Below, piece after piece: positions 1-64,000 of a stretch of 64,000 nt of DNA; positions within the stretch are counted from its first letter, which is position 1; each line of letters opens with the position of its first letter. The stretch covers positions 3,542 to 67,541 of the forward strand of contig CAIJLX010000097.1 in the NCBI GenBank assembly GCA_903821695.1, written 5' to 3'. The DNA is from an uncultured Alphaproteobacteria bacterium (lineage in GTDB: Bacteria > Pseudomonadota > Alphaproteobacteria > Rickettsiales > CAIJLX01). The notes under the pieces are model-generated. The model was not told the DNA's origin, did no database searches, and worked only from the letters and a program-made list of their open reading frames with translations. A program made the translations under genes and the position numbers.

Positions 1-209
1 CGGTTCAATTCCACGTGAGACAAAGAGTTGGCTCTGGTACTAAGTTTCGGTGAGTGCTTGGCGCCCGATTCGGGTTAAGCGAGGCATGAATCTTTAGAGT
101 TCAATAAAATTGGCGGTTCTAGCTGAATTCCAATTTGCATAAAACCAATTTTTTAATGACACATTTTCAATGTTCTTTATATCAATTAGTAAATCAATTG
201 AGAGGATTT

Positions 210-587
210 ATGAGAAAAAGCGCATTGATTCTAATAGCATTGCCATGCCTGTTATGTGCATGCTCTAAAACATTCCCAGTGCGTGGCACTATAAGCAAAT
301 CAGGTGAAAAATTTCTTGGTACTGCCACCAGTCAAATGGTAGGAAAAAGTTCAATTAACATAACAACAAATAAGGGCACCCAATGTTCCGGAGAATATGA
401 TGCTCCTATTGTTATGAACCCTTCCGAAGGCAGTACAGGGAATGGTGGCTTTCAATGTAGTGATGGGCGTAGCGGACAATTTTCTTTTGCTGGTGATATA
501 GTAAGTGGCGATGGCTTTGGCACTATGAACAATGGAGATAAGTTTGATTTTTATTACGGGAATGTTCGAACAGTTCAAGTGCGCTGA
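210..587 (+). CDS. small hypothetical lipoprotein
   Basis: Track ORF 135..587. An internal ATG at 210 follows GAGAGGA. From there the N-terminus MRKSALILIALPCLLCACSK is a signal peptide with a lipobox-like LLCAC. The mature part is Gly/Ser-rich and I recognise no family. Confidence 0.5.
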   Translation: MRKSALILIALPCLLCACSKTFPVRGTISKSGEKFLGTATSQMVGKSSINITTNKGTQCSGEYDAPIVMNPSEGSTGNGGFQCSDGRSGQFSFAGDIVSGDGFGTMNNGDKFDFYYGNVRTVQVR

Positions 588-593
588 AGGGAA

Positions 594-618
594 ATTGACT
601 ATACTGTGAATAGTCAAT
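594..618. terminator. AT-rich hairpin between convergent genes (possible bidirectional terminator)
   Basis: ATTGACTAT (594-602), a 7-nt loop, then ATAGTCAAT (610-618) form a perfect 9-bp stem between the lipoprotein gene and the 3' end of the adhesin gene. There is no clear U-tract. Confidence 0.25.
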
Positions 619-738
619 AATTCTAAATGGGTTCGAAGTTTTTCCGCGCTGGTGCGCCATTTCAAATCTTTTTTAAAATGATTCGTTTAGACGAAAAAAA
701 CATAGGTAAACTCTACTGGCTAGCAGTATCGATGACTT

Positions 739-3700
739 CTACAACAAGAAGTCAGTGGTATTGATTTCTTCTGTGCCTTGTAGTTTGATGCCTAGGTTCA
801 AGTCGCTATTGGAGAGGAACATACCGCCGTCTTCCGTCGTTCTAGCTTGTAGCACGAGTGTATAAGCATCATGCACAACAGTAGAGCTACTAGCACTCAC
901 AACTACGACGTTGGTATAGCCGAAAGCCTTAAGATCGATTTTATCTTCGCCAGCTTTGAAATCACCAATCGCATCAGATGCATCAATGGTGCTACTGCCG
1001 TTGAAAAACACAAATACGTCGTTGCCTTCACCACCCATCAGATAATCTCGGCCCATATCACCCGATACCGTATCGTTGCCTAGATCACCGAAGACCGTGT
1101 CATCTCCCTGACCGCCATAGACTAGGTCATTTCCCTGTCCGCCATGTACGATATCATTCGCTAGGTTACCATTGAGTGTGTCATCGCCGGTATTACCGTT
1201 CATCCTGTCTGTGCCTTTGCCGCCCAACACCGTATCCTCACCCTCGCCGCCATAAACTTCGTCGGCCCCTTGGTTGCCTTGGAGTGCATCATTACCTGCG
1301 TCGCCGGTTAATACGTCTGCGCCCATGTTGCCAGAGAGCACATCGCTATTTCGTGCGCCAAGTAACGTGTCATTACCGATAGTACCGATTAATTCGATGC
1401 TCTCGTCTTCGACATCCTCAGTCACAACGATCACAAAGTCGTGGACAATGGTTAGGCCCTCTGCATCGGTTGCGGTAACCGTGATGGTGTAGCTTGTGAC
1501 ATCGTCGAGTGGTCCGGCCAGCGTCACCTCGCCGGTTTTCGCATCAATGGCGAATAGATTATTCGGGTTCGTTGTCAGGCTATAGGTAAATGTGTCATCC
1601 GCATCCGGATCGATTGCTTGAGCGGCGATACCGACGGACGTGCCGATCTCTGCCTTTTTATCAATGGCGTTCACAACCACATCGCCATCAACCACATCCG
1701 TGGGCGCTTCGTTCACATTCGTCAGGCCGATGGTGAACATCTGTGACGTGCTTTGGTTAGCGGCATCAGTTGCCTTCACGGTGATGTTATGGCTGCTTGC
1801 CGTTTCATAATCGAGAACGCCGGCAACGCTTACCACCCCCGTCGACGCATTAATCGCGAATTTACCATCCGCATTATCCGTCAGGCTATAGGTGAGTGCG
1901 CCTGGCGCAGTGGCGCTGGCTGTAATACCCACGGTCGCGCCAATCGTTGCATCTTCTTTCACACTGTTAACCACAGCATTACCATCCACCAGATTCGTCG
2001 GTGCATTCGGATTGGTAGGCGTTTGATGGATATCGGTAACACCAATGGTGAAGGTTTGTGTCGTAACAAGCCCACCAGCATCTTTTGCTTCCACCGTGAT
2101 CTTATGGCTTGGCGTATTATCCAATGCACCGGCAACTTTTACCACACCGGTGGTGGCATCAATCGCAAACTTACCGACTGCATTATCGGTCAGGCTATAA
2201 GTCAGCGTACCTGCATCCGGATCGGTTGCTTTCGCCGTAATACCCACCACAGTGCCAATCGCCGCACTTTGCGCCACGCTATTTGCTGCAGTATTGCTAT
2301 CCACTAAATTGGTGGGTGCTTCATTGACGTTCGTCACACCAATGGTGAATGTTTGTGTCGTGCTAAGCCCGCCTGCATCCGATTCTTTCACAATAATGCT
2401 CTGGTTTTGTGAAGCTTCATAATCAATTGCGCCAGCAACCGTTACAACACCCGTCGTCGCATTAATAGCAAACTTACCACCCGCATTATCCGCCAAGCTA
2501 TAGGTAAGTGTGCTACCCGCATCCGGATCCGTCGCTTTCGCCGTAACACCAACCACAGTGCCAACAGCAGCATTTTCTGCAACGCTGTTTGTGGCAGTAT
2601 TACTATCCACTAAATTGATTGGTGCTTCATTCACGTTTGTCACGCCAATCGCAAAAGTCTGCGTCGTGCTAAGCCCACCTGCATCCGTTGCCTTAACAAT
2701 AATATTGTGGCTGCTAGCTGTTTCATAATCCAATCCGGCCGAAACAGTCACAACGCCTGTCGTCGTATTAATCACAAAGCGACCACCAGCATTATCCGTC
2801 AGGCTATACGTCAGTGTATTACCCGCATCCGGATCCGTCGCTTTCGCCGTAACACCAACCGCAGTACCAACAGCAGCATTCTCCGCAACAGAGTTCGCAG
2901 CACTGTTGCTGTCGACCAGATTCACTGGTGCTTCATTCACGTTTGTTACGCCGATAGCAAATGTTTGTGTCGTGCTCAACCCACCAGCATCGGTCGCTTT
3001 CACAATAATATTGTGGCTAGCAGCAGTTTCATAATCGAGCGCACCGGCAACCGTAACAACACCAGTCGATGTATTAATCGCAAACTTACCACCAGCATTA
3101 TCGGTGAGGCTATAAGTCAGCGTAGAAGCATCCGTTGCCTGGGCAGTAACCCCTACCGTCGTACCAACAGCAGCATTCTCTGCAACGCTGTTTGTCGCTG
3201 CATTAATATCCACCAAATTCGTTGGGGCACTTGTATCCGCAGTTGGCTGGCCATTCGTCACATCGATATTAAATACTTTCTGGACGCTAAGCCCAGCTGT
3301 ATCCGTTGCTTTTATCGTGATGTTATGGCTAGTCGCCAATTTAGAATCAAATGTGCCAGCTACGCTCACCACACCAGTGGTGGCATCAATCGCAAATTTA
3401 CCACTCGCACTATCAGCCAAACTATAGGTCAGTTTATCACCATCTGGATCAGTCGCACTGGCCGTAATACCAACAAGCGAACCAATCGCTGCTTTCTCAG
3501 AAACACTGTTGAGAGCCGTACTACCATCTATTAAATTAAGCGGTGTAGTATTTGGTTTTGTGTCTTCAGCTGTAACGTTCACGTTGAAAAAGAAGGCAGT
3601 ACCTAAGCCTGTCGAATCAACGGCTTTTACAAGCACCTGCATATTGCCAAGTGCCTCTGGAGTTTTAATCAGGGTAATCACACCCGTATCTGCATCTATG

Positions 3701-6700
3701 CTAAAGTACTTGTTATTTTCAGTATTGCTAAGGCTATATGTTGTTTTTCCGGCACTGCTCTCAGGAGCGAAGGCTGTGACACCAACACGCGTCCCTAAAG
3801 CAGCATTGATTGAAACAGCATTGATCGCTTGATCAGCGTCTTTAAGTAAACCGGCACCATCATTGATATCTGTCAAATTGAGAGTGAATGTTTTAGTGGA
3901 GCTTAACCCCCCTAGGTCCGTTGCTTTTACCGTGATGTTATGGCTGCTCGCAGTTTCAAAATCTAAATCACGGCCAACTTTAATAACACCGGTATTGGCA
4001 TCAATTCTAAAATTCCCTTCCTCATTATTAATGAGGCTGTAAGTAATTCTATCGCCTGCATCAACATCTGTGGCACGTGCCGTAATATTGGTAAAAGCAC
4101 CGACTTGCGCATTTTCAGCAATTACGTTGGCGGTAACGTCTATATCTATAATCTCAGAAGGAGCATGGTTCACAAAAACTGGGCCGGTACTTACAGTTGT
4201 ATTCTGTGTGTGCATTGCTGCAATGTTCTGTGCACCTAACGCGGTTGAACCAATATAAAGATTATCAATATTACCTTCAAACGTACCTTTGATAGTTGGA
4301 TCTACCGTCCAAGGACCCGAGGAACCCACGTGAATCCCATAGGTATTGTTTGGATTAAAGATCGCATCCCCTTGGGCCTTGGTAAAAGACATTGTATAGG
4401 CACTCTTGCCATCAACATAGAAAGTAAACGAATTGTGGCTGACCGTGATGGCAATATCATGCCACTGGTTGTCTGCCAAATTAGTGGTTGGAACAAATCT
4501 GACCGTTTGGCCTACAATACCCACATTCACAGTGTTAGTTGCAGCGGCGAGCGCTACACTCCATAGGCCATGGCTTCCTGCCAAAATCATGCCCCCGTTA
4601 TCAACTTTTGCTGCTTGCATGGAATAGGCCATGGTCAATTCTTGCATGCCACTTAAATCAGGATCATTTTTTACATCGATATAAATATGATCATTATTGG
4701 CACCCAATGAGAGTGCTTTGCCACCATATGGTGTATCAACAAACACAGGTGAGCTCATGCCCACTATCAGGCTTTCGTGGCCGGAAAGGTCGATAAAACG
4801 ACCATCAAAATTCATTTTGACGCCAACTTCATCCTGAATATTAAGTGTGCTTGTCGTTGTACTGCTATGCCCCTTACTATCCGTAACAGTCAGTTTTACT
4901 TCCTGTTCGCCGAGGGTCTTGAAAGTTTTATTTACAGTCACTCCATGTTCTGTAGTGCCATCAGAAAACTTCCAGGTATAAGTGGCGCCATTTAAGTTAA
5001 ACCCTTCTTGCGGCAGTGAAAGGCTTGCATCAAATGTATGTTGGTAATGCTCATTTACTACTTCGGAATGTTGGGTAAAGATAGCGGTTGGATTATTAGC
5101 ATCTGCGGCGGCTACAAATGCGCCTTTATAAGTGCCATCGGCATTCAGCATCGCGGGCACTTTTAAGCTCGCAAAATCCTCTTTCGTGGCATTTTCTGCA
5201 TTTGGGTTCATCAGATAATTATTTGCCGAACCATCACCGATATTATAAACTACGTTACCTTGCCAAATATCAGTATCGGTTCTGGGAGTGCCGTATTTAT
5301 ATGGAAGAATATTGTCTGTAACTGTAACATCGGTTGACCCCTTGTAACCGATGCCGGGGACATATACATCACTAGGATTAACAATGCTGCCTGCATAATG
5401 CAGTATGTTATTGGTTATTACTAAACCCTCTGCGTTACTAACCGAGATAGCATTTGAGTGCTGAGAATTAATCACGTTATTTTCGATCGTAATGTTCTCT
5501 AAGCCATAACGATTTGCCAAAATCCCGTTAGCATCGGGCTGCAGATAATCGCCCCGCATGAAAATCGCTTGTGCGCTGCTGCCTAGATTATCGTAAATGA
5601 AATTACCACGGATAACGACATCTGACGTGTTTTGTATCGCATCTTTTTCAACCCAAAACTGAATAAAGTCAGTGTGAAGTGCCTGAGAGTGGCTCGCATC
5701 CGGCGAATAAAGTGTATTGTTTTCGATCAACACATGTGAAAGATTTGAGCCATAATCAGAGTTATCATTCAGGTTGTCATGATACAGATTATTGATAACA
5801 GTAATGTAGCTCGATGGGCTACTGTTACCAATACCAGTTCCAGTCAAAAAATTATGGAATGTGTTGCCATCTAGCGTAATATGATCCGAGCCCCGGATAT
5901 CGGTACCAGAGATTTGCGCCCGCGCCACCACACCCATTGGCATGTTGCCATCGAGATCACTATTCTTCAGCGTAATATTTGAACTGTTACCAACCGTAAA
6001 GGCAGCACCATAGGCTTGGGTTAAAGGGGTTTCTATTTTTATCGAATCAATCGTAAGATTCTGAACGCCGTTTAAACCGATCTGGTCAAAGATTGCCTGA
6101 TTATGCACATCTTCTGATTTAATCGTCACGGTACTGGTATATGTGTGGTCAGGCTTAACTCCGTAAGGCATATTGAGGCTTCCAAAATTAACCCCCGCTT
6201 TTAACAAAATAGTCTCCCCACCCGTTGCCATTTTCAACGCGCTATTAAGTTCGGCTAATGTCGATACGTGAATCGTACTGCCGACATCAATGGCAAATGT
6301 TTTATCAGTGTGTAAGCCGCCTGCATCGGTTGCCTGCACGGTTATGTTATGTACACCACTGCTCGTTAGTGGCCCCGCAACGGTAACCACACCCGTTGAA
6401 GAATTGATCGCGAATCTGCCGCCATCATTATCGCTGAGGCTATACTTAATGCTATCGCCGGCATTGGTATCAATCGCATTCGCAGTAATGCCCACCGTCG
6501 TACCAACAGCAGCATCTTGTTTCACACTACTCGCGCTGGTGTTTGTATCCGTCAAATTAATCGGTGTCGCATTTGAGTTATTTACACCAACATGGAATGT
6601 TTGAGTGGTGCTAAGCCCACCAGCATCGGTTGCCTTTACGATAATATCATGCTCAAGCCCATCCAATGCTTTCGCAACAGTTACCACGCCGCTCGTTGCG

Positions 6701-7173
6701 CTGATCTTAAATAGGCCGCCTGCATCATCGGTTAGGCTGTAAGTTATTTTATCACCTGCATCCGGATCAGTTGCTTTCGCTGTAATGCCAACCACCGAAT
6801 TAATAGCCGCAGTTTGCGAAACGGTCGTGGCGGGATTTGTATCTACTATCATCGTGGGGGCTTCATTGACATTTACAATACCAATCGTAAACACTTGGGT
6901 GGTGCTAAGGCCAGTGGAATCTACTGCTTTCACCGTGATGCTTTTACTTGCACCCGCTTCATAATTCATGGCCGCTGCTGTTGTAACAACTCCAGTATCA
7001 GCATTAATAGCAAAAAGATTGCCGGGATTGCTGCTCAAACTATAGGTAATTTTATTGCCATCCGCGTCAGTTGCCTTTGCAACAACCCCAACCGCCGTCC
7101 CTACCACAACATTTTCTAAAACGCTGTTTATAGCGCTATCAATATCGACTAGATTAGTTGGAGCTGTTCCCAT
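739..7173 (-). CDS. giant mosaic RTX adhesin (cadherin-like repeats + beta-helix + PKD + LamG + RTX; presumed T1SS substrate)
   Basis: 2144-aa ORF without an N-terminal signal peptide. About 12 cadherin-like ~100-aa repeats carry the motif NVNEAP.NLVD...TYSL.DNAGGKFAI...TGVVTVAG.LDYE...H.I.VKATD.GGLST. The central part has parallel beta-helix-like repeats (NSSNITLKNSDLDGN, IENNTLYS, IRGNFIYDN, IENNVINS, ITNNILHY). A PKD-like module (YTWKFSDGTTEHG...KLTVTDSKGHS) and a LamG/ConA-like module (NQWHDIAITVSHNSFTFYVDGK...GNIDNLYIG) follow. The gene ends in GGxGxD nonapeptide repeats and a 92-aa C-terminal tail. Confidence 0.9.
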   Translation of the reverse strand: MGTAPTNLVDIDSAINSVLENVVVGTAVGVVAKATDADGNKITYSLSSNPGNLFAINADTGVVTTAAAMNYEAGASKSITVKAVDSTGLSTTQVFTIGIVNVNEAPTMIVDTNPATTVSQTAAINSVVGITAKATDPDAGDKITYSLTDDAGGLFKISATSGVVTVAKALDGLEHDIIVKATDAGGLSTTQTFHVGVNNSNATPINLTDTNTSASSVKQDAAVGTTVGITANAIDTNAGDSIKYSLSDNDGGRFAINSSTGVVTVAGPLTSSGVHNITVQATDAGGLHTDKTFAIDVGSTIHVSTLAELNSALKMATGGETILLKAGVNFGSLNMPYGVKPDHTYTSTVTIKSEDVHNQAIFDQIGLNGVQNLTIDSIKIETPLTQAYGAAFTVGNSSNITLKNSDLDGNMPMGVVARAQISGTDIRGSDHITLDGNTFHNFLTGTGIGNSSPSSYITVINNLYHDNLNDNSDYGSNLSHVLIENNTLYSPDASHSQALHTDFIQFWVEKDAIQNTSDVVIRGNFIYDNLGSSAQAIFMRGDYLQPDANGILANRYGLENITIENNVINSQHSNAISVSNAEGLVITNNILHYAGSIVNPSDVYVPGIGYKGSTDVTVTDNILPYKYGTPRTDTDIWQGNVVYNIGDGSANNYLMNPNAENATKEDFASLKVPAMLNADGTYKGAFVAAADANNPTAIFTQHSEVVNEHYQHTFDASLSLPQEGFNLNGATYTWKFSDGTTEHGVTVNKTFKTLGEQEVKLTVTDSKGHSSTTTSTLNIQDEVGVKMNFDGRFIDLSGHESLIVGMSSPVFVDTPYGGKALSLGANNDHIYIDVKNDPDLSGMQELTMAYSMQAAKVDNGGMILAGSHGLWSVALAAATNTVNVGIVGQTVRFVPTTNLADNQWHDIAITVSHNSFTFYVDGKSAYTMSFTKAQGDAIFNPNNTYGIHVGSSGPWTVDPTIKGTFEGNIDNLYIGSTALGAQNIAAMHTQNTTVSTGPVFVNHAPSEIIDIDVTANVIAENAQVGAFTNITARATDVDAGDRITYSLINNEEGNFRIDANTGVIKVGRDLDFETASSHNITVKATDLGGLSSTKTFTLNLTDINDGAGLLKDADQAINAVSINAALGTRVGVTAFAPESSAGKTTYSLSNTENNKYFSIDADTGVITLIKTPEALGNMQVLVKAVDSTGLGTAFFFNVNVTAEDTKPNTTPLNLIDGSTALNSVSEKAAIGSLVGITASATDPDGDKLTYSLADSASGKFAIDATTGVVSVAGTFDSKLATSHNITIKATDTAGLSVQKVFNIDVTNGQPTADTSAPTNLVDINAATNSVAENAAVGTTVGVTAQATDASTLTYSLTDNAGGKFAINTSTGVVTVAGALDYETAASHNIIVKATDAGGLSTTQTFAIGVTNVNEAPVNLVDSNSAANSVAENAAVGTAVGVTAKATDPDAGNTLTYSLTDNAGGRFVINTTTGVVTVSAGLDYETASSHNIIVKATDAGGLSTTQTFAIGVTNVNEAPINLVDSNTATNSVAENAAVGTVVGVTAKATDPDAGSTLTYSLADNAGGKFAINATTGVVTVAGAIDYEASQNQSIIVKESDAGGLSTTQTFTIGVTNVNEAPTNLVDSNTAANSVAQSAAIGTVVGITAKATDPDAGTLTYSLTDNAVGKFAIDATTGVVKVAGALDNTPSHKITVEAKDAGGLVTTQTFTIGVTDIHQTPTNPNAPTNLVDGNAVVNSVKEDATIGATVGITASATAPGALTYSLTDNADGKFAINASTGVVSVAGVLDYETASSHNITVKATDAANQSTSQMFTIGLTNVNEAPTDVVDGDVVVNAIDKKAEIGTSVGIAAQAIDPDADDTFTYSLTTNPNNLFAIDAKTGEVTLAGPLDDVTSYTITVTATDAEGLTIVHDFVIVVTEDVEDESIELIGTIGNDTLLGARNSDVLSGNMGADVLTGDAGNDALQGNQGADEVYGGEGEDTVLGGKGTDRMNGNTGDDTLNGNLANDIVHGGQGNDLVYGGQGDDTVFGDLGNDTVSGDMGRDYLMGGEGNDVFVFFNGSSTIDASDAIGDFKAGEDKIDLKAFGYTNVVVVSASSSTVVHDAYTLVLQARTTEDGGMFLSNSDLNLGIKLQGTEEINTTDFLL
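1018..1396 (-). repeat. RTX (hemolysin-type Ca-binding) nonapeptide repeat block inside the adhesin gene
   Basis: 126 aa, GNDTLLGARNSDVLSGNMGADVLTGDAGNDALQGNQGADEVYGGEGEDTVLGGKGTDRMNGNTGDDTLNGN...GGQGNDLVYGGQGDDTVFGDLGNDTVSGDMGRDYLMGGEGND. This is roughly 14 GGxGxDxxx-type units. Confidence 0.85.
1700..3240 (-). repeat. tandem ~303-306-bp near-identical DNA repeats (about 5 cadherin-like units)
   Basis: The motif GGTGCTTCATTCACGTTTGT(C/T)ACGCC recurs at about 2320, 2622 and 2926. The protein units ...VTNVNEAP(V/I/T)NLVDSN.A.NSVAENAAVGT.VGVTAKATDPDAG.TLTYSL.DNAGGKFAIN..TGVVTV... are almost identical. Boundaries are approximate. Confidence 0.75.
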
Positions 7174-7475
7174 GGTATCCCCTTATGTTTTAAATGTAGT
7201 TAAAATTTTAACTAAACTTAATTAATAGTTAATATACCGCACTCAGATGAGCTTGGCAACACCTTTCATTATAGAGCAGAAAGGTTAAGGATTGGTAAAG
7301 CGCCCGAAGAAATGCCAATACTGCAAAAATAAAATTCCCCTCACATAACAGCATGTTATGGCAAACTCTTGACAAAACAATTACTCGATATTTAGTTGGT
7401 GGCCAGATTTGGTTGAAAACCCTTCCGTTGAAATCTTAATTTTTTCAAACAGCAAAAACTGGGCGAACCACTCTA

Positions 7476-8138
7476 TTACATATCCAGAAAATCGACTTGC
7501 CCGGTCGAAAGATTTAATACGGCACCAAGAATTTTCATTTCTTTTTTCTGCACCAAATCTTCAATTACTTGGCTGGAATGTGAAAGTTGGCTTACGGAAG
7601 CGCGCACGTTTGCTTCCACTGCACGCTTCATTTTCTGTGTCATCGTTAATTTTTTCATTTTTGCGATTGGCAAAATATGGGGCTTGATGCGGTTTACGAT
7701 TGCAAAAATATTGGCGGAGGAAATTTCTTCTGCATCTTGAATATGGTTAAGAGTCGCACGTATGGCGCCGCATTGTGTATGTCCCATCACCAACACCAGT
7801 CTGGTACCAAATAAATTCGCGGCAAATTCTACGCTGCCTACTAGCGAAGGCGCAACTACGTTTCCGGCCACACGAATCACAAATAAATCGCCGAGATCTT
7901 GATCAAAAATCATTTCAACGGGCGCTCTCGAATCCGAACAACACAGAACAATCGCTTTTGGAAATTGCCCGGTCTTTGCAAAATCTTGCAATTTTTTAAG
8001 TGAGGATTTTGAAGATTGCAGTGATTTCCCTTGCAGAAAACGTCCATTCCCCGCTTTTAATTCTTTCAAAATCGCATTGTGGCTTTTTTGTTTTTTCATA
8101 TACGGTAACTTTTTGTTATTGCTCAGAGAAGGTGACAC
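7476..8138 (-). CDS. beta-class carbonic anhydrase
   Basis: Hallmark beta-CA motifs are present: VLCCSDSRAP, FVIRVAGN and VMGHTQCGAI. The track start is a GTG at 8138; an ATG alternative (MKKQKSH...) lies at 8099. Confidence 0.85.
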   Translation of the reverse strand: MSPSLSNNKKLPYMKKQKSHNAILKELKAGNGRFLQGKSLQSSKSSLKKLQDFAKTGQFPKAIVLCCSDSRAPVEMIFDQDLGDLFVIRVAGNVVAPSLVGSVEFAANLFGTRLVLVMGHTQCGAIRATLNHIQDAEEISSANIFAIVNRIKPHILPIAKMKKLTMTQKMKRAVEANVRASVSQLSHSSQVIEDLVQKKEMKILGAVLNLSTGQVDFLDM

Positions 8139-8233
8139 ATCCCCTTCTCTAGCATAGGCGAAGAAAAAATCTACTTCCTCCTTTCATGGCAGTTATACTT
8201 TCCATTTCGCCAGTGCTGTGCTAGCACCAGCAT

Positions 8234-8656
8234 ATGCCTTTGAAACATAGCGTCATTTTACGAACGGTCGCGCGCGGAATGATTCCGCTGATCGTACTAT
8301 TTGCCTTTTACTTACAGATACATGGCGAGCGCAGTGCCGGAGGCGGTTTCCAGGCTGGCGTATTAATGGCGGCGGCCTTTATGCTCTATGCGCTGGTATT
8401 CGGATTAGCCGACATGCTAGAAATTTTTCCGCTGCATTGGCAAAAAATTGGCGCTTGCGCGGGCGTGATGATCTACGCTGGTGTTGGTTTATTGGGATTA
8501 GTCCTCGGTGGCAGATTTTTAGATTATGATGCATTTGGTCGCACTGGCCCGGAAGGCCAGTTGATCGGAATTTTCTTGGTGGAGCTGGGTATAGGCACCA
8601 CCGTTTTTTCCGTGATCCTGATGTTGTTTTGCCTGTTTGCCGAAAGAAAAAGATGA
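8234..8656 (+). CDS. mrpB: Mrp/Mnh antiporter subunit B-like membrane protein
   Basis: 140 aa. ILRTVARGMIPLIVLFAFYLQIHGE.SAGGGFQAGV is the MnhB-domain signature. The protein has 4 TM segments. Confidence 0.8.
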   Translation: MPLKHSVILRTVARGMIPLIVLFAFYLQIHGERSAGGGFQAGVLMAAAFMLYALVFGLADMLEIFPLHWQKIGACAGVMIYAGVGLLGLVLGGRFLDYDAFGRTGPEGQLIGIFLVELGIGTTVFSVILMLFCLFAERKR

Positions 8657-8991
8657 TTCTGTTTACGCATTACCCCTACCTCGCAAGTTTTATACTGATG
8701 GCAATTGGGCTTTACGCGATCATCACCCGCCGCAGCCTAACGAAAAAATTAATTGGTCTCGCGTTATTCCAAACATCCGCTTTGCTTTTCTTTATCGCAA
8801 CTGGTGTTGTCAAAGGTGGCTCTTCGCCCATTTATAAAGCCGGCGTTACGCTTTATCACAACCCATTGCCACATGTGTTAATGCTCACTGCTATCGTCGT
8901 CGGGCTTGCCACACTTTCAGTTGGCCTCGCCATCGCCGTGCGGATCAAAGAGCACTATAAAACTACCGATGAAATTGAGATTCTGAAATGA
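8653..8991 (+). CDS. mrpC: Mrp/Mnh subunit C (NuoK-like)
   Basis: The ATG at 8653 overlaps the mrpB stop (ATGA). About 112 aa with 3 TM segments and a NuoK/MnhC-like sequence (LIGLALFQTSALLFFIA, HNPLPHVLMLTAIVVG). Confidence 0.8.
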   Translation: MILFTHYPYLASFILMAIGLYAIITRRSLTKKLIGLALFQTSALLFFIATGVVKGGSSPIYKAGVTLYHNPLPHVLMLTAIVVGLATLSVGLAIAVRIKEHYKTTDEIEILK

Positions 8992-10463
8992 ATCACTTTC
9001 TTGCTTTGCTGGTCGCCCTACCGTTATTTGCCGCACCATTAATTGCGCTTATCCAAAAACGTCACGCTGCATGGGTGATTACTTTTGTGACACTCATCAT
9101 TCTGTTATTTCTCAGTCTGTTCATTAGCAGCAACATGCTCGACCATGGCTTGCTCACCTATGACATGGGCAATTGGGCGCCACCATTTGGAATTGAATAT
9201 CATGTAGATGGTTTAAACGCCGCTATATTAGTGCTCATCAGCTTGATGGCAGTTGTCATCATGCCTTTTGCATTGCCGCAATATCTCAAAGAAGTTCCTG
9301 CCGAAAAACAGTCCCTCGCCTATGCGATATTTGTGCTGTGCGTTGCCGGTTTGCTTGGCATGACCATCACACATGATTTGTTTAATATGTATGTATTCCT
9401 CGAAATTTCTTCACTCGCTACATACACGCTGATTAGCCTTGGTAACAGCAAGCGCGCGCCGGTGGCAGGTTTTGAATATTTGATTTTGGGCAGCATTGGC
9501 GCCACTTTTTATCTCATCGGCTTGGGCTTTTTATATATGGCAACCGGCACATTGAACCTGACCGATATGTCGATTCTTCTGCAGCCTTTGGCCGATAGCA
9601 AATTAGTGCGCGCGGGCTTAGGCTTCTTGGTGCTCGGCTTATTACTCAAAGCTGCGGTATTTCCACTCCATATCTGGCTTGTGCAGTCTTATACTAATGC
9701 GCCTACTTTATTTGCCGCCTTCCTCTCTGCCACCGCAACGAAAGTATATCTCTATCTGTTAATGCGGATTATTTTCGGCATGTTTGGTGTCGGTATTGCA
9801 CTCAATATTTTACCTATCGGCCCGATATTGATGGTTCTTTCTGCGGGTGCGGTCATCCTCGGTTCTCTTGCTGCATTTATACAAAAAGATGTGAAGCACA
9901 TGCTCGCTTATTCCAGCATCGCGCAAATTGGTTTTATCGTGTTTGGGTTTAGTCTTGGTACCTCTGCTGGTCTAGCGGCTGCATTGCTTCACTTGCTTTT
10001 TCATGCCCCAGCAAAAGCAGGTTTATTTCTCTGTGTTGCCAATGTCGAAAAACAACGTGGTGGCTCTACTCTCACCCATTTCCGTAATATCGGAAATCGT
10101 ATGCCGATCACGTCTGCTGCCTTTGTCATTTGTGGCTTAAGCCTGATCGGCATTCCGCTCACGGCTGGTTTTTTAAGCAAATGGTTGATGCTTTCTGCAT
10201 TGATGCAAGCCGGTCAATGGCCAGCATTTATATTGGTGCTGTCCGGCTCGCTCTTCACAGTCGCTTATATCGGCAAAGTGTTTGAAGTGATGTTCTACCG
10301 CAAAGAAATTGAGGTGACGCATCCGCGTGGCGACGCGCCATGGCCGCTATTACTGCCACTAATTCTGCTTTCATTCCTGTGTTTATATTTCGGCATGTTC
10401 AGCGAAGATGTCATGCTGGTAACACGCCAAGCAACGAACTTATTTTTCCGGGCGGGTGATTAA
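8988..10463 (+). CDS. mrpD: antiporter-like subunit 1 (MrpD/NuoN/NuoM family, proton-conducting membrane transporter)
   Basis: 491 aa and polytopic, with typical PF00361-type motifs (FLEISSLATYTLI, AAVFPLHIWLVQSY, MLAYSSIAQIGFI). The start overlaps the mrpC stop (ATGA). Confidence 0.8.
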   Translation: MNHFLALLVALPLFAAPLIALIQKRHAAWVITFVTLIILLFLSLFISSNMLDHGLLTYDMGNWAPPFGIEYHVDGLNAAILVLISLMAVVIMPFALPQYLKEVPAEKQSLAYAIFVLCVAGLLGMTITHDLFNMYVFLEISSLATYTLISLGNSKRAPVAGFEYLILGSIGATFYLIGLGFLYMATGTLNLTDMSILLQPLADSKLVRAGLGFLVLGLLLKAAVFPLHIWLVQSYTNAPTLFAAFLSATATKVYLYLLMRIIFGMFGVGIALNILPIGPILMVLSAGAVILGSLAAFIQKDVKHMLAYSSIAQIGFIVFGFSLGTSAGLAAALLHLLFHAPAKAGLFLCVANVEKQRGGSTLTHFRNIGNRMPITSAAFVICGLSLIGIPLTAGFLSKWLMLSALMQAGQWPAFILVLSGSLFTVAYIGKVFEVMFYRKEIEVTHPRGDAPWPLLLPLILLSFLCLYFGMFSEDVMLVTRQATNLFFRAGD

Positions 10464-11947
10464 TGGATTCATTACTCAGCACCCCCGATTATATCATTTA
10501 TTATTTGTTTGCGTTGCCGCTTCTCGCCGTTTTCTGCTCCTTCGCTATTCGTGAGGATCGGTTACAAACGAGCGTGATCGGCCTCATCGGCTGCGCCCTC
10601 TTTGCCTTTCTGATTTATTTTTCTACTGTATTATTATGGCCGCTCTTTGCAATGGAGCAGGCATTCAAAATTTGGCATTTCAACCTGCTGCCACGTGTGC
10701 CGATTAACTTTGTGATTGAACCCTGGGGCACGTTGTTTGCATTGATGGTGTGTTTCCTGTGGCCGCTTACCACGCTGTATTCACATGGTTATCTTAAGGC
10801 AACGAAGTCCAAACATCGCAATCGGTTCCACGCGTGTTTTGCGCTTGCCATTTTTTCGGTGCTCGGTGTCGCGTTTTCCGGCAACCTTATTACACTGTTT
10901 ATTTTTTATGAGTTGCTAACACTCGCCACTTATCCGCTTATTACCCACAATCAAACGCCCGAAGCCATTCGTGCGGGGCGTATTTATTTGGCCTATTTGC
11001 TCGGCACTTCATTCTTGCTCTTCATGCCTGCGATTATTTATACCGCACAAGCAGCCAGCACTTTCAGCTTCCTGCCAAGTGGCATTTTGGAAGGGAACAT
11101 CACCCCCTTCGCCGCCGGTATTTTATTGCTTGTCTATGCTTATGGCATTGGCAAATGTGCCTTAATGCCACTGCATCGCTGGCTGCCGGAAGCGATGGTT
11201 GCACCAGCACCTGTCAGCGCATTGCTGCATGCCGTTGCGGTAGTAAAAGGTGGTGTATTCGCTTTCATTAAAATTGCCGTCTATGTATTTGGCGCAGAGT
11301 TTCTGTTCCAAATTGCTGCCACACACTGGCTGGGCATCATCTGTTCATTGACGGTCATTCTCGGCTCTATTCAAGCCTTGCGCACCAATCATATTAAAAC
11401 TTTGCTCGCTTATTCCACCATCAGCCAACTCGCCACTATTTTGATGTTAGCTACCATGGCAACTGCCCCTGCATTGCAAGCTGCAGCAATATTGCTCATC
11501 ACCCACGCACTTGGCAAAATAACGTTATTCTTCGTCGCCGGCGCCATTTATGCCACAACACATTTCACCACCATTGAACAATGCCAAGGCCTTGCAAGGC
11601 GCATGCCCTACACCTTCGCTGCATTGCTCATTGCCGCAATGACGATGATTGGCATGCCGCCAACACTTGGGCTGCTTTCGAAATGGATGATGTTCTCGGC
11701 GGCGCTTGATAGTATGAATATTTGGATTTGCTTTACGTTGTTTGTAAGCACTCTGCTCAATGCGTTTTATTTCTCGCGTTGGGTGTTTATTTGCTGCAAA
11801 AAGCCGGAGCCAGAAAAATTGGTGCGTCGACAAGATGCACCATGGTCCATGCGTGCGGTAGTGCTTATTAGTGCGGCTGCTTGCGTTATTTTGTTTTTTT
11901 ATCCTTACCCTGTGCTACTTCTGGCACGTCAATTTTCGGTGTTATAA
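10463..11947 (+). CDS. antiporter-like subunit 2 (MrpD/NuoM family)
   Basis: 494 aa. Motifs FYELLTLATYPLI, ALMPLHRWLPEAMVAPAPVSALLHAVAVVKGG and LLAYSTISQL. The start overlaps the upstream stop (TAATG). Confidence 0.8.
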   Translation: MDSLLSTPDYIIYYLFALPLLAVFCSFAIREDRLQTSVIGLIGCALFAFLIYFSTVLLWPLFAMEQAFKIWHFNLLPRVPINFVIEPWGTLFALMVCFLWPLTTLYSHGYLKATKSKHRNRFHACFALAIFSVLGVAFSGNLITLFIFYELLTLATYPLITHNQTPEAIRAGRIYLAYLLGTSFLLFMPAIIYTAQAASTFSFLPSGILEGNITPFAAGILLLVYAYGIGKCALMPLHRWLPEAMVAPAPVSALLHAVAVVKGGVFAFIKIAVYVFGAEFLFQIAATHWLGIICSLTVILGSIQALRTNHIKTLLAYSTISQLATILMLATMATAPALQAAAILLITHALGKITLFFVAGAIYATTHFTTIEQCQGLARRMPYTFAALLIAAMTMIGMPPTLGLLSKWMMFSAALDSMNIWICFTLFVSTLLNAFYFSRWVFICCKKPEPEKLVRRQDAPWSMRAVVLISAAACVILFFYPYPVLLLARQFSVL

Positions 11948-11950
11948 CAT

Positions 11951-12082
11951 ATGATGAATCTCGCTCTTACTGCCATTATCGGTTTCTGCGCTACCGCAGG
12001 TGCCATCGGTTTTACCCATGTGCTGGGTCGCTTCTTGCGTTATCCGGAAAGCTATTATCGCAAGAGACGTAACGATGGATGA
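11951..12082 (+). CDS. unannotated 43-codon ORF encoding a single-TM peptide inside the Mrp-like operon
   Basis: ATGATG at 11951 lies 3 nt after the upstream TAA. It translates to MMNLALTAIIGFCATAGAIGFTHVLGRFLRYPESYYRKRRNDG, a hydrophobic helix with a basic tail. Its TGA (12080-12082) overlaps the ATG (12075) of the next gene (GATGGATGA). The ORF is below the track's length cutoff. Confidence 0.4.
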   Translation: MMNLALTAIIGFCATAGAIGFTHVLGRFLRYPESYYRKRRNDG

Positions 12083-13778
12083 AATCATCTCCCTACCGCC
12101 GTTCCTGCCGCTGTTCATTGGCGGTTTCATGCTGGTGTTCCTGCCCGCTTCCGGCCAGCGCACGATCTTAATCGCCGCTCCGTTCATTGCCTTAATGGCA
12201 GTCTTCAGCATGAATGCAGAGAGTATTTTCCCGCTCAGCATTGCCGGCACCACGGTGCAACTTTTAAACACGCAGGAATATAGCTTAGTCTTCGGCATGG
12301 CGTTTTGCCTAGCCATGATTGGCGCTGGTTTATTCGGCTTTCATTACGCGAGACCGAAAGAAATGGCCGCATCGCTCATTGTCGCCAGCGGTGGCGTCGG
12401 CATCGTATTTGCCGGCGATTTAATCAGCCTGTTCTTCTTCTGGGAAGTGTTGATGTGCGCTTCGGTCTATCTCATCTATATCGGCAATACCAAAAATTCC
12501 GAGTTCGCCGCCTGGCGTTATTTGATCATGCATTTGCTCGGCAGCACCTTCTTGCTCGCGGGTATTGCCGGCACCATTATGGATAGCGGTATCGCCGCCT
12601 TTCCAGCCGTACAGTTTGGCTGGTCATTGCCCCACACTGCAACCGAATGGTCGGCATGGTTATTGTTACTTGGCATCATGGTGAATCTCGCCGCGCCACC
12701 ATTTTCAGCGTGGTTGCCGGATAGTTATCCTGCCGCATCGCCGTTTGGCATGGTGGTGCTTTCCATCTTCACCACTAAATCGGCGTTATTTGTATTGATG
12801 CAAATCTTCGCGGGTTCCGCACCGCTCATTCCGATTGGCCTTTGCATGTTGCTCTATGGCGGGATTATGGCATTGATGCAAAATCTTCTGCGCCGCCATT
12901 TGGCTTATTGCATGATTGCGCAATTGGGCGTGATGGTGATGGCCGTTGGTCTCGGCAGTGAAGCCGCCCTCGCCGGCACCGCGATTCTTGCCTTCTGCCA
13001 TATTGGCTATAACGGATTGCTCACCAGCTCCGCCGGTAGCATCATCCGCCAGACCGGTAAATTCCGCATGGGCGATCTCGGTGGCCTATGGCGGCAAATG
13101 CCTGTCACTTCCGGTGCCATTGTTTTGGGCGCATTATCAATGGCGGCGCTCCCCATCACCGGCGCTTACATCGGCAAACATTTGATCAGTGATGCACTTT
13201 CTGCAATCGAACAACCGCTCTATTTATTTCTCTTCATCTGCGGCTCTTCACTCGCCACCTATTTAATGTTCCCCTGGTTCGCCCTCTCCGGCAAAAGCAA
13301 GACGACTAAATCCACGGAAGTCGGCTTGGTTATGCAGTTCAGCTATTGCATTTTCGCTTTTATGGCCTTGAGCCCCGGCCTTTACCCCGGCTCGCTCACC
13401 TTGCTCATGCCGCATCATGAGGCAATGGCGAATTACACACTTCTCTCGGTATTCAGCCAACTCTTAATGATCGCGTTCGCTAGCGGCGGCTTCTTCCTGA
13501 TGTTGCCTTGGCTCAAGCGCCAAAAGGGCATCCTCCTTGATATGGATTGGTTTTATCGCGTGCTCATCCCCCATTGCCTCAAACTCGCCAACCATTTTTA
13601 TACCCTCGCAGAAGCCCGAGCACTAAAATGGTGGGGCCATTGTTTTTCCTGGGCAAAAACCTATTCTCTACGCCTCTTCTCCGAATCCGGCACCCTAACC
13701 AAGCCGCAGCCATTGAGCATCAATGCTGCACTGACGGTGACTATCTTATTGGTGCTTCTGCTAGTGCTTTATCTATAG
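12075..13778 (+). CDS. antiporter-like subunit 3 (MrpA/NuoL-like, with C-terminal amphipathic helix + terminal TM)
   Basis: Track ORF 12000..13778. The likely start is the ATG at 12075 (MDEIISLPPFLPLF...). PF00361-like core (FFFWEVLMCASVYLIY, PPFSAWLPDSYPAASP, LAYCMIAQLGVM). The C-terminus has a ~60-aa amphipathic stretch followed by a final TM (INAALTVTILLVLLLVLYL), reminiscent of the NuoL/MrpA lateral helix. Confidence 0.7.
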   Translation: MDEIISLPPFLPLFIGGFMLVFLPASGQRTILIAAPFIALMAVFSMNAESIFPLSIAGTTVQLLNTQEYSLVFGMAFCLAMIGAGLFGFHYARPKEMAASLIVASGGVGIVFAGDLISLFFFWEVLMCASVYLIYIGNTKNSEFAAWRYLIMHLLGSTFLLAGIAGTIMDSGIAAFPAVQFGWSLPHTATEWSAWLLLLGIMVNLAAPPFSAWLPDSYPAASPFGMVVLSIFTTKSALFVLMQIFAGSAPLIPIGLCMLLYGGIMALMQNLLRRHLAYCMIAQLGVMVMAVGLGSEAALAGTAILAFCHIGYNGLLTSSAGSIIRQTGKFRMGDLGGLWRQMPVTSGAIVLGALSMAALPITGAYIGKHLISDALSAIEQPLYLFLFICGSSLATYLMFPWFALSGKSKTTKSTEVGLVMQFSYCIFAFMALSPGLYPGSLTLLMPHHEAMANYTLLSVFSQLLMIAFASGGFFLMLPWLKRQKGILLDMDWFYRVLIPHCLKLANHFYTLAEARALKWWGHCFSWAKTYSLRLFSESGTLTKPQPLSINAALTVTILLVLLLVLYL

Positions 13779-13830
13779 ACTTGTGATTTTTAAGATAGAG
13801 GTGTAAACTGTGCCTAACAGCGGGGTACAC

Positions 13831-14583
13831 ATGTCCACGATCACACTTTCCAAGCAGCAAAACATTCGCGATACTGTCTTCAATCAGGAGGCACCACAAG
13901 ATGCTTTCCGCTTTGATGCCAAGGTCGCGAAAGTATTCGACGACATGGTCAGCCGCTCCGTTCCATTTTACGACGAGATGCAGCGCATGACGACCGAGCT
14001 AGCGCGGGATTTCGCGCAGCCCAATACCAATCTTTATGATATTGGCTGCTCAACCGGCACGACCTTACTGGCACTCGATCATTTCATCGACCCAACCGTA
14101 AAATTCATCGGCATCGATAACTCCCCCGAAATGCTTATTGAGGCTCAGAAAAAAGTTTTGGCCACTGGCGCCAAACGCGTCATCCAATTTGAAAAATCAG
14201 ATATGCATGGCGAAATTCACCTCGAAAATGCGAGCGTGATTACGTTATTACTGACATTACAGTTCGTGCGTCCTCTGCACCGCGAACGCGTGATGCGCTC
14301 TATTTTCGAAGGACTCAATGAAAATGGCTGCCTTATTTTGATCGAAAAATTGACCAGCGAAGATACGGTTTTTAACCGCCTGTTCATCGATCATTATTAT
14401 GATTTTAAACGTGGCAATGGTTATTCCGAAACCGAGATAGCGAAAAAACGTGAAGCGCTGGAAAATGTGCTCATCCCATATCGCATGGAAGAAAACTTTG
14501 AGCTCTTGCGCTGGGCCGGCTTCCGCCGTATAGAGGTATTCTTCCGTTGGTATAATTTTTGCGGAATCATCGCCGTAAAATAA
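13831..14583 (+). CDS. cmoA: carboxy-S-adenosyl-L-methionine synthase CmoA family
   Basis: Full-length resemblance to E. coli CmoA as I remember it: [35 protein letters not shown] and [24 protein letters not shown]. The ATG at 13831 is preferred over the track's GTG at 13810. Confidence 0.8.
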
Positions 14584-14591
14584 GAGGTTTT

Positions 14592-15317
14592 ATGAAACAG
14601 ACTATGATCGCCATCGGTAATTTTTTCTTCAAATGGCGCAATTATCTGTTTCCCTTCTTTGTGATTGGTCTCTTCGCTCTGCGCTCACCAAAGCCGGTTT
14701 TTGCTGGCTCCGAACAGCTTGAAGTCATTAAAGATTTTATTGGCTTTGCGATTGTGCTTCTCGGTCTTGTCATCCGCGGCACCGTTATTGGTTTTGCCTA
14801 TATCAAACGTGGTGGCATGAATAAAAAAGTCTATGCCGACAAACTAGTCACTGCCGGCATGTTCACCCTCTGCCGCAATCCACTTTATCTTGGCAATATG
14901 CTTACTATCATCGGCATTTTCATCGTCCACGGCGATCTGTTGATTATGTCTATCGGCATCCTGGCTTATAGCTTTATTTATCAATGCATCATTTTCGCAG
15001 AAGAAGCCTATTTGGAAAATAAATTCGGCAAAAGCTTCACCAAATATTGCGAGAAAACACCGCGTTGGCTGCCCGTATTAACCCGCTTCAACCTCGCCAC
15101 CAAAGACATGGCATTTGATTGGAAGCGCGTGATTGTGAAAGACTACACCACCATCGCCACCAGCCTTGTTGCTTGCGCTGCGATTGAGTTTTATGAAGAC
15201 TGGGTTGGGGTATTAGATAGGGGTGAAAGCCTTACCCTCGGTTTTATCGCCGCCGTTGGGCTAGTGGTGGCCGGCATTAGCCTCGCTAAGCGCAAAGGTT
15301 ACCTGAAGCTCGCTTAA
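14592..15317 (+). CDS. membrane methyltransferase, ICMT/PEMT family
   Basis: The ATG at 14592 follows AAGAGG. The protein is multi-TM. LVTAGMFTLCRNPLYLGNML and AEEAYLENKFGKSFTKYCEKTPRWLP match the isoprenylcysteine carboxyl / phospholipid methyltransferase family pattern. Confidence 0.7.
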   Translation: MKQTMIAIGNFFFKWRNYLFPFFVIGLFALRSPKPVFAGSEQLEVIKDFIGFAIVLLGLVIRGTVIGFAYIKRGGMNKKVYADKLVTAGMFTLCRNPLYLGNMLTIIGIFIVHGDLLIMSIGILAYSFIYQCIIFAEEAYLENKFGKSFTKYCEKTPRWLPVLTRFNLATKDMAFDWKRVIVKDYTTIATSLVACAAIEFYEDWVGVLDRGESLTLGFIAAVGLVVAGISLAKRKGYLKLA

Positions 15318-15360
15318 AATTCCTTATATTTCAGGGCCCTAACTTTTTTTGGTGGAAACG

Positions 15361-15388
15361 GTTGTAACCTCATTCCTCCGGCTTATAT
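15361..15388 (+). promoter_or_regulatory. candidate RpoH (sigma-32)-type promoter of dnaKJ
   Basis: gTTG-N17-CTTATAT (15361-15364 / 15382-15388), about 37 nt upstream of the dnaK ATG. It matches the alphaproteobacterial heat-shock consensus CTTG-N17-CYTATNT in all but one base. Confidence 0.45.
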
Positions 15389-15424
15389 ATCCTTCATACT
15401 CTTAAACTAAAAAAGGATACGAAT

Positions 15425-17347
<1,923 letters not shown>

Positions 17348-17371
17348 GATTCCGCTCTAGAAACTTTCAGC

Positions 17372-18541
17372 ATGTCTGCAAAGCGCGATTATTATGAAAT
17401 TTTAGGCCAGCGCAAAGGCGCGAACGCGGAGGAATTGAAAAAAGCCTACCGCAAACTCGCCATGCAATATCACCCGGATCGCAACCCGGGCGATAAGGAA
17501 GCTGAACAAAAATTCAAAGAAATCAGCGAAGCCTATGACATTTTAAAAGATGATCAAAAACGCGCGGCCTATGACCGCTATGGCCATGCCGCATTTGATT
17601 TCGGCGGCGGTCCTGGTGCTGGTCGCGGTGGTGCTGCAGGCGGGTTTGATTTCTCCGGCGGCTTCTCCGATATTTTCGAAGATTTATTCGGTGAGTTCAT
17701 GGGTGGCAATGCTGGCGCTGGTCAACGTGGTGCCCGCCAACAACAAGTCAACCGCGGGAATGATCTCCGCTATAATCTTGAAGTCTCGTTAGAAGAAGCA
17801 TTTAAAGGCGATCAAAAAACGATTCGCGTCAACGCCGCTTCTGGTTGCGATACCTGCAAAGGCAGCGGTAGTGCTGATGGTTCAGCCCCCGAAACTTGCA
17901 GCTATTGCCAAGGCAGCGGTAAAGTGCGGATGCAACAAGGCTTCTTCACCATCGAGCGCACCTGCACTCAATGTTCGGGCGTCGGCACAGTAATCAAAAC
18001 TCCGTGCAAATCATGCAAAGGTACGGGTCGCTTGCGCAAAGAACGCACGTTAAATGTGACCATTCCACCCGGTGTGGATGAAGGCACGCGCATTCGCTTA
18101 ACGGGTGAAGGCGAAGCCGGCATGCGCGGCGGACCACCCGGCGATTTGTATATTTTCGTTTCCGTCAGGCAGCACATGTTCTTCCAGCGCGAAGGCCAAG
18201 ACATCCACTGCAAAGTGCCCGTCAAAATGACCACGGCTGCTCTCGGCGGAAATATCGAAGTACCCACCATCGACGGCACACGCGCGAAATTAGTCATCCC
18301 CGCTGGCGCACAAACCGGCAACCAATTCCGCCTACGTGGTAAAGGCATGACCAATGTACGCAGCAAAGGTACGCGTGGCGATATGTATGTGCAGGCAATT
18401 GTGGAAACACCCGTCAGCCTCACTAAACAGCAACGCGAATTACTGCAGCGTTTTGACGAAGAAGCAAAAGATGGCTCCAGCCCCGAATCCGAAAGCTTCT
18501 TCAAAAAAGCCAAAGAAATGTGGGATGACTTAAAGGATTGA
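17372..18541 (+). CDS. dnaJ: co-chaperone DnaJ
   Basis: J-domain (YHPDRNPGD), a G/F-rich linker and four CxxCxGxG zinc-finger motifs. Confidence 0.97.
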
Positions 18542-18545
18542 GTTT

Positions 18546-18980
18546 TTAGTTTCGCTTACTAGCGAAGAATTCTTTCAGTAACACACCCGCCGCATCGGCT
18601 TCTATTCCTGAAAATATTTCCGGCCGGTGGTGACATGTGGGTTGATTAAAAATCCGCGGCCCATTTTCAACACCGCCACCTTTGCTATCGCTCGCCGCAT
18701 AAATTAACCGCCGCACTCGCGCAAACGCAAGTGCTTGCGCACACATAGCACAAGGCTCAAGCGTCACAATCAAATCACAATCGACTAAATAATTTGTTTT
18801 CAGCGTTGCGCATGCCGCACGTATTGCGAGCATTTCCGCATGTGCAGTTGGATCATTACGGATGATGGTTTCATTGTGAGCCGATGCGATAATTTTATTA
18901 TCGCGCACAACCACCGCTCCCACCGGCACTTCACCTGCTGCTGCTGCCATCTGTGCTTGTTCTAACGCAAACTTCATCAT
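18546..18980 (-). CDS. tadA: tRNA adenosine(34) deaminase TadA
   Basis: 144 aa with CMP/dCMP deaminase zinc motifs HAEMLAI and PCAMCAQA. The start overlaps the stop of the upstream 1237-aa gene (ATGA). Confidence 0.85.
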   Translation of the reverse strand: MMKFALEQAQMAAAAGEVPVGAVVVRDNKIIASAHNETIIRNDPTAHAEMLAIRAACATLKTNYLVDCDLIVTLEPCAMCAQALAFARVRRLIYAASDSKGGGVENGPRIFNQPTCHHRPEIFSGIEADAAGVLLKEFFASKRN

Positions 18981-21900
18981 GGCCGGAAGACATATCCATT
19001 TGGTCCAAGATCACTACGTGTGAGGCAAGGTTTGTTTTGGAATACAGAATCATTGGTATGCGGCAAGGCGGAAGCCACATCTAGGCCACTCACTGGAATG
19101 TCACATGCTTGATGGCAAGTAGTATCATTCCATACATCGCAACCTTTCTGCCAATTGATACTACGCAGCACGAAGCAATTTGGATCACTCGCATCAACGC
19201 TTTGAATAACCGCGGCTTGGCCAACGCAATAACGGCCATCAATAATCACAGCGATATCACCAGCCTGTGGTGGCGCTGTGTTTATATTACGACTGCTGCC
19301 TTGAATGACTTTGGCCCATAGCGGGGCGTTTGGATCCGCCAACCAATCGATCGGGCTGCGCACCCGACGTACCGCAGCACCAGAAGAAGGACTGGAAAGA
19401 TTAACGTATGGCAAATAAGGCACCGGATTTGTCTCGGTACCGCCTAGCAGTGCCTCAACAAACATCTCGCTATACACCTTATCAGTCGCCCAATTACACG
19501 ATGATTTCGGTGGACATGATAATCCCGCGCAAGATTGCCCTGAATCAGCAGGTGTTGCCGTACATTGCGGTAAAGTTACCCCACTGGAAGAGGCTGAAGA
19601 ACCGCCGCTGCTGCCACCACTGCCGCTACCACTACCACTACCACTACCACTACCACTACCACTACCACTACCACTACCACTACCACTACCACTACCGCTG
19701 CCGCTACCACTACCAGACGAAGATGCGCTGCCGCCACTGGCGCCGCTAGTGCCACCACCGCCGTCAGTATTATTACATCCTTCTACCCTGGTAGTACCTT
19801 GTGGGCAGCCGCCTGGCCGTTCCTCTGGGTTTTCAGCACAGGATTTTGCTTTATAGCCACTTTCCGTTGGATCAACAATATTCGCGCCACAGGCGCGGTT
19901 ACAGGTAAGCGTTCCCTTATTATAATAAGTATCTGGGAAAAGCGGGCAATCACGCGTGACCATATTAATCACCGCACCCTGGCCAGTCAGCGGTGCGCGG
20001 CCTTGGATGGTGTTTAATACAAGCGATGGTACTGCCTCATTGGCCACATGGCGACGCAGTTCGATTGGCGGATCGCACCCCTGCAAACACCGATAGCCGT
20101 TGCCTGCACAGCAATCTTCTTTTCCGCTATCACATGCCTCGATGCTACTTTCACCACTATTGCCAATTTTCACTTTGCCCCACACCCATTCCTGGCGCCT
20201 GCGTATAATTTCTTTTTTCTGCGCGGCAGTATAGTTGGATGTTGGTTTTCCATTCTCCGTTTTGCACAAAACTGCCGTTTCGGTATCGTAGTCTGGGCAA
20301 TTAAAATCTTTAGGCAGATTGCAAGTGGTTGGTTGCTTACTAAAATCTTCTTCTTTCTCCGCCTCGCCCCACTTACCCCAAACAGTAACGCCATACACTC
20401 CATTATCCGTGACGAGGACTTTTCTTCTTAAATATGCTGGCTCCGTGGTATCTGTTGGATCCGGCTTACTATAACGCGGATCATAAACTTCAATCGCATC
20501 CCAGTTTGTTTCGCGGCAGGTAGCAGCATCGGAATTGGCGCAATCGGAAGAAGAGCCGTTGGGCAAGCGAGGAATTTCTGCTTTAGGATTATAAAGCGTG
20601 CGACTAGTCACCAATCCCCATTGGTCTGTACTGCCACAAATGTCGCGTAACTTTCCGTTGTTCATTTCGGTGATTTCAATATGGTCATAATTACGTGTAC
20701 CTGGTTTATCGCCACCGGCTCCAGCAGGCAAACATTGGCTAAGTTCGCTCAACCAACTGATCGATTCGACATAGGCAACATGTTTCGGTGCGCCCTGCAC
20801 TTTCCGCCAAATAATGATATCTCCGGGCTTTACATCCGCTAGGCCCTTTTTGAAAGGCGGTTTATCTTTTAAATAACGGGTCGCATAATCTTCATTCAAA
20901 TAACCACGCTGCACCATGGGCCATGGGAAGGTTGCGTTTTCATAGACAATGTTACCGTTACTATCTTTTACAAAATTACCACTCTCATCTTTTTGTTCCT
21001 GCTTTAATGGTATACGTGCACCGGCCCGTTGCAGCACATAGTTCAAATCAGAACCTCTGCGGAATGTTTTGTCGTAATCACACAAGCAGGTGGTGCCGAA
21101 CCAATTCATGCAGCGCGCTTGATACAGCATCAATTCAAATGCACCACCTTGGTCGCAGCCTGGTGGCCCCTGAATCACACCAAGCTTTGCAACATCTATC
21201 GGTTGCGACATCTGTGCGACAGATGCCGCTGCAGTTTTCTGATTGGTGTCTGCCAATGCCGCACTCGCGATATTTGCAGTCGCGCCAGTCACCGACACCA
21301 CACCAAATACGGGATGAGCTGCAGATTGCGCAGGTGAGAATTTTGAATCTCTACCTTCATCCGCTGTATTATTATCTTGGGCCTTAAATGCACTGGCAAA
21401 AATCAGCTCCTTACTTTTTTTAGGCTGAGGTCCGTTATCTCTTCCACGCGTAACAATCCCAGGATCAGTTGTAATGGGCGCAATGGTATTGATGTTCGGC
21501 TCTTCAAATACCCATCTGCCAGAGTAATATTGCGCTGCCCCAATCGTGTCTTGTTGCACGCCAAACAAAGGGTCTTTGATCGAAGGTGGAATCGTAATAC
21601 TGTAATGACGTTCTAAAATCCGGCAGGCTTCATTTCGCGTTTTATAAAGCTCACTCAGCATAAAACGGTATTTAATACATTGCTCAATCGCCTTACTTCG
21701 CGGCTGAGATGGGCAATCTTCTTTGCAAAAGGCCGCAAGCAAAGGAAGATCAAATAATTTGTAAAAATATGTATCGAAACGATGCAGTCGTTCAATCAAT
21801 ATATCCATCCGCTCTTTATTTAAATATCCAAGCTCGCCATACCAATTTCCACACCGCAATTGATAACCAAAGAAACTCGCAGTGCTGCTTCCTAACGGCG

Positions 21901-22690
21901 TATCTTTATAACTATAATTATGTCGCGGCGACCACGCATGGCAGGCATCGCGTATCCGTGCATATTCTTGTTCATTGCCTCGAGGCGGTATTCGCTTTTG
22001 AGTTTGCCCTTCCCCGAATGCATCTACCAATTCCGGATTCAGGCGTTGAAAATTACCGTTCGCATCTTCCGATTCCGATAAATAACTGCGGTAACATAAA
22101 TTACCGGTAGAACGTATATTTCGATTATTGTCCGCCCTAATTTCGGTTTGCGCATAACGATCGGTGACATACTCCCCACGATCCGCCATCTGCGCATATT
22201 CTGGGATATAGGCTTTTAAGCATTTCGTTAGTTTCTCTTTGCGCACAGCATAGGAATCAAGGGGTTGGGGCTTATCCATACCGAGATAGCCACAATAATC
22301 ATCCAGACTATCAAAGCGTGTATTACGCCCGCAAACATAGGCATCCAACTGCGGATTACGAGTTGCGATCGCCTGCGACCCACCGCTGCCGCCATACATA
22401 CTCGTATTCACCCGCACGTTATTACCTAAAGTCGTACTATAACACGCTGCTGGGTGAACCAAATTGCCCTGATCCGGAAATAAGGTTTCGCCATTATCAA
22501 AGCACCCGCCCCGGGTTGCGTGAATATCGTTGGCGGGAGCATAAGGATAACTGTCAAACGGATCATTATCGCCCTTATAGGGCTGCGCAGCGGGATCATT
22601 ACACCAATAATCTGATATTTTCTTTTCCTGCGCATGGGCGGAAAACGCACCCAATATCATCACCAGCAGTATTAGAACCCGCAATCTCAT
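18977..22690 (-). CDS. large Cys-rich secreted protein with CHAP/NlpC-P60-like modules and an (SG)n linker
   Basis: Signal peptide MRLRVLILLVMILGAFSAHAQ and dozens of Cys residues. The mid-protein module ARCMNWF...PGDIIIWRK....KHVAYVESI...ITEMN fits the CHAP Cys...His...Glu/Asn pattern. The C-terminal module SSCNWAT...AGDIAVI...GQAAVIQSV...LRSINW looks like a second copy with Gln at the His position. A run of SGSGSG... precedes it. Confidence 0.7.
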   Translation of the reverse strand: MRLRVLILLVMILGAFSAHAQEKKISDYWCNDPAAQPYKGDNDPFDSYPYAPANDIHATRGGCFDNGETLFPDQGNLVHPAACYSTTLGNNVRVNTSMYGGSGGSQAIATRNPQLDAYVCGRNTRFDSLDDYCGYLGMDKPQPLDSYAVRKEKLTKCLKAYIPEYAQMADRGEYVTDRYAQTEIRADNNRNIRSTGNLCYRSYLSESEDANGNFQRLNPELVDAFGEGQTQKRIPPRGNEQEYARIRDACHAWSPRHNYSYKDTPLGSSTASFFGYQLRCGNWYGELGYLNKERMDILIERLHRFDTYFYKLFDLPLLAAFCKEDCPSQPRSKAIEQCIKYRFMLSELYKTRNEACRILERHYSITIPPSIKDPLFGVQQDTIGAAQYYSGRWVFEEPNINTIAPITTDPGIVTRGRDNGPQPKKSKELIFASAFKAQDNNTADEGRDSKFSPAQSAAHPVFGVVSVTGATANIASAALADTNQKTAAASVAQMSQPIDVAKLGVIQGPPGCDQGGAFELMLYQARCMNWFGTTCLCDYDKTFRRGSDLNYVLQRAGARIPLKQEQKDESGNFVKDSNGNIVYENATFPWPMVQRGYLNEDYATRYLKDKPPFKKGLADVKPGDIIIWRKVQGAPKHVAYVESISWLSELSQCLPAGAGGDKPGTRNYDHIEITEMNNGKLRDICGSTDQWGLVTSRTLYNPKAEIPRLPNGSSSDCANSDAATCRETNWDAIEVYDPRYSKPDPTDTTEPAYLRRKVLVTDNGVYGVTVWGKWGEAEKEEDFSKQPTTCNLPKDFNCPDYDTETAVLCKTENGKPTSNYTAAQKKEIIRRRQEWVWGKVKIGNSGESSIEACDSGKEDCCAGNGYRCLQGCDPPIELRRHVANEAVPSLVLNTIQGRAPLTGQGAVINMVTRDCPLFPDTYYNKGTLTCNRACGANIVDPTESGYKAKSCAENPEERPGGCPQGTTRVEGCNNTDGGGGTSGASGGSASSSGSGSGSGSGSGSGSGSGSGSGSGSGSGSGSGSGGSSGGSSASSSGVTLPQCTATPADSGQSCAGLSCPPKSSCNWATDKVYSEMFVEALLGGTETNPVPYLPYVNLSSPSSGAAVRRVRSPIDWLADPNAPLWAKVIQGSSRNINTAPPQAGDIAVIIDGRYCVGQAAVIQSVDASDPNCFVLRSINWQKGCDVWNDTTCHQACDIPVSGLDVASALPHTNDSVFQNKPCLTRSDLGPNGYVFRP
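19627..19696 (-). repeat. perfect hexanucleotide microsatellite (TACCAC)11 (coding-strand GGTAGT, encodes Gly-Ser)
   Basis: Eleven uninterrupted TACCAC units read directly at 19627-19692 plus a partial unit. Imperfect Gly/Ser-coding repeats flank it from about 19600 to 19745. Confidence 0.9.
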
Positions 22691-22731
22691 TCACTCCGCT
22701 GGGCGGCACCTCGAAAAGATATAAGCGTGGT

Positions 22732-22760
22732 GTTGCATGCGGCCTGCTCCATGGTATAAT
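22732..22760 (+). promoter_or_regulatory. candidate extended -10 promoter giving a leaderless tsaC mRNA
   Basis: TTGCAT (22732-22737), a 17-nt spacer containing TGg, then TATAAT (22755-22760). The tsaC ATG (22766) starts 6 nt after the -10 hexamer and there is no SD. Confidence 0.4.
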
Positions 22761-22765
22761 ATATC

Positions 22766-23326
22766 ATGACAAATCCCGTACAAACTGCAATCCAAAAACT
22801 GAAAAACGGCGAGATAATCGGCATTCCGACCGAAACCGTCTATGGGTTAGCGATCGATGCCGGAAATAATGCCGCAATTGATGCACTTTATGCTCTCAAA
22901 GAGCGCATTTCCGGCAAACCCTTCCAAATCATGGTCAGTACGCTGGATGATGCCGCCAAACTGGTAAAAATTGATGCCCGGGCGCAAAAATTGGCCAAAG
23001 CCTTCCTCCCCGGCCCTTTAAGCCTAGTGCTTTCATGCCGCGAGGGAGACGGAACACTAGCTATCCGCATCCCAAGCCACCCGCTGACCCACCAATTACT
23101 AGTAGAATTCGGCAAACCCATCGCCGCCACCTCTGCCAACCCTTCCGGTGAAACGCCTGCTATCTCCGCCGAAGAGGTAAAAGAGCTTTATCCTCAGATG
23201 TTTGTATTAGATGGCGGGAAATATTGCCGAGGTGTTGCCTCCACCGTGGTTGACCTCACTGGCAAGGAACTAAAAATCCTCCGCGAAGGCCCTATTACAA
23301 AAGCGCAACTCACCTCTAGACTCTAG
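22766..23326 (+). CDS. tsaC: L-threonylcarbamoyladenylate synthase, YrdC/TsaC type
   Basis: 186 aa. [24 protein letters not shown] and ATSANPSGE are typical of the Sua5/YrdC/YwlC family. Confidence 0.85.
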
Positions 23327-23352
23327 CCCTTCACCGCATTATACAGGCGGCC

Positions 23353-24210
23353 ATGTCTAAACCGCTCTCGTTTCAACAGCTCATCCTCACGCTCCAGCAA
23401 TATTGGGGTAGTCAGGGCTGTGTACTTTTACAACCCTTTGATATGGAAGTCGGCGCTGGCACTTCTAGCCCTGCCACTCTTTTACGTGCTCTGGGCCCAA
23501 AAGCTTGGAATACCGCGTATGTTCAACCAAGCCGCCGCCCAAAAGATGGCCGCTATGGCGAAAACCCAAATCGCTTGCAACATTATTACCAGTTCCAAGT
23601 TATTCTGAAACCTTCACCTGAAAATATTCAGGAACTGTATCTGGATAGCCTGCGCGCTATTGGCATAGATACATTAAAACACGATATCCGTTTTGTCGAA
23701 GATGATTGGGAAAATCCAACTCTCGGTGCATGGGGCCTCGGTTGGGAAGTCTGGTGTGATGGCATGGAAGTGACGCAATTTACCTATTTTCAGCAAGTCG
23801 GCGGTATCGAATGCGCGCCAGTATCTGGCGAAATCACTTATGGCTTAGAACGCCTCGCAATGTATGTGCAAGGAATTGAAAACGTTTACGACCTCGATTG
23901 GAACGGCGCTGGCGTCACCTATGGCGACGTGTTCCTGCAAAATGAAAAAGAAATGAGCGCGTATAATTTAGAGCACGCCGATACCGCCATGATGTTCCAG
24001 CATTTCGAAGATGCGGAAAAAGAATGCCACGCCATTTTAAAACATAAACTCGCGCTACCTGCTTATGAGCAATGCGTTAAAGCATCCCACCGTTTCAACA
24101 TCTTGGATGCACGCGGAGCCATCGGCGTTACCGAACGCGCCGCTTATATCGGCCGCGTTCGTGCCCTCGCTAAAGCCTGCTGCGAAACCTGGTTAGAGAG
24201 TCAGATATGA
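23353..24210 (+). CDS. glyQ: glycine--tRNA ligase alpha subunit
   Basis: 285 aa. [12 protein letters not shown]...[15 protein letters not shown] and [27 protein letters not shown] are canonical GlyQ sequences. Confidence 0.97.
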
Positions 24211-24569
24211 TGCTCAAATTATTAAAAGGCAAAGTGCACCGCGCGACAGTGACCGATGCAGATTTAAATTACGAAGGCTCCATCGGCATCGATTCCGATT
24301 TGATGGAAGCTGCCGGCATCATCCCGTTCGAGCATGTCGAAGTTTACGACATCACCAACGGTTCACGTTTCACAACCTATGCAATTCCGCTGCCAAAAGG
24401 CTCAGGCGAAATCACCATCAATGGTGCTGCCGCGCATTTGAGCAAACCCGGCGACCTCGTCATCATCTGCGCATTCCAATTCATGGAGCCCGCCGAAGCC
24501 AAAACCCACAAACCAAACCTGGTACTGGTCGGCGCGAAAAACAAAATAAAGAAGATCACCCATGCCTGA
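24207..24569 (+). CDS. panD: aspartate 1-decarboxylase
   Basis: 120 aa. [24 protein letters not shown] contains the self-processing Gly-Ser site, followed by NGAAAH. The gene overlaps glyQ (ATGA) and glyS. Confidence 0.92.
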
Positions 24570-26610
24570 GTTATTGCTAGAATTATTCTCCGAAGAAATT
24601 CCCGCACGGATGCAACTCGGCGCCGCTGAACAATTGCGTACAAAAGCCGAAGAAGCGCTCAAAGCAAACGGTTTCAAATTCGATAAATTGCAAACCTATG
24701 TCACCCCACGCCGCTTAGTATTAGTGGCCGATGGCATCCCGGCAAAACAGGAAGATGTCAGCATCGAACATAAAGGCCCACGCACGGATGCAGCACCCGC
24801 CGCACTCGAAGGCTTCCTCAAAAAAACCGGCCTAAAAATTGAACAACTCGAAAAACGCGCGACCGACAAAGGCGAATGTTATTTCGCTAAAATCGAGCAA
24901 AAAGGCAAGGAAACTGCAAGCGTATTGCCAACGTTGCTTGCTGAAATCATCACCAATTTCCACTGGCCAAAATCCATGCGTTGGGGTGCAGGCACATTCC
25001 GCTGGGTGCGTCCGCTGAAAAATATTTGCTGCTTGTTTGATGGAAAAATTCTTCCACTCACCGTCGCACATCTTGCTTCCAATAATAAATCCTACGGCCA
25101 TCGCTTCCTTAGCAGCGCTGCATTCGATGTAAAAAGTTTTGCAGAATATAAAGACGAATTACAAAAACGTTTTGTAATCCTCGATTCTGCCGATCGCGCA
25201 AAAGCAATTACGGAGCAAGCTGAAAAACTCGTCTCCGCAAAAGGTTTAAAATTACATCCGGATGATAAATTGCTCGAAGAAGTGTCTGGCCTCACTGAAT
25301 GGCCGATTGCATTGCTCGGCAACATCGAGGAGCGGTTCCTCAAACTGCCACAAGAAGTATTGATGACTTCCATGCGCAGCCATCAAAAATATTTCTCCGT
25401 CGTCGACGCGAAAGGCAAAATCGCACCGCACTATATCGTCGTCACCAACATGAAAACCGACGATAATGGCAAACGCATTTTAGATGGTAACGGCCGCGTT
25501 CTCCGCGCGCGTTTAAGCGATGCCGAATTCTTCTATGCCCAAGATAAAAAACAACCACTCGAATCTTACCTCGCCGGATTAAGTGGCATGGTGTTCCACG
25601 CCAAGCTCGGCACGATGGCCGAACGCGTTGAACGCATCACATCCCTCTCCAAACAAATCGCGACACATTTAAATATCGATCCTAAAAAAGCCGAACGCGC
25701 TGCGCGCCTGGCTAAAGCCGATCTCTCCACCCAAATGGTCGGCGAGTTCCCAGAACTGCAAGGTATCATGGGCGCTTATTACACCAGCGAAGACAAAGAA
25801 ACCGCCGATGCTATCCGTGATCATTATAAACCACTCGGCCCTTCCGATGATTGCCCCAAAGCATCACTTTCTTTCGTTATCGCACTTGCCGATAAAACAG
25901 ATACGCTCGCCGGAATGTTTGCTGTTGGCGAAACACCAACTGGCTCAAAAGATCCATTCGCACTTCGTCGCGCCGCACTAGGTATTATTCGCTTAATTCT
26001 AGAAAATGAATTATCGCTGCCGCTGAAAACTTTATTCGCCGATGCGCTCAAACAATATAACCTCAAAAAAGATGATGCCAAAACCGTTGGTGAGCTGCTG
26101 ACATTCTTTGAAGACCGCCTAAAAGCAACACTCAAGGCACAAGGCACGCGCCATGATTTAGTCTCTGCTGTGTTTGCAAAAGGTGAAGATAATTTGCTGC
26201 AAATTACCCGCCGCGTAGATGCTCTCGCAGGCTTCGTCACCAGCGACAATGGCAAGAATTTGCTGGCCGCTTATAAACGTGCCGCGAACATTTTGGGCAT
26301 TGAAGAGAAGAAGGATAAAAAGACTTATAGTGGTGAGCCTTCGACCCAGATTGCCGAGCAAGAGGAGGAAAAAACTCTGCTCGCGGCGCTGGAGGGGTTG
26401 AAGAAGCCATTGGCCGAAGCGCTAAAAACGCAGGATTATCAAGGGGCTATGAAACAGCTCTCTAATTTGCGCGCGCCGGTTGATGCATTTTTTGACAAAG
26501 TGAAGGTGAATGTGGATAATGCGCCGCTTCGCGAAAACCGCCTGAAAATACTGGCGAATCTTCGTGAGCAGTGTGATGCAATTGCAAAGTTTTCCTTAAT
26601 TGAGGGCTAA
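24562..26610 (+). CDS. glyS: glycine--tRNA ligase beta subunit
   Basis: 682 aa. N-terminus [17 protein letters not shown], then SMRW and GIMG..Y motifs, and a C-terminal anticodon-binding region. Confidence 0.95.
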   Translation: MPELLLELFSEEIPARMQLGAAEQLRTKAEEALKANGFKFDKLQTYVTPRRLVLVADGIPAKQEDVSIEHKGPRTDAAPAALEGFLKKTGLKIEQLEKRATDKGECYFAKIEQKGKETASVLPTLLAEIITNFHWPKSMRWGAGTFRWVRPLKNICCLFDGKILPLTVAHLASNNKSYGHRFLSSAAFDVKSFAEYKDELQKRFVILDSADRAKAITEQAEKLVSAKGLKLHPDDKLLEEVSGLTEWPIALLGNIEERFLKLPQEVLMTSMRSHQKYFSVVDAKGKIAPHYIVVTNMKTDDNGKRILDGNGRVLRARLSDAEFFYAQDKKQPLESYLAGLSGMVFHAKLGTMAERVERITSLSKQIATHLNIDPKKAERAARLAKADLSTQMVGEFPELQGIMGAYYTSEDKETADAIRDHYKPLGPSDDCPKASLSFVIALADKTDTLAGMFAVGETPTGSKDPFALRRAALGIIRLILENELSLPLKTLFADALKQYNLKKDDAKTVGELLTFFEDRLKATLKAQGTRHDLVSAVFAKGEDNLLQITRRVDALAGFVTSDNGKNLLAAYKRAANILGIEEKKDKKTYSGEPSTQIAEQEEEKTLLAALEGLKKPLAEALKTQDYQGAMKQLSNLRAPVDAFFDKVKVNVDNAPLRENRLKILANLREQCDAIAKFSLIEG

Positions 26611-26611
26611 T

Positions 26612-29284
26612 ATGGTGCAGTGGGTTTATAGTTTTGGAGATGGTTTCGCCGAAGGCAAAGCAGAGATGAAAAATCTGCTCGGCGGCAAAGGTGCGAACCT
26701 GGCGGAAATGTGCTCGCTCGGCCTGCCTGTGCCCCCCGGCTTTACAATCACCACCGAAGTCTGCACGCATTATTACCAAAACGGTAAAACCTATCACCCT
26801 GATTTGAAAAAACAGGTGGATGCAGCGCTCGCTAAAATGGAAAAGGCGCTCGGCTTAAAATTCGGGGATGCGAAAAATCCACTCCTCGTTTCTGTCCGCT
26901 CAGGCGCACGCGCGTCGATGCCAGGCATGATGGATACAGTATTGAACCTAGGTTTGAATGATGCAACGGCTGAGGGCCTCGCCAAGAATTCCGGCAACCC
27001 ACGTTTTGCCTATGATTCTTATCGTCGCTTTATCCAGATGTATTCGGATGTGGTGCTAGAGCTCGATCATTATCATTTCGAAGAAATTTTGGAGCTGAAG
27101 AAAAACGAACTCGGCATCAAGCTCGATACACAATTAACCGAAGCCGACCTCAAAGATCTCGTCGTGCGCTATAAAGAAAAAGTACAAGAAGAACTCGGTA
27201 GTCCATTCCCTGAAAGCCCAGAAGAACAAATGTGGGGCGCGATCGGCGCTGTGTTCGGCAGCTGGATGAGTGCGCGTGCGATCACTTATCGCAAACTACA
27301 AGATATTCCTGAAAATTGGGGCACCGCTGTTAACGTTCAATCGATGGTGTTCGGCAACATGGGCGAAGATTGTGCGACAGGCGTTGCGTTCACCCGTGAT
27401 CCTTCAACCGGCGAGAAAATTTTCTTCGGCGAATATTTAGTGAATGCACAGGGTGAAGATGTAGTGGCCGGTATTCGCACACCACAATCGATCACACTCG
27501 AAGGCAAGAAACGCAGCGGTTCTAAATTGCCAGCGATGGAAGAAGTTTTGCCTCCAGTCTATCAAGATTTGGTGAAAGTGTATCAGAAGCTCGAAGCGCA
27601 TTATAAAGATATGCAGGACATCGAGTTCACAGTTCAAAAGAACAAGCTCTGGATGCTACAAACCCGCAACGGCAAACGCACCGCACCGGCTGCTATCCGC
27701 ATCGCCGTTGAAATGGCGAAAGAAGGTTTGATCACGAAAGAAGAAGCGATCAAACGCGTTGACCCTGCATCGCTCGATCAATTGCTGCACCCCACGCTTG
27801 ATCCAAAAGCGACGAAAAAAATTATCGCGAAAGGCTTGCCCGCATCACCAGGTGCTGCTTCCGGCAAAATTGTATTCACGGCAGAAGATGCTGAAAAAGC
27901 GGCAGCAGAAAATAAAAAAGTAATTCTCGTTCGTCTAGAAACAAGCCCAGAAGATATTCACGGTATGCATGCAGCTCAAGGTATTTTGACCGCACGGGGC
28001 GGCATGACCAGCCACGCGGCAGTAGTCGCACGTGGCATGGGTAAACCTTGCGTATCTGGTGCGAGCGAATTGCAAATCGATTTCAAAAACCGCAAATGCA
28101 AAGCAGGCAGCACGGAACTAAAAGAAGGCGATCTCATTACGATTAATGGCTCGACCGGCGAAGTAATTCTTGGCGAAGTACCAACCATCCAACCCAATCT
28201 CTCGGGCGATTTCGCTGAGCTGATGGAATGGGCAGATGCTGTACGCATACTCAAAGTGCGCACTAATGCAGAAACGCCTTTGGATGCATCGACCGCCCGC
28301 AAATTTGGCGCGGAGGGCATTGGCCTTTGCCGTACCGAGCATATGTTCTTTGATGCAGAGCGCATCATCGCTGTACGCGAAATGATTTTGGCGAAAGATG
28401 TAACCGGACGCAAAGCGGCACTCGCAAAAATTCTGCCGATGCAGCGCAAAGATTTTGAAGAAATTTTCACCATCATGAAGGGGCTGCCGGTGACGATTCG
28501 TCTGCTCGATCCACCACTGCATGAATTCTTGCCGCATACGCAGGCTGAGATGGAAGAAGTGTCCAAAGCTGCGAAAGTGGACATCGAAACGATTAAGCAA
28601 CGTGCGATCGCGCTTAAGGAAGAAAACCCAATGTTAGGCCATCGTGGTTGCCGTTTGGGAATTACCTATCCGGAAATTTATGAGATGCAGGCGCGTGCAA
28701 TTTTTGAAGCGGTGATTGCCGTGGGCGATAATGTATTGCCGGAGATTATGATTCCGTTGGTGATGCATCCAAAAGAGCTCGAAATTTTAAAAGCGAAAAT
28801 CGATGCGGTTGCAGAAGAAGTATTTAAAAAAGCGGGCAAGAAACATGCGTACCTCATCGGTACCATGATCGAGTTGCCACGCGCGGCATTGCTTGCCGAT
28901 AAAATTGCAGAGAGCGCTGAATTCTTCAGCTTCGGCACCAATGATTTAACGCAAACAACACTCGGCATCAGTCGCGATGATTCGACGAATTTCATTCAGC
29001 CTTACCTCGAGCAGGGCATCATCGAAAAAGATCCGTTCGTACAGTTGGATGAAGAAGGCGTTGGTCAGTTAATTGAGATTGCTGTTGAGCGCGGCCGCAA
29101 AACCCGCAAAGATATCAAACTTGGTATTTGCGGTGAGCATGGCGGCAACCCAGCATCGATTCATTTCTGTGCACGCATTGGTATGGATTATGTTTCTTGT
29201 TCGCCGTTCCGCGTGCCGATCGCACGTTTGGCAGCGGCGCAAGCAGCATTGGCAAATAAAACCGCGAAGAAAAAAGCGGCATAA
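26612..29284 (+). CDS. ppdK: pyruvate, phosphate dikinase
   Basis: The ATG at 26612 (MVQWVYSFGDG...) lies just after the glyS stop. Motifs GGKGANLAEM, the phospho-His region GGMTSHAAVVARG, and the PEP-utilising domain CGEHGG. Confidence 0.95.
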   Translation: MVQWVYSFGDGFAEGKAEMKNLLGGKGANLAEMCSLGLPVPPGFTITTEVCTHYYQNGKTYHPDLKKQVDAALAKMEKALGLKFGDAKNPLLVSVRSGARASMPGMMDTVLNLGLNDATAEGLAKNSGNPRFAYDSYRRFIQMYSDVVLELDHYHFEEILELKKNELGIKLDTQLTEADLKDLVVRYKEKVQEELGSPFPESPEEQMWGAIGAVFGSWMSARAITYRKLQDIPENWGTAVNVQSMVFGNMGEDCATGVAFTRDPSTGEKIFFGEYLVNAQGEDVVAGIRTPQSITLEGKKRSGSKLPAMEEVLPPVYQDLVKVYQKLEAHYKDMQDIEFTVQKNKLWMLQTRNGKRTAPAAIRIAVEMAKEGLITKEEAIKRVDPASLDQLLHPTLDPKATKKIIAKGLPASPGAASGKIVFTAEDAEKAAAENKKVILVRLETSPEDIHGMHAAQGILTARGGMTSHAAVVARGMGKPCVSGASELQIDFKNRKCKAGSTELKEGDLITINGSTGEVILGEVPTIQPNLSGDFAELMEWADAVRILKVRTNAETPLDASTARKFGAEGIGLCRTEHMFFDAERIIAVREMILAKDVTGRKAALAKILPMQRKDFEEIFTIMKGLPVTIRLLDPPLHEFLPHTQAEMEEVSKAAKVDIETIKQRAIALKEENPMLGHRGCRLGITYPEIYEMQARAIFEAVIAVGDNVLPEIMIPLVMHPKELEILKAKIDAVAEEVFKKAGKKHAYLIGTMIELPRAALLADKIAESAEFFSFGTNDLTQTTLGISRDDSTNFIQPYLEQGIIEKDPFVQLDEEGVGQLIEIAVERGRKTRKDIKLGICGEHGGNPASIHFCARIGMDYVSCSPFRVPIARLAAAQAALANKTAKKKAA

Positions 29285-29290
29285 AGTTTA

Positions 29291-29367
29291 GGGCGGTTAG
29301 CTCAGTTGGTTAGAGCGCCACGTTGACATCGTGGAGGTCGTTGGTTCGAGCCCAATACCGCCCACCA
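29291..29367 (+). tRNA. tRNA-Val (anticodon GAC)
   Basis: 77 nt, folded by hand: acceptor GGGCGGT/ACCGCCC, D arm GCTC-AGTTGGTTA-GAGC, anticodon arm CCACG-TTGACAT-CGTGG, T arm GTTGG-TTCGAGC-CCAAT, and an encoded CCA. Confidence 0.9.
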
Positions 29368-29538
29368 GGCTTCGCCCTCCGGGCTACGCCTGGCACCGCC
29401 AGGTGGAGCTCGGCTCTAAGGGCGAGCCTGTCCGGCATAGCTCGCAGAGCGACGACGGACTCATGCACAAACTACTCTCATATACCTTCAACGCTTCGGG
29501 TGGCTTACGCCACTAGAGTCCTATCTAAGCAAACAAAA

Positions 29539-30843
29539 CTACTCCAACACATTCAACATATTATTTGCTGCCGCATCGCGAGTGCCTAATGGCTCTAGTC
29601 CGTAGCGGGTTTGGATTAGTTTTAGAATCGAGCTTGTGTCATAGACGGTATGATCGACAAAACCTTTTTTAGCATGCGGCGAGATGATGATGGTTGGGAT
29701 GCGCATACCAGGTCCCCAACGGTCGGTTTTAGGTGGCGCGACGTGATCCCAATAGCCACCGTTTTCATCGAAGGTAATGATGATGAGGCTATCTTTCCAG
29801 ATCTTGCTCGCCTTGATGGTTTCGATAATTTTTTCGATATGCGCATCGCCGGAAGTGATATCGGTATAGCCCGGGTGCATATTAAATTCGCCCAGTGGTT
29901 TGTAAAAAGAGACAGCGGGCAACGTGCCGTTTTTTATTTCTTTCATGAAATCTGATTCATCTTTGAGATGGCGTTTTTTAGCTTCAGTACCATCAGCGAA
30001 TTGTTTGAAATAGACAAAGGGCTGATGGTGAAATTGGAAAGAGTGATCTGGTTTGCCTGCAAGCGCATCGTTCCATCCACCGCTATACCACGCCCAGGAT
30101 ATATTTTTTTCCGACAGACGATCACCGATCGTCGCCATGGTTTGTGGCGGTAATTGTTTTTTGTTGGGCTTAAATGGTGCATATGTAGGCTGCAATGTAT
30201 TCACCACATAACCATCGGGAGTGACCGGAAAATCGATCATCCTGCCGTTTGCATCTTTTCGTGCGACGATTTCTTCCGGTGGATTTTCATAATACGGCAC
30301 ACAAGCACAAATCATAAAAATATGATTGATGAAGGAACCACCGAATGTGCCATGGAAAAATTGGTCGGCAAGCGTATATTCTTTCGCATATTTCCATAAA
30401 GCCGTTTTGCTGCTGTCGTAATAACCCATTACGAGTCCACCCGCATCTGACAGGGCTGCGAAGCGATCCATTTTGCCATCATTGATTTGTTGTTGCTGAC
30501 GATAAAAACTATGCACCAAATCGCCTGTTTTCTCATTCGCCGGAACATAGGCATCAATCAGAAATGGTTTATTCGGCAAGCTCGGAAAACGCTTATCGAC
30601 GATTCTTGGAGATTGATACGTATCAATGACCGGAGGCAATGTTGTGTAAGGTTTTCCATCGAGGTCTTTTTGCAGCTCTGTTGCATTTGCTATACCATCA
30701 GCACCTGGAAAATTACCGAAGAGATTATCAAAACTGTGGTTTTCGAGCGAGATGACGATGATGTGATTAATTTTATTTAGCTTTTCTTCTGCATGCGCAG
30801 TAACCGCAAATAACAGGCAGAAAACGATAAACAATAATCGCAT
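29539..30843 (-). CDS. secreted phosphoesterase (AcpA acid phosphatase / phospholipase C family)
   Basis: Signal peptide MRLLFIVFCLLFAVTAHA. IIVISLENHSFDNLFGNFPGADG and ITFDENGGYWDHV are typical of the phosphoesterase (PLC/AcpA) family. Confidence 0.8.
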   Translation of the reverse strand: MRLLFIVFCLLFAVTAHAEEKLNKINHIIVISLENHSFDNLFGNFPGADGIANATELQKDLDGKPYTTLPPVIDTYQSPRIVDKRFPSLPNKPFLIDAYVPANEKTGDLVHSFYRQQQQINDGKMDRFAALSDAGGLVMGYYDSSKTALWKYAKEYTLADQFFHGTFGGSFINHIFMICACVPYYENPPEEIVARKDANGRMIDFPVTPDGYVVNTLQPTYAPFKPNKKQLPPQTMATIGDRLSEKNISWAWYSGGWNDALAGKPDHSFQFHHQPFVYFKQFADGTEAKKRHLKDESDFMKEIKNGTLPAVSFYKPLGEFNMHPGYTDITSGDAHIEKIIETIKASKIWKDSLIIITFDENGGYWDHVAPPKTDRWGPGMRIPTIIISPHAKKGFVDHTVYDTSSILKLIQTRYGLEPLGTRDAAANNMLNVLE

Positions 30844-30850
30844 AGAAAAC

Positions 30851-31267
30851 CTAGTTCATTTGTTTTGGTAAATCGCTTGGGCTATCGAGTGAGAAAGCAG
30901 GGATCGTAATTTCGAGCGTTTTGTTTTCAGGCCCGCTGAAATAATAATAACCGGACATGATGCCGGAGGAAGTCGGGAGCATTGTACCGCTAGAATATTC
31001 ATACACCTCGCCTGGGTTGAGCACCGGGGTTTCGCCTACAACGCCGGGGCCACGCACTTCTTTGACGAAACCTTTGGCATCGATAATTTTCCAATAACGG
31101 CTGACGAGCTGCACTTTTTGCTGACCGGTGTTTTGCATCCGCACGTGATAGGCCCAGGACCAATTTTCGGTATGGGGGAAGGATTGCGATTCGAGATAGA
31201 TCGGGGTGACCGTTATTTCGATATCGTGGGTCGTGGCAGTAAAGCGGGCGGGGATTGAGATCATCAT
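30851..31267 (-). CDS. apaG: ApaG (DUF525) protein
   Basis: ITVTPIYLESQS......WAYHVRMQN.G...VQLVSRYWKIIDA.G...EVRGPGVVGETPVL.PGE.YEYSSG is the ApaG signature. The start is taken at the ATG pair 31267/31264 rather than the track's TTG at 31339. Confidence 0.85.
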   Translation of the reverse strand: MMISIPARFTATTHDIEITVTPIYLESQSFPHTENWSWAYHVRMQNTGQQKVQLVSRYWKIIDAKGFVKEVRGPGVVGETPVLNPGEVYEYSSGTMLPTSSGIMSGYYYFSGPENKTLEITIPAFSLDSPSDLPKQMN

Positions 31268-31310
31268 TTCTCTCTTTGCTAGGAGACCAGTATTGTATAA
31301 CCTTACGCCG

Positions 31311-32102
31311 ATGACAAGCGCGATCACACATTTTCCCAATCTTGAAGTCGTAACCGCCCTCGCGATCTTTCATTATTTGCTGTTATTCTGCCGCATTGGC
31401 TCGGCCATTATGCTGATGCCCGGCATCGGCGAAACCTTTGTGCCGCCAACCATTCGTGCGCTGCTTGCATTGTTTATCACCCTGGTTGTTTATCTGCCGC
31501 TGAAAGATACATTGCCGCCACAACCCGATAATCTCGCCCAGTTGTTCGGCCTGATTTGCACCGAAATTTTCATTGGCCTCTTTATCGGCAGCGCCGCCCG
31601 CATGTTACTCGCAGTCATGCATATCGTCGGCATGTTTGCCTCGCTGCAATCGGGCCTCTCTAACTCCGTATTTTATGACCCCAGCCAAGGCACGCAAAAC
31701 GTCTCCGTCGGTACATTTTTAACCATGCTTTCGATCACCCTGCTGCTTGCTTCTGACATGCATCATTTTATGCTGCTCGGCATCATCGACAGCTACCACA
31801 CTTTTAAAGCCGGAGACTTGCCGCCCGTCGGCGATTTTTCGGATTTCTCCGCCCGATTATTCTCCGATAGTTTCCGCGCCGCCTTTATGATTTCTGCCCC
31901 TGTAATGGTCGTCGGTTTTTTCATGTATGTCGCGGGCGGCATCATGTCCCGCCTGATGCCCAGCCTGCAGATTTTCTTCCTCATCGTCCCCGTTCAAATC
32001 GCCGTCACCTTCCTCATCATGGCCCTAACCCTTTCGGCAGGTATGATGTGGTACCTCAATTTCTTTAAAGAGGGACTTTCTAAGATTTTTGCTGTGGGGT
32101 AA
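31311..32102 (+). CDS. fliR: flagellar/T3SS export apparatus protein FliR
   Basis: Start at ATG 31311 (MTSAITHFPN...). The protein is polytopic. FCRIGSAIMLMPGIGETFVPPTIRALLALFITL is the typical FliR N-terminal pattern. Confidence 0.75.
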   Translation: MTSAITHFPNLEVVTALAIFHYLLLFCRIGSAIMLMPGIGETFVPPTIRALLALFITLVVYLPLKDTLPPQPDNLAQLFGLICTEIFIGLFIGSAARMLLAVMHIVGMFASLQSGLSNSVFYDPSQGTQNVSVGTFLTMLSITLLLASDMHHFMLLGIIDSYHTFKAGDLPPVGDFSDFSARLFSDSFRAAFMISAPVMVVGFFMYVAGGIMSRLMPSLQIFFLIVPVQIAVTFLIMALTLSAGMMWYLNFFKEGLSKIFAVG

Positions 32103-32346
32103 TTTCAATCGCTAGTGCATGAATTGGGTTATTCATCAAATCCTTAAGTAACCCATATATCTGCTGATGCGCCGCCACTCGGCTTAAACCCGCTAGTTTG
32201 GAGCTGGTGATTTTCAGCCGGAAATGGGTTTCGCCGCCGGGTTTGGCGCCGGCATGGCCAGCATGGAGGGCGGATTCGTCGATCACTTCACAGCTTGTCG
32301 GGGCCAGGGCCTCGCGCAGACGTGTTTCAATTATGTCTCTAATCAT
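32080..32346 (-). CDS. bolA: BolA family protein
   Basis: 88 aa. HAGHAG...ETHF.L.I.S..F.G.SRV..H..IY.LL......IHAL is the BolA pattern. Its 3' end overlaps the 3' end of fliR by 23 nt, in convergent orientation. Confidence 0.85.
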   Translation of the reverse strand: MIRDIIETRLREALAPTSCEVIDESALHAGHAGAKPGGETHFRLKITSSKLAGLSRVAAHQQIYGLLKDLMNNPIHALAIEITPQQKS

Positions 32347-32424
32347 ATGTTTTTAAGAGCAATATAACGCCCTGCTTGTCAATATAATTGCATCCTCGAA
32401 GCAGATGGCTATGCTGCCGCAGTT

Positions 32425-34233
32425 ATGACTGATTCTACTATCGAAAAACCTTATAAAGATGACAGCCTGCAGTTATTAAACCGCCTGGCGCGCGAGCATC
32501 TTCATCGCCATGTGAAAGCATTGATTCAAGCCGTGCTCTGCATGTTAGTTGTTGCCGGCTCCACGGCTGCTCTTGCGTATATGATCCAGCCCGCGCTTGA
32601 TCATATTTTCTTTCACAAAGATTCAACCATGCTGACTTTGATTCCCATAGTGGTCATCGCACTGTCTTTCCTCAAAGGTATCGCGACCTATGGCCAATCC
32701 GTCATCATGAAATCCATCGGCCAGCGGATGGTGATGGATTTACAGGTGAAGCTCTATTCCCATTTGCTCTACGCTGATATTGCGATGTTCAACGCCACCG
32801 CCTCCGGCAAATTGCTCTCGCGTTTTTCGAACGATATTTACATGATCCGTAAAAACGTGACGAGTGTGATCACGGGCCTTGCCCGCGAATTGGTTACATT
32901 AATCGCGTTGGTTGGCGTTATGTTTTACCAAAATTTCGAACTCTCGATGATTGCGATGTTGGTAATGCCGCTCGCGCTTTACCCAATGCGCCGCTTGGGC
33001 CGCCGTATGCGTAAAGTGTCTCGCAAAACACAAGAAGACCTCGCTAAATATGTTAGCCACTTAGATGATAGTTTCCAGGGCATCCGCATAGTCAAATCGC
33101 ATGCGAATGAACAAGGCGAAATTAAACGTGCCGATAATATTATGAATGGCATTTTTGATTTGCTGATGAAGGCCATCCGCATCGAGTCGCTCCCTGCCCC
33201 TATTATGGAAACATTGGGCGGTCTCGCCATTGCGCTCGTCATTTGGTATGGCGGTTATCAAGTGATGGCGGGCGTTACCACCACGGGCGCCTTCTTCTCT
33301 TTCATCGCTGCAGTGCTCATGGCCTATCGCCCGCTTAAAGGTCTTTCCGGTGTGAACACCAATTTGCAAGAAGGCCTAGCTGCCATCAGCCGTATTTACG
33401 AAGTGCTTGATGTGCATCCGAAAATTACTGATGCACCAACTGCTGTTCCACTCGAAATTGCGAAAGGCAAAATCGAATTTGATAATGTGCAGTTTACTTA
33501 TGAAGAAGGAAAACAAGCGCTTAAAAATTTGAGCTTCACCGCCGAGGCTGGAAAACGCATTGCACTCGTTGGCACCTCCGGTTCTGGCAAAACCACCATC
33601 ATCAATATGATCACACGTTTTTATGATCCGGAAGCCGGCTCCATCCGCATTGACGATCAAGATATTCGTAGCGTCACTCTCTCGTCACTTCGTCAATCCA
33701 TCGCAATGGTAAACCAAGAAGCGACATTATTCGATGATACCATCCGCGCCAATATCGCCTATGGCATGCCAAACGCCTCCGAAGAATCGATCATCGCTGC
33801 TGCTTATGATGCCGCCGCGCATGATTTTATTCTCGCTTTGCCACAAGGTTATGACACAATGATTGGCCAACACGGCATCCGACTTTCTGGTGGTCAGCGC
33901 CAGCGGATTGCGATTGCGCGCGCAATGTTGAAGAATGCGCCAATCTTATTGCTCGATGAAGCAACCTCTGCGCTCGATACGATTTCGGAACAACAAATCC
34001 AGCAGGCGCTCGATCGGCTAATGCAGGGACGCACCACAATTGTGATCGCGCATCGTCTTTCCACCATCGAACATGTCGATTGTATTTTTGTGGTCAAAGA
34101 TGGCGAAATTATTGAATCCGGCACGCATGCTGATTTGCTGAAAAAACGCGGAGATTATGCAAAGCTTTATCACCGCCAGTTTGAGCGTCAGGCAGTGTTG
34201 CCGCATCAGACGGGGCTCGCCAGTGTTGTTTAA
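32425..34233 (+). CDS. msbA: lipid A export ABC transporter MsbA (fused permease/ATPase)
   Basis: 602 aa with a 6-TM ABC exporter domain. Walker A GTSGSGKTT, signature LSGGQRQRIAIARA, Walker B LLLDEATSALD. Confidence 0.85.
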   Translation: MTDSTIEKPYKDDSLQLLNRLAREHLHRHVKALIQAVLCMLVVAGSTAALAYMIQPALDHIFFHKDSTMLTLIPIVVIALSFLKGIATYGQSVIMKSIGQRMVMDLQVKLYSHLLYADIAMFNATASGKLLSRFSNDIYMIRKNVTSVITGLARELVTLIALVGVMFYQNFELSMIAMLVMPLALYPMRRLGRRMRKVSRKTQEDLAKYVSHLDDSFQGIRIVKSHANEQGEIKRADNIMNGIFDLLMKAIRIESLPAPIMETLGGLAIALVIWYGGYQVMAGVTTTGAFFSFIAAVLMAYRPLKGLSGVNTNLQEGLAAISRIYEVLDVHPKITDAPTAVPLEIAKGKIEFDNVQFTYEEGKQALKNLSFTAEAGKRIALVGTSGSGKTTIINMITRFYDPEAGSIRIDDQDIRSVTLSSLRQSIAMVNQEATLFDDTIRANIAYGMPNASEESIIAAAYDAAAHDFILALPQGYDTMIGQHGIRLSGGQRQRIAIARAMLKNAPILLLDEATSALDTISEQQIQQALDRLMQGRTTIVIAHRLSTIEHVDCIFVVKDGEIIESGTHADLLKKRGDYAKLYHRQFERQAVLPHQTGLASVV

Positions 34234-34915
34234 AATCGCCGCAGTTCTTATCCACGTCTATCTCAAGTTCGTATTTTTTACGAGCCGCTGGCATGTAAAA
34301 GGCTATAACGCCATTCTCGAAAATGCCAAGGCACGCAAACCACAAATTTATGCTTTCTGGCATGGCCGCACCACCATTATGCCTTCCCGAAGACCAAAAA
34401 TGCAGGACACCTATCTCATCTCATCTCGCCACCGCGATGGGCAGTTAAGTTCACAAATTTTGCAAACCTTCGGCCTCAAAATAATCCACGGCTCTTCTCG
34501 TCGCGCCGGTTCCACCAAAGACCGCGGCGGCAGAGGCGCATTAATGGAATCGTTGCGTAAACTTCGCGCCGGTAACGCCGTTGCTATCACCCCCGATGGC
34601 CCGCGCGGTCCACACATGCGCGTTGGCGGCCACATCGTGACCATTGCGAAAATGACGGGTGCTGAAATCATCCCGATGAGCTTCTCCTCCAGCCGCGCCC
34701 ATTTTTTTAAAAGTTGGGATCGACTTTTGCTCCCACTTCCTTTCGCCAATACCTATTATTTTATCGGCAAACCCATCGCAGTTCCGCGCGATGCAGATGA
34801 TGAGACAATTGAAAAGATCCGCAAACAATTAGAAGTGACGTTGATCGAGCTTACTCTTTCCGCCGATACCGCCGCTAAGCGAAAAGAAATAGCGGAGCCT
34901 GCGCCCCTTGTATAA
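34223..34915 (+). CDS. DUF374 lysophospholipid-acyltransferase-like protein
   Basis: A GTG/TTG start at 34223/34226 overlaps the msbA stop. FWHGR, ISSRHRDG and ITPDGPRGP motifs are typical of the DUF374 proteins that precede waaA in alphaproteobacteria. Confidence 0.7.
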   Translation: MLFKIAAVLIHVYLKFVFFTSRWHVKGYNAILENAKARKPQIYAFWHGRTTIMPSRRPKMQDTYLISSRHRDGQLSSQILQTFGLKIIHGSSRRAGSTKDRGGRGALMESLRKLRAGNAVAITPDGPRGPHMRVGGHIVTIAKMTGAEIIPMSFSSSRAHFFKSWDRLLLPLPFANTYYFIGKPIAVPRDADDETIEKIRKQLEVTLIELTLSADTAAKRKEIAEPAPLV

Positions 34916-36167
34916 ATTATACAAATATTTGACCGTAGTGCTCGAGCCGTTCATCTGGCTCTATCTCCGCCATCGCTTAAAAAAAGGCAAAGAAGATCCA
35001 ACACGTTTCCGCGAGCGCTTCGGTTATGCCAGCATGCCCCGCCCACGCGGAAAATTACTTTGGATACATGCCGCCAGCGTAGGTGAAAGTCTTTCCGTAT
35101 TACCTCTCATCGAACGAATCTGCGTGCGTTATCCCGAATATCATATTCTACTCACCACTGTTACCGTCACCTCCGCCAATTTGGTTGCAAGTCGCTTGCC
35201 CGTACGCGCGCTTCATCATTATTTACCCGTTGATGCGTTGCGCCCCGTCCGCCGCTTTTTAAACCACTGGAAGCCGGATGCAGCGTTATGGGTTGAATCC
35301 GAATTATGGCCAAATTTGCTGATGGAAACCCACGCCACCAAAGCGCCCATGCTGCTAGTCAACGCGCGCATTTCCGATAAATCATATGAACAATGGAAGC
35401 GTTATAAAACACTCGCCCAACAATTGCTGCCGTGCTTTGATTGTGTAATCGCCCAAACCGAGCGCGTGCAACAGCGCTTCCTAAAACTCGGCGCACCACG
35501 GGTCGAATATGTCGGCAATTTAAAATACGACGCACCCAAACTTCCATTCCAACAAGAGCAACTAGAGCTTCTCAAACGCGCCATCGGCACTCGCAAAATC
35601 TGGTTAGCCGCCAGCACTCATCCGGGTGAAGAGGCAATGATGATTGCCACCCACCGCGCACTCCAACAACAATTCCCTGACATCCTCACCTTCATCGCCC
35701 CACGTCACCCGAAAGAAGGTGATAATATTCGTTTACTTGCTGGCGCACATGCCGTGCAGCGCTCACTTAAAGAAGTTATTTTACCCGACACTGAATTTTA
35801 CATCGCAGATACGCTCGGCGAATTGGGATTGTTTTTTGCACTTTCACCAATCGTATTTATGGGTGGCTCACTCGTCGCGCGCGGCGGCCACAACCCGCTC
35901 GAACCTGTGCGCATGGGCTGTGCAGTGATCACTGGCCCCTACATTCATCACTTCACCGAAATGTTTGAAGAACTCGACAATGTCGGCGGCTTAATCCGCA
36001 GCGCCGATCAATCCGCGCTCACCGTTGCGGTGGCCGATTTGCTTACTAATTCTGCAAAATTAAATACATTAAAACAAGGCGGCGCCAATGCGGTTGCCGC
36101 TCATCAAGGGGTGCTCGAACGTGTGCTGGGCATACTTGCGCCATTTTTGCATAGTGACAAAAAATGA
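34908..36167 (+). CDS. waaA: 3-deoxy-D-manno-octulosonic acid transferase
   Basis: 419 aa. LWIHAASVGE, NARISDKS, GGSLV..GGHNPLEP are KdtA/WaaA motifs. Confidence 0.9.
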   Translation: MYKLYKYLTVVLEPFIWLYLRHRLKKGKEDPTRFRERFGYASMPRPRGKLLWIHAASVGESLSVLPLIERICVRYPEYHILLTTVTVTSANLVASRLPVRALHHYLPVDALRPVRRFLNHWKPDAALWVESELWPNLLMETHATKAPMLLVNARISDKSYEQWKRYKTLAQQLLPCFDCVIAQTERVQQRFLKLGAPRVEYVGNLKYDAPKLPFQQEQLELLKRAIGTRKIWLAASTHPGEEAMMIATHRALQQQFPDILTFIAPRHPKEGDNIRLLAGAHAVQRSLKEVILPDTEFYIADTLGELGLFFALSPIVFMGGSLVARGGHNPLEPVRMGCAVITGPYIHHFTEMFEELDNVGGLIRSADQSALTVAVADLLTNSAKLNTLKQGGANAVAAHQGVLERVLGILAPFLHSDKK

Positions 36168-37006
36168 ACCTCGCATATGTAAATGGCCAATATCTTCCTC
36201 GTCTCGATGCTGCCGTATCGATCGAAGATCGCGGCTATCAATTTGCGGATGGCGTATATGAAGTTATCTGGCTAAAAAACGGAACACTAATCGATGAAGC
36301 CGCTCACTTTAAACGCCTCAAACGTTCGCTCAAAGAACTCTCGATCGCAATGCCAACCACCGAACGTGCACTTAGCATTATTACACACGAACTGATCCGC
36401 CGTAATCATGCGAAGCAGGGTGATTATATGCTCTATATCCAAATCACTCGCGGCACTGCACGCCGCAATCACCTCTTCCCAAAAGCGACACGTCCTTCGC
36501 TAGTGATGACTTTAACGCGCTTCACGCCACCTACTGAAGCTGAAATAAATAAAGGCGTCAAAATCATTACGCATCCTGATATTCGCTGGGGACGTCGTGA
36601 TGTGAAATCAATCGCTTTATTGCCAAATATTCTCGCGCGACAAAAAGCTGGCGAAGCCGGTGCGCGTGAGGCAATGTTGGTCAATGGCGATACGGTGACC
36701 GAAGGCAGCACCGCGAATATATTTATTGTTAAAAGAGGCGTGCTCATCACTCACCCTGCCGATAATCAAATTTTAAATGGCGTCACACGGTTAGCAATTT
36801 TGGCACTCGCTGCAAAATTACAAATCAAAATTGAAGAGCGCGCGTTTACCACAAAAGAAGTGGCTGCCGCCGACGAAATATTTATATCCTCAACCACCGC
36901 CGGTGTATTGCCTGTTTCACAACTCGATGCGAAAAAAATTACTGTCGGGAAAATTGCATTGAAGCTTTATGCCGCCTATCAAGATTATGTGAGTGCACAA
37001 TGTTAA
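36164..37006 (+). CDS. class IV aminotransferase (D-amino-acid aminotransferase-like)
   Basis: 280 aa. EDRGYQFADGVYEVI, YIQITRG, DVKSIALLPNILA...A.EAGA.EA and EGSTANIF fit Dat/IlvE class IV. The start overlaps the waaA stop (ATGA). Confidence 0.8.
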   Translation: MNLAYVNGQYLPRLDAAVSIEDRGYQFADGVYEVIWLKNGTLIDEAAHFKRLKRSLKELSIAMPTTERALSIITHELIRRNHAKQGDYMLYIQITRGTARRNHLFPKATRPSLVMTLTRFTPPTEAEINKGVKIITHPDIRWGRRDVKSIALLPNILARQKAGEAGAREAMLVNGDTVTEGSTANIFIVKRGVLITHPADNQILNGVTRLAILALAAKLQIKIEERAFTTKEVAAADEIFISSTTAGVLPVSQLDAKKITVGKIALKLYAAYQDYVSAQC

Positions 37007-37692
37007 CCTATCCAAAACCAACCGCCGTATTGTTTGATTGGGATAACACGCTGGCCGATACCTGGCCGATTATTCACGAAGCGCTACACGCTACCTTCAC
37101 CGCGATGGGGCAAACGCCCTGGACTGTGGAGCAAACAAAACAGAACACACATTTTTCATTGCGTGATGCGTTTCCAAACATGTTTGGTGATCGCTGGATG
37201 GAAGCGCGCGAAGTGTATTTCAGCACCTTCCTCAAAGTGCATTTAGAAAAATTGGCGATCCTGCCGCAAGCGGTTGAGATGTTAGAATTTTTGCGCAGCA
37301 CGGGCGTGTTCATGGGTGTGGTGAGCAACAAAACCGGAAAATATTTGCGTGAGGAAGTGACCTATCTCGGTTGGGATAAATATTTTGATGTGGCGATTGG
37401 CGCGACCGATGCAGAAACGGACAAGCCTTCCGCCGCACCACTTTTGCTCGCACTAAAAGATAGTGGCATCAAGCCGGGCCAGCATGTCTGGATGATTGGC
37501 GATGCGATTACGGATATTGAGTGCGCATTTAATGCAAGCTGCACGCCGGTTTTTTATGGGCCATATCCGGTGCCGCTAGGTTATGCGGACACGCACCCAC
37601 ATCGCAAAGACTATTTAAAAACAATGCGCCACGTGGTAGATCATGATGAATTGCTTTTGTTATTCAAAGAGGTAGGCTTATGTGGAAGGTAA
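37000..37692 (+). CDS. HAD-superfamily hydrolase (phosphoglycolate phosphatase-like)
   Basis: DWDNTLADT is HAD motif I (DxD), VVSNK is motif II, and GDAITDIE is motif IV. Confidence 0.75.
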   Translation: MLTYPKPTAVLFDWDNTLADTWPIIHEALHATFTAMGQTPWTVEQTKQNTHFSLRDAFPNMFGDRWMEAREVYFSTFLKVHLEKLAILPQAVEMLEFLRSTGVFMGVVSNKTGKYLREEVTYLGWDKYFDVAIGATDAETDKPSAAPLLLALKDSGIKPGQHVWMIGDAITDIECAFNASCTPVFYGPYPVPLGYADTHPHRKDYLKTMRHVVDHDELLLLFKEVGLCGR

Positions 37693-40313
37693 TGCGTTGG
37701 TTATTAACTCTCGTACTAGTTGCGATTGTTGGAGCTGTGATTGCCGCACAATTCGTCACTTTGAACCAATTTAAAGATCTTGCCGCGCAAAAAGTGCGCC
37801 AAGCCACTGGCCGCAATTTAGAAATCGCCGGTGATATTAAACTTTCCTTCTATCCCGTTCTCGGTGCCAAAATCGAAAAAATTTCTCTGTCTAATATGTT
37901 GGGCGGTGAGAAGCCTTATATGGTAAGCGTCGAAAAAGTGATGATTGGCGTGAAACTCATGCCGCTAATTCATAAGCAAGTGGAGCTAGAGCGCATCATT
38001 CTGGATAAACCGATCGTCTATCTCGAAAAAAATGCTAATGGACAAGGCAATTGGGAATTCCCTAAAAATGATGAACCTGCAACGGACAATAAAACCAAAT
38101 CCACCACACCACCTGTTCGTTTGGGCGGCATTGAGATAATCGACGGTACATTTTCTTACCGCGATATAAAAGCTAACAAAACCACCACTCTTACCAAGTT
38201 CAATTCCATCGCCAATGTGATTGATATGGATAGCTATGCGCGGGTAAATGCCAATGCGGAATTTAACGGCATACCAATCAAAATTGCGCTCGAGACGGAT
38301 TCACCTTCAGCGCTAATGTCCGAAAAAGGCAGCTCGTTACATCTAGAGGCAACCGCATTTGGTATTAATAGTAAAATGGAAGGCAAAGTGGCCGTTACGC
38401 CAACGCATATTACCGTTGAAGATTTGCAGTTCGCCATCCAGCAAATTTTGGCGAAAGGAAAAATTGATGTCGCGCTTGGCGGTAACGTGCCGGTGGTGAA
38501 TGCAACGCTCGATTTCGGCGTTGTGAATCTTGATCCGCTAATGGAAGCAGCAGCTGTGGCGCCTGCTGCCCCTGCACCAAACGCAACTTTGCCTTCTGAG
38601 GTGGCCACGCAGAAAAATAACTATATTGATCCATCGGTCTTTAAATCCGTTGAAGGTTCCTTCGCGCTTTCCGCTGAGGTAGTCCAAACTAAAGCCTGGA
38701 AAATTGTACAGCCTAAATTGCGGGCGAATATGGCGGGCGGTATTGTAGCCACCGCTGCTGCCGGGCAATTTTCCTCCCCGGCCCAATCGCCAATGAATAT
38801 TACCTTTACGACGGCTGATTTGGTTGCATTGCTGCGGCCGGAGGGTGGCGCGTTTTCGATGACCGCGAAAGCTGCCGACAAGGATCTGTCCGCACAGGGA
38901 AATCTGGCATTAATTCCAGGTTTGGTTGCGCTTACCAATGCGAATATCAAATTTAATGACCAAGCTATTAATGGCCGTGTCACGCTTACTGAAAAGGCTG
39001 GCGATCAGGCACTGGATGCACAAGTGGAACTGGAAAAAAATGGTCAGCAATGGAAGATTTCGGCTAAAACTCCGGCATTGCAGAAATTAATGCAGCCTGA
39101 AGGGGCGGCGGTAGAAGTGGCACTGGAATCCGGTTCGCAGGCGGCAGAAGTGAAGGCTAATTTCAGCAATGTGGATCAAGTCATTAAATTGAATCCGCTC
39201 GTGCTTACGTTAAATGGCGGCACCGGCAAAGGCTATATCAGCTTCGATCAAAAGGCGACTATCCCAATGCTGACGGTCAATCTCGATTTCCCGACATTGG
39301 ATTTAAACCCATTACTTTCATTCGCAGAGCAGCCAGAGACTGGCAAAGCGGTAGAGCCTGCTGCAGCTGCACCGGCCTCCAAGGAAACGCCATTACGTAA
39401 CTTAAATGCGCAGATCAATTTAAAAGCAGCGCAGTTAAAAGCAAAAAACCTGCAGGTGAGCAATGTGGATTTAAATGCGTCGCTCAAAGATGGTATATTG
39501 AATGCAACTTTGGCGGATGTAGGTTTATATTCCGGCAAGGCCAGCTTGAAAGCTCGAGTCGATGGCAATACATCGGAGCCACAATTCACCATCAATACCG
39601 AAGGTAATGACGTCAATATCGGCAGTTTGTTGATGGATGCAATGCAGAGCAATATTTTTGCGGGTATTGGCCATTGGAAAGCGGATATCTCAGGCAGCGG
39701 CACAAAAACACCGGCGCTTTATAGCTCACTCAAGGGCCGAGGCGATATCGAACTTAAGCAAGGCGTTATTCGTGGCATGGATTTATTCCAGTTAATGTCC
39801 GCTGTCCGTGGCGATTTTGCGAGCAAAGCAAGTGATCAAACCAATGAAGTGAACGCTAAAGGCAGCTTCACGATGGCGCAAGGCGTGCTGGAAAATAATG
39901 ATCTAGTCCTGCAATCACCCAATATTGAAGCGGCCGGACAAGGCAAGATTTCACTGCCACACTGGGAAATTGATTACCGCTTCTCGCCAAAAATCGGTGA
40001 GCGTCGCAAAGCCGGCGAAGGTGAGAAGTTTGTGGGCCAGAATATTCCTGTGTTGATCCAAGGCTCGCTCGATCATCCAAAAATTGGGCCGGATCCAAAA
40101 GCGCTGATCGGCACCGGTCTTGAAATGCTAAAAGGCGTGAAAGGTGTGAATAAATATCTTGCACCGCTGGGTCTGGGTGGTGAGGCAGAGCAGCCAGCGA
40201 CTGAAGGTGCAACCGAAGTTCCGGCCGATGGCACTGTACCTGCCGCAGAGCAAGAGGCGCCTAAAAAGAAGAATAAATTCAACCCGCTGAATAGTTTGAA
40301 AGACCTGTTCTAA
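37680..40313 (+). CDS. AsmA family outer-membrane biogenesis protein
   Basis: 877 aa. An N-terminal TM anchor is followed by a long beta-rich periplasmic region with AsmA-like N- and C-terminal patterns (G.L.F.P.LG..I..I.L.N ... GSLD.PKI.PD). Confidence 0.7.
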   Translation: MWKVMRWLLTLVLVAIVGAVIAAQFVTLNQFKDLAAQKVRQATGRNLEIAGDIKLSFYPVLGAKIEKISLSNMLGGEKPYMVSVEKVMIGVKLMPLIHKQVELERIILDKPIVYLEKNANGQGNWEFPKNDEPATDNKTKSTTPPVRLGGIEIIDGTFSYRDIKANKTTTLTKFNSIANVIDMDSYARVNANAEFNGIPIKIALETDSPSALMSEKGSSLHLEATAFGINSKMEGKVAVTPTHITVEDLQFAIQQILAKGKIDVALGGNVPVVNATLDFGVVNLDPLMEAAAVAPAAPAPNATLPSEVATQKNNYIDPSVFKSVEGSFALSAEVVQTKAWKIVQPKLRANMAGGIVATAAAGQFSSPAQSPMNITFTTADLVALLRPEGGAFSMTAKAADKDLSAQGNLALIPGLVALTNANIKFNDQAINGRVTLTEKAGDQALDAQVELEKNGQQWKISAKTPALQKLMQPEGAAVEVALESGSQAAEVKANFSNVDQVIKLNPLVLTLNGGTGKGYISFDQKATIPMLTVNLDFPTLDLNPLLSFAEQPETGKAVEPAAAAPASKETPLRNLNAQINLKAAQLKAKNLQVSNVDLNASLKDGILNATLADVGLYSGKASLKARVDGNTSEPQFTINTEGNDVNIGSLLMDAMQSNIFAGIGHWKADISGSGTKTPALYSSLKGRGDIELKQGVIRGMDLFQLMSAVRGDFASKASDQTNEVNAKGSFTMAQGVLENNDLVLQSPNIEAAGQGKISLPHWEIDYRFSPKIGERRKAGEGEKFVGQNIPVLIQGSLDHPKIGPDPKALIGTGLEMLKGVKGVNKYLAPLGLGGEAEQPATEGATEVPADGTVPAAEQEAPKKKNKFNPLNSLKDLF

Positions 40314-40454
40314 AAGCGGTCGTTTTTCATTCTTGGCCCGGAACGATTATTGTGCGATACAAAAAAAGCCTTTTAATCAATGGGGGTTTTTGCTAATTCT
40401 CTATTACGGTCATGTAATGATCTGTTTCGCCATATCTATAAACGGAGGGTTTTA

Positions 40455-41795
40455 ATGCAACGATTTTTCAAAAAAATGAATCCGGCAGCCGCCTTTTTGG
40501 CACTTGCCGCAATTCTGTTCACCCCACTAGCCAGCTTCGCACAAGCAGCTGCTAAAACGCCAGTCGCTGATACTGGCGACACCGCTTGGATGCTCACTTC
40601 CACGGTATTGGTATTATTAATGATCATCCCAGGCCTCGCGTTATTCTATGGTGGTCTCGTTCGCCGCGAAAATATACTGGCTGCTTTGATGCAAACTTTC
40701 GCTACCTGCTGCGTGGTAAGCGTTCTCTGGGTGGTTGTAGGTTACAGCCTCGCATTCACCAGCGGCTCTAGCTTCATCGGCGGCTTTGACCGTTTCATGG
40801 GCGCCGGCATTGAACTTGGAACCTTAAGCGGTACGATTCCTGAATCCGTGTTCTTGGTGTTCCAGCTGACCTTTGCTGCTATCACCGTTGCGCTGATCTT
40901 CGGCTCCGTTGCTGATCGCATCAAATTCTCTTCATTGCTGTGCTTTGCATCGCTCTGGTTGCTCTTCGTCTATGCTCCAATTGCCCACTGGGTATGGGGT
41001 CCTGAAGGCTTCCTCGGCGGCACAGGTGTTGCAGACTTTAAAGGCTTCCTCGGCTTTGGTCCGTTCATCGACTTTGCTGGCGGCGCTGTAGTGCATATCA
41101 ACTCCGGTATTGCCGGTTTGGTTGCTGCTATCGTGCTAGGCAAACGCACCAAAGGCATTCCAAAAGAAGCGGGCAACATGGCTATGTGCGTCATCGGCGC
41201 ATCCTTGCTGTGGGTAGGCTGGTTCGGCTTTAATGCTGGTTCGGCTGTCACTTCCGGCGGACGTGCGGGCATGGCAATGCTTGCCACACACACCGCAACC
41301 GCAATGGCTGCTATCACCTGGATGTTCGCAGAGTGGATCTCTGAGGGCAAACCAAGCGTTGCTGGCATTGTTACTGGTGCTGTGGCTGGTCTGGTTACGA
41401 TCACCCCTGCTTCCGGCTTTGTCGGCGTTGCGGGTGGCTTGTGGATCGGCTTTGCTGGTGGTTTAGTCTGCTACCTCGCTTGCACCAAAATCAAAGCCAA
41501 ATTCGGCTATGACGATTCGCTCGATGTGTTCGGCGTCCATTGCGTCGGCGGTATCGTTGGTTCGATCCTGACCGGTGTATTCGCAGTGAGCGCTATCAGC
41601 GGCGTGCCAGGCGCACTCGAAGGCAACAGCAAACAGCTGATTGCTCAGATCGTCGGCAGCTTGGTCGTACTCGTCTATTCAGGCGGAATGACCTACATCC
41701 TGCTCAAAGTCACCCAACTCTTCTTCGGCCTGCGCGTCAGCCCAGAAGTCGAGAAAAAAGGCTTAAGCGTAGAGTTACATGGCCAAACCATGTAA
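40455..41795 (+). CDS. amtB: ammonium transporter (Amt family)
   Basis: The ATG at 40455 follows GGAGGG. A signal-like N-terminus is followed by DTAWMLTSTVLVLLM.PGLALFYGGLVR, FAAIT, DFAGG.VVHI.SG and DD.LDVFGVHCVGG, which are canonical Amt motifs. Confidence 0.92.
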   Translation: MQRFFKKMNPAAAFLALAAILFTPLASFAQAAAKTPVADTGDTAWMLTSTVLVLLMIIPGLALFYGGLVRRENILAALMQTFATCCVVSVLWVVVGYSLAFTSGSSFIGGFDRFMGAGIELGTLSGTIPESVFLVFQLTFAAITVALIFGSVADRIKFSSLLCFASLWLLFVYAPIAHWVWGPEGFLGGTGVADFKGFLGFGPFIDFAGGAVVHINSGIAGLVAAIVLGKRTKGIPKEAGNMAMCVIGASLLWVGWFGFNAGSAVTSGGRAGMAMLATHTATAMAAITWMFAEWISEGKPSVAGIVTGAVAGLVTITPASGFVGVAGGLWIGFAGGLVCYLACTKIKAKFGYDDSLDVFGVHCVGGIVGSILTGVFAVSAISGVPGALEGNSKQLIAQIVGSLVVLVYSGGMTYILLKVTQLFFGLRVSPEVEKKGLSVELHGQTM

Positions 41796-41816
41796 GCTCT
41801 AACGAGCTTAAAAACG

Positions 41817-41847
41817 AAAAGGCCCGGAGCAATCCGGGCCTTTTTTT
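41817..41847 (+). terminator. rho-independent terminator of amtB
   Basis: GGCCCGGA-GCAA-TCCGGGCC (41821-41840) followed by TTTTTTT (41841-41847). Confidence 0.85.
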
Positions 41848-41986
41848 ATGCCTTCCGGGATTAGAGATTTGCTTTAAGCATCCGCAATGAAACTTGCTTT
41901 GAGCATTGGCTGGATCTTAGTCGCCGCGACTTTGCTTGTTGTGGGTGGCATCTATACTGCTATTGGCGGCGCGATGCTGATAGGAT

Positions 41987-42526
41987 TTATCTGGATTTCG
42001 TAACCCAAACAGTTTTTGGCAGAACCCATTCTTCTTCCTTCGACGTGCCACTATGGTAAGGCGGATCGATATCAACAATATCTTGTAAAATAAACCCCTG
42101 CTTTTGTTTTATTTTGCTCGAAGGAATATTGCCTATAGCGTTGTTCGCCCTGATTTCCGTTATATCGGTTGTACTAAAAACATAGTTATTGAGTGCATCT
42201 GCTGCCTCCGTTGCCAACCCTTTTCCCCAATACTGTGGGTCTAGAACAAATCCCCGTTCGGCATAGATGGTGTCTTTATCCTCATGGCGCTCATATCGAA
42301 TGCTGCCAATTACTTTATCACTACCATGCAGCCTTATCGAAAAAGAGTGCCAGGCAGGATTCTTCGCCACCTCTTTCAAATGTTGCTCGGCGCCATTTTC
42401 TGGGTAAGGCCAAGGTACCGGTGGGCGCAGCCATTTGATAATTTCCCAATTGTTGAAATAGGCCTGAATATCAGCTGCATCTGATAATATCGTAGGCTTT
42501 AGAGTGAGGCTTTTGGTAGTTATCAT
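41987..42526 (-). CDS. GNAT family N-acetyltransferase (RimJ/RimL-like)
   Basis: 179 aa. LTLKP....DA..I..Y......I..W and Y......WGKGLATEA fit the pattern of the acetyltransferase (GNAT) family. Confidence 0.75.
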   Translation of the reverse strand: MITTKSLTLKPTILSDAADIQAYFNNWEIIKWLRPPVPWPYPENGAEQHLKEVAKNPAWHSFSIRLHGSDKVIGSIRYERHEDKDTIYAERGFVLDPQYWGKGLATEAADALNNYVFSTTDITEIRANNAIGNIPSSKIKQKQGFILQDIVDIDPPYHSGTSKEEEWVLPKTVWVTKSR

Positions 42527-42560
42527 CGGGCAATCTTAGCCCGGCAAAAGTGATTTGAAA

Positions 42561-42610
42561 AGTGGCGGGAGTGACGGGACTTGAACCCGCGACCTCTGCC
42601 GTGACAGGGC
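42561..42610 (-). repeat. island att repeat, tRNA-distal copy (orphan 3' fragment of tRNA-Asp)
   Basis: AGTGGCGGGAGTGACGGGACTTGAACCCGCGACCTCTGCCGTGACAGGGC is identical over 50/50 nt to 52958-53007. It covers the tRNA from the CCA end through the anticodon loop. No 5' half follows it. Confidence 0.9.
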
Positions 42611-42755
42611 TATCTGAGCCTAATCACGCCAAATGTCTTAAAGAACAATCATGCACCATAATATCAGATTAAGCCTTGATAATAAAGGGCTTAACAAAAA
42701 TCGGCAAGTGATATTGTGGTTTACCATTGTACTCTAAAAGACACTGCGTTATGGT

Positions 42756-42781
42756 TTTTTTGGACTTCATTTGGACTTCAG
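42756..42781 (+). repeat. 26-bp internal island-end repeat, copy A (2 x TTTGGACTTCA)
   Basis: TTTTTTGGACTTCATTTGGACTTCAG is identical to 52878-52903. It lies 5 nt upstream of the integrase ATG. Confidence 0.85.
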
Positions 42782-42785
42782 AAAT

Positions 42786-44024
42786 ATGCGCCTCACAAAC
42801 ACGCTAGTCGGCAGTTTACCTAAGAAAGACAAGCCATACGATGCCCGTGATGAGGATTTAACAGGCTTTTTGGTGCGCGTCCACCCGACAGGCAAGAAGG
42901 TCTATTATCTGGAATATCGCAATAAGGAAGATGGTAGAAAGCAGAGATATAAGCTCGGCAATCATGGAGCTATCACCACACCTCAGGCGCGTGAGACGGC
43001 AAGCATAGAGGCGGGTAAGGTCGCACAGGGTGAGAATATCCAGCAGGTGAAGAAGCAGAATAAAAAACAGGATGCCGCAAAGAAAAGCCGAACGCTCCAG
43101 TTGTTTATCGAAACCCGATACGAAAAATGGACGCTGACGAATCTGAAATCTGGTAAGACTACTATCAACCGCATTAAGACCCAGTTTGCGGATATGATGG
43201 AAAAACCACTGGAAGATATAGACCTATACACAGTTGGAGAGTGGCAATCTGAACGCCTAGAGGAAGAAACCTCACACGCCACCATCAATCGTGACCTGAC
43301 TTGCCTAAAAGCGCTGTTATCGAAAGCAGTAGAATGGGAAATTATAAAAGAGCATCCGCTGGCAAAGCTGAAGCCGCTAAAGGTGGATGCTCACACCAAG
43401 GTGCGGTTTTTGGATGAAGACGAAGAAGCGGCGTTGCGTACTGCGCTAGACAAACGCGAAGAACGCATACGAACGGCGCGGGAATCACACAACGCATGGA
43501 GTAAGGAGCGCGGCTATCCACTAAAGCCTGATATTCCAAAAGATGCTTTTGCCGATCACCTGAAACCGATGGTTCTACTGTCACTCAATACAGGGATGAG
43601 GCGTGGTGAGTTATTCGGGCTTAAATGGGAGGATGTCAACCTCACGCAAAACATTCTGACCGTGATAGGCGACAACGCAAAAAGCGGCAAGACTCGCCAT
43701 ATACACCTAAACTCAGTAGCGATAAGTGCCCTTAAACAGTGGAAGAAGTACCGCGACAAATCTCCGCTTGTGTTTCCTGCTAAGGATGGTGAGAGGTTAA
43801 ATAATGTGAAAAAGTCGTGGGGTAAATTGTTAAACGATGCGGGCATCACCAACTTTCGCTGGCACGATATGCGGCACGACTTCGCCTCTAAACTGGTAAT
43901 GGCAGGGGTTGATTTGAACACGGTGCGTGAGCTACTAGGACACGCCACTATACAGATGACTTTGCGTTATGCTCACCTCGCCCCAAAACACAAAGCAGAT
44001 GCAGTAGAAAGGTTGGTGAAGTAA
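42786..44024 (+). CDS. int: tyrosine-type site-specific integrase (P4-like, DUF4102 arm-binding N-terminus)
   Basis: Start at ATG 42786 (MRLTNTLVGSLPKKDKPYDARDEDLTGFLVRVHPTGKKVYYLEYR, an Arm-DNA-binding type N-terminus). The catalytic region has TGMRRGELFGLKWEDV, HDMRHDFAS and LGHATIQMTLRYAH (R..H.R..Y). Confidence 0.92.
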   Translation: MRLTNTLVGSLPKKDKPYDARDEDLTGFLVRVHPTGKKVYYLEYRNKEDGRKQRYKLGNHGAITTPQARETASIEAGKVAQGENIQQVKKQNKKQDAAKKSRTLQLFIETRYEKWTLTNLKSGKTTINRIKTQFADMMEKPLEDIDLYTVGEWQSERLEEETSHATINRDLTCLKALLSKAVEWEIIKEHPLAKLKPLKVDAHTKVRFLDEDEEAALRTALDKREERIRTARESHNAWSKERGYPLKPDIPKDAFADHLKPMVLLSLNTGMRRGELFGLKWEDVNLTQNILTVIGDNAKSGKTRHIHLNSVAISALKQWKKYRDKSPLVFPAKDGERLNNVKKSWGKLLNDAGITNFRWHDMRHDFASKLVMAGVDLNTVRELLGHATIQMTLRYAHLAPKHKADAVERLVK

Positions 44025-44025
44025 T

Positions 44026-44799
44026 ATGGGATGGAAACTAAAACCCGCTGAATATTCAAGCGTTGAGGCGTATGCGAAAAAACACGGTATCCCCACAACA
44101 GAAGTCCTATTCTTGGCTTCACGGCAGGAAATTGACATCGGTTTTCTAAACGAAAAGGAGTGTCGGGCAAAAACCGGAATCATCGAATACGAAGAAGGCA
44201 TTGGTTACTACTTGTGTCAGGAGCCGGAATATGAGGATGCAATGTGTGCGGAGCCTATTCTTACCATTCCGGCCAACAGCCCTATTTATATTTACTACAG
44301 CCATATCTCTGAGTTGATAAATCACGGTGGCACGACCGTACGCTTTATAAAGTTTGATATAGCTCCCTATTCAAGTGAGGATGGTTTGGAATATCAAACT
44401 ACGTTTGCAGAATTGATGGAGCCTGTAAAAATACAGGCAGGCGGCCTGATGGTGATTACCCAGAAAGCCAGACTTATTAAAAAAATTGAAAAAGAAGCTA
44501 CGAAGGATCAAAAACCAAAGCAAGGCAAGCCATCAAAAGGGCATGAAGTAATAATGCAGGAGCTAAGACGTAGAGGGGAGGCAGGATTACTAAAATCGAA
44601 TGTCACGGATGAAGCCAATCACCTACATAATTGGTATGAAGACTTGCTCAACAAAATGGGTGAAGATATTAAGAAAAAATTACCAACATGGGAAACCATA
44701 CGCGATAACATCTCAAAAGATTTTTATAAATATCATGAGTCGATAAAGCAGACAGAGCCTTTGAAAGCACACAAAAAGAATGAAAATACTGAAGAATAA
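44026..44799 (+). CDS. hypothetical protein (island)
   Basis: 257-aa ORF starting 2 nt after the integrase stop. It is acidic and Lys-rich, and I recognise no family. Confidence 0.55.
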   Translation: MGWKLKPAEYSSVEAYAKKHGIPTTEVLFLASRQEIDIGFLNEKECRAKTGIIEYEEGIGYYLCQEPEYEDAMCAEPILTIPANSPIYIYYSHISELINHGGTTVRFIKFDIAPYSSEDGLEYQTTFAELMEPVKIQAGGLMVITQKARLIKKIEKEATKDQKPKQGKPSKGHEVIMQELRRRGEAGLLKSNVTDEANHLHNWYEDLLNKMGEDIKKKLPTWETIRDNISKDFYKYHESIKQTEPLKAHKKNENTEE

Positions 44800-44924
44800 T
44801 AAGACGATTTATTAGCCGATTTTCTAGCCGATATACTATTTAATAGAACCTATAAAGCAGGGTTGGAGTTCCCTTTTTAGTTGTGCCTAAGATGACCCCC
44901 AGTTCACAAAACTCTGGAGGTATT

Positions 44925-45191
44925 ATGGAACTTCTTTCAACAACGTCATTATCGCAAAAGACACCCACAATCACGCCAATGCTTCTAACCGAAGAAGAGG
45001 CAGCAGCGTACACATCTTTTAGTCGTTCTTTTTTACGCAAGTGTAGAATGACAGGGGCGGCACAAAATGGCATCCCGCAACCGAAGTTTATAAAAATCGG
45101 CAAGAGGGCTATCCGCTACCTAAAGTCGGATCTGGATGAATGGATTTCAAACTTCCAGCGAGTCGAGCATCTAGCCGCACTCGAAAACTAA
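44925..45191 (+). CDS. AlpA/excisionase-family HTH protein
   Basis: The ATG at 44925 follows GGAGG. LLTEEEAAAYTSFSRSFLRKCRMTG....IPQPKFIKIGKRAIRYLKSDLDEWI fits the phage AlpA / HTH_17 excisionase pattern. Confidence 0.7.
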   Translation: MELLSTTSLSQKTPTITPMLLTEEEAAAYTSFSRSFLRKCRMTGAAQNGIPQPKFIKIGKRAIRYLKSDLDEWISNFQRVEHLAALEN

Positions 45192-45227
45192 TCACCAAAA
45201 AAACAATCAGCTTCCCAAGGCAGGAGG

Positions 45228-45371
45228 GGTATCATCACCGCCATAAAAGCAGAGGGCTACCTCACCCTACGCGCTATATCTGAACAGCTTAACCAGCGCG
45301 GAATACCCTCCCCAGAAGGCAAAAACTGGCATCTATGCAGTGTGCATCGGTTGGTGCAGCGGCTTGGTTAG
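45228..45371 (+). pseudogene. remnant of a serine-recombinase 'Recombinase'-domain gene (no start codon)
   Basis: In the same frame, right after the AlpA-like stop: ...GIITAIKAEGYLTLRAISEQLNQRGIPSPEGKNWHLCSVHRLVQRLG*. The LN.RGI.tp.G..W....V..L motif is typical of resolvase/large serine recombinase helper regions. There is no Met upstream and the catalytic domain is missing. Confidence 0.5.
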
Positions 45372-45519
45372 TGGATTGTAATATAATAACAAAATAACAG
45401 GCATCAGCATTTTTTAATAATTTTACTAACATTAACGATATGTTAACCTTTGTATGAAAGAATGGGTAAAGTCCAATAAAGCAATCTACAATAAATAAAA
45501 ACACATGAAGGGGAAAGAT

Positions 45520-48312
45520 ATGGCACTAGACTCAGCAAAAACCATCCTTGATAAACAACCAAACACCCCTTTGGGTGGTGCTGAAATTGACACATTACAG
45601 CCAGTAGATTTATTCGGTGTAGAAGATGCTAATGGTCAAAAACAATTTTTCTCATTTGGTAAGCAGCCGTTGGCTACACGTGATGCAGGTAAAGGAGAAA
45701 AAATCGGTGTTGTAGGTGCAGGTGATGTGTGGGACAAGTTCATACTTCCTACAATCGTGCAACGCGGAGCCGAGGCTTATGTATACGACAAGAAGTTTGA
45801 AGCATCTTGCTGGTTAGAGAAGGATTCTAGCTTAGCACCCGATGAAGCAGAAAAAAACGCGGCACAAGAGCGCGAGCGTTTTCAAGCCCTTATAAAAAAA
45901 GCTGGCAAGCAGGATAGCATCCATATGGTGCAGGGTGGCGTAGGTAATATGCCCAATGACTTGAGTTATGTTATGGTGCTTACCCCACCCTCAAGTCACC
46001 TACCAGTGATAAAACAGGTTATGAAAAGTGGTGTTCCTATCGTTGTTGAGAAGCCTTTAGTAGCTACATCAGCGCAAGCAGATGATTTAGCCAAAATACT
46101 GACAGAAACACCATAACCGCTTTACTGCATTGACTGGCAGGTTATGCACGCACTTCCCGTTTTGGCGGCCAGTGGGCTTAAAGTGCCGTTTGCTGATACA
46201 CTTCAAACAGAAGTTCAAAATGCTGCTGCTTATGCGAGATTCCAGCAAGCATTCGACTTAATGAATGTCAAAGTGATTGATGCGCGGTTTGTAGAAGGCG
46301 GAGAAAATCAGCTTGGCGATATTGAGGCTGCCATGAAAAAACGTCCTGAGCTTTTCGACTACGAAAAAGGAGGCGGTATGTTGTTCGACTTGGCAGTACA
46401 TCCTTTGAACGTACTCGCAACGCTCGGATTTAACTCTACTGGTGTAGATGAAGCCTTTCTTGGAAAGCCAAAGAAAGATGCCAATGGCAACTTCATGGCG
46501 GGTGTTTATGAGCGGTTTGGCAAAGAAGATGGCACTAAAACAGGCGAAACTTATGGTCGTGCCTTTATGCGTATGGGCATTGAAGGTGGTGGGCAGGATA
46601 TAAAAACTACCATCGAAGCTGCGAAAGGAGCCGCCTCTAATGATGGGCGACTGATACTTAACGATGGTAAATATGAGTTGCGGTGGGAGATGTTTCCAAA
46701 TGAAAAAAGCGGCATAGGAAGCAAGCTAGAAATTAAGGAATTGGCTACTGGAGAGGTTATTGCCACTTCAACGCTTGCGGCGGATTGTTATGCTTTAATC
46801 ATGCAAGACATTAGCAACTTTGTAAAAAGCGGAAGCAAAGATGCACCATACTTTCCTGAACACAGAGATATGATACACGCGATTGCCGCTATCCATACAC
46901 TGGCGCGTAGTCAGACAATTTCGACTGGCGAAGAAGTAAGACAACTCAAAATCGATGAATTAAAGGAGGTTGCTATGAATCAAGATAATACTCCACGGAG
47001 TGTGCCTGTAAAAAATATGAGCATAGACAGCACCCTTCCAAAAGATTGGAAAGATGGAACATTTGTTGGTCGTATCATGCTGCCAGAAGGTCCTGCGATA
47101 GTACGCCTAGAAACAGATGGTACTTTGACAGACATCACCCAGAGTTTCCGTACTATGAGTAAGTTGTGTAAAGAAGAAGACCCTGCGGCATCAGCAAAGG
47201 CTGTCACAGGTAGAACTATTGGTAAACTTGAAGATATTCTAAAAAATACATCAGAAGATCCAACCTCGCGTAATAAACCTCGCCTGATTTCGCCTATTGA
47301 TTTACAGACAGTGAAAGCAGCGGGTGTGACTTTTGCTGAATCACTGATTGAACGTGCCGTAGATGAAGCAACAGGTAGAATACCGAATGACCCCGCTGGA
47401 GTAGTGGGGCCAAAACAACAAAAGAAAGATGAAATACGCCAGCAACTCAGAAGTATGCTAGGAGAAGATATTTCGAAGATAAATCCGGGTTCACAAGAAG
47501 CACTTGCCTTATTAGACCACATTACTAAGCCAGTCGAAGAAGGTGGTCTTGGTCTTTCAAAACACTATTTTGCTGTAGGATTGGGAGAGCTGGCAGAAGT
47601 TTTCACAAAAGCAGACACCCTTGCATCTGTGGGCAGCGGCGTTGCGGCTGGATTTCTAGACGATGCAAAGTATGGGTTAAACAATCCAGAGCCAGAAGTC
47701 GTGCTTATCACCTCCCCGACCAAAGACAATAAGGGAGGAAGAGTGGTTGGTGCGGCACTAGGTAACGACATAAACCACAGGACGATTGAAGGAAAGTCAG
47801 CTCTTCTGCTTGGTGAATGTAAAAATCAGAATGGAACTTGTGCTATCGGTCCTTTTATACGTCTCTTTGACAAGAGTTTTTCGCTAGACGATGTTCGCAA
47901 AATGGAAGTCAATTTGCACATTGAAAACAGTGGAAAGCAAGTGTTTTCTGGCACAAATAACATGGCTGAAATTAGTCGTGAACCACAATCTCTTGTTGAC
48001 CAAATGTACGCAGAAAATAAAAGTTATGGCAGTGGGGCAGTGCTTTTCTGTGGCACTACCTGTGTTCCAAAAACACGAGATGACGGGACAGATTTTACAC
48101 ATCGCAAAGGGGATGTTGTCAGCATTACATCAGACAAACTTGGTTCTCTGAGAAATGTTATGCAACATTGTACTGATATTCCACAACCTGAGTTTGACCT
48201 TGATTCTCTGTCTGAAAACCATGCCAAACGCAATTTGTTCACATCCAAGGGGTCATTACAAGAATTGATGGGTAGTCGTAGATCTGAATCTCTGCCTACA
48301 TATCTTTTGTAA
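45520..48312 (+). pseudogene. Gfo/Idh/MocA-type oxidoreductase fused to an FAH-family (fumarylacetoacetate hydrolase-like) domain, interrupted by an in-frame TAA
   Basis: Track ORFs 45505..46116 and 46144..48312 are in the same frame and separated only by the TAA at 46114-46116. The N-terminal part has the Rossmann motifs IGVVGAGDV and VVEKPL. Reading across the stop gives ...ILTETP*PLYCIDWQV..., which continues the same fold. The C-terminal ~430 aa resemble FAH-family proteins (SPIDLQTVKAAGVTFAESLIERAVDE..., GNDINHR, SREP). Confidence 0.6.
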
Positions 48313-48679
48313 AAGGGATGGTGCTTCTGTTCCCAGCAAGGGAGTAAGCTATCAGTTATAGGCGATGATTTTGTTGTGATGCTGAACATATAGTCGTGTG
48401 CACCAGCAATCTTTTCCTAATTTCCCCCTTGTCTTTAACAGTCAATCCCCTATCGTTTCATTGAACAACCAAGCGGTTGTTTTGGAGCTTCAAACTCCAT
48501 CAGGGCGGCTGACATCGGCCGCGAATGATGTCGTCTTCCGACCTTTATGGCCGGAGTGCGATAATGCATGTCCAGCCTTGCGGTAAAGATTATCGCGGTC
48601 ATCCCTGATGATTTTGAAGCTCCGGCTACCAGCACAATTCCGTGTTGGTGGCTTGGGGCTTAATCAATCGGGGGGCGAA

Positions 48680-49702
48680 ATGACATCACTGCTTATATTA
48701 GTACTTTCCATCAGTCTTATTGTCGGCACTATTGCCGTATTTGTGGATTTGCCCACATTAAAAATCACAACACGCACACAGGGTAAAGTCATTGCGGGTA
48801 CTTCTTATCTGCTGCTGTTATTACTCGCGCCTGATGGTACAAAATACGGTCTTTTAGTGATGCTCTGCATGTCATCCATTCTTATTGGATTGTTAAATCT
48901 TGTCTATCCTTGGAAGCGGATAGGCATCCATACCCGAAAAACAGCAGGGTACATACTTCTCTTCGCACTCGTGCCTATGCTTGCTACAAATGCTTTTGAA
49001 ACACAGGATGGGGTTAGAATGCTCAGCTATAAAGCCGAGCAGCAGCGAACCGATAAAGTTGCGATAGAAAAGAAACGGCAAGAAATGCTGGCGCAGGAAG
49101 AAAAGATGAAGCTGGAACAGCCTGAAGCCTATGCAAAAATGATGGCGGATAAAGAGGCAGAAAGTCGTACACAACTAGCGAAGCAGAATGAGGTTAGCCA
49201 AAAAGAAGCGATGACACGTCAGAAAGCGGTAGATAGCCAAGCTGCTGTAGTGAGTACGATTGTCGTGGTTTTGTTTTTTGCTCTTATCGCTTGGATAGGT
49301 TGGCTCGGTTCAGCGATTAAAACCGAGATTTTGGCTGGAGATTTCAAAACGGGTATCGCTCCTATTTACCACATTCCATTCAAGGGGAAGTACATCACAC
49401 TGAAAAGCTCCGATGGTGGAACGAAGATGCTAAAAAAGTGGAAAGTCGAAAAAATATCACTGTCGGAACTGGATGCAGTAGATGAGGTTACGAAAGAGAA
49501 TGAGAAAAAGTTTGGTGGTTCGCTAGGGGCAAGCTTGGTTGGTGGTGCTATTTTCGGTGGCGCAGGATTGTTAGCAGGAGCATTATCTGGTGGAAGCAAA
49601 ACCAAGATAGCTTTCGCAGCCACATTCAAGGATGGCCGCAGGTTTCTAGGCACAGTAGATGGCAAAGAGTTTTTGGTGTTAAAAGCGGCAGCCTTCAAAT
49701 GA
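48680..49702 (+). CDS. hypothetical multi-TM / coiled-coil membrane protein (island cargo)
   Basis: The ATG at 48680 follows GGGGGG. Four N-terminal TM helices are followed by a Lys/Glu/Gln-rich coiled coil (KVAIEKKRQEMLAQEEKMKLEQPEAYAKMMADKEAE), a fifth TM helix, and a C-terminal globular part with a Gly-zipper (GGSLGASLVGGAIFGGAGLLAGALSGG). Confidence 0.6.
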   Translation: MTSLLILVLSISLIVGTIAVFVDLPTLKITTRTQGKVIAGTSYLLLLLLAPDGTKYGLLVMLCMSSILIGLLNLVYPWKRIGIHTRKTAGYILLFALVPMLATNAFETQDGVRMLSYKAEQQRTDKVAIEKKRQEMLAQEEKMKLEQPEAYAKMMADKEAESRTQLAKQNEVSQKEAMTRQKAVDSQAAVVSTIVVVLFFALIAWIGWLGSAIKTEILAGDFKTGIAPIYHIPFKGKYITLKSSDGGTKMLKKWKVEKISLSELDAVDEVTKENEKKFGGSLGASLVGGAIFGGAGLLAGALSGGSKTKIAFAATFKDGRRFLGTVDGKEFLVLKAAAFK

Positions 49703-50187
49703 GCCACAAAGTTTCGCACCTCATACTGCTAACGATATTGCTTTCAGCCTGTCAGAACATAATGCCAAGCGATAAAGGCTACTTGTATGGCACAGCCAAG
49801 GTCATTGATGGTGATACATTGCGGGTGGCTGGGGCTGATATAAGGTTGTTTGGCATTGATGCACCAGAGGTGAGTCAGACCTGCACCAGAAGAGGCGTGG
49901 AATGGTCATGTGGTGAGGTGGCAAAAAAACGCATGATAAAGTTAGCAGAAGGTAAAGTCGTGCGCTGCAATACCAGAGGCCGTGACTCACGCTATCGCCG
50001 CCCCGTGGCAGTGTGCTGGCTTGGTGGTAAAGAGCTGAACCGCATGATGGCGGCTGAAGGTCTGGCAGTAATAGATGAACGCTACCCCACCGATTATCAA
50101 AAAGAGCAAGCAGCAGCCCGCAAAGCAAAACGTGGTGTTTGGGCTGGAGAGTTTGAGCAGCCTAAAGATTGGCGGAAACAGAATTAA
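49699..50187 (+). CDS. SNase-type (thermonuclease family) nuclease, predicted lipoprotein
   Basis: The start overlaps the upstream stop (ATGA). Lipobox LLSAC. VIDGDTLRV, IRLFGIDAPE, RYRRPVAVC and AKRGVWA correspond to staphylococcal-nuclease Ca-binding and catalytic motifs. Confidence 0.8.
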   Translation: MSHKVSHLILLTILLSACQNIMPSDKGYLYGTAKVIDGDTLRVAGADIRLFGIDAPEVSQTCTRRGVEWSCGEVAKKRMIKLAEGKVVRCNTRGRDSRYRRPVAVCWLGGKELNRMMAAEGLAVIDERYPTDYQKEQAAARKAKRGVWAGEFEQPKDWRKQN

Positions 50188-50229
50188 CGACTTACGGACT
50201 TTGTTAGTATATGTTATATAAGGTTAATT

Positions 50230-50988
50230 ATGGCAAAGGCTGGAATAAAACATAAAGACTATAAAAAGCCTCCTATTAAAGAGGCAGTTATAGAGGTGCG
50301 CTTTACTGACAGCCTAAGTAATGCTGCCTTAGAAAAACTAGTCTTAAAGCTGAAATCTAAATTCAGCGTCCAGAAGATGGAAGAGTTTGGGATAAAAATA
50401 TCCCACGAACAAAAGTCTGGGGTAAAAACAGAGCCCTTAAAAACAAGGCTAATCGGTTATAAATTGATTGAAAATGCTGACAGCACGAATGTGGTGCTGC
50501 TTAAACATGATGCTTTTTCTATCTCGCAGCTTGCTCCTTATCGCGGATGGGCTGAATTTTTAGAGAACTTTAAGAAATACCACGACATTTATACACATAA
50601 GCAGCATAAGAAAATAAGTAGAATAGGCGTACGTTTTATCAATAGAATTGATATTCCAGCGAGTGGAAACAAGATTGAGCTTGAAGATTATTTCAATGTC
50701 TTCCCAACACTTCCTAAGAAGGATTTTCCGGACTTTAATCGTTATGTGGTTCAAACCACATCACTTCTCGATACAGAGAAATTGTTGACGATTAACGCTT
50801 ATAGCTATAACGAAGATACGCCACTTATAGACCACTGTTCTATTGTGTTGGATATAGATATTGGGCAAATAAATAATCTGCCACAGAACTCTACAAAACT
50901 ATATCAAGTGTTAGAAGAACTAAGAGAAAAGAAAAACTTTTTCTTTGAAAAACTGATTAAACCTCAATCCAGAAGGTTATTCAAATGA
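50230..50988 (+). CDS. TIGR04255-like uncharacterised protein
   Basis: 252 aa. The N-terminal YKKPPIKEAVIEVRF pattern and the overall size match my memory of the TIGR04255 family. No function is known. Confidence 0.5.
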   Translation: MAKAGIKHKDYKKPPIKEAVIEVRFTDSLSNAALEKLVLKLKSKFSVQKMEEFGIKISHEQKSGVKTEPLKTRLIGYKLIENADSTNVVLLKHDAFSISQLAPYRGWAEFLENFKKYHDIYTHKQHKKISRIGVRFINRIDIPASGNKIELEDYFNVFPTLPKKDFPDFNRYVVQTTSLLDTEKLLTINAYSYNEDTPLIDHCSIVLDIDIGQINNLPQNSTKLYQVLEELREKKNFFFEKLIKPQSRRLFK

Positions 50989-51599
50989 GTGCATTAGCCC
51001 GCTCCCCTTTTTTAAAGCAACAGTCTTCGTCCAAGTCTGAGGTAATATCGTCGAGTATTTATTCAAACTATCCTGACAATTTAGAATCTACTAACGCCAC
51101 AGGAAAGCCAGAAGAGCCTACCAGAACAGAAGAATTAGAAGACCCTTCAACGGAAGAAAGAGTGCTATGTAATCGCGCTGAATTAAAAATCATCGCCTCC
51201 ATATATGCATTGCAACATATAGAATCAAAGGTGCGGACTCAATTGTTTAACCAAATAGATTGGTTGCTTAGTCCTGAAAACTGGGAAGACGAAGATAAGC
51301 TAGCTAATAAAGATTCGTTTAAAACGCTGATTAAATTCATACTTAATTTCCATCCTACCGAAGCTCCTTATTTGGGGTTATCTTCAGAAGGTAATTTACT
51401 CGCTGAATGGCGACAAGAATCAAACAAGTTATCTCTTGAATGCCTTCCACAAGAGAAAACAAAATGGTTCGTTTCTTGCACAATTGATGGTGAAGGAGAG
51501 AGAGCCAGCGGGGAAGCTCCATCTTTGCGACGTTTGCTTAACTTGTTAGAGCCGTATAAAAAAGTGGGTTGGTTTAATGAGTCAGAAAAACATACCTGA
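50985..51599 (+). CDS. hypothetical protein (island cargo)
   Basis: 204 aa. The start overlaps the upstream stop (ATGA). The N-terminus is Ser-rich and acidic and looks disordered; the C-terminal half is globular. I recognise no family. Confidence 0.5.
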   Translation: MSALARSPFLKQQSSSKSEVISSSIYSNYPDNLESTNATGKPEEPTRTEELEDPSTEERVLCNRAELKIIASIYALQHIESKVRTQLFNQIDWLLSPENWEDEDKLANKDSFKTLIKFILNFHPTEAPYLGLSSEGNLLAEWRQESNKLSLECLPQEKTKWFVSCTIDGEGERASGEAPSLRRLLNLLEPYKKVGWFNESEKHT

Positions 51600-52050
51600 T
51601 AGCGATAATGTATTGCGATGGGCGAAGAATGCACATCTGGTCAAAAATCATGATGGAAAGGTTATCGGCTGTTATCATGTCCTATTCACATTGCGTACAG
51701 ACCAAGAATTTATAGACCGCAAAGGTAAAAAAGAGGATTTCTTATCTGTTAACTGGTTAGAGTATTTTACTGGCACCCAAGACGAGCAGCTCAACGCAGC
51801 AGTGAGTGAGTTTAAATCCAAAAGAGGGAATAAACTTCCGAAAAACTCTTATTTCACTCAACTTAATGTTGGAGAGCTCAAAGAACTCTGCCTCAAGCAT
51901 TCGGCCAAAGTCAGGGTAGTTCACGAATCAACAAAAGACAGCCACAGTGCGATTAGACAGTTACCCCAAGACAAAACTATGCTTTTTGATGATTTATGCA
52001 CGGCGGCTTCTAAGAGCCTAATACCAGCCACTAAGTTTGCTTGCAAGTAA
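51577..52050 (+). CDS. hypothetical protein (island cargo)
   Basis: 157 aa, overlapping the upstream gene by 23 nt. The N-terminus IPDSDNVLRWAK... and the FLSVNWLEYF motif look like a recurrent uncharacterised family that I cannot name. Confidence 0.5.
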   Translation: MSQKNIPDSDNVLRWAKNAHLVKNHDGKVIGCYHVLFTLRTDQEFIDRKGKKEDFLSVNWLEYFTGTQDEQLNAAVSEFKSKRGNKLPKNSYFTQLNVGELKELCLKHSAKVRVVHESTKDSHSAIRQLPQDKTMLFDDLCTAASKSLIPATKFACK

Positions 52051-52126
52051 ACCCACTCGTTATGATTGCTTGTATAGAAGCAAAACCTTAACACCTGATA
52101 TTCAATGCTAATATAACAAACTTTTA

Positions 52127-52140
52127 TGCAACTAGTTGCA
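52127..52140. promoter_or_regulatory. perfect 14-bp palindrome (candidate operator)
   Basis: TGCAACTAGTTGCA lies 46 nt upstream of the ATG at 52186. Confidence 0.4.
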
Positions 52141-52185
52141 AAATGTGTATTCTGATAGAAACTCCACGGAGGAACGGAGGCAGAA

Positions 52186-52719
52186 ATGAAAAATCAAAAC
52201 AACCATCGCCCTACCTTAAACAAGCGTATTGTGGTGGACGCAGAGCTTGCGAGAAAGCTACTTGCGTTCAAAAACGGCTGTAAATCTGGTGAGTTTGATA
52301 AGAAAGTCGAAAAAAAGTTCGGCATCAAAAGACGTAAGGCACGGTATGTGCTGCAAATTGCAGACAAGCTAAAGGAATCGGAAATAGCATGGGAAAAGGT
52401 TGGGCACTTGGGGTGGACAAAGCTAAAAGAGCTTGCGCTGATTATAACCAAAGAGAATGTTGATGAGATAATGAAAAAACTAGCAGATGCTAACATTGAT
52501 ACAGTGAAGAAGTTTGTCCGCCAATATGATGGGGATAGTAAGCAGGTGGTCGAACCAGTAAAAACCATGTTGCTCACATTATCACCTGCTCAGTATGACG
52601 CGATAAAGAAAACTTTGGAGCGTATAAAGGTAAAGAAACTGGACGGCAACGGCGAAGCACTAGCCGCACTGTGCAAATCTGCCGAGCTAACGCACAAGCG
52701 AGCCAACAAAACCAAGTGA
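52186..52719 (+). CDS. hypothetical basic protein, possibly DNA-binding (island)
   Basis: 177 aa and Lys/Arg-rich, with a strong SD (GGAGGAACGGAGG). The segment RRKARYVLQIADKL...GHLGWTKLKELA is loosely ParB/HTH-like. I recognise no firm family. Confidence 0.5.
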   Translation: MKNQNNHRPTLNKRIVVDAELARKLLAFKNGCKSGEFDKKVEKKFGIKRRKARYVLQIADKLKESEIAWEKVGHLGWTKLKELALIITKENVDEIMKKLADANIDTVKKFVRQYDGDSKQVVEPVKTMLLTLSPAQYDAIKKTLERIKVKKLDGNGEALAALCKSAELTHKRANKTK

Positions 52720-52877
52720 TGCCCCGCCTTAGGCTGCTTTCCATGCCCGTCAGTCAATAGGGGTGATACTATCAGCCACCCAACTACCCGAAGGCAGCAT
52801 TACGGCGGGTGATAGGTTAAAAAGGGATAATGATTTTATGGTGCATGGAGCGACACCTGAATGCCCTGCCGTTTTTA

Positions 52878-52903
52878 TTTTTTGGACTTCATTTGGACTT
52901 CAG
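52878..52903 (+). repeat. 26-bp internal island-end repeat, copy B (2 x TTTGGACTTCA)
   Basis: Identical to 42756-42781. It lies 55 nt inside the tRNA-proximal att repeat and is followed by a 10-bp inverted repeat, CAGTCACTTT (52901-52910) / AAAGTGACTG (52944-52953). Confidence 0.85.
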
Positions 52904-52957
52904 TCACTTTTTCATTTTCTGATTTTTATCTCAAAATCTGCTGAAAGTGACTGTGAG

Positions 52958-53007
52958 AGTGGCGGGAGTGACGGGACTTGAACCCGCGACCTCTGCCGTG
53001 ACAGGGC
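52958..53007 (-). repeat. island att repeat, tRNA-proximal copy
   Basis: 50/50 identity with 42561-42610. It forms the 3' 48 nt of tRNA-Asp plus 2 nt. Confidence 0.9.
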
Positions 53008-53036
53008 AGCGCTCTAACCAACTGAGCTACACCCCC
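52960..53036 (-). tRNA. tRNA-Asp (anticodon GTC)
   Basis: The reverse complement folds as acceptor GGGGGTG/CACTCCC (one G-U pair), D arm GCTC-AGTTGGTTA-GAGC, anticodon arm CTGCC-CTGTCAC-GGCAG, T arm GCGGG-TTCAAGT-CCCGT, discriminator G and CCA. Confidence 0.9.
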
Positions 53037-53167
53037 ACAAATACGCCCATAAAAAGCGGCGGGGAGCGGGTTAATTCCCACATTTTCAGGGAAATGACAA
53101 GGAGAAAATGTAATCTCTAGCGTTACCCGCCGTGAATAGACCAATGCCCCGTATTAACTAAGGAAAA

Positions 53168-53770
53168 TTAATCGTTCGCTTTCAGGGTTTCCAGGCGTTG
53201 TTTGAGCTGATCCAGCAGGTAATCCATGCCTTCGCGAGAAACAACCGAGCCAAACTCCGAACGCTGGGTATTGATCAGGCTTACACCCTCAGAGATGATG
53301 TCGATCACATGGAAGGTGCCTGCATCTTCCCGCACGCGGTAATCAACGCGGATAGGGGCTGCGTTAGCGGAAAGGATATTCGTTTTGACCAGATATTCCC
53401 CTTTGCCGTGGCTTTGGGTTTCCGCCAGCTCGAATTTTTGGCCTTTGTATTCTTTGAAGCGTGGAACATAGCTGCGGATTAAGAATTCATGATAAATATC
53501 GTCGTATTTCTTTTTTTGAACCGGGGTTGCGGTTTTGTAGTATTTACCAAGCACAAAGCGACCAATCCACTTGGTATCCACTGTTTGCTCGAATAATTTG
53601 ATCAGCTTGGTTTGCTTAGTACCCTGATCGATTTTTTTGTTAGAAATAATCTCAAGCACTTTATTGCTGACACCTAATACATAGGTTTTTGCTTCCTTTT
53701 CACCCGCTTGCGCCGAAGAAGCCGCCGCCAAGGCAATCACCATCAACACTGACCAGAGATATCGTTTCAT
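53168..53770 (-). CDS. mlaC: phospholipid-binding periplasmic protein MlaC (Ttg2D family)
   Basis: Start at ATG 53770 (MKRYLWSVLMVIALAAASSAQA, a signal peptide). VDTKWIGRFVLGKYYKTATP.Q...Y...F......Y is typical of MlaC. Confidence 0.8.
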   Translation of the reverse strand: MKRYLWSVLMVIALAAASSAQAGEKEAKTYVLGVSNKVLEIISNKKIDQGTKQTKLIKLFEQTVDTKWIGRFVLGKYYKTATPVQKKKYDDIYHEFLIRSYVPRFKEYKGQKFELAETQSHGKGEYLVKTNILSANAAPIRVDYRVREDAGTFHVIDIISEGVSLINTQRSEFGSVVSREGMDYLLDQLKQRLETLKAND

Positions 53771-53792
53771 AAAACCTACTATCGTTAACATG

Positions 53793-54491
53793 TTAGAATT
53801 TGCGTTCAGCGCTGCCGTTGGTAATCAAATCTGCACGGCGTTGCAGGAATGCGCTGCGGTATGTGGCATATGGATCAATCGCCGATTCGTCGATTTGATC
53901 GGTAATATCCAATATAGTCGAACGATAATGAATGCCTTGGCCAATTGCGAGACCATAGGTAATAGCATCATTATCAATATAGCTGACAGGGTTGGTAAAC
54001 CAATCCACCACTTTGCCTGCGCCGTCACGGGCGGAGGAAGGGCCAAGCACCGGCAACACCAAGTAAAAACCAGGGCCTGAGCCATAATGACCCAATGTTT
54101 GACCAAAATCTTCCTGACGATAAGGCAGATTCATGTCTTTGGCGCGATCCCAGAATCCAGCAACGCCAAACGTAGTGTTCACCACGAAACGACCCAGCGT
54201 ATCTGCAGCTAAACTAGGTTCACCTTGGAGCAAAATATTTAAGAAATTGATCGGCTCCGCCAAGTTGGTGAAGAAATTGCCAATACGGTCGCGGCCATAA
54301 TCAGGTACAACTTTACGGTACGTCCAGGCGAGCGGGCGAATGACGCCTTTATCGAGATATTTGTTAAAGAAGAACACACCACGGTTCACGGTTTCCAGCG
54401 GATCATATTCCGAGGGCTCTTGCGCAAACGCGGGTATAGCGACTGCAAGCATGGTGATGAAAGAAAACCGGAGGATGAAGCGGCTTATCAT
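53793..54491 (-). CDS. mlaA: MlaA/VacJ family lipoprotein
   Basis: YDPLETVNRGVFFFN...D..VIRPLAWTYRKVVP......I.NFF.NL.EP...LN.LLQG is the VacJ signature. Confidence 0.85.
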   Translation of the reverse strand: MISRFILRFSFITMLAVAIPAFAQEPSEYDPLETVNRGVFFFNKYLDKGVIRPLAWTYRKVVPDYGRDRIGNFFTNLAEPINFLNILLQGEPSLAADTLGRFVVNTTFGVAGFWDRAKDMNLPYRQEDFGQTLGHYGSGPGFYLVLPVLGPSSARDGAGKVVDWFTNPVSYIDNDAITYGLAIGQGIHYRSTILDITDQIDESAIDPYATYRSAFLQRRADLITNGSAERKF

Positions 54492-54666
54492 GTAAAATTA
54501 CCTAAAATAGAGTATATAGATTTTATGCTTAGTTGAACAGGGGTAACAAAACAAGTTTCCTTTATATAAAACTATTGCTTTTTATGGGTTTTTTATATTC
54601 CTTTTGCATCCCTGTTGCAAAAAAGTCACTTTGTTTTTCGACCACTTACCACTAAAGAATGAGAGT

Positions 54667-55560
54667 ATGACCATCACCACCCTAAACCGCAAACTTGCCG
54701 AATTTGAACCACCGAAAGATATCGCGGTTTCGTTCGAATTTTTTCCGCCAAAAACGCCCGAAATGGAGGAAAGCCTATGGCATTCTGTTAAAAAGCTAGA
54801 GCCACTTTCCCCGCGTTTTGTCTCGGTGACCTATGGCGCCGGCGGCAGCACCCGTGAGCGCACCCATAAAACCATCAAGCGTATCCTAAACGAAACCAAT
54901 TTAAAGCCCGCCTCACACCTGACGTGTGTGAACGCAACCAAGGAAGAAATTAAGAATATCGCTCAAGATTATTGGAATATGGGCGTCCGCCACATCGTGG
55001 CCCTGCGCGGCGATGCACCAAACGGCGCAGGAAGATATGAACCAACCCCTGGCGGTTATGCGTATGGCGCTGATCTGGTAAAAGGCCTGCGCGAAATTGC
55101 TGATTTCGAAATCAGTGTCGCTGCTTACCCTGAAACACATCCTGAAGCTTTAAGCGCGGAAGATGATCTCGATCACCTTAAGCGCAAGTGTGATGCCGGT
55201 GCCACGCGCGCAATTACCCAATATTTCTTCGATATCGATCACTTTCTGCGGTTCAAAGAACGCTGCATCAAAGCAGGTATCACCATTCCGATCGTGCCCG
55301 GCATTTTACCCATTCACCATTATAGCCAGATGGTCAAATTCAGTGTCATGTGTGGCACCTCCGTTCCAACATGGCTTACGGATTTGCTGCAACCACTGGA
55401 TAGCGATCCGGAAATCCATCGCTTAATCTCGATTTTGATCGCTGCGGAACAATGCCGCCTGCTTGCCGAAAATGGCATTAATGAATTTCATTTCTATACC
55501 TTAAATCGGGCAGAGCTTACCTATGCAGTCTGCCATTTGCTCGGTATCCGCAAACCATGA
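54667..55560 (+). CDS. metF: 5,10-methylenetetrahydrofolate reductase
   Basis: The ATG at 54667 follows GAGAG. VSFEFFPPKT, FVSVTYGAGGSTR, HLTC, VALRGD and ITQ.FFD are MetF motifs. Confidence 0.9.
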   Translation: MTITTLNRKLAEFEPPKDIAVSFEFFPPKTPEMEESLWHSVKKLEPLSPRFVSVTYGAGGSTRERTHKTIKRILNETNLKPASHLTCVNATKEEIKNIAQDYWNMGVRHIVALRGDAPNGAGRYEPTPGGYAYGADLVKGLREIADFEISVAAYPETHPEALSAEDDLDHLKRKCDAGATRAITQYFFDIDHFLRFKERCIKAGITIPIVPGILPIHHYSQMVKFSVMCGTSVPTWLTDLLQPLDSDPEIHRLISILIAAEQCRLLAENGINEFHFYTLNRAELTYAVCHLLGIRKP

Positions 55561-58418
55561 AATTTTTCCGTTTCATCTTTGGCCTGATCAAGCTCGTATT
55601 GTGGATTACGATCCCGCTCGCGCTCAGTATCGGTGGTTTATATATTTATACCCAGACCAAAGATTGGAACAAAGAAGCAAAAATGATCGCACAAGAAGTG
55701 CAGATCGCAACCGGTCGCCAATTGTTTCTGAAGGGCGGCGTCGAATTTAAATTTTTCCCGCGCCCCACTCTTACTATCAGAGAAACGCGCCTCGATAATC
55801 TTCCAGGTGCTGCGAATGATGCATTAGCCAGCATACCACAAATGATTGTGACCCCTAGCCTACTTTCGCTCATCACCGGCGATATGGCGATTGATGATAT
55901 CACGTTAGTTTCCCCTATAATTGCCTTAGAGATTTTACCAGATGGGCGGAAAAGTTGGGACTTAAGTATTGGGCGGACCAATGCTGGTACCACAACCAAC
56001 ACAATGCCTATTAAGCAAATCACGCTGAAGGATGCATGGCTTAAAGGTTATAACCAACACACCAAATATGACACGAAGCTGCTCAAAGTTTCTGGTGTTA
56101 TCATTCCCCAAAGCCTGCAAGGTGCAATGAAATTTGACGGCACGGTTGCCCGTGGTGATGAGCAACCGCTTGGGCTTTCCTTCGATACCGGCGCATTGGT
56201 TTCACTCGGCACGATTCCGCTCACGCTGAATATCAAATCCGGTATTTCTACCTTAACCATAAAAGGCAGCTTAGAAAATATCGGTACCAACAACCCGCAA
56301 TATAACTTCGCCGTCGATGGCCAACTCGATCAAAAACTCTTGCCGTTCGGTAATCGTTTGGCAAAAGCGGTGAGCCCTGCTGTCAAAGTTTCCGGGCAAA
56401 TTGCCGGTACTTCAAAAATGCTCAATCTAAGCAAACTTACACTCGAAGGCACTTCCATTGCCGGCCAAGGCGAAGGCAATATCGATTTAAGCAAAACACG
56501 CCCGGCGATTAAAATAAATCTGCTACTTTCCCAAGTCGCTTTGGAGGCGAATGTGCTATTGCCGCAAGGCGTTGCAACCCTTACCCCCACCGCTTCACCA
56601 GAGCAAGCCGCCGCCAATCCTTCTTATCGCGTGGGCGATATCGGCTTCGGTAAATATCACGAACTTAATTTGCTCAATGATGTTGATATCGTATTCGATC
56701 TCGGCATCACCCAAGCCAAGTTCCAACAAGAATTACTGCGCGATGTGCGCCTCAATATCAGTTCCGTTCCTGCTGGTGGTTTAGAATTACGCAATCTCTC
56801 CGCCAAACTACCTGGCGATACCACCGTCGAAGCCAAAGGCACCATCACCGATGACGGCAGCGTAAGCGATATGGCCGCGCGTTTCGTCGGCAACATCAAA
56901 GTAAATGGCAATAGCCTCAAACAATTTTTAACCTGGCTCAAAGTAAGCCTACCGCCAATCCCTAAAGATAAACTCAATGCCTTCGCCGTTAGTGCAAACG
57001 CCATTCTTTCCAAACGCGAAGTTGCTGTTCCTGCTCTCGTCGCCCGTTTTGATGAAACCAGCATTACCGGCGGCAGCGCGGTGGTTTCGAATGATGCATC
57101 GAAGCCATCACAAGTTTCTTTAGTCATGGATAATTTAAACTTAGATCTCTATCTTCCTAAGTTAGAAGATTTAATTAAAGAAGCAGGCGGCAGCCAGCAA
57201 GAAGCACAATATGAAAAACTAAACTCCATCCAGCGCCGATTTGATTTCCTTCGTGTAGTGCAAACTTCATTTGGTGCCACCGATCTCACCTTCACTATCA
57301 ATAACCTTATTTATAAAGGTGAACAAGTTGCCAAAGCCTCTACCCGCATTCGCTTCGGTGCTGCACAATTAGAACTGACCGATATTGATGTTATCTCTAA
57401 AAACATTCAGCTCCATGGAAAAATCCAAATCGATGCTACAGGCCTGCGTCCTTTCATCAATGCGGATTTGGAGGTACAGGATTTTAACACGGCTGATGTT
57501 CCTGGCATCCGCGTTTTCTTTTCCGAAAAACAAAACGTGGCGTCTGCACCTGCTGAAGGTCAGGCTGCTATCAGCGAACGTTGGTCAAAAGAATTATTAG
57601 ATATGCATGATATGCAGGCCTATGACGGCAAAGCACATCTCTATTTCCGTTCGCTGACACACAAAAATATATTGTTTGAAAACGTCACCGTCCAACTCCA
57701 TTTCCAAGAAAATTTCTTATATGCCGATAGCATCCGTGGCACTGTGTTTGATGGCGGAAAATTCGATGGTAAAGCAGTGCTTAATATTGCGGCTCAACCT
57801 ACTCTCAGCCTCTCATTCGCATTGAGCAATGCAAGCGTGAAAGAAGCGTTGCTGCAATTCTTCAATGTGAAGTCTATCACCGAAGGTCGCTTCAGCACTA
57901 GCGGCAGTATCAGCACAATGGGCAATGATATCCGCAGCATGGTTTCACGCCTGGAAGGCAGTTTGAATTTGATCTTGCGTGGTGCCAAAATTGAAGGATT
58001 TGATCTTGTTGCACTCACCCAATCACTCGCCCAAATTTTAAGTGCAAAACAAATGCGCGATCTCGCCGATGCAGCACTACGCCCCGGTGCACCTGGCTCA
58101 ATGTATTATGATTATGCTGCTGGCAACCTCATTCTTTCCGCCGGTACATTGGTGATGAAAGATCTGCAATTATATTCACCTAATTTTCCGCCGCTTTCTG
58201 CAACTGGCAATGTGAATCTTGCTGGCTGGAATTATGATATCGTACTCAAAACCGGTTTACCATTAGGTGAGAGTGGCGGCTTTACCTTACGCCGGGAAGC
58301 ATTAGACGCCGACGTTCCGCTATTCGCTCGCATTCAAGGCAGCATCGACAACCCAACCTTCATTTGGGAAAAAGGCGCTATTCAGAAATATTGGGAAAAA
58401 CGCTTCTATCAACGTTAA
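55557..58418 (+). CDS. AsmA family protein (second paralogue)
   Basis: 953 aa with an N-terminal TM anchor and a long beta-rich periplasmic region. The C-terminus has an AsmA-like ...IQGSIDNPTF... motif. The start overlaps the metF stop (ATGA). Confidence 0.65.
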   Translation: MKFFRFIFGLIKLVLWITIPLALSIGGLYIYTQTKDWNKEAKMIAQEVQIATGRQLFLKGGVEFKFFPRPTLTIRETRLDNLPGAANDALASIPQMIVTPSLLSLITGDMAIDDITLVSPIIALEILPDGRKSWDLSIGRTNAGTTTNTMPIKQITLKDAWLKGYNQHTKYDTKLLKVSGVIIPQSLQGAMKFDGTVARGDEQPLGLSFDTGALVSLGTIPLTLNIKSGISTLTIKGSLENIGTNNPQYNFAVDGQLDQKLLPFGNRLAKAVSPAVKVSGQIAGTSKMLNLSKLTLEGTSIAGQGEGNIDLSKTRPAIKINLLLSQVALEANVLLPQGVATLTPTASPEQAAANPSYRVGDIGFGKYHELNLLNDVDIVFDLGITQAKFQQELLRDVRLNISSVPAGGLELRNLSAKLPGDTTVEAKGTITDDGSVSDMAARFVGNIKVNGNSLKQFLTWLKVSLPPIPKDKLNAFAVSANAILSKREVAVPALVARFDETSITGGSAVVSNDASKPSQVSLVMDNLNLDLYLPKLEDLIKEAGGSQQEAQYEKLNSIQRRFDFLRVVQTSFGATDLTFTINNLIYKGEQVAKASTRIRFGAAQLELTDIDVISKNIQLHGKIQIDATGLRPFINADLEVQDFNTADVPGIRVFFSEKQNVASAPAEGQAAISERWSKELLDMHDMQAYDGKAHLYFRSLTHKNILFENVTVQLHFQENFLYADSIRGTVFDGGKFDGKAVLNIAAQPTLSLSFALSNASVKEALLQFFNVKSITEGRFSTSGSISTMGNDIRSMVSRLEGSLNLILRGAKIEGFDLVALTQSLAQILSAKQMRDLADAALRPGAPGSMYYDYAAGNLILSAGTLVMKDLQLYSPNFPPLSATGNVNLAGWNYDIVLKTGLPLGESGGFTLRREALDADVPLFARIQGSIDNPTFIWEKGAIQKYWEKRFYQR

Positions 58419-59158
58419 GCAGCGTTTGCGCTTAAGCCTTCCAATACAGAGAGGAATGTTTCCTCCAGCGTTTTACCTTTGGCCTGATATTCCTTCTTGA
58501 ACACTTCGGGCGTTCCCGTGAATACAATATTGCCCGCATGCAACACCGCAATCCGATCACAAATCTGATCCATATCCGCAAGAATATGTGAGCTAAAGAA
58601 AATCGTCCGCCCTGCATCGCGATAGCTTTGTAGCACCCGTTTTAAATAGACGCGCGCCTTAGGATCAAGGCCACTCATCGGCTCATCCAAAATCAACAAT
58701 GGTGTCTCACTCAAAAATGCAGAGATCAATCCGAGTTTCTGGCCCATACCTTTCGAATAACGTGCAATCTTTTGCTGCAAGGCCTTTGGATCCAAATCCA
58801 ACGACTCTGCCATACGCTGCCCTTGCTCTTTTTTATAAGGCTTTTCATAGTATGAAGCCGCAAGCGAAAGAAACTCGTGACCCTTCAGATAAGGCGAAGG
58901 CATAAACTTCTCTGGCAGATAACAAAGATGTCGTCGACTTTTTGCAATTGTATGGTCTTCACCAAATAATTGTATGTTGCCTTTATCCGCTTTCAGCAAA
59001 TCCAAAATAATTTTAATCAGTGTCGTTTTTCCAACACCGTTCAACCCGATCAGACCAAAAATTTCTCCGGGCGCCAATTTAAAATCGACTCCATCCAGAA
59101 CCTTTCGTTTGCCATATTTCTTGGTGATACCATTTATTTCCAATGGTGCTTTTTCCAT
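58415..59158 (-). CDS. ABC transporter ATP-binding protein (ABC-2 type), no adjacent permease
   Basis: Walker A GLNGVGKTT, signature YSKGMGQKL, Walker B LLILDEP and an H-loop SSHIL. The start is 14 nt downstream of the PilP-like gene. The stop overlaps the asmA-like stop (TTAA). Confidence 0.85.
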   Translation of the reverse strand: MEKAPLEINGITKKYGKRKVLDGVDFKLAPGEIFGLIGLNGVGKTTLIKIILDLLKADKGNIQLFGEDHTIAKSRRHLCYLPEKFMPSPYLKGHEFLSLAASYYEKPYKKEQGQRMAESLDLDPKALQQKIARYSKGMGQKLGLISAFLSETPLLILDEPMSGLDPKARVYLKRVLQSYRDAGRTIFFSSHILADMDQICDRIAVLHAGNIVFTGTPEVFKKEYQAKGKTLEETFLSVLEGLSANAA

Positions 59159-59171
59159 AAAGTGTCTCCTT

Positions 59172-60260
59172 TTATTTTACGATCGGGCCTAGCATTACTG
59201 GCGATTGTAGTCTTGGTCTTGGTGCTTCTGGCACTACAGCAGGTGCAGATGCTGGTGGCGGAATTTGCACTTGTCCTGGCTGTTGCCCTGCCGGTGCTGT
59301 TGTTGCTGCTGCAATTGCCGCTTGCTGAGGCGCATCAAAAACAGTGCTTTTTACAAATCCTTCGACAATTTTCATACTTCTACTGACAAATGTTTGGTGC
59401 GGTCCTAACACAAAGCGCACATAACGGCGGTTGCGGTCAACACCGATCAATCCATCTTTCGATACATAGGCAAAACGTGGCACTTCTTGTCCTGGCTTAA
59501 TTTCAAGAGGTATAACCTTCTTTTCCCATTCCGGTGAGATAAAATCAAGCTGCTCTGTCTCCCAAATAAATTCTACCGAATCCTGATTCACACTTGCAAT
59601 TTCAAGCTCTGGGAATTTAGCACCGGCACGGATACGGCGCGAGTTCATCCAAATCGTCCAATTATCAGGTTTATTATAAAGCACCGAATTAAGGAAAAAT
59701 GCTGGCGCTACGCGTGGCACTTTGACTTCAACTGCCACCGCACCAACCGACTGATCGGTAAGCCCGCGTGCAGCATTATAAAGCTGCCTCAATTGCTCCG
59801 ATGGAAACATCAGTGAGCTACGCCATTTGAGCACCTCAAAATTGCTGCCGTTAAATTGGTTCGGATCTTGATTGATGTTCAGCACTTGTTCTTTTGCTTT
59901 TTGAAGTTGCTTTGGCACTGTTTGTGGTGCTTGCTCAATGGCTTTACGAATCTGGTCCGGATTTTCAATTAAGTTCAATACGCTATCTGCTGCATTTTGC
60001 ATGCGCGCTGAAACTCCGTTTGGGTTGACAAAACTCGGCTGCACCGGCGCCTCAACCGGCACCGAAGGCTTGGCCACGGGAACCGCCGCCACTGGTGTAG
60101 GCGCTGGTGCCGGGATAAGTGAGGGTGCTGGGAGAACCGGCGCAGACACAGCGGGCGTAGAACCCGGCAATTCCGGCGGTAAATTTGAAGGCGCTGGAAC
60201 TTGCGCTAATGCAACGTGTGCACAAAAAAACAAACCGATTGCTAGCCCAAAAATTCTCAT
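59172..60260 (-). CDS. secreted Pro-rich protein with PilP/GspC-HR-like core
   Basis: Signal peptide MRIFGLAIGLFFCAHVALAQ. Both ends are Pro/Ala/Val-rich and low-complexity. The core FFLNSVLYNKPDNWTIWMNSRRIRAG..FPELEIASVNQDSVEFIW resembles the PilP / GspC HR-domain pattern. Confidence 0.45.
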   Translation of the reverse strand: MRIFGLAIGLFFCAHVALAQVPAPSNLPPELPGSTPAVSAPVLPAPSLIPAPAPTPVAAVPVAKPSVPVEAPVQPSFVNPNGVSARMQNAADSVLNLIENPDQIRKAIEQAPQTVPKQLQKAKEQVLNINQDPNQFNGSNFEVLKWRSSLMFPSEQLRQLYNAARGLTDQSVGAVAVEVKVPRVAPAFFLNSVLYNKPDNWTIWMNSRRIRAGAKFPELEIASVNQDSVEFIWETEQLDFISPEWEKKVIPLEIKPGQEVPRFAYVSKDGLIGVDRNRRYVRFVLGPHQTFVSRSMKIVEGFVKSTVFDAPQQAAIAAATTAPAGQQPGQVQIPPPASAPAVVPEAPRPRLQSPVMLGPIVK

Positions 60261-60883
60261 TGTTTGCGCACCGTTTTCCAGGTGAACACTACGCTACCTT
60301 CCACCAATACTGGAATACTACTGTTCTGAATTTGAGCTAATACTGCGGGTGAAATTTCAATTTTACGATTCATCACCAGTTTCTCGACGCGGATATAGCC
60401 GGGTAATGTTTCAAACAGCTCCTGCAGGAATGACATCATCAATTCATCCGAAAGCCCGCCGAATGTTAGGGTGATGGTATTAAAATGAGTGATGTAACCT
60501 TTTTGTTCTTGTGTCCCCACCAATGGCGCAACGTTGGTCAATGAAATATCGAGAACGGCTAATCGATAGCGCACTTTCAGGTTTTGTAGAGCAGGTTGCA
60601 AAATCGCAAGCCGCGAGGGCAAATCGCTTAAATTGATGTCGCGCTGCTTATCCGGAATGCGATTATAATGCAGCTGCAGCTGCAGAAATTTATCATTATC
60701 TTCTTCCAGCTTCACGATTTGGTTCTTAGCTAACGCTAGGTCATTTTCAACCTGCGCCAGCGTATCTTCTCTGTTTTGCCGATCATAAAAACTGTACCCC
60801 GTGATAAGCAATGCACCGAGCGCAATGCCACCAACAATCGAGGCGACTTTGATGAGCTCTTCGCGGATAACGACTGTTTTCAT
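60257..60883 (-). CDS. PilO/GspM-like bitopic protein
   Basis: 208 aa with an N-terminal TM helix (VASIVGGIALGALLITGYSF), a coiled coil, then an alpha/beta domain (ITLTFGGLSDELMMSFLQELFETLPGYIRVEKLVM), as in PilO/GspM. It overlaps both neighbours by 4 nt. Confidence 0.5.
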   Translation of the reverse strand: MKTVVIREELIKVASIVGGIALGALLITGYSFYDRQNREDTLAQVENDLALAKNQIVKLEEDNDKFLQLQLHYNRIPDKQRDINLSDLPSRLAILQPALQNLKVRYRLAVLDISLTNVAPLVGTQEQKGYITHFNTITLTFGGLSDELMMSFLQELFETLPGYIRVEKLVMNRKIEISPAVLAQIQNSSIPVLVEGSVVFTWKTVRKQ

Positions 60884-62634
60884 GGCTTAGGAACCAATGG
60901 TTGAGCTGGCACAGGCGCAATGGCTGCGGGCGCAACCGGAATAGCAGGTTTCAGTGGCGCAGGCGTAGGCATCATTTTTGCTGGTGCTTGTACTGGCAAA
61001 GGCGTTGGCTTTTTTTGTTCTGGCCGTGGCATTTCAAACATTGCTTTACGAATGTCCTCCGTTATTTTGCCGCTGATCGTAAGTTGAAGCGTACTTTTTG
61101 TTAGTGTGTTTGCTGGCGCTGCCGCCGTAGAACCGGCTACCGTTGGCCCCCCTTCGACGGATAATTTAAAGTCACCCTGCCCGGGCAAACCTGTAAAGGC
61201 AACTTGCTGCGTTTTAAATGCGTCACGCATGCTCTGTGCGAATGCATTTATTTCTTTCAGATATGCATCGAGAGTTGGCGAACGATTCGGATAATCAATC
61301 GTGCCAATAAATGTAAATTCACTTTCCTGCTTTTTGGTGGCCGGATTTATTCCTTCTGAGGTCGCTATCTGCATCGCAGTATATAACGCTATCGGACCTT
61401 TTGTTTCACCCACCTTTGTTAAAAATTGAAAGGGGACAATCGCATCCTGTGAAAATTGATCATAGAGTGCAACCATTGCCTCTACTTCTGCTTTACGACT
61501 TGCCTGTGCGTCAGCACGTTGTTGAAGCTCGCGTTGTTCCCTTTGAACACGAGTGAGCTTCTCTTGCTCTTCCCCTGTTTTGATATAGGTAACAACAGAA
61601 GTATAAATATTAAAGATAACCAGCAGCACAGAAATAGGGATAAGTGCTGCACCAAAAATTTGCAGAGCAAGTTTTCCTATCACCATTTTTCGAGTGTGTT
61701 CGATTAGCGTTGTGCTCAATCTTAATATCGGCTTTTTGCCTTTACCAAATTGCGCCAATATTACGACATCTGCAAATTTATCGCGTGGCTCTGTTGCATT
61801 CACTAGTCCCAGCTGTCCCGCCACTTCGTGTGGCGTTAACACATAACTATTTGCTACTTTTAATCGCGTTGATTCTAACTGCTTTTTTACTTCCGAAGCT
61901 GTGATAATAAAAATATCCATCCCAGCTTTTTCATCGAAAGCCATTCGGCGGATATATTCCATCGTACTTAGAATTTCTTGCTCGATATGTCCCGCGATCA
62001 CTCCCGGTGCATTGCCACCTACTGGCTGTGCTAACCGCGTAAATAAAAGCCGTCCATTGCGATAAACCACCTGCCGCAGGCCACCGGTTTTATTATGCGT
62101 TACTAGCATTTGCCATTCGGAAGCTTGGGCAACGTTCTCAGTTGCCACCGCTTTTTTAATGGCTTTCACCAACGGTTCGGTTTCAATCGGCAATAAATAA
62201 ATACCAACCAGTTCGTTCGGCAACTCGGCTATCAGCTCAAGCCAATCTGAAAGTGGGGCAACATTGCGTACGGAAAGAAAAAGGAAGTTCCAATCTTTAC
62301 GACCCGTAGTGCTTCGCCCAAGCGGCAACGCGCCTTTAATATCGGTGCGGTCAAATTCTTTTTCTAATCGCCGCGCCACCATTTTGCTGACATTCATCGC
62401 ACTCACTGGCGGTAACGAATGTTGCAGATAGGATTGGTCGGAAACATCCACCAGCACATACACACGTGCTTCGGTGTCACCTAAAAATACTTTTTCGATT
62501 TCCGGTGCGGTGACGTTGTTGAAATAAAAACGCCCTTCAACCTTTCCGGCCACCATATAGACCAGAACCGCACCATCATCTCCCACACTAAGAAGAAATT
62601 TTCGGCCCCTACGTGAGAGTATATCCTTGAGCAT
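60880..62634 (-). CDS. fused PilM/PilN-like or GspL-like bitopic protein with Pro-rich tail
   Basis: 584 aa. A ~320-aa cytoplasmic domain is followed by one TM helix (IFGAALIPISVLLVIFNIYTSVV), a coiled coil (EEQEKLTRVQREQRELQQRADAQASRKAEVE), a periplasmic alpha/beta domain and the C-terminal tail PTPLPVQAPAKMMPTPAPLKPAIPVAPAAIAPVPAQPLVPKP. Confidence 0.45.
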   Translation of the reverse strand: MLKDILSRRGRKFLLSVGDDGAVLVYMVAGKVEGRFYFNNVTAPEIEKVFLGDTEARVYVLVDVSDQSYLQHSLPPVSAMNVSKMVARRLEKEFDRTDIKGALPLGRSTTGRKDWNFLFLSVRNVAPLSDWLELIAELPNELVGIYLLPIETEPLVKAIKKAVATENVAQASEWQMLVTHNKTGGLRQVVYRNGRLLFTRLAQPVGGNAPGVIAGHIEQEILSTMEYIRRMAFDEKAGMDIFIITASEVKKQLESTRLKVANSYVLTPHEVAGQLGLVNATEPRDKFADVVILAQFGKGKKPILRLSTTLIEHTRKMVIGKLALQIFGAALIPISVLLVIFNIYTSVVTYIKTGEEQEKLTRVQREQRELQQRADAQASRKAEVEAMVALYDQFSQDAIVPFQFLTKVGETKGPIALYTAMQIATSEGINPATKKQESEFTFIGTIDYPNRSPTLDAYLKEINAFAQSMRDAFKTQQVAFTGLPGQGDFKLSVEGGPTVAGSTAAAPANTLTKSTLQLTISGKITEDIRKAMFEMPRPEQKKPTPLPVQAPAKMMPTPAPLKPAIPVAPAAIAPVPAQPLVPKP

Positions 62635-62642
62635 GCGCTATC

Positions 62643-63854
62643 TCAGAAATTCATTTTGCTGAAGCTATCATAGAGCGGACCAAATACCGCAGCCGTAATC
62701 CAGAACAACATTACACCCATCACAATTGTGAGAGCAGGCTGAATCAATTCAATCATCGCTTCGACCGAATCATTCACTTCGCGGTCATAGAAGAAGTTTA
62801 CGTTTTCAAGCGCCTGCTCCATTTTGCCACTCTCCTCACCCACTTTGAACATCCGCATCACCAGACTTGGGAACTGGCTCGACACTTGCAGCGAACCGGT
62901 AATTGTATTTCCTTCCGAAACACTTTGGCGAACATAATACACCGCCTCTTTCATCACACGGTTATGCATCACGTTTTCGGATGTTTGAATACATTCAATC
63001 ACATCCATGCCGGCTTTAAATGTAATCGCAAAGAAGTGACAAAACCGCGCCAATTCAATTTTGTGAATCACAGGTCCGATATATGGAATGCGTAGTGCAA
63101 AACGATCGATATTATAGGCAGCAGATTCAGAAGTGCGATAAAGCGTCAGTGTAACCACAAATAGCAATACCGGCATACCCAACAAAATATACCAGTAACT
63201 CACAAATACATCTGAAACAGCAATCAGCGCGCGGCTATAAAACGGTAATTCGAAACCTTGGTTTTTCAAGAAGTCTGTCATCTGTGGCACCACATACAAC
63301 ATCATCAATGCAATCACGCTACTCATCACTACGACAAGAATAATCGGATAGCGCGTTGCAGTTTTAATTTTGCGAACAATCTCGGCCTGCCATTTCAAGT
63401 GGCTAGCCAAGTGGCCAAACGCATCACCCATATTACCGGTACGCTCACCAGCTGAAATTAGCCCCGTAAATACTTCAGAAAATATTTTTGGGTGCTCGCC
63501 TAACGCTTCGGAAAGCAATTTACCCCCCTTCACTGAATCATAAAGTTTGATTACCAATTCGCGTAAGACGTCAGATTCGGAAGCGTCACGCAAATCCGAG
63601 ATCGCATCGAGTATCGGAACACCGGCGCGTTCCAGCTGTTCCATATGCACGCAAAAAATAATCAGGTCGCGGGTGGAAACCGATTTTCGGAACAACGTAA
63701 ACTTGGAAGTGCTGATGACAATTTCTTTAGATTTCAGCAGATCAAGGCCAAGCTTGCGCAGCTTTTCCTGTAGCTCTGTTTCGTTCTCCGCCGTCAAATT
63801 TCCTTTGACCGTCGCGCCACGTACATTCAATGCTTTATAGTTATAGGTCGGCAT
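62643..63854 (-). CDS. GspF/PilC family platform protein (type II secretion / type IV pilus)
   Basis: 403 aa. The N-terminus YNYKALNVRGATVKGNLTAENETELQEKLRKLGLDLL is typical of GspF/PilC. It has two GspF-type repeats and 3 TM helices, and ends in ...AAVFGPLYD.... Confidence 0.85.
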   Translation of the reverse strand: MPTYNYKALNVRGATVKGNLTAENETELQEKLRKLGLDLLKSKEIVISTSKFTLFRKSVSTRDLIIFCVHMEQLERAGVPILDAISDLRDASESDVLRELVIKLYDSVKGGKLLSEALGEHPKIFSEVFTGLISAGERTGNMGDAFGHLASHLKWQAEIVRKIKTATRYPIILVVVMSSVIALMMLYVVPQMTDFLKNQGFELPFYSRALIAVSDVFVSYWYILLGMPVLLFVVTLTLYRTSESAAYNIDRFALRIPYIGPVIHKIELARFCHFFAITFKAGMDVIECIQTSENVMHNRVMKEAVYYVRQSVSEGNTITGSLQVSSQFPSLVMRMFKVGEESGKMEQALENVNFFYDREVNDSVEAMIELIQPALTIVMGVMLFWITAAVFGPLYDSFSKMNF

Positions 63855-64000
63855 AAAGAGATAATGCCCTGATAACAGATATCTTTCAATGTTTTATGGT
63901 AGTTATCAGAAAGAAGGAGTCTAATCCCCACGCCCCGGGGTATTGCGCTCTATTTGACGTGCCCTGATATAGCGCTCGCTGTTGCTGCCCATAGGGGATA

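Follow-up and report, generated by a model that had tools for sequence, protein, structure and literature searches.

The operon at positions 8234-13778 of the window (the whole 64-kb stretch of DNA that was analysed) is a derived, reduced version of a widespread ten-gene Mrp cluster. It consists of six tightly packed genes in the order B-C-D1-D2-x-D3. The reading that we favour, with a probability of a little under 60%, is that they encode part of a dispersed but otherwise ordinary Mrp antiporter, which would draw its remaining partners from another locus, and that the β-carbonic anhydrase (CA) gene beside the operon is incidental. The ORFs were read directly from the sequence, and all lie where the original prediction had put them. 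The features of the locus are as follows.

7476..8096, minus strand: β-class carbonic anhydrase, 206 aa, divergent neighbour (PF00484; CSDSR...HTQCG motif)
8198..8207, plus strand: conserved upstream element CTTTCCATTT, kept in the window, L001, L094 and L004
8218..8227, plus strand: palindrome GTGCTAGCAC with 8-bp core TGCTAGCA; core invariant in four relatives
8234..8656, plus strand: B, MrpB/MnhB-type subunit, 140 aa, GGGF motif (PF04039, NF009162)
8653..8991, plus strand: C, MrpC/NuoK-type subunit, 112 aa (PF00420, NF005624)
8988..10463, plus strand: D1, MrpD/MbhH/NuoN-type antiporter-like subunit, 491 aa (PF00361)
10463..11947, plus strand: D2, antiporter-like subunit without lateral helix, 494 aa (PF00361, weak Proton_antipo_N match)
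11951..12082, plus strand: x, small membrane protein with one TM, 43 aa (ORF read from sequence)
12075..13778, plus strand: D3, divergent antiporter-like subunit, 567 aa (PF00361)

Five membrane genes had been predicted in the operon, namely an MrpB-like, an MrpC/NuoK-like and three PF00361 subunits. All five are real and correctly placed, and their assignments are borne out by Pfam and NCBIfam matches, but the sixth gene, x (11951-12082), had been overlooked. The coupled junctions described earlier were confirmed at B/C (an ATGA overlap), C/D1 (ATGA) and D1/D2 (TAATG). Gene x starts 3 nt past the D2 stop codon, and its 3′ end overlaps the ATG of D3 by 8 nt. The longest ORF for D3 would begin at GTG 12000; we place the start at ATG 12075 because the homologues share the resulting length of 567 aa.

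Divergence within the operon is lowest in B and C and highest in D3. B matches PF04039 with an E-value of 4.5e-25 and passes the cut-off of NF009162 (145.7 bits against 120), and C matches PF00420 (E 1.8e-22) and passes that of NF005624 (132.8 bits against 95). The MrpB motif GGGF is present in B and the MrpC motif PLP..L.LTAIV in C. Of the columns that are invariant in full-type (ten-gene) clusters, the window clade retains 89% in B and 97% in C, and dN/dS is 0.05-0.09 for B and 0.04-0.07 for C. In the structure 7QRU, B and C line the Na+ tunnel jointly with the MrpA C-terminal domain (PMC9568556). Given the low divergence and the retention of the invariant columns, nothing suggests that B and C have lost an interface there, which speaks for partner subunits that still exist.

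Among solved structures, the best sequence matches of D1 are MbsH (6u8y_H), MbhH (6cfw_H) and MrpD (7qru_D, at 1e-49), and it retains TM5 Glu, TM7 Lys, TM8 Lys and TM12 Lys, which together make a complete MrpD-type chain. D2 has MbhH (6cfw_H) and MbsH (6u8y_H) as its top two PDB matches, with MrpA N-terminal domains, NdhF and NuoL coming next; it retains TM5 Glu, TM7 Lys, both His and Lys in TM8, and TM12 Lys, the TM8 His being of MrpA type. The best NCBIfam model for D3, NF009310, scores 390 bits, under its cut-off of 564. The suggestion that this last subunit ends in a lateral helix and a terminal TM is backed by its AlphaFold2 model (pLDDT 90.7), which contains TM15, a lateral helix at residues 490-535 and a terminal TM at 547-566, and whose top Foldseek matches are MrpA (7qru_A) and NuoL/ND5 chains over about 610-670 columns. 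Throughout the D3 family the TM7 Lys is replaced by Asn, while TM5 Glu, TM8 Lys and TM12 Lys are retained, and all of the proton-path residues are identical between reduced and full clusters. The features of the MrpA N-terminal domain are divided between two proteins: the TM8 His belongs to D2, the lateral helix and the anchoring TM to D3.

The small protein x has 43 residues, one TM and a basic tail with a YY motif. It is a conserved family without functional annotation, for which neither Pfam nor NCBIfam has a model: searches of Pfam, NCBIfam and the PDB gave no match, and none of its 578 database homologues is functionally annotated, nearly all being ‘hypothetical’ or unnamed and a few carrying evidently spurious automatic names. 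A homologue overlapping the D3 start is nevertheless present in nearly every related locus, and dN/dS for x is 0.07-0.18 (against L001 and L094). In L010, x adjoins a D3-like subunit within a complex-I-like cluster. Given this, and since virtually every such cluster carries it between its D2 and D3 genes, x is probably an overlooked structural subunit. Its length is 66-86 aa in the full type, the N-terminal TM having been lost in the window clade. The loss of this TM, together with the fact that D3 of the window clade retains just 64% of the full-type invariant columns, indicates that the complex has changed in some way.

The full type is a ‘split-MrpA’ cluster of ten genes, found in Alpha- and Betaproteobacteria and others, with the arrangement MnhE-MrpF-MnhG-DUF4040/MbhDE-MnhB-MnhC-D-D-x-D; it reportedly belongs with the irregular ‘Group 3’ clusters of Ito et al. 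2017. It is intact in 64 related loci, a count that covers the fetched related loci with enough flank. Its last six genes are one-to-one orthologues of those in the window, in the same order and with the same overlaps, including that of x with the D3 start; identities range from 34-40% (D3) to 49-58% (C), and the key residues are shared, including Asn at the D3 TM7 position. The window differs in that E, F, G and DUF4040 are not at the locus, x is shorter and D3 is unusually diverged. The reduced form, B-C-D-D-x-D alone, occurs at nine loci, among which D3 identity falls to 34-45%. They group together in a neighbour-joining tree of D3, with one full-type locus (L020) nested inside as sister to L011/L013. 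The gene upstream of B is the divergent CA in the window, and rpe, aroA, ahpC or a methyltransferase in relatives.

Searches with HMMs made from 51-66 seed proteins each (56-66 for E, F and G) found no MrpE, F, G or DUF4040 in the 64-kb window (best E-value 0.14; 0.93 for DUF4040), in agreement with the original prediction for E, F and G, and the nine reduced loci likewise lacked them in flanks of up to 10 kb. The E, F and G models did detect their genes in 65 other loci. We note that DUF4040, the NuoJ-like MrpA C-terminal domain (MbhD-MbhE) that carries the proposed Na+-loading glutamates, is likewise missing from the locus, which had not been remarked on before.

The canonical seven-subunit Mrp complexes of Bacillus pseudofirmus (7QRU), Anoxybacillus (6Z16) and Dietzia (7D3U) have two antiporter-like subunits, whereas the window has three, plus the extra subunit x. 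The window has equivalents of MrpB, MrpC and MrpD, as well as the MrpA-type His switch (in D2) and the lateral helix (in D3), but E, F, G and the MrpA C-terminal domain are not present locally. In this type of system the functions of canonical MrpA are shared out between D2 and D3, with DUF4040 as a further, separate protein in the full type. The archaeal MBH and MBS complexes (MbhA-H, MbsH/H′) also show a likeness: the order MbhA-H is mirrored by E-F-G-MbhD/E-B-C-D of the full type, and MbsH and MbhH are the closest solved structures to D1 and D2. The window, however, has no hydrogenase, no redox module of the NuoB/C/D/H/I type and no equivalents of MbhA-E. A NuoH found near L096 and L097 is of the canonical kind, scoring 520 bits where the cut-off is 450; the window locus has none.

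All 64 full-type loci keep the ten genes side by side, and a split is therefore unusual outside Rickettsiales, where it has published precedents. In Ehrlichia chaffeensis a single locus carries F-G-DUF4040-B(139 aa)-C(111 aa), and E and the three D genes each stand by themselves (ECH_0466-0469, 0179, 0328, 0474 and 0944; PMC8395091), and in Orientia mnhE is separate from mnhG-mbhE-mnhB-mnhC (PMC2408715). These sets contain the same families at the same sizes as the window (B 139-140 aa, C 111-112 aa, D about 490 aa and one longer D), though not in one operon, and the window B and C pass the equivalog cut-offs of NCBIfam models that match the Rickettsiales B and C sizes exactly. The partition is different: Ehrlichia keeps F-G-DUF4040-B-C united and scatters its D genes, whereas the window keeps B-C-D-D-x-D united, with the small subunits not at the locus. 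The precedent makes it plausible that the partners are elsewhere, and it is because Ehrlichia scatters the same gene set over several loci that we favour a dispersed, ordinary Mrp antiporter.

The data establish the gene content and orthology, the purifying selection, the retained residues, the lateral helix and the fact that the CA adjacency is not conserved; from them we infer the transport activity, the ion specificity and the site of the partner genes, the last most likely another locus. On this reading the six products would all be membrane subunits of a cation/proton antiporter of Mrp type (CPA3), belonging to the alphaproteobacterial ‘split MrpA’ kind, and the operon would descend from an ancestor with E-F-G-DUF4040-B-C-D1-D2-x-D3 whose first four genes, in the window clade, no longer lie beside the rest. 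Driven by the proton-motive force, protons would pass through the conserved Glu/Lys/His chains of the three antiporter-like subunits, which the lateral helix of D3 would clamp together; the energy would be relayed through the central polar axis towards C and B, at which end Na+ or K+ would be expelled. A second locus would still supply DUF4040, E, F and G, and the role of the complex would be in pH and cation homeostasis.

A tentative alternative, clearly less probable in our view, is that the clade has lost E, F, G and DUF4040 genome-wide and that B-C-D1-D2-x-D3, alone or docked to an unrelated partner, is a truly minimal proton-coupled translocator. The nine loci that lack the four genes within 10 kb are independent and deeply diverged, and the window lacks them over its 64 kb; dN/dS values of 0.04-0.18 indicate strong purifying selection on each of the six genes, and x and D3 have been remodelled in the window clade. 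Moreover, the sodium sites sit on the missing subunits, the Na+-loading sites of Bacillus Mrp being MrpA Glu687 and Glu780 and MrpF Asp38 (PMC9568556), so that a complex without both published sites would have an altered ion path or substrate. Against this, B and C show no relaxation, even though most of their contacts with other proteins would be gone. To our knowledge, every subunit of Bacillus Mrp, perhaps barring E, is required for activity and assembly, and Rickettsiales disperse this gene set without losing it. The dispersed antiporter therefore remains the reading that we prefer.

The original prediction had gone further and suggested that the operon may be linked functionally to interconversion of CO2 and bicarbonate. 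Its description of the neighbouring gene was accurate: both CSDSR and HTQCG were read in the translation (and by regular expression), giving the Cys-His-Cys zinc ligands and the Asp-Arg dyad, and the protein matches PF00484 over its full length (E 6e-39). It is a soluble protein with no extra domain or TM segment. The gene is divergent, as proposed, but the spacing of 95 bp has to be restated: homologues are 207-209 aa long and the start is most likely ATG 8096, which gives a gap of 95-137 bp. DAB and CUP systems couple PF00361 subunits to CA-like proteins, and by analogy the β-CA might work with the proton-conducting subunits in an energised CO2-hydration or bicarbonate system comparable to DabAB or NDH-1MS/CupA. 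We consider this very improbable. The likeness to DAB (DabA/DabB, MpsAB) and NDH-1MS (CupA/B with NdhD3/F3) lies in a PF00361 protein near a zinc active site of β-CA type. The window CA, however, is an ordinary PF00484 protein of 206 aa and neither a Cup protein nor DabA, which forms a large family of its own (PF10070); no PF10070 match was found among the 18 window proteins scanned, and there is no Cup-type or NDH-1 core gene at the locus. Nor does DAB use B or C subunits, and the CA is not co-transcribed with the operon.

The adjacency is also poorly conserved, which is one of the two findings that the original prediction had named as counting against it. A survey of the co-occurrence of this layout with β-CA found the two together in only 3 of 98 sequence sources, all closely related genomes: within 10 kb of the operon, the CA occurs only in the window and in its two closest relatives, L001 (83% CA identity) and L094 (93%), and in L094 a TMEM175 gene lies between them. 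It is missing from L004, even though the downstream synteny is shared with the window, from six other reduced loci (those named as lacking it are L004, L096, L097, L006, L011 and L023) and from all 64 full-type loci. In its favour, the divergent arrangement is kept in all three genomes although the genes beyond the CA differ (RTX adhesin, TetR, phosphate ABC permease), so that a local functional tie retains a low probability. The CA looks like a housekeeping gene that is a chance neighbour, neither a subunit nor a coupled partner, and there is no basis for a CO2-concentrating role. What stands of the proposal is a reduced Mrp-like complex, locally without E, F, G and DUF4040.

The sequence elements before mrpB point the same way, since they persist in the CA-less L004. 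CTTTCCATTT, at 27-36 nt upstream of the mrpB ATG, is conserved in L004 as in the window, L001 and L094, and is possibly part of a promoter or leader. The 10-bp palindrome noted earlier is present at 8218-8227, and its core TGCTAGCA, at 8-15 nt upstream of the ATG, is invariant in four relatives including L004. The single copy of the 8-bp core in the window is not above chance (1.33 expected), and the palindrome is missing from relatives that have mrpB immediately after aroA; only the conservation of its position among relatives carries meaning.

The least probable explanation, that the operon is a decaying, non-functional Mrp leftover in a genome under reduction, could appeal to the four genes gone from the locus, to relatives in what seem to be host-associated assemblies and to L023, in which D1 is broken into two ORFs, but it is effectively refuted by the selection analysis (the dN/dS range given above), and in seven genomes all six ORFs are unbroken and of conserved length, with all catalytic residues retained and translational coupling preserved.

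If the small subunits are encoded elsewhere, the locus is an ordinary dispersed Mrp, and the value of the analysis lies in corrections to the annotation: gene x, the D3 start at ATG 12075 and the lack of any basis for a CO2-concentrating role. If they are truly absent, the clade would offer a naturally minimal form of the Mrp/complex-I membrane machinery and show which of its parts ion translocation can do without. A minimal complex would be the smallest natural assembly of complex-I-type antiporter-like subunits, with x as a core subunit, and would imply a different cation path or coupling partner. Under either outcome x is noteworthy, as a conserved family still without a model or functional annotation.

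The ORF list, together with Pfam and NCBIfam scans, verified the genes that the original prediction had placed at this locus, namely a β-carbonic anhydrase (CA), MnhB, MnhC/NuoK and three antiporter-like PF00361 subunits, here called D1, D2 and D3. The five operon genes are real, but the proposal of a five-gene operon overlooked a sixth gene, here called x, in what had appeared to be a 128-bp gap between D2 and D3.

Genes of the operon and its divergent neighbor in the window
7476–8096, minus strand: CA, β-class (PF00484, E 6e-39); the CSDSR and HTQCG motifs of the predicted active site are both seen in the translation
8234–8656, plus strand: MnhB (B), from the ORF list and Pfam/NCBIfam scans
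8653–8991, plus strand: MnhC/NuoK (C), from the ORF list and Pfam/NCBIfam scans
8988–10463, plus strand: D1 (PF00361)
10463–11947, plus strand: D2 (PF00361)
11951–12082, plus strand: x, from ATG 11951 to TGA 12082; 43 aa, a single transmembrane (TM) helix and a basic tail
12075–13778, plus strand: D3 (PF00361)

The coupled junctions read as had been described (ATGA at B/C and C/D1, TAATG at D1/D2). Gene x begins 3 nt past the end of D2, and its last 8 nt are shared with the start of D3 (ATG 12075). Because homologues of D3 are 567 aa long, its start is placed at ATG 12075 rather than GTG 12000. Pfam and NCBIfam scans place cmoA next after the operon, as expected, followed by a PEMT-like methyltransferase and dnaK.

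Two large proteins were also seen nearby. The first (739–7173, minus strand, 2144 aa) has many cadherin/VCBS-like repeats of about 100 aa (...NEAP.NLVD...), a central β-helix-like region and C-terminal RTX-type GGxGxD repeats, and is probably a secreted giant adhesin. The second, of 1237–1284 aa and with no Pfam match, lies beside a tadA-like deaminase and dnaJ, in the same position in all close relatives:
18977–22690 of the window, minus strand
16846–20697 of the related locus L001
16918–20772 of the related locus L004
15746–19480 of the related locus L094

The context sample consisted of D3-homologue loci that were looked up, together with 80 loci fetched from species-representative genomes among the matches listed; ORFs were classified using phmmer and purpose-built HMMs. 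Among the matches listed, a genome-contig profile search with the D3 alignment gave distant relatives only (34–41% identity), and a metagenome-contig search with D3 gave three loci, all irrelevant. At least 64 loci with enough flank contain the ten genes MnhE-MrpF-MnhG-DUF4040-MnhB-MnhC-D1-D2-x-D3, an arrangement we call full-type, in which the DUF4040 gene is MbhD/MbhE, that is, the MrpA C-terminal domain. Full-type loci span Alpha-, Beta- and Gammaproteobacteria, Verrucomicrobiota, Desulfobacterota and others. Nine loci whose upstream sequence extends for 6.5 kb or more contain B-C-D1-D2-x-D3 alone and are called reduced: the window, L001, L094, L004, L096, L097, L006, L011 (an Alphaproteobacteria MAG, JAUIFA01) and L023 (a Rickettsiales-labelled MAG, CAYVHI01). 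They are flanked by unrelated genes with housekeeping roles (rpe, aroA, ahpC/trxB, ccmAB, PBP1). At E<1e-5, the E, F, G and DUF4040 HMMs recover their targets in 65–66 loci; across the whole 64-kb window and all the reduced loci, their best E-value was 0.14. The expectation that no E, F or G genes follow is thus borne out within the window.

The reduced loci cluster on a D3 neighbor-joining tree (a distance tree without support values). Within this grouping lies the full-type locus L020, sister to L011/L013 and their nearest full-type relative. The window comes from an uncultured alphaproteobacterium. The closest named relatives of its DnaK are Rhodospirillales-type Alphaproteobacteria, at about 78–80% identity. 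L096 carries a gene-transfer-agent-like phage cluster at 14100–19750 (portal, S78 protease, capsid, head-tail connector, gp17, DUF2460, phiJL001 Gp84/BR0599); such clusters are typical of Alphaproteobacteria, which supports an alphaproteobacterial origin of the clade. In L023, D1 occupies two overlapping ORFs (6683–7525 and 7500–8177, within 6683–8177); either a frameshift, a pseudogene or misassembly accounts for this. A second partial Mrp-like set comes after the ten-gene cluster, downstream of D3, in L053, from a Thiobacillus MAG, and includes ORFs resembling D2, D1, E, F and G. A close relative of the operon on a short contig, L005 (GCA_016307145.1, JADMIO012611360.1; D3 65% identical), has an accession whose contig numbering runs into the millions, which suggests a bacterial symbiont or contaminant in a eukaryotic genome project.

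The predicted sequence of x in the window is MMNLALTAIIGFCATAGAIGFTHVLGRFLRYPESYYRKRRNDG. Homologues occupy the same position in loci L001–L090 (for example, L008 9754–10011, L009 9808–10008 and L006 6891–7124), and in virtually every locus with the D2–D3 junction present they end within the first D3 codons. Full-type x is 66–93 aa long and has two TM helices, a loop reading His-x-His-Phe-Gly-(Ile/Val)-Asp-Gly and the C-terminal motif AK-LG--LKR-D-YYD; x of the window clade retains just the second TM helix and the tail. Profile scans matched no Pfam or NCBIfam model to x, and comparison with PDB sequences gave noise only and no relative. There are 578 database homologues, nearly all unnamed or called “hypothetical protein”; none carries a functional annotation, the few names being evidently spurious automatic ones. 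The x–D3 pair is also present outside Mrp clusters. L010 (2433–16622) is a complex-I-like cluster with NuoD, a molybdopterin/FDH-type NuoG, NuoI, NuoJ, NuoK and a short NuoL-like gene, continuing with x (80 aa), a D3-like subunit of 622 aa and three more PF00361 genes, giving five antiporter-like genes in all. Since x precedes a D3-like subunit here too, x and D3 look like a two-gene module. On this pattern of conservation x is a putative small subunit, without annotation to date.

Of the three large subunits, D3 has diverged most in sequence. The sequence of D1 is MrpD/MbhH/MbsH/NuoN-like, and among solved structures D2 matches MbhH and MbsH best, with MrpA N-terminal domains, NdhF and NuoL next. 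The structure of D3 was predicted with confidence using AlphaFold2 on a 65-sequence alignment (mean pLDDT 90.7, pTM 0.87). The model has a 14-helix core, TM15, an unbroken helix at residues 490–535 and then a terminal TM helix at 547–566. Foldseek places Bacillus pseudofirmus MrpA (7qru_A) first among PDB matches, followed by many NuoL/ND5 chains, the latter aligned over about 610–670 columns. The helix, the terminal TM and these matches uphold the NuoL/MrpA-like C-terminus proposed for the last subunit.

A joint alignment of 234 D-type sequences showed that the canonical proton-path residues of reduced loci equal those of full-type loci at every position. TM5 Glu, TM8 Lys and TM12 Lys are present in all three subunits, TM7 Lys in D1 and D2, and the MrpA-type TM8 His in D2 only. 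MrpA, MrpD and NuoL/M/N carry the TM7 Lys, whereas 87 of 88 sequences of the D3 family have Asn there, with TM5 Glu invariant:
about 12684–12686 of the window, plus strand: D3 N204 (TM7 position), Asn for the Lys of the Lys/Glu pair
Being family-wide, this substitution is not peculiar to the reduced form.

Subunit lengths are alike in seven genomes (140, 112, 486–491, 492–494 and 562–569 aa). Nei–Gojobori dN/dS is 0.04–0.11 for B, C, D1, D2 and D3 (against L001, L094 and L004) and 0.07–0.18 for x (against L001 and L094); dS is near saturation, making these ratios approximate, yet they are clearly far below 1. The conserved lengths, the low dN/dS and the full-type proton-path residues all argue that the reduced cluster is functional.

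In the 2.2-Å Bacillus structure, the MrpA C-terminal domain half-encircles MrpC, and MrpB lines C, the MrpA C-terminal domain, F and G. For Na+, the sites proposed are Glu687 and Glu780 of MrpA and Asp38 of MrpF, gated by Phe41 in the MrpB GGGF motif (PMC9568556). B and C are thus the subunits expected to feel a loss of their partners, and judged by their residues they show no sign of it. Of columns at least 90% invariant in full-type clusters, the window clade retains 89% in B, 97% in C, 86% in D1, 77% in D2 and 64% in D3; against the full-type baseline, divergence grows steadily with distance from B/C (C 0.86, B 0.82, D1 0.80, D2 0.74, D3 0.61). Both B and C exceed their NCBIfam equivalog cut-offs, and their models are the same size as Ehrlichia B and C. 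Rickettsiales provide a published precedent for dispersal of exactly this gene set. In Ehrlichia chaffeensis one locus holds F (89 aa)-G (99)-DUF4040 (181)-B (139)-C (111), while three D genes (491, 489 and 519 aa) and E (163 aa) are each solitary (PMC8395091); the mnhE of Orientia is far removed from mnhG-mbhE-mnhB-mnhC (PMC2408715). Because B and C are unrelaxed and this precedent exists, we favor an ordinary Mrp antiporter with its partner genes at another locus, at a probability of roughly 0.55–0.6. A truly minimal complex, working without E, F, G and DUF4040, would fit their local absence; it appears less likely, given the retention of invariant B and C columns and the rickettsial dispersal.

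Canonical nuoH genes apart from any nuo operon were seen in L096 (752–1795, minus strand) and L097 (951–2027, minus strand), which suggests scattered respiratory-complex genes in these genomes. NuoH, two genes upstream of mrpB, was rejected as a new partner: it is canonical (NF004745, 520 bits; cut-off 450) and absent elsewhere.

The remaining proposal, a link to CO2/bicarbonate through the CA, did not survive a co-occurrence survey made by homology search and by an active-site regex applied to every ORF in 98 sequence sources. Only the window, L001 (D3 80% identical) and L094 (D3 77%) have a β-CA within 10 kb of the operon. L004 shares the downstream synteny (cmoA, PEMT, dnaK, dnaJ) and a 66% identical D3, but has no CA, its upstream genes being rpe and exoD; aroA is directly upstream of the operon in L096, L097 and L006. 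In L094 a TMEM175-family (PF06736) putative cation-channel gene (4218–4850, minus strand, same orientation as the CA) lies between CA and operon, and the approximately 90 bp upstream of mrpB are conserved with the window despite the different divergent gene. In DAB and NDH-1MS, the CA-like subunit is a dedicated protein (DabA, CupA/B) whose gene accompanies that of the PF00361 partner, whereas the window CA is a plain soluble PF00484 enzyme of 206 aa, with no membrane segment and no extra domain. The locus is not a DAB or CUP system. Coupling of the CA with the PF00361 subunits is consequently very improbable, and is kept above zero only because the CA stays beside the operon in three genomes with differing farther-upstream genes. 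The CA region is slightly AT-richer (GC 0.39–0.42 against 0.46–0.54), too small a difference to call horizontal transfer.

Two elements upstream of mrpB are kept in the CA-less L004:
8198–8207: conserved motif CTTTCCATTT
8219–8226: palindrome core TGCTAGCA
They are therefore the operon's own and not a shared CA/mrp control region. The palindrome was rejected as a shared operator on this ground and for being no more frequent than chance (one copy in the window, 1.33 expected). Its core was not found where mrpB follows aroA. These results would make it part of the leader or promoter of the operon itself. Matches to promoter and terminator consensus sequences did not exceed the shuffled expectation, and the divergent gap contained no sigma-70-like site.

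By its gene content, the locus descends from, and would work like, an Mrp/CPA3 antiporter. B, C, D and an MrpA-N (His switch and lateral helix) are present, and E, F, G and the MrpA C-terminal domain are locally absent. We therefore class it not as a complete Mrp operon but as a variant, reduced or dispersed, of the ten-gene split-MrpA cluster. The 2017 Mrp review covers irregular “Group 3” clusters and reports no form without E–G. Of the predicted reduced, CO2-linked complex, the local absence of E, F and G stands and the CO2 link fails.

Follow-up and report, generated by a model that had tools for sequence, protein, structure and literature searches.

In tripartite toxin-antitoxin-chaperone (TAC) modules (HigBA-SecB-like, CmdTAC), one component stays constant while the two-gene sets combined with it vary, and the antitoxins bear a chaperone-addiction segment. 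PrrC/RloC anticodon nucleases exemplify defence genes that reside within type I restriction-modification loci. More generally, many toxin-antitoxin-like modules prove to be defence systems, and the exclusion of superinfecting phages by a prophage is, in effect, defence. Another family, listed by NCBIfam as 'sporadically distributed protein, TIGR04255 family', carries a name without a function, and no mention of TIGR04255 was found in the literature searched. Finally, PADLOC includes the phage-defence candidate PDC-M32, composed of proteins A and B, which is an unvalidated prediction obtained within known defence loci through 'guilt by embedding' (PMC12881386).

The window, i.e., the whole 64,000-nt stretch of DNA analysed here, derives from an uncultured Alphaproteobacteria bacterium and contains five consecutive genes (g1 to g5) that constitute two unrelated pieces of island cargo, g1-g2 and g3-g5 (Table 1). 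The latter three genes, hereafter the trio, encode components A, B, and C and form a discrete, self-contained 1.9-kb cassette which recurs, in hundreds of instances, in bacteria, prophages, and plasmids. Their genomic setting is a tRNA-integrated island, as the initial annotation had proposed. The direct repeat bracketing it (64 nt as reported, 92% identical, with approximately 50 nt identical) includes, in its identical portion, the 48-nt 3' part of the tRNA-Asp at 52960-53007, and encloses an integrase-sized reading frame beside the repeat, an AlpA-type gene, and all five genes. The integrase assignment is based on the C-terminal HDxRH...LGH...Y pattern of the translation, with Phage_integrase family matches obtained only for analogous genes in related loci. 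The two copies of a 26-nt repeat would flank the attP core of the excised circle and may represent an arm-type site of the integrase.

Table 1. Coordinates of the features of the tRNA-Asp island, counted from the first letter of the window.
Feature	Position	Strand	Basis or remark
tRNA-Asp integrative island, 10.4 kb			bracketed by direct repeat 42547-42610 / 52944-53007
Far att repeat, displaced copy of the tRNA-Asp 3' half	42547-42610		direct-repeat comparison with 52944-53007
26-nt repeat, copy one: TTTTTTGGACTTCATTTGGACTTCAG, holding 2 x TTTGGACTTCA (tandem 11-mer)	42756-42781		
Predicted tyrosine integrase, 417 aa	42771-44024	+	motif pattern read by eye in translation
AlpA/excisionase-type HTH protein	44883-45191	+	PF12728 5.7e-7; PF05930 3.8e-4; phrog_66 excisionase
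g1, multi-TM membrane protein	48680-49702 (longest ORF from 48608)	+	ORF; hydropathy peaks
g2, lipoprotein nuclease, staphylococcal-nuclease (thermonuclease) family	49699-50187	+	PF00565 2e-13, 51.2 bits (cutoff 21); NF005083 9.4e-21
Trio cassette with short flanks	50185-52125	+	blastn of L097 vs window; L097 gene list; present here, about 48 nt in L097
g3, component A, TIGR04255 family protein, 252 aa	50230-50988	+	TIGR04255 2.8e-24, 86.3 bits (cutoff 30)
g4, component B, 204 aa	50985-51599	+	29 homologues; alignment
g5, component C, 157 aa	51577-52050	+	family search; alignment
Perfect palindrome TGCAACTAGTTGCA	52127-52140		just upstream of g6; kept in L097
g6, 177-aa island gene	52186-52719	+	phrog_17202 4.8e-21, function unassigned; 98% identity to L097
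26-nt TTTGGACTTCA-containing repeat, copy two	52878-52903		100% identical to 42756-42781
tRNA-Asp (GTC), integration target	52960-53036	-	ARAGORN; Rfam tRNA 72.8 bits

The ORF listing and the sequence returned five plus-strand reading frames exactly where they had been annotated. The first two overlap by ATGA and are followed by a spacer of 42 nt (50188-50229), whereas g3 and g4 overlap by 4 nt (ATGA) and g4 and g5 by 23 nt. The 364 aa originally assigned to g1 correspond to the reading frame starting at 48608, while the interval annotated for it (48680-49702) encodes 340 aa. Judging from the sequence, 48680 is the better start, because a GGGGGG Shine-Dalgarno-like run lies just upstream and because the 98% identity to a sister contig (L097) ends at 48675, just before that ATG. 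The earlier assignments of the remaining genes were sound: g2 is an SNase-type lipoprotein, with DGDT, IDAPE, the Arg residues, and the lipobox LLSAC in its translation; g3 is a full-length member of TIGR04255, residues 11-252 aligning to profile positions 2-252 of 252, and its homologues are labelled likewise; neither g4 nor g5 could be placed in a Pfam, NCBIfam, or PHROG family. No model includes the obligatory partners B and C.

The division of the block is apparent from the sister contig, which is 98% identical to the window on both sides of the trio. There, the nuclease gene is followed directly by g6, with about 48 nt replacing 50185-52125, and the blastn blocks stop at 50184 and restart at 52126. 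The broadest reading of the initial annotation, a single nuclease-based DNA-exclusion system comprising all five genes, is consistent with their common strand and their overlapping or almost abutting reading frames; given the short gap between g2 and g3 and the lack of a clear promoter in it, the five genes are probably co-transcribed in the island. A unitary five-gene system is nonetheless extremely improbable, since of two elements 98% identical to each other, one has the complete trio and the other keeps the nuclease and g6 without it. Moreover, more than 60 other trio loci all lack an adjoining homologue of g1 or g2, g3-g5 being found without either in every other locus examined, and the nuclease bears a lipoprotein signal that would place it outside the cytoplasm, whereas the translations of A, B, and C, read by eye, present no visible export signal or TM segment. 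Of the 'one or two modules' initially envisaged, the data therefore give two. The three trio genes also have a GC content of 36-41%, compared with 44-50% in neighbouring genes, and the palindrome beyond them, which may serve g6 as operator or promoter, would mark the right edge of the cassette insertion.

The g1-g2 pair is separate, ordinary island cargo and no part of the trio. The central part of the membrane protein is charged and coiled-coil-like, its C-terminal domain of 125 aa contains a glycine zipper, and its PHROG matches (phrog_12025, 3.6e-9; phrog_20920, 2.2e-7) are both of unassigned function. It has only the C-terminal 124 aa in common with its L097 counterpart (48% identity), the body of the gene being exchanged between 98%-identical elements. 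The nuclease, in which the Ca-binding and catalytic motifs of the staphylococcal nuclease family are present, does not differ notably from plasmid thermonuclease lipoproteins: alphaproteobacterial plasmid genes annotated as 'thermonuclease family protein' have PF00565 with the same Ca-site and catalytic motifs at about 40-49% identity, and homologues occur on 274 plasmids among varying and unrelated neighbours. The upstream membrane-protein partner is kept only in near-identical elements, the sole context in which g1 and g2 travel together. Based on its lipoprotein signal, g2 is predicted to be exported and would act on periplasmic or extracellular DNA. This signal, together with membership of a common plasmid cargo family with varying neighbours, rules out the nuclease as effector of the trio.

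Within the trio, component A has conserved residues at E18, Y104, W107, R131, R135, N138, R139, D208, D210, and K235 (124 sequences), and the conserved Glu, Arg, and Asp map onto three strands of its AlphaFold model (pLDDT 94.1). Component B, which always follows A in the loci examined, combines a variable, Ser-rich N-terminal segment of about 60 aa with a conserved C-terminal domain (QIDWLL...WEEGD...SFKTL...LGLS..GNL.A.W). In the alignment of component C, R14 and S57 are invariant and R40, W60, E62, and H123 nearly so; its AlphaFold model has a pLDDT of 96.6, and its family comprises 1221 cluster representatives at 50% identity, the best 150 of the 1221 all being stand-alone proteins of 117-207 aa.

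The initial statement that the block matches no named system was confirmed with PADLOC for g3-g5 and for 136 family members. Neither g3 nor g5 had a PADLOC v2.0.0 match at E<=0.1, g4 aligned to positions 241-344 of the 375 of PDC-M32A (E 1.8e-5, 22 bits), and no named PADLOC system was recognised; the 136 family members yielded only weak matches (PDC-M32A in 4-5, PDC-M32B in one with E 5.9e-4, and HEPN_IX in one). The uninformative TIGR04255 was the sole NCBIfam model (release 20) for the trio, Pfam gave no match, and none of the three component profiles matched PDB sequences. No nuclease, NADase, protease, pore, or ATPase signature was recognisable in g3-g5 with Pfam, NCBIfam, PADLOC, or PHROG. 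At the structural level, the best Foldseek match of the A model was AdoMetDC/prozyme (E 7e-4), but with a TM score of 0.31 and an rmsd of 18 A, followed by the triphosphate-tunnel (CYTH/TTM) enzymes Pct1 and mimivirus triphosphatases (E 4e-3 to 0.1, TM about 0.15), while the C model had no significant fold neighbour in PDB or BFVD (best E 0.18-0.24). An ADP-ribosyltransferase fold, defined by a catalytic triad carried by strands beta1, beta2, and beta5, was a further candidate considered for C.

Similarity of the trio to PDC-M32 lies in the weak matches of g4 and three to four other B-type proteins to the C-terminal third of PDC-M32A (E 7e-6 to 2e-5), and in the fact that distant TIGR04255 trios also adjoin type I restriction-modification genes. 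However, PDC-M32 has two genes and the trio three, no A protein matches any PADLOC model, and the match of g4 is far from family level, covering roughly a quarter of the PDC-M32A model; with g5 lacking a PADLOC match, identity with PDC-M32 was rejected. TAC provides a working analogy only: both consist of three small coupled genes in which a constant component is combined with exchangeable two-gene sets, and the disordered extension of the trio's middle protein may recall the chaperone-addiction segment of TAC antitoxins. The trio differs in that it includes neither a SecB-like chaperone nor an HTH, nor any member of a known toxin or antitoxin family; its disordered segment is N-terminal, and its gene order is unlike that of TAC. 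TAC was discarded as an identification, as none of the three proteins matches a SecB family in Pfam or NCBIfam and the A model has no significant structural match. As with PrrC/RloC-type genes, variant TIGR04255 sets lie directly beside hsdM, hsdS, and hsdR in several loci, but PrrC/RloC-type genes share no sequence or domain similarity with the trio, and the trio of the window has no adjoining restriction-modification genes.

The distribution of the trio was assessed in metagenomes and genomes. By tblastn, g3, g4, and g5 were found in the same order at seven metagenomic loci and g1, g2, and g6 at none, and a GTDB-wide scan retrieved 236 relatives of A, patchily spread across phyla. A locus counted as a trio here when a TIGR04255 gene preceded a B homologue and, next, a C homologue, all on one strand and with reading frames that overlap or almost abut, an arrangement that g3-g5 of the window display. 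Of 75 distinct loci in which A is intact and leaves room downstream, 59 have all three components on one strand and in the same order, a fraction which describes the near family rather than all TIGR04255 genes, because the loci were found by one peptide pattern and ranked by similarity. This gives a strongly affirmative answer to the proposed check on co-occurrence, all 59 loci with B keeping the order. Overlaps are usually of 1 or 4 nt, the A and B reading frames sharing 4 nt at 30 loci and 1 nt at 13. The hosts include Proteobacteria, Bdellovibrionales, and CPR bacteria, and the identities of the three components co-vary in pairwise comparisons (r 0.71-0.79).

Several species of one alphaproteobacterial clade carry the cassette at the same chromosomal site beside ccm and aroA genes. 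This shared site, the mainly housekeeping neighbours of close (type I) trios, the charged Glu, Arg, and Asp of the A model strands, and the weak Foldseek matches described above would suit a cellular function outside genetic conflict, such as a small enzyme complex for regulation or stress response that acts on a nucleotide or polyphosphate and is simply carried by mobile elements. We consider this explanation unlikely. Between ccmC and aroA, flanking proteins are 76-96% identical whereas trio proteins are only 60-75% identical, with relationships incongruent with those of the flanks; the patchy spread over phyla, the location between structural or lysis genes in phages, and the wholesale swapping of partners downstream of A likewise argue against it. 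The cassette is a coherent, coupled, mobile, and broadly distributed unit, evolving rapidly and incongruently with its surroundings.

Partner swapping is evident among distant A genes, which are followed by B2/C2 pairs remotely homologous to the B1/C1 pairs (hhalign: C1-C2, 95.6% probability, E 1e-8; B1-B2, 55%, E 1e-4; cross-pair controls, <1%) or by further, different small pairs, one with a weak HEPN-like match below the Pfam cutoff. Six of seven A-encoding IMG/VR viral contigs carry the full trio, placed for example between holin and integrase genes (L098) or between terminase and portal genes (L103), a marine prophage has it directly after its endolysin and holin genes, and variant trios reside on a P2-like Ralstonia phage and a Crinalium plasmid. 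The positions in temperate-phage accessory loci, and on an integrative island here, could also indicate a weapon of phages or mobile elements against the host or competing elements (counter-defence, superinfection exclusion) rather than host defence. This is, in our view, very unlikely, as the majority of copies are chromosomal with no mobile-element genes within 6 kb; it also overlaps the main explanation, given that superinfection exclusion by prophages amounts to defence.

Neighbouring genes differ between close and distant trios. In 19 variant loci they included HsdM (4), HsdS (3), HsdR-like (2), DUF488 (2), and ParE (2), and one variant set lies among GmrSD, methyltransferase, DUF488, and UvrD genes. 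The 118 nearest neighbours of type I trios were overwhelmingly housekeeping genes, with a handful matching PADLOC models, and no classic defence-island enrichment is apparent for this subtype. These data also bear on a selfish addiction cassette of toxin-antitoxin-like nature, ensuring post-segregational killing or stabilisation of mobile elements with no anti-phage role. Such a cassette would be expected to be compact, translationally coupled, and sporadic, as the trio is, and the trio's solitary placement between housekeeping genes, its occurrence on plasmids, prophages, and islands, its gain or loss as a block between near-identical elements, and the ParE toxin genes near variant loci all agree with it. 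Conversely, the trio consists of three genes, not two, neither a DNA-binding domain of the antitoxin type nor a known toxin fold was found in it, and the variants beside type I restriction-modification genes and in prophage accessory positions fit defence at least equally well. Pure addiction appears unlikely. A type II toxin-antitoxin pair in particular was rejected, there being no toxin or antitoxin family in Pfam, NCBIfam, or PADLOC and neither an HTH nor another DNA-binding domain of the type II antitoxin kind in g3-g5.

The explanation we favour, to which we give about an even chance, is that of two cargoes, with the trio most likely a conflict module that works in the cytoplasm, either by abortive infection or in the manner of a toxin-antitoxin system. 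Such a module would protect the host, or the mobile element carrying it, against phage. Component A, the constant part of the family, may act as sensor or regulator and bind a phosphate-bearing ligand in a charged pocket, as suggested by the Glu, Arg, and Asp conserved across three strands of its model. B and C form an exchangeable pair: C, which is small and globular and in which R, R, S, E, and H are conserved, is the putative effector or toxin, and B, with its disordered N-terminal tail and folded C-terminal domain, may restrain C or link it to A. By modular logic, A would be the sensor, B the neutraliser, and C the effector. A defence function is plausible from genomic context, namely the prophage accessory positions, the faster divergence incongruent with the flanks, and the distant members beside type I restriction-modification genes. 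Unnamed in the catalogues searched, the trio is a good candidate for a new anti-phage or toxin-like system.

The five plus-strand ORFs that the initial annotation had placed at 48680–52050 and proposed as a candidate defence or exclusion block were recovered in the claimed positions by ORF calling and sequence reading, and comparison with related loci resolves them into two units: a membrane-protein and nuclease pair (g1–g2), and a trio (g3–g5, hereafter A, B and C). The length of 364 aa assigned to g1 fits a start at 48608, while the coordinates given with it correspond to 340 aa; the start at 48680 is preferable, because a G-rich ribosome-binding run lies upstream of it and the 98% identity to the sister element L097 stops at 48675, just before it. 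Translation and hydropathy show g1 to be a multi-TM protein whose middle part is charged and whose C-terminal domain contains a glycine zipper; it matches only function-unknown families in PHROG. The product of g2 is homologous to staphylococcal nuclease (PF00565, 2e-13), its metal-binding and catalytic motifs being intact; the N-terminal sequence (…LLTILLSAC…) can be read as a lipoprotein signal, which would make it an exported enzyme. A belongs to the TIGR04255 family over its full length (86.3 bits; cutoff 30), and no family was assigned to B (204 aa) or C (157 aa) in Pfam, NCBIfam or PHROG scans of the island proteins.

Features of the five-gene block and of the island that carries it (window positions)
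Feature	Position	Strand	Remarks
g1	48680–49702	+	longest ORF begins at 48608
g2	49699–50187	+	ATGA overlap with g1
g2–g3 gap			42 nt
g3 (A)	50230–50988	+	
g4 (B)	50985–51599	+	ATGA overlap with g3
g5 (C)	51577–52050	+	23-nt overlap with g4
tRNA-Asp(GTC)	52960–53036	-	
Copy of tRNA 3' part	42547–42610		64 nt, 92% identical overall; some 50 nt match exactly and include the tRNA's 48-nt 3' part
Putative tyrosine integrase	42771–44024		assigned by sequence motifs read in the ORF; adjoins the tRNA repeat copy
AlpA/excisionase-type gene	44883–45191		
26-nt element, first copy	42756–42781		two TTTGGACTTCA; reaches from shortly upstream into the integrase start
26-nt element, second copy	52878–52903		identical to the first, two TTTGGACTTCA; 57 nt from the tRNA 3' end
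14-nt perfect palindrome TGCAACTAGTTGCA	52127–52140		about 45 nt upstream of g6; kept in L097 at about 4705–4718

The division into two units follows from L097, a protein-database contig about 98% identical to the window at 48419–48675, 49793–50184 and 52126–52719, which encodes a g1-like gene, the nuclease and g6, the next island gene. The nuclease stop is separated from g6 by about 48 nt in L097 versus 1.94 kb in the window, so that the trio constitutes a discrete present-or-absent block; its GC content (36–41%) is below that of the neighbouring genes, and the right edge of its insertion coincides with the palindrome upstream of g6. A second variable spot of the island lies between stretches of 98% identity at 48676–49792 (3517–4258 in L097), where two-thirds of g1, counted from the N-terminus, and the nuclease's initial ~30 codons have been exchanged for sequence that is either unrelated or about 68% identical. 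In L097 g1 has a different body, only its C-terminal 124 aa being alike (48% identity). Elsewhere, homologues of g4 are flanked by those of g3 and g5, arranged as in the window, on contigs that lack g1, g2 and g6. The suggestion of one or two modules in the initial annotation therefore holds for two, while a single five-gene system is contradicted by L097, which lacks the trio, and by trio loci lacking g1 and g2, and was rejected.

Homologues of the nuclease occur on 274 plasmids, mostly alphaproteobacterial, among unrelated neighbours. No relatives of g1 were found in phage or plasmid records by tblastn, nor did its C-terminal domain match in the viral-contig scan, and the linkage between g1 and the nuclease is kept among near-identical elements only. 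Most simply, g1 and g2 are ordinary island cargo; judging from its signal, the nuclease would work outside the cytoplasm, where it may degrade incoming or environmental DNA. Rather than serving as effector of the system, it is ordinary exported cargo of the mobile element.

All five genes ride on a 10.4-kb integrative island. The identical 26-nt elements near its two ends look like integrase arm-type sites that would flank the att core in an excised circle, an arrangement which would suggest that the island is still mobile. The palindrome is probably an operator of g6, and shortly upstream of the AlpA-type gene, at 44805–44838, lie 2.8 copies of a 12-nt unit, CGATTTACTAGC, which may serve as a regulatory element or resemble an iteron. 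At 45505–48312, a 203-aa ORF encoding a GFO/IDH/MocA oxidoreductase Rossmann domain is followed after 27 nt by a 722-aa ORF that begins with the matching GFO/IDH/MocA C-terminal domain and ends with a fumarylacetoacetate-hydrolase domain; the two look like a single gene broken by a stop or frameshift, or like an unusual island-borne fusion protein. Rfam and tandem-repeat scans of the island detected no ncRNA and no repeat array of the type III toxin-antitoxin kind. Elsewhere in the window, a second tRNA gene, tRNA-Val (GAC), lies at 29291–29367, and GC falls to 0.43 at 30001–31000.

Relatives of A were sought with an A-derived peptide pattern in one genome per GTDB species; this single pattern detected A in at least 236 species-level genomes, and the best 80 loci were fetched. 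HMMs were iterated over all ORFs of 97 loci, and a locus was counted if it was distinct, its A intact and the sequence downstream no shorter than 1.2 kb. Both B and C were present in 59 of 75 such loci, with order and strand identical in all 59, so the last three genes of the annotated block do co-occur elsewhere in the same arrangement. Between the stop of A and the start of B there is a 4-nt overlap in 30 loci and a 1-nt overlap in 13, and the pairwise identities of the three proteins co-vary (r 0.71–0.79; shared median about 32%), indicating that A, B and C evolve as a unit. Hosts of the trio include Alpha-, Beta-, Gamma- and Zetaproteobacteria, Bdellovibrionales, Saccharimonas and Paceibacteria. 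An exhaustive profile search extended the C family to 1221 cluster representatives at 50% identity, the best-scoring 150 of which are all stand-alone proteins of 117–207 aa. Genuine damage to the trio is rare, amounting to a single in-frame stop in two loci (L003, in A; L061, in C) and frameshifts in all three genes of a third (L063). A preferential loss of C or A in decayed loci was suspected; on inspection, most apparent absences turned out to be start-codon artefacts of ORF calling.

Distant A genes are followed by different small gene sets, so that A emerges as the constant element and the downstream pair as exchangeable. In variant (type II) loci, the proteins B2 ('NWDGYGA…EPDG..LEW') and C2 ('LSVxR…NPxHAxIxGWP') are remote homologues of B and C, as supported by hhalign (C1–C2, 95.6% probability, E 1e-8; B1–B2, 55%, E 1e-4; cross-pair controls below 1%). 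A second set comprises a 190–230-aa protein with the signature 'SQSCDLENDK…YREHLAQAFARYFMRVGLP' and the motifs 'QGD(I/L)L…CP', 'SQSCDL(E/A)NDK' and 'SPYREHLAQAFARYFMRVGLP', which lacks a Pfam match; it lies downstream of A in L087, L090, L092, L094, L096 and L078, and in L094 the gene for a type I RM methyltransferase follows it directly. In the third set (L091, 6754–7544; L093, 3023–3936), A precedes an unknown protein of ~145–180 aa and then a ~120-aa HEPN-like protein, the latter match being weak (PF05168, E 0.009, under the Pfam cutoff; PADLOC HEPN_IX, 7e-4). L091 is also among the loci that may adjoin type I RM genes, the Pfam and PADLOC neighbour counts being aggregates over loci. Several type II loci have further same-strand genes after C2 with almost no gaps (L011, 7695–9773; L083, 7640–11469; L089, 7749–10933), including a UvrD-type helicase in L011 and proteins of 221 and 1000 aa in L083, and some variants may thus consist of four or five genes.

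The trios closely related to that of the window (type I) are usually solitary insertions: most of their 118 nearest neighbours are housekeeping genes, and PADLOC models match very few of them. Neighbours of the variant loci (n = 19) include HsdM (4), HsdS (3), HsdR-like (2), DUF488 (2) and ParE (2), and one variant lies among GmrSD, methyltransferase, DUF488 and UvrD genes. Viruses and plasmids also carry these genes, the full trio being present in six of seven A-encoding IMG/VR viral contigs; it lies between a holin gene and an integrase in one (L098) and between the large terminase and portal genes in another (L103), directly behind the endolysin and holin genes in a marine prophage, and variant trios occur in a P2-like Ralstonia phage and a Crinalium plasmid. 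A tblastn search of a phage collection returned no match for the B protein of the window, nor for the B2 protein of a variant locus.

In one alphaproteobacterial clade (L001, L003, L005), the trio occupies a shared site between ccmC and FYDLN/aroA, at which the flanking proteins are 76–96% identical, whereas the trio proteins share 60–75% and their relationships conflict with those of the flanks. Read from these alignments, such divergence and incongruence is the pattern expected of fast-evolving or exchanged conflict genes. The site behaves as a small accessory-gene hotspot in this clade; its variable additional genes are DUF3047, found on either side, and, in L001 only among those named, DUF2442, GIY-YIG and a FitA/PIN pair. 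The best-supported description of A-B-C is that of a self-contained, horizontally exchanged, cytoplasmic conflict cassette.

AlphaFold models were obtained with high confidence for A (pLDDT 94.1, pTM 0.89) and C (pLDDT 96.6, pTM 0.89). A is modelled as eleven strands and four helices in two halves, with conserved polar residues on strand 1 (E18, E22, R24), strand 8 (R131, R135, N138, R139, D141), strand 11 (D208, D210) and the last long helix (R232, K235, N236); these residues would form a putative charged pocket whose ligand may be a phosphate-bearing molecule together with a metal. Foldseek against PDB returned AdoMetDC/prozyme (E 7e-4, TM 0.31) and triphosphate-tunnel enzymes at low TM for A, and nothing else. 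In the alignment of C, R14 and S57 are invariant and R40, W60, E62 and H123 nearly so. Its model had no significant match in PDB or BFVD, the top Foldseek matches including pertussis toxin S1 and a Tpt1-like protein, both of the ADP-ribosyltransferase superfamily (E 0.18–0.8), which makes that superfamily a tentative lead. The first ~60 residues of B are variable and Ser-rich, and the remainder is well conserved.

Neither A nor C proteins matched any of the 5027 PADLOC v2 models, and the sole match within the window trio was a weak, partial one of B to PDC-M32A (E 1.8e-5, 104/375 positions). Among 136 family members, PADLOC returned weak PDC-M32A matches in four or five, PDC-M32B in one and HEPN_IX in one. 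PDC systems are unvalidated candidates proposed from their embedding within known defence loci (PMC12881386), and one report places PDC-M32 in Sinorhizobium prophages (PMC12429752). Neither B nor C has a model in NCBIfam release 20 (June 2026), profiles of the three proteins matched no PDB sequence, and the literature searched, very recent or non-open papers aside, contained no mention of TIGR04255, IPR026349 or CHP04255. The 'three hypothetical proteins' system, Rst_3HP, was also considered; no link to the trio was found, including no PADLOC match, though PADLOC may not carry Rst_3HP models. The trio is a real, unnamed and widely conserved cassette with conflict-type hallmarks, of the kind of compact mobile defence or toxin-antitoxin-like cassettes, whose components are without detectable relatives.

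The favoured reading of its function, at about even odds, is that of an anti-phage abortive-infection or toxin-antitoxin-like system, in which A would act as the constant sensor or regulator, C as the effector, and B as a partner restraining C or coupling it to A. These roles are suggested by the constancy of A while the pairs are swapped, by the weak, below-cutoff HEPN-like protein at the C position of one variant and by the disordered tail of B. The rival readings are a pure addiction module, an enzyme complex unconnected with genetic conflict, a weapon on the side of the phage, and the single five-gene system contradicted by the comparisons above. A wider proposal, somewhat less likely than not, sees in TIGR04255 proteins the sensory or regulatory subunit that stays constant across a large and as yet unrecognised class of modular systems against phage, with exchangeable two-gene effector sets wired to A (B-C in the window; B2-C2, the HEPN-like pair or the 'SQSCDL' protein elsewhere); the window trio would then be the most common form of this class in Proteobacteria.

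Should the trio prove to act in defence or abortive infection, it would add a widespread family with components matching nothing in current defence catalogues, and its mechanism would probably be new, since the confident models of A and C lack a significant PDB match. A function would also be provided for TIGR04255, a long-standing 'sporadically distributed' family without annotation, and the combination of a constant A with swapped partner pairs would give a simple route to further effectors. With its function inferred from context, the trio offers a clean and cheap experimental target through which a large orphan family could be annotated.

Follow-up and report, generated by a model that had tools for sequence, protein, structure and literature searches.

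Gene layout and genomic island

The locus at positions 50230–52050 of the window (the whole 64,000-nucleotide stretch of DNA that was analysed) comprises three ORFs on the forward strand, each opening with ATG: gene 1 (50230..50988; 252 aa, ending in TGA), gene 2 (50985..51599; 204 aa, ending in TGA), and gene 3 (51577..52050; 157 aa, ending in TAA). Genes 1 and 2 overlap by 4 nt (ATGA, 50985-50988) and genes 2 and 3 by 23 nt (51577-51599), just as an earlier note on this DNA had reported. The start codon of gene 2 is backed by the conserved N-terminus of its homologues (MSAL...), as is that of gene 3 (M..K..IPDSDNVLR). These overlaps support co-transcription of the cassette genes, with translational coupling plausible. 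The stoichiometric co-expression that had been read from them, however, is not implied by the overlaps alone, as the junctions range from -49 to +36 nt among homologues; the gene 2-gene 3 junction is typically -4 nt. Promoter, terminator, and Rfam scans returned nothing beyond a tRNA.

As had been claimed, none of the three products contains a TM helix (maximum 19-residue Kyte-Doolittle mean ≤0.8), and a search of Pfam, NCBIfam, PADLOC, and PHROG placed none of them in a known housekeeping family. The predicted pI values of the window products are 9.4 (gene 1), 5.0 (gene 2), and 9.1 (gene 3). This basic/acidic/basic pattern, reminiscent of a basic toxin with an acidic antitoxin, is seen in the window but is not conserved family-wide, and we rejected it as evidence.

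In the window, the cassette is carried by a 10.4-kb island that encodes an integrase and lies at tRNA-Asp. The integration target is a tRNA-Asp(GTC) gene on the reverse strand (52960..53036; ARAGORN, Rfam 72.8 bits), the 3' half of which forms the proximal att repeat. The distal att repeat (42559..42610), a copy of this 3' half, is in direct repeat with 52960-53007 at a spacing of 10,397 bp and marks the far end of the island. Within these limits are encoded a tyrosine integrase (42771..44024, forward strand; Pfam Phage_integrase 2.3e-33, Arm-DNA-bind_3, and Int_N) and an AlpA-like excisionase. The cassette sits on this island with a GC content of 0.386, compared to 0.47 for the whole window.

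Conservation and modular composition of the cassette

What the window contains is one copy of a self-contained cassette that is widespread but undescribed. Random neighbourhoods among homologues had been named in the earlier note as grounds for abandoning the triad; instead, the surroundings are non-random, with all three genes recurring in the same order, overlapping or abutting, in seven independent metagenomic loci at 31–60% identity and in dozens of genomes, with many phyla represented. The three families occur in this order at 33 non-redundant genome loci from several phyla, as well as in two contexts of distant TIGR04255 members (L091 and L097). This conservation is far beyond chance.

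The proposal of a three-gene unit stands insofar as the triad is conserved, but the unit is really a core pair formed by genes 2 and 3, to which the first gene is an exchangeable and dispensable accessory. In iterated HMM searches, the gene immediately ahead of the gene 3 homologue is a gene 2 homologue in 88/88 testable loci (88 of 90 in all, the remaining two being cut by contig ends). The first position is filled by TIGR04255 in 33 of 81 non-redundant loci (about 40%) and by an unrelated family of ~225 aa in 24 of the 81 (about 30%), and it is empty in about 16% of loci, which are two-gene forms. The ~225-aa family might be a divergent TIGR04255, to which it can be aligned collinearly, with an hhalign probability of only 8–10%. 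Similarly, the third genes of three variant cassettes (L092, L093, and L098) might be gene 3 homologues; their motifs are in register, at a probability of only 21–32%. No informative match in Pfam, NCBIfam, PADLOC, or PHROG was obtained for distant relatives either.

In its behaviour the cassette resembles a selfish or mobile element. Several alphaproteobacterial MAGs have it at a variable spot between ccm and aroA, in one case beside FitA/PIN. It is found occasionally on plasmids and phages, one of the latter being a P2-like Ralstonia phage; one locus (L032) contains three tandem two-gene copies, and one MAG carries two different variants. Decayed copies are present at five loci (L001, L023, L026, L027, and L054); at L026 and L027, gene 3 is broken and gene 2 is intact.

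Gene 1 is a member of TIGR04255

Gene 1 belongs to TIGR04255, as the earlier note had recognised: it scores 86.3 bits against the NCBIfam model (cut-off 30; E 2.8e-24), covering profile positions 2-252 of 252, and the JGI label of the protein is also TIGR04255. It has no Pfam, PADLOC, or PHROG match and no sequence-profile match among PDB sequences. TIGR04255 is an NCBIfam family of unknown function described as "sporadically distributed", and a full-text search found no paper that mentions it. The present analysis supplies a genomic context for this family. Among six distant members examined, a gene 2-family protein follows in five (L091, L092, L093, L097, and L098); the exception is on a Crinalium plasmid (L094), where both partners are unrelated.

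In an alignment of 48 sequences (A3), E18, Y104, R135, N138, and D208 are invariant and P15, A19, W107, R131, G133, D210, and K235 are near-invariant. The invariant polar residues point to an enzyme or a protein that senses a ligand, and less to a passive chaperone. AF2 predicts a two-lobed alpha/beta sandwich (pLDDT 94.2, pTM 0.88), and its top Foldseek match in the PDB is AdoMetDC/prozyme (E 8.7e-4, prob 0.99), with a TM of only 0.29 and 6% identity. Judging from this model, the likeness to AdoMetDC would be at the fold level at most. We rejected S-adenosylmethionine decarboxylase as an assignment given this TM value and the lack of a PDB profile match; the Glu-Ser (ES) dipeptide of a pyruvoyl-forming site is likewise absent from the invariant and near-invariant columns of A3. 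Alternating charged residues on the beta-strands of gene 1, together with weak fold matches to RNA triphosphatases (prob 0.2–0.3), had prompted the idea of a triphosphate-tunnel (CYTH/TTM) protein, which was dropped for want of profile support.

Gene 2 consists of a variable tail and a conserved core

The N-terminal tail of gene 2 (aa 1-56; 50985..51152, forward strand) is Ser-rich, acidic, of low complexity, and hypervariable. Its composition agrees with the earlier description: 21% Ser, 30% Ser+Thr, and 16% Asp+Glu, with a pI of 4.5 and a hydrophobic content of only 16%. The remainder (aa 57-204; 51153..51599, forward strand) is a conserved domain, corresponding to the C-terminal half that the earlier note had called globular. 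In the wide family W142 is invariant and L94, S111, P128, G136, F153, and G176 are near-invariant (A2, A6). Gene 2 has no match in Pfam, NCBIfam, PHROG, or PDB sequences, and Pfam reveals no recognisable DNA-binding domain.

The presence of the tail is correlated with that of the first gene. Where gene 2 is long enough to bear a tail, a first gene is present in 57 of 68 loci, versus 0/13 loci in which gene 2 has no room for one (Fisher p = 6.6e-9, a value that ignores phylogenetic non-independence and relies on gene calls taken as the longest ORF).

Gene 3 is the most constrained component

The motifs IPDSDNVLRW and LSVNWLEYF, previously remarked upon in gene 3, are real and are hallmarks of its family. 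At E<=1e-3, a profile search recovered 1,221 cluster representatives (clusters at 50% identity), of which 388 also pass E<=1e-10; almost all are standalone proteins of 140–165 aa. Across 232 sequences, R14, R40, E53, S57, W60, E62, and H123 are near-invariant. Gene 3 is the most constrained of the three components (mean pairwise identity 0.35, vs 0.27 and 0.27 for the other two), although among the closest relatives conservation of the gene 2 core equals that of gene 3.

Gene 3 has a confidently predicted alpha/beta fold (AF2 pLDDT 91.1, pTM 0.86) for which Foldseek found no solved match in the PDB (best E 0.48, TM<0.25) and no viral structure in BFVD (best E 0.038). Pfam, NCBIfam, PADLOC, and PHROG also contain no match. 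PDB sequence-profile searches for all four families gave nothing informative; for gene 3 they returned only short matches to eL13, which are spurious. Assignment as an ART, a RES protein, or a Ser-His-Glu hydrolase was rejected, as the motif spacing does not fit and neither Pfam nor the fold lends support. The conserved set is enzyme-like, and we propose that gene 3 is the effector; both the near-invariant residues and the status of gene 3 as the most constrained component would be expected of an enzymatic effector. The earlier statement that no catalytic motif is visible was too pessimistic, as genes 1 and 3 both contain near-invariant polar constellations.

Similarity to known systems

The core pair has much in common with type II toxin-antitoxin systems. 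Its small genes are adjacent and co-directional and are conserved as a pair in all 88 testable loci, mostly with 4-nt overlaps, and an upstream gene of a size typical for a neutraliser overlaps a downstream gene of about 150 aa. The cassette is also autonomous, sporadic, and multi-copy, is carried by mobile elements, and leaves decayed copies. However, no known toxin or antitoxin family includes either partner, gene 2 lacks the DNA-binding domain that most type II antitoxins possess, and the fold of gene 3 is without a match among solved structures.

Another parallel is offered by toxin-antitoxin-chaperone (TAC) systems (HigBAC, CmdTAC), which likewise consist of three small genes, comprising a two-gene core and an accessory, and which are co-transcribed. 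In TAC systems the antitoxin carries an extension (ChAD) that is C-terminal, intrinsically disordered, and highly variable (bioRxiv 10.1101/2024.02.24.581848). Removal of the ChAD results in chaperone-independent toxin-antitoxin systems, and the accessory module is exchangeable (bioRxiv 10.1101/2024.02.24.581848). In the cassette, too, it is the middle protein, the putative neutraliser, that bears a disordered, variable extension; the extension co-occurs with the accessory and is absent from accessory-free forms, and tail-less two-gene forms occur naturally, the TAC counterpart of which is ChAD removal. The parallel is one of functional analogy only. The cassette has no SecB-like chaperone, its gene 1 being a TIGR04255 protein with, at best, an AdoMetDC-like sandwich fold; its extension is N-terminal rather than C-terminal, and its accessory gene comes first rather than last. 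Moreover, there is no homology to HigB, HigA, CmdT, or CmdA, and gene 2 is without an HTH.

The remaining similarity is to PDC-M32, a two-gene PADLOC candidate that our literature search found only as a candidate system. Gene 2 weakly matches PDC-M32A, its residues 67-169 aligning to positions 241-344 (E 1.8e-5; 104 of 375 profile positions). This partial match is shared by only 3/33 members of the gene 2 family, and no match to PDC-M32B was obtained with gene 1 or gene 3. The cassette does not belong to PDC-M32; at most, gene 2 and PDC-M32A may distantly share a domain.

Proposed function

We favour, with a probability of about 0.4, the model that the cassette is a mobile toxin-antitoxin-type conflict module in which gene 3 would be the effector, gene 2 the neutraliser, and gene 1 an accessory that binds the tail. 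Binding of the enzyme-like gene 3 product to the conserved C-terminal domain of gene 2 would keep this effector inactive. The gene 1 product would recognise the disordered N-terminal tail as a docking or regulatory handle and could control the stability or availability of gene 2, in a relation resembling that of the chaperone to the chaperone-addiction element in TAC systems. The binding partners, the identity of the harmful protein, and any link of the cassette to phage defence or island stabilisation are points that we infer.

The toxin-antitoxin-like or sensor/effector interpretation put forward in the earlier note fits the anatomy of the cassette because the genes are small and overlapping, their distribution is sporadic, they are carried on islands, plasmids, and phage, and they form tandem arrays and decayed copies. 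Counting against a conflict module, no homology of genes 1–3 to known toxins, antitoxins, chaperones, or defence proteins was found. On a Rhizobium plasmid there is an orphan gene 3 homologue that seems intact yet lacks a gene 2 ahead of it, a situation hard to reconcile with strong toxicity of gene 3. The missing DNA-binding domain of gene 2, the housekeeping neighbours, a charge pattern that is not family-wide, the invariant polar residues of gene 1, and the equal conservation of the gene 2 core and gene 3 among the closest relatives also weigh against such a module.

If the conflict-module model is correct, the TAC principle, control of a neutraliser by an accessory through a disordered tail, would have evolved independently a second time in the cassette, and the natural series of tail-less, accessory-free forms would make this idea directly testable. 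TIGR04255 would receive its first functional role, as a sensor or stabiliser that binds the tail, analogous yet unrelated to the SecB-like TAC chaperones, and the known toxins would be joined, through gene 3, by an enzymatic effector with a new fold. The swappable first genes would offer a handle on how modules gain new triggers, and three families whose present annotation is "hypothetical" or "TIGR04255 family" would be placed in a common functional setting. More broadly, and tentatively, the gene 2+3 pair could define a new phylum-spanning family of conflict modules, acting in toxin-antitoxin or abortive infection fashion, with an enzyme effector of unseen fold, a tail-controlled neutraliser, and interchangeable accessories.

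Genomic neighbourhoods and alternative functions

Several neighbourhoods would suit dedicated anti-phage defence, in which the protein from the first gene would sense something made by the phage, gene 2 would act as an adaptor, and gene 3 would be an abortive-infection effector; this reading overlaps the favoured one, and in its dedicated form we regard it as somewhat unlikely. The window cassette, as integrative-island cargo, adjoins a gene for a secreted nuclease, and the variant cassette L092 is located between GmrSD/DUF488 and a UvrD-type helicase. L091 has a giant polyvalent protein of a mobile element alongside, and a P2-like Ralstonia phage carries a cassette of TIGR04255 and a gene 2-family protein near one end of its genome. 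An exchangeable first gene would also befit a variable sensor, although the two-gene forms do without a sensor-like first gene altogether. The weak match of gene 2 to PDC-M32A points in the same direction but touches few of its relatives, and genes 1 and 3 match no PADLOC-DB v2 model. Viral collections nearly lack the cassette: it was found in 2 of 2.9 million IMG/VR contigs, and gene 3 had 0 matches among 50,697 phage records. Nor does a census of 145 flanking genes show enrichment of defence genes; over about 75 loci, housekeeping genes predominate among the nearest neighbours, with methylase, resolvase, transposase, and PLD occurring only twice each.

This predominance of housekeeping genes in the flanks would be more congenial to a non-conflict cytoplasmic complex, with gene 3 as an enzyme, gene 2 as its regulatory subunit, and gene 1 as an optional enzyme or ligand sensor, made patchy by horizontal transfer. 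Examples of what gene 3 might be in such a complex include a stress-response enzyme or one that modifies nucleotides or metabolites. The existence of orphan gene 3, the lack of likeness to known toxins, the resemblance of genes 1 and 3 to enzymes or ligand binders, and a gene 2 without a DNA-binding domain are consistent with this reading. However, no pathway gene recurs beside the cassette, and there is no recurrent fourth neighbour of any kind (159 Pfam families among the 145 flanking genes). The first subunit can be replaced by an unrelated family or lost; the cassette is scattered among unrelated phyla and is found on an island, on plasmids, and in a phage; and a metabolic complex would not usually occur as a tandem triplicate, in several divergent copies within one genome, or with such frequent decay. 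We consider a non-conflict complex unlikely. Even if the cassette is not a conflict system, the strict linkage of the pair and the modular first gene would still identify a widespread complex deserving of biochemistry.

A function specific to the tRNA-Asp island (control of integration or excision, replication, or exclusion of competing elements), suggested by the location of the window cassette on an island with an integrase and an AlpA-like excisionase, is highly improbable and already largely refuted by the neighbour census, as other island genes are not co-conserved with the cassette and most other loci have no nearby integrase, the cassette being situated between unrelated housekeeping genes.

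A conserved gene pair with an optional first gene

The cassette formed by gene 1 (50230-50988, + strand, 252 aa), gene 2 (50985-51599, + strand, 204 aa), and gene 3 (51577-52050, + strand, 157 aa) is a genuine finding and out of the ordinary; previously undescribed and spanning many phyla, it combines three families that have not been characterised, and for one of these there is no structural match. The coordinates and lengths of the three overlapping ORFs match those of the earlier note exactly, as do the overlaps of 4 nt (ATGA) between genes 1 and 2 and 23 nt between genes 2 and 3, and the conserved N-termini of homologues support the start codons of genes 2 and 3. The suspected relationship of gene 1 to TIGR04255, an NCBIfam family, is borne out by its HMM, which identifies a full-length member (86.3 bits versus a cut-off of 30). 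Gene 2 indeed begins with a Ser-rich, acidic, low-complexity segment (residues 1-56; 21% Ser, pI 4.5), here called the tail, and the part that follows it is a conserved domain. The IPDSDNVLRW and LSVNWLEYF motifs recognised in gene 3 are hallmarks of its family. None of the three products contains TM-like segments, as previously noted, and no promoter- or terminator-like signals above chance interrupt the three-gene unit.

An indexed search returned 9, 29, and 58 homologue clusters for genes 3, 2, and 1, respectively, with gene 3 seemingly very rare. On the contigs read, all loci with a gene 2 relative hold the complete triad, so that the set is conserved in independent loci at 31-60% identity: a TIGR04255 protein of ~250 aa is followed by proteins of ~195 aa and ~150-164 aa, gene order and strand are kept, and the genes overlap or abut. 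Among 31 triads of the TIGR04255 type, the divergences of the three genes are tightly correlated (rho 0.65-0.82), indicating that the unit is inherited together; mean pairwise identity is highest for gene 3 (0.35) and is 0.27 for both gene 1 and the gene 2 core.

Iterated HMMs run over all ORFs of 90 loci show the gene 3 homologue directly preceded by a gene 2 homologue in 88; the other two loci are cut off by contig ends. TIGR04255 occupies the first position in 39 of the 90 loci (33 of 81 non-redundant). It is replaced in 24 loci (L005 and L034-L090; e.g. L034, 3584-4264) by an uncharacterised family of ~215-235 aa with the consensus ...VSVVVTAEFHNPSILNPDFL..IVP.DW...YRSLGLNC..., which matches nothing in Pfam, NCBIfam, or PDB sequences. 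Profile comparison shows no significant similarity of this alternative family to TIGR04255 (hhalign probability 8-10%); the C-terminal halves are collinear in the alignment, and the two families may be structural analogues of a very remote kind. At the other 24 non-redundant loci the first position holds neither family, and 13 of these encode a short gene 2 protein (129-188 aa) whose start all but coincides with that of the conserved domain. The triad of the earlier note is better read as a pair, genes 2 and 3, plus an accessory. Cassettes of both first-gene types occur on one Latescibacterota contig (L081 and L036). A Dehalococcoidia chromosome (L032, 992-5423) carries the short two-gene form in three tandem copies, each a gene 2-like gene (147 aa) and a gene 3-like gene (~140 aa) overlapping by 4 nt.

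No other region of gene 2 varies as much in length and sequence as the tail, whose presence tracks that of the first gene. A first gene of either family accompanies 57 of 68 long gene 2 proteins versus none of the 13 shorter than 190 aa, which have no room for a tail (Fisher p = 6.6e-9, for phylogenetically related loci with longest-ORF calls, sampled through the gene 3 motif).

Six distant TIGR04255 members (21-34% identity) were also inspected. In two (L091, L097) the TIGR04255 gene heads a full triad, and in three (L092, L093, L098) it precedes a genuine gene 2-family protein with a shorter core (alignment A6 of the wide gene 2 family versus A10, hhalign probability 96.7%, E 4e-10). The third genes of these variants (~140 aa) have motifs in line with gene 3, at probabilities of 21-32% that do not establish kinship statistically. 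The L098 cassette, which comprises a TIGR04255 gene, a gene 2-family gene whose Ser-rich start spans ~45 aa by our reading of its sequence, and a 146-aa variant third gene, lies at 34.6-36.4 kb, near one record end, of the P2-like Ralstonia phage YO139_2 (ON170239.1, an unannotated record flagged UNVERIFIED_ORG). On the Crinalium epipsammum plasmid pCRI9333.03 (L094, 4992-6822), the two hypothetical genes that come after TIGR04255 (182 and 171 aa, overlapping or abutting) bear no relation to genes 2 and 3, so TIGR04255 may serve more than one type of downstream pair. Together, the six members place TIGR04255 typically, though not invariably, at the head of a gene 2-type cassette. On the Rhizobium gallicum plasmid pRgalR602b (L095, 4914-5444), an orphan gene 3 homologue (E 5e-37) with apparently intact conserved residues has no gene 2 upstream; it adjoins a divergent VapC/DUF433 pair, with nif genes nearby.

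Distribution and decay

An exhaustive gene 3 profile search matched 1,221 cluster representatives at E<=1e-3, of which 388 reached E<=1e-10. With few exceptions these are standalone proteins 140-165 aa long, and no Pfam domains were found in the members sampled. Scanning one genome per species for the LSVNW[LV]E[YF][FY] core gave 130 confirmed loci; the 80 retained are from Alpha-, Beta-, and Gammaproteobacteria, Chloroflexota, Latescibacterota, Acidobacteriota, Rhodothermales, Desulfobacterota, Planctomycetota, Nitrospinota, and others. Among viruses, the cassette is rare, occurring in 2 of 2.9 million IMG/VR contigs, and gene 3 has no match in INPHARED. No fourth gene recurs beside the cassette: the 145 closest flanking genes at ~75 loci represent 159 Pfam families and are mostly housekeeping, while resolvase, DNA methylase, DDE transposase, and PLD are each seen twice. 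In several related alphaproteobacterial MAGs (L001, L007, L008, L010), the cassette sits in one and the same variable hotspot, flanked by the ccm operon and by FYDLN_acid/aroA/cmk/rpsA; the hotspot also holds DUF3047 and, next to the cassette in L010, FitA/PIN, DUF2442, and GIY-YIG genes. Decayed copies include loci with a split gene 1 (L001, L023), one with all three genes fragmented (L054), and two with gene 2 intact and gene 3 broken (L026, L027).

Structure and proposed function

The gene 3 AF2 model is confident (pLDDT 91.1, pTM 0.86) and consists of mixed beta-strands and four helices, a fold for which Foldseek found no match in PDB (best E 0.48, TM<0.25) and none in BFVD. Across 232 sequences, a polar set is conserved, comprising R14 (97%), R40 (86%, otherwise K), E53 (81%, otherwise D), S57 (100%), W60 (97%), E62 (98%), and H123 (93%, otherwise Y); judged by conservation, it looks like a putative active site or ligand pocket to which no chemistry is assignable. 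Gene 1 is modelled as a two-lobed alpha/beta sandwich (pLDDT 94.2) with invariant E18, Y104, R135, N138, and D208; its best fold matches are AdoMetDC/prozyme (E 8.7e-4, probability 0.99, but TM only 0.29). Conserved positions of the gene 2 core are mostly hydrophobic, Gly, Pro, and Trp, a sequence pattern as expected for a putative binding module. Among catalogued systems, gene 2 is linked only to the PADLOC candidate PDC-M32, through a match to PDC-M32A that is weak, covers part of the profile, and is not robust.

We propose, as the best fit and with a confidence of about 0.4, that the cassette is a toxin-antitoxin-type module with an accessory, because its small gene pair is strictly linked, its optional accessory tracks a disordered variable tail, and it is autonomous from its neighbours, mobile, present in multiple copies, and prone to decay. 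The gene 3 product would be the harmful partner, on grounds confined to its stronger conservation and enzyme-like residues, the customary gene order, and two examples of decay; the orphan Rhizobium gallicum copy argues against this role. In toxin-antitoxin-chaperone (TAC) systems, a SecB-like chaperone recognises a disordered, variable extension of the antitoxin, ChAD, without which the system is a chaperone-independent TA (bioRxiv 10.1101/2024.02.24.581848). The likeness lies in the accessory and the disordered extension, since here too the presence of one tracks the other. Unlike TAC systems, however, the cassette has an N-terminal tail, an accessory gene that comes first and bears enzyme-like invariant residues, a gene 2 without a DNA-binding domain, and proteins without homology to any TAC component. 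Given these substantial differences, we suggest that it works like a TAC, not that it is one. A dedicated anti-phage role, which would overlap the toxin-antitoxin-type model, is less likely, and a non-conflict enzyme complex somewhat less likely still.

An integrative island at tRNA-Asp

A 10,397-bp integrative island (42559-53036) at tRNA-Asp(GTC) (52960-53036, - strand) carries the cassette as cargo; the 3' half of this tRNA forms the att direct repeats (42559-42610 and 52960-53007). GC content is 0.434 for the island and 0.386 for the triad versus 0.470 for the window, making the triad the AT-richest of the three, and the island is bordered by housekeeping genes, Amt and GNAT at one end and MlaC and MlaA at the opposite end. 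At the end far from the tRNA are a tyrosine integrase (42771-44024), a 257-aa gene of no assigned family (44026-44796), and an AlpA/HTH_17 excisionase-like gene (44883-45188).

Two same-frame ORFs at 45505-48312 are split by one in-frame TAA (46114-46116; '...ILTETP*PLYCIDWQV...'), likely a pseudogene or sequencing error; joined, they would encode ~925 aa with an N-terminal GFO/IDH/MocA Rossmann domain and a C-terminal FAA-hydrolase domain. Another coupled pair directly precedes the triad at 48608-50187: the gene for a multi-TM protein of 364 aa (C-terminal domain matching phrog_12025/20920) overlaps by 4 nt the start of one for an SNase-family (thermonuclease-like) protein of 162 aa, the N-terminus of which is lipoprotein-like. 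The last island gene before the tRNA (52186-52719) encodes a 177-aa protein that matches phrog_17202, a phage family of unknown function (E 5e-21). Just within both island ends is a perfect 26-nt repeat, TTTTTTGGACTTCATTTGGACTTCAG (42756-42781 and 52878-52903), which holds a tandem TTTGGACTTCA and whose left copy overlaps the integrase start; these repeats may be arm-type recombinase binding sites.

Follow-up and report, generated by a model that had tools for sequence, protein, structure and literature searches.

Type IVa pili (T4aP), the T2SS and the MSH pilus are the described machines closest to the locus presented here. In the type IVa pili of Pseudomonas, Myxococcus and Thermus, PilM and PilN are separate proteins, PilP carries a lipobox, and pilMNOPQ forms an operon of its own. 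The T2SS has the series GspE-GspF-GspL-GspM-GspC, in which GspL combines an actin-like domain, a transmembrane segment (TM) and a ferredoxin-like periplasmic domain. The msh genes run in the order mshI-J-K-L-M-N-E-G; MshI presumably has a fused PilM-PilN architecture, and MshEN domains are found in some PilB proteins too.

Type IV pili of basal Rickettsiales have already been reported, and have been proposed as the ancestral host-attachment device of Rickettsiales (PMC9352585, PMC10847448). The preliminary description of the DNA studied here spoke of a divergent, possibly lineage-specific filament or secretion machine; in view of these publications, it is no unknown kind. The published set consists of pilA, B, C and D with a secretin called mshL by KEGG (PMC9352585, supplementary file 18; PMC10847448), and the basal genomes of the first study include UBA6187, which is one of our related loci (L029). 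In the widespread Rickettsiales secretin cluster, 90% of members are labelled K12282 mshL by KEGG (PMC9352585, supplementary file 18), while MacSyFinder called gspD in 10% and pilQ in 5% of members (PMC9352585). For pilB and pilC, MacSyFinder calls were to T4P in >80% of cluster members (PMC9352585). Because the published gene tables list no widespread pilM, N, O or P in Rickettsiales (PMC9352585, supplementary file 18), this pilus looks incomplete.

Here we describe a locus that probably supplies a retractile T4aP/MSH-like pilus, of a kind typical for environmental Rickettsiales-like alphaproteobacteria, with its inner-membrane platform and its periplasmic alignment part. The pilus itself is known in this group; what is new is its variant alignment parts, three proteins that we call P2, P3 and P4 and that are too divergent for standard annotation.

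Results

Gene layout and boundaries of the module

In the window, by which we mean the whole 64-kb stretch of DNA analysed, four minus-strand ORFs of 403, 584, 208 and 362 aa succeed one another with a spacing of 8 nt and then two 4-nt overlaps, as the preliminary description had it. The features of the region are the following.

58415 to 59158, minus strand: orphan ABC-transporter ATPase, DrrA/ABC-2 type, 247 aa
59172 to 60260, minus strand: gene 4 (P4), presumed periplasmic connector analogous to PilP or GspC-HR, 362 aa
60257 to 60883, minus strand: gene 3 (P3), presumed PilO/GspM-type partner of the P2 periplasmic module, 208 aa
60880 to 62634, minus strand: gene 2 (P2), predicted fused PilM-PilN of GspL/MshI-type architecture, 584 aa
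62643 to 63854, minus strand: gene 1, PilC/GspF-type inner-membrane platform protein, 403 aa
63861 to 63889, minus strand: promoter-like motif TTGAAA-N17-CATTAT, from a consensus scan
63918 to 64000, minus strand: 3' end of the upstream gene (last 27 codons), cut by the window edge

The unit extends beyond these four genes: the ABC ATPase gene lies 13 nt after P4, and this position is kept in 71-72 of 81 loci. Nor does the operon visibly start at the GspF-like gene, as had been proposed: another gene on this strand has its end 63 nt upstream (stop TAG at 63918-63920), and relatives also have a PilB-like ATPase upstream on the same strand. The truncated gene encodes a homologue of a 245-aa protein (window frame ERYIRARQIERNTPGRGD and stop, matching the L086 protein EIYIRAREKERNTPGRGD and stop), for which a Pfam search matched no family; in the closest relative (gene order L086/L087), the gene for this protein sits between the PilB-like ATPase and pilC. 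The 8-bp inverted repeat that had been taken to suggest an operon start is present at 63869-76 and 63902-09. It does not mark such a start, and the closest relatives do not share its first arm. We estimate the chance of an 8-bp repeat within ~40 nt in a 150-nt stretch at about 1 in 10.

The -10 element of TTGAAA-N17-CATTAT ends 6 nt ahead of the gene 1 ATG, with no Shine-Dalgarno sequence between the two, and the motif may be an internal promoter that would yield a leaderless transcript. Promoter-like consensus sites in the region were no commoner than in shuffled sequence. Both motif and spacing are kept in the window, L086, L088/L089 and L001, with a spacer that varies in sequence, and none of the other 68 loci that were examined has the motif ahead of this gene; its conservation is confined to the window's own subclade.

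Consistent with the earlier account, searches of the 64-kb window for a secretin, a GspE/PilT-type ATPase, a prepilin peptidase, a prepilin-motif gene and PilT found none. The absence of the ATPase is probably a window-edge effect, because relatives place this gene beyond the upstream same-strand gene and the window ends inside the intervening gene of the 245-aa family, short of any PilB-type ATPase. As the window itself is without ATPase, secretin, pilin, peptidase or PilT, which speaks against a pilus, the pilus assignment rests on relatives at 30-73% identity.

Conservation and partners in related loci

Related loci came from about 80 MAGs, each standing for a species, that carry a Rickettsiales or Alphaproteobacteria label. 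At least 70 of the ~80 species-level loci share the order PilB-like ATPase, PilC, P2, P3, P4, ABC ATPase; the layout is lineage-specific, as suggested earlier, and strongly conserved. In 70 of 75 related loci, the gene immediately upstream of pilC encodes a PilB-type ATPase. In relatives, this ATPase scored 507-523 bits against PilB (cutoff 676) and 510-516 bits against GspE (cutoff 630). The ATPases of L001 and L002 carry the N-terminal c-di-GMP-binding MshEN motif expected of an MSH-type pilus (MshE-related motif NF053729, 50-54 bits, cutoff 38).

In roughly half of the loci, T2SSE-family ATPase ORFs of PilT/PilU length (~370-450 aa) come right after the ABC gene. The L002 pair, the only two scored, passed TIGR01420 with 416 and 469 bits against 319. 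Because PilT/PilU-family genes adjoin the module so often, we favour a retractile pilus over a secretion system. In addition, prepilin genes adjoin the module in two loci from Midichloriaceae, L079 and L081, where they measure 265-287 residues as stop-to-stop frames, and a prepilin peptidase lies at the edge of locus L034. The only secretin near the module, that of L016, scored highest against GspD (85 bits), followed by PilQ (71 bits) and MshL (48 bits). One weak match aside, GspG-K were absent from the window and from 80 loci. The PilB-like ATPase, its c-di-GMP motif and the adjacent PilT/PilU genes were seen in the relatives only.

Gene 1 encodes a platform protein of PilC/GspF type

Two stretches of gene 1 matched Pfam T2SSF (E 2e-45), corresponding to the two repeats recognised earlier and to the two T2SSF domains of a PilC-type platform in type IVa pili. 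The protein has three hydrophobic segments. Against NCBIfam, it matched GspF (TIGR02120) over its full length with 301 bits, below the equivalog cutoff of 424, and PilC models, likewise over the full length, with 242 and 221 bits, below the cutoff of 700; identity to E. coli GspF is 24% (E 4e-43). That the T2SS GspF model gives gene 1 its top NCBIfam score is an observation against a pilus.

P2 resembles a PilM-PilN fusion of GspL type

The AF2 model of P2 (mean pLDDT 82) shows a cytoplasmic actin-like domain at residues ~1-305, a single TM (322-340) inside a long helix that reaches ~396 as a coiled coil, and a periplasmic ferredoxin-like domain of alpha-beta-beta-alpha-beta-beta topology at ~402-533; the C-terminus is a Pro-rich tail. 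In a Foldseek search of the PDB, the matches at E 2e-8 to 3e-6 included PilM (5eou, 2ych, 3jc8_Ma) as well as GspL-cyto (4pht, 1w97, 1yf5), PulL (5tkw) and FtsA, the best of them near 1e-8. TMt values were 0.60-0.67 to EpsL/GspL-cyto and 0.55-0.58 to PilM. The P2 profile reached only E 0.53 against PilN (3jc8_Na); no Pfam or NCBIfam family was found, Pfam T2SSL included, and in sequence P2 is not similar to GspL of E. coli. In type IVa pili, PilM is a protein of its own and clamps PilN at its N-terminal peptide; in P2 the actin-like fold is covalently fused to the PilN-like part, and the GspL architecture is present in one chain. On the strength of this model, P2 can be described as a fused PilM-PilN of GspL type, in keeping with the topology read earlier from the sequence. 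The family comprises 2073 clusters at 50% identity.

P3 and P4 as candidate partners

The gene for P3 directly follows that for P2 in 77 of 81 loci. P3 is a bitopic protein whose short cytoplasmic N-terminus leads into a TM at 10-28, followed by a coiled coil and, at the C-terminus, a globular domain. Comparison of the P3 and P2 families by hhalign gave a Prob of 82% (E 1e-5; P3 36-163 on P2 354-476), compared with 0.1-0.4% in controls with unrelated families. The globular part of P3 alone gave a Prob of 0.9% (E 0.063) against P2, so the match is mostly driven by the coiled coil. T2SSM matched at E 0.0087, covering the TM and coiled-coil region only; that match aside, Pfam and PDB searches did not link P3 significantly to PilO, PilN or GspM. 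The earlier view of P3 as PilO/GspM-like is weakly supported, by its topology and position and by one coiled-coil-driven profile match; P3 may be such a protein.

P4 begins with a signal-like segment at 3-21, a signal peptide of cleavable type, followed by a Pro-rich linker, a conserved helix (SLMF...), a beta-rich core at ~185-305 and a Pro-rich tail. Cysteines vary across the alignment and there is no conserved lipobox Cys, which makes P4 a non-lipoprotein where a type IVa system has PilP, an inner-membrane lipoprotein whose beta-sandwich binds the N0 domain of the secretin; a Pfam search found no PDZ domain, and there is no N-terminal TM anchor. P4 thus differs from both PilP and GspC, a further observation against a pilus. 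The Pfam family matched by most P4 members was T2SSB (PF16537), the C-terminal HR-like domain of GspB, with 10 of 70 at E 10 or better and a best E of 0.0026; T2SSB was missing from the 25 families that the 72 P3 members matched most frequently. The P4 family consensus reached 14.5 bits (E 0.029; profile positions 2-52 of 60) and so fell short of the gathering threshold of 28.4 bits. Matches to PDB GspB/OutB 4wfw had E 0.044-0.1, and the alignment to the GspC HR region was non-significant. The T2SSB/GspB-HR-like matches, all sub-threshold, fall in one consistent region; an FN3-like alignment (titin FN3, E 6.6e-4) scores as well as the HR-like one. The AF2 model is of low confidence (pLDDT 48), and length among relatives ranges from ~230 to 700 aa, with beta-flower repeats inserted in some members. 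Of the earlier reading, the secretion signal and Pro-rich ends stand, while the PilP/GspC-HR-like core is weakly supported, by T2SSB and GspB matches below threshold. Like P2, neither P3 nor P4 has a Pfam or NCBIfam family, and the three partners are as hard to recognise as first reported.

Discussion

A proposed mechanism

The arrangement can be compared with PilM-PilN-PilO-PilP of type IVa pili. The N-terminal domain of P2 shares the actin-like fold of PilM (Foldseek E 2e-8), the order M, N, O, P is mirrored by a PilN-like module, a second bitopic protein and a secreted periplasmic protein, and PilT/PilU adjoin the module in relatives. The differences are that PilM and PilN are one chain here, that Pfam, NCBIfam and PDB profiles found no sequence similarity, that P4 has no lipobox, that no pilQ follows P4 and the genes form one unit with pilB and pilC, and that a conserved ABC ATPase is appended.

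On this model, a PilB-like extension ATPase encoded just upstream of the window, with the MshE-type c-di-GMP-binding motif seen in relatives, would dock on the PilC-like platform and on the actin-like domain of P2, by analogy with GspE on GspL and PilB on PilM. We infer that P2, crossing the membrane once, would pair through its coiled coil and ferredoxin-like domain with P3, much as PilN does with PilO and GspL with GspM. Secreted, Pro-rich P4 would bind the P2-P3 pair, and its beta-sandwich core might reach an outer-membrane secretin encoded elsewhere, in the role of PilP or the GspC HR domain. The genome would also carry, at other sites, the genes for pilins, prepilin peptidase, secretin and PilT/PilU. 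P2, P3 and P4 would then plausibly supply the link missing from the published gene tables, from inner-membrane motor to outer-membrane pore. Defining their families should improve the detection of secretion systems by TXSScan/MacSyFinder across a large environmental group of alphaproteobacteria; that of P2, with its ~2000 clusters, is still without a Pfam model.

Alternative readings

A fairly unlikely alternative is an MSH-type pilus rather than T4aP, with P2, P3 and P4 as MshI, MshJ and MshK, an unlinked MshL and a c-di-GMP-gated ATPase. The c-di-GMP motif stands above its cutoff in relatives' ATPases, a fused PilM-PilN-type protein followed by small partners is presumably shared with the Vibrio system, and KEGG labels the secretin of this clade mshL. 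However, the gene order is unlike that of msh, the secretin is unlinked, no mshM/N-like genes were seen here, MshEN domains also occur in PilB proteins, and both the gspD and pilQ calls in the secretin cluster and the scores of the L016 secretin point away from MshL.

We regard it as doubtful that the module marks a distinct, undescribed branch of type IV filaments, with c-di-GMP gating, a dedicated ABC ATPase as an integral and functionally required part, a function in host attachment and its own alignment complex, in which PilM and PilN are fused, an analogue stands for PilO and a soluble connector that is no lipoprotein replaces PilP. If true, such a Rickettsiales-type pilus could serve host-cell attachment by free-living and ectosymbiotic Rickettsiales.

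It is unlikely that PilC and P2 are the sole true counterparts, with P3, P4 and the ABC ATPase as lineage-specific accessories that have neither PilO/GspM nor PilP/HR folds and do something else, such as peptidoglycan anchoring, localisation or export of a pilus-associated factor. P3 and P4 lack a significant sequence or structure link to any known family, P4 is no lipoprotein, varies widely in length and in some members has inserted repeats, and a permease-less ABC ATPase lies outside the textbook T4aP core set. In contrast, P2, P3 and P4 are constantly grouped and tightly coupled by 4-nt overlaps, the topologies of P3 and P4 are exactly those of PilO and PilP, and their weak matches are to functionally fitting families, T2SSM and T2SSB/GspB. 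Furthermore, because genomes with pilB, C, D, pilin and secretin show no widespread pilN/O/P (PMC9352585), something must fill that role.

Very unlikely is a T2SS core (GspE-F-L-M-C) exporting proteins through a short pseudopilus with no surface pilus: although gene 1 scores highest against GspF, P2 has the fused GspL architecture with TMt values equal to or better than those to PilM, P4 matches only GspB and, non-significantly, the GspC HR region, and relatives' ATPases score alike against GspE and PilB, the GspF equivalog cutoff is missed, P2 has no GspL sequence similarity, the combination that would mark a T2SS (a gspG-K cluster, a GspC with HR plus PDZ or coiled coil, no retraction ATPase) is absent, with no pseudopilin genes between F and L or elsewhere in the loci, the prepilins next to the module in L079 and L081 are long, PDZ domain and TM anchor are both missing from P4, PilT/PilU-family ATPases, which classical T2SS lack, adjoin the module in roughly half of the loci, and MacSyFinder calls place pilB and pilC with T4P in most cluster members.

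The orphan ABC ATPase

The ABC ATPase (Pfam ABC_tran, E 3e-24; NCBIfam drrA 152 bits and GldA 145 bits, both sub-cutoff) has no adjacent permease. Linkage to the module holds in 72 of 81 loci, in 71 of which the gene lies downstream of P4 on the same strand, and it is a conserved last gene of the module; in L056, L064 and L074 it lies divergently upstream of pilB instead. Work by Wu and colleagues from 1998 reportedly found pilH to be required for piliation in Myxococcus. The one precedent that we found is PilG-PilH-PilI of Myxococcus xanthus, an ABC transporter encoded in the pil cluster (PMC6060248). The likeness, an ABC-type ATPase within a type IV pilus gene cluster, is by analogy, and Myxococcus has a transporter where here the ATPase stands alone. 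The ABC ATPase might be an accessory with PilH as its closest precedent, and its constant pairing with the module offers a lead, open to testing, towards an accessory function in pilus biogenesis that has so far gone unrecognised.

Results and Discussion

The PilC/GspF-type gene (gene 1) and the three genes that follow it (P2, P3 and P4) belong to an operon that is real, conserved and typical of its lineage. The coordinates and spacing of the four minus-strand open reading frames, with 8 nt between the first two and 4-nt overlaps at the next two junctions, agree with the preliminary description, and hydropathy bore out the topologies of all four proteins. That description had drawn the unit as four genes; all four are present, but a gene for an ABC-transporter ATPase follows P4, and a further same-strand gene precedes gene 1.

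Genes of the operon and its upstream neighbor
63918-64000, minus strand: upstream gene, last 27 codons only (stop 63918-63920), separated from gene 1 by 63 nt
62643-63854, minus strand: gene 1, PilC/GspF-type platform, 403 aa, three hydrophobic segments by hydropathy
60880-62634, minus strand: P2, 584 aa, single transmembrane segment 322-340 by hydropathy, Pro-rich tail
60257-60883, minus strand: P3, 208 aa, single transmembrane segment 10-28 by hydropathy
59172-60260, minus strand: P4, 362 aa, signal-like N-terminal segment 3-21 by hydropathy, Pro-rich at both ends
58415-59158, minus strand: fifth gene, ABC-transporter ATPase, 13 nt after P4

Database gene calls of 568 aa and 301 aa are shorter than the ORFs found here. 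P2 homologues retain its N-terminal motif and P4 homologues its signal peptide, and the longer starts are to be preferred over both calls.

We surveyed the genomic context of 81 non-redundant loci with P2. P2, P3 and P4 keep together (81, 77 and 74 loci, respectively), and PilC precedes the trio in 73 of the 81. In 72 of the 81 loci the ABC ATPase is linked to the module, and in 71 of those 72 its gene comes after P4 in the same orientation; in loci L056, L064 and L074 it is instead divergently upstream of the PilB-like ATPase, still adjacent but on the other side of the cluster. Myxococcus PilGHI offers a precedent for an ABC transporter within a pil cluster (PMC6060248), whereas the ATPase here is an orphan of the ABC-2/DrrA type with no permease alongside. 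In one assembly (L088) its gene is split into 139 and 111 aa. Clustered at 50% identity, the P2 family comprises 2073 clusters (E ≤ 1e-3), 645 of them with E ≤ 1e-30. P2 homologues come solely from metagenomes and from MAGs that carry a Rickettsiales or Alphaproteobacteria label; a tblastn search of 72,556 plasmids with P2 gave no match.

Gene 1 encodes a platform protein of the PilC/GspF type, the PilC of this operon. Pfam T2SSF matched it in two stretches (E 2e-45), in keeping with the two repeats first noticed in it. Over its full length it scored 301 bits against the NCBIfam GspF model and 242 and 221 bits against two PilC models, reaching none of the three equivalog cutoffs, and it shares 24% identity with E. 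coli GspF.

P2 has no family in Pfam or NCBIfam. An AlphaFold model built from 36 homologues was confident (mean pLDDT 82), with an N-terminal alpha/beta domain of ~305 residues, an unbroken helix (309-396) containing the transmembrane segment, an alpha-beta-beta-alpha-beta-beta domain (402-533) and, last, a Pro-rich tail that is disordered. Foldseek matched this model in the PDB to PilM (5eou, 2ych, 3jc8_Ma), to the cytoplasmic domains of GspL/EpsL/PulL (4pht, 1w97, 1yf5, 5tkw) and to FtsA, all with E values within 2e-8 to 3e-6. By this layout and these matches, P2 is a fused PilM-PilN with the one-chain architecture of GspL, which upholds the initial reading; it shares that architecture without sequence similarity to E. 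coli GspL.

P3 likewise belongs to no family: member-by-member Pfam scans returned coiled-coil noise only, and PDB profile searches with the full-length protein or its globular part alone gave coiled-coil or irrelevant matches. Aligned profile to profile (hhalign), the P3 and P2 families matched with a probability of 82% (E 1e-5; P3 36-163 against P2 354-476), compared with 0.1-0.4% for unrelated control families. Without the coiled coil this probability dropped to 0.9% (E 0.063; 31 aligned columns, register unchanged), and we downgraded the proposal that P3 and P2 are paralogues. Because the match collapses in this way, the assignment of P3 as a putative PilO/GspM-type protein draws on its topology, its invariant position and a weak similarity. 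Topology and position thus agree with the PilO/GspM-like label that P3 was first given, but its family profile found nothing significant in the single E. coli GspM and HofO sequences.

P4 also lacks a Pfam/NCBIfam-type family. Its one recurring signal is T2SSB, the Pfam family for the HR-like C-terminal domain of GspB, which matched 10 of 70 members (best E 0.0026), more than any other Pfam family; among 72 P3 members T2SSB was outside the 25 families most often matched. The P4 consensus aligned with T2SSB positions 2-52 of 60 (E 0.029). A further match was the solved GspB/OutB domain 4wfw (E 0.044), this alignment spanning the most conserved motif, P.FYL.S..Y...W.V..NG...L.V..I..D.V. Titin FN3 domains scored similarly to 4wfw over an overlapping stretch. 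P4 is best described as a putative periplasmic beta-sandwich, possibly of HR-like type. The P4 model, from 13 homologues, had a pLDDT of 48 and yielded only noise in Foldseek; the family profile gave nothing significant against the single E. coli GspC and HofP sequences, and the core profile, run against 5.8 billion proteins, retrieved family members alone, none with a Pfam domain. The signal peptide is of the cleavable type and the family alignment has no conserved cysteine; P4 is therefore not a lipoprotein, in contrast to PilP. Secretion and the Pro-rich ends thus stand as first described, while the proposed PilP/GspC-HR-like core has the T2SSB/4wfw signal for it and the similar FN3 score against it. 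Some homologues reach 500-700 aa (L002 12342-14126, L005 3897-5384, L006 9656-11758) and carry long inserts with beta-flower/DUF3659-type repeats and low-complexity or coiled-coil stretches; these lie ahead of the beta-rich core, after the conserved N-terminal helix, and also within the core, so P4 is modular. That P3 and P4 are instead unrelated accessory proteins is less likely: their lack of family matches speaks for it, their constant company with P2 against it.

The operon had been thought to start at gene 1, and no ATPase gene had been seen within the window on the downstream side. In the closest relative (L086/L087, P2 73% identical), the ATPase and then a 245-aa gene (L086 6340-7077) precede pilC. 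The 245-aa protein has no Pfam family; its C-terminus, ending in IYIRAREKERNTPGRGD before the stop, matches the frame at the window edge, ending in RYIRARQIERNTPGRGD. Because of this match, the unit extends upstream of gene 1, and the "missing" ATPase is therefore a window-edge effect. The N-terminus of the 245-aa protein (MIKNLIIIIEDQ) looks vaguely receiver-like.

The inverted repeat upstream of gene 1 exists, but we rejected it as a regulatory signal since relatives do not conserve its arm 1. TTGAAA-N17-CATTAT is conserved before pilC in the window's subclade (window, L086, L088/L089, L001), with a variable spacer; it ends 6 nt before the ATG, with no Shine-Dalgarno sequence. This arrangement would fit an internal promoter that yields a leaderless transcript, so that transcription may also start at gene 1 in this subclade; because a consensus promoter scan upstream of pilC found no more such sites than in shuffled sequence, the promoter is putative. 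tRNA and Rfam scans of the intergenic region found nothing.

In 70 of 75 loci the gene just upstream of PilC encodes an ATPase of 600-700 aa, and the stop and start codons of the two genes often abut or overlap. This ATPase scored about equally with PilB (507-523 bits) and GspE (510-516 bits) and carries an MshE-related c-di-GMP-binding motif above cutoff. In 15 loci, among them L017 (3245-6712), the PilB-like ATPase gene is immediately preceded by a same-strand gene for a conserved protein of ~1155 aa. In about half of the loci the ABC gene is immediately followed by ATPase ORFs of the T2SSE family that have PilT/PilU length (~370-450 aa), mostly two and convergent; the pair in L002 scored 416 and 469 bits, both passing the PilT/PilU subfamily cutoff of 319. 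A TPR protein with weak PilW/Tgl similarity often follows. Prepilin genes adjoin the module in two Midichloriaceae loci, and a small secretin gene lies near it in one. The PilB-like ATPase, its c-di-GMP motif and the adjoining PilT/PilU genes were seen in relatives only.

The operon is best explained as a type IV pilus operon with a fused alignment subcomplex too divergent to be recognized, together with a conserved ABC ATPase. A divergent, lineage-specific machine had been proposed; the lineage-typical character and the divergence of the alignment parts hold, but a type IV pilus is a known kind of machine, not a new one. A specifically MSH-type pilus is a narrower and less likely alternative, for which the MshE-related motif speaks. 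The core of a type II secretion system, which the GspF and GspE scores might suggest, is opposed by the adjoining retraction ATPases, which argue for a retractile pilus.

For this type IV pilus, the most likely mechanism has four steps. A c-di-GMP-responsive PilB-like hexamer would dock on PilC and the actin-like domain of P2; P2 and P3 would pair via their coiled coils and periplasmic domains; P4 would bind P2/P3 and reach a secretin encoded elsewhere; and PilT/PilU would retract the fiber. The analysis shows the gene structure, how well the module is conserved, that gene 1 is PilC, and P2's fold and architecture; that P2 pairs with P3, that P4 contacts the secretin and that the ABC ATPase plays a role are inferred.

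Two earlier studies, by Schön et al. (2022, PMC9352585) and by Castelli et al. (2024, PMC10847448), reported type IV pili from Rickettsiales of basal and environmental lineages and inferred them for the ancestor of the order. One locus of our survey, L029, is UBA6187, an Athabascaceae MAG according to Schön et al. (PMC9352585). In their supplementary table, pilA-like, pilB, pilC, pilD and a secretin labelled mshL by KEGG form widespread clusters, canonical pilM, pilQ and pilT clusters occur in three columns only, and pilO and pilP are absent (PMC9352585). P2, P3 and P4 are the obvious candidates to fill this gap in the Rickettsiales pilus gene set.

Other features of the window

A giant 2144-aa protein (739-7173, minus strand) combines ~11 cadherin repeats with PKD, laminin-G and RTX calcium-binding repeats; it is probably an adhesin secreted by the type I route, and may have a bearing on attachment alongside the pilus. 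Three consecutive Proton_antipo_M (Nuo/Mrp-type) genes occupy 8988-13778 (plus strand), with strongly negative AT skew (-0.19 to -0.23). The sole Pfam signal in a 1237-aa ORF (18977-22690, minus strand) is a sub-threshold CHAP domain (E 4e-5, residues 612-644). Beyond a tyrosine integrase gene (42771-44024, plus strand) comes a stretch in which G+C is reduced (0.39-0.45 versus ~0.47), and a tRNA-Asp gene lies at 52960-53036; 42771-52000 is probably an integrated mobile element.
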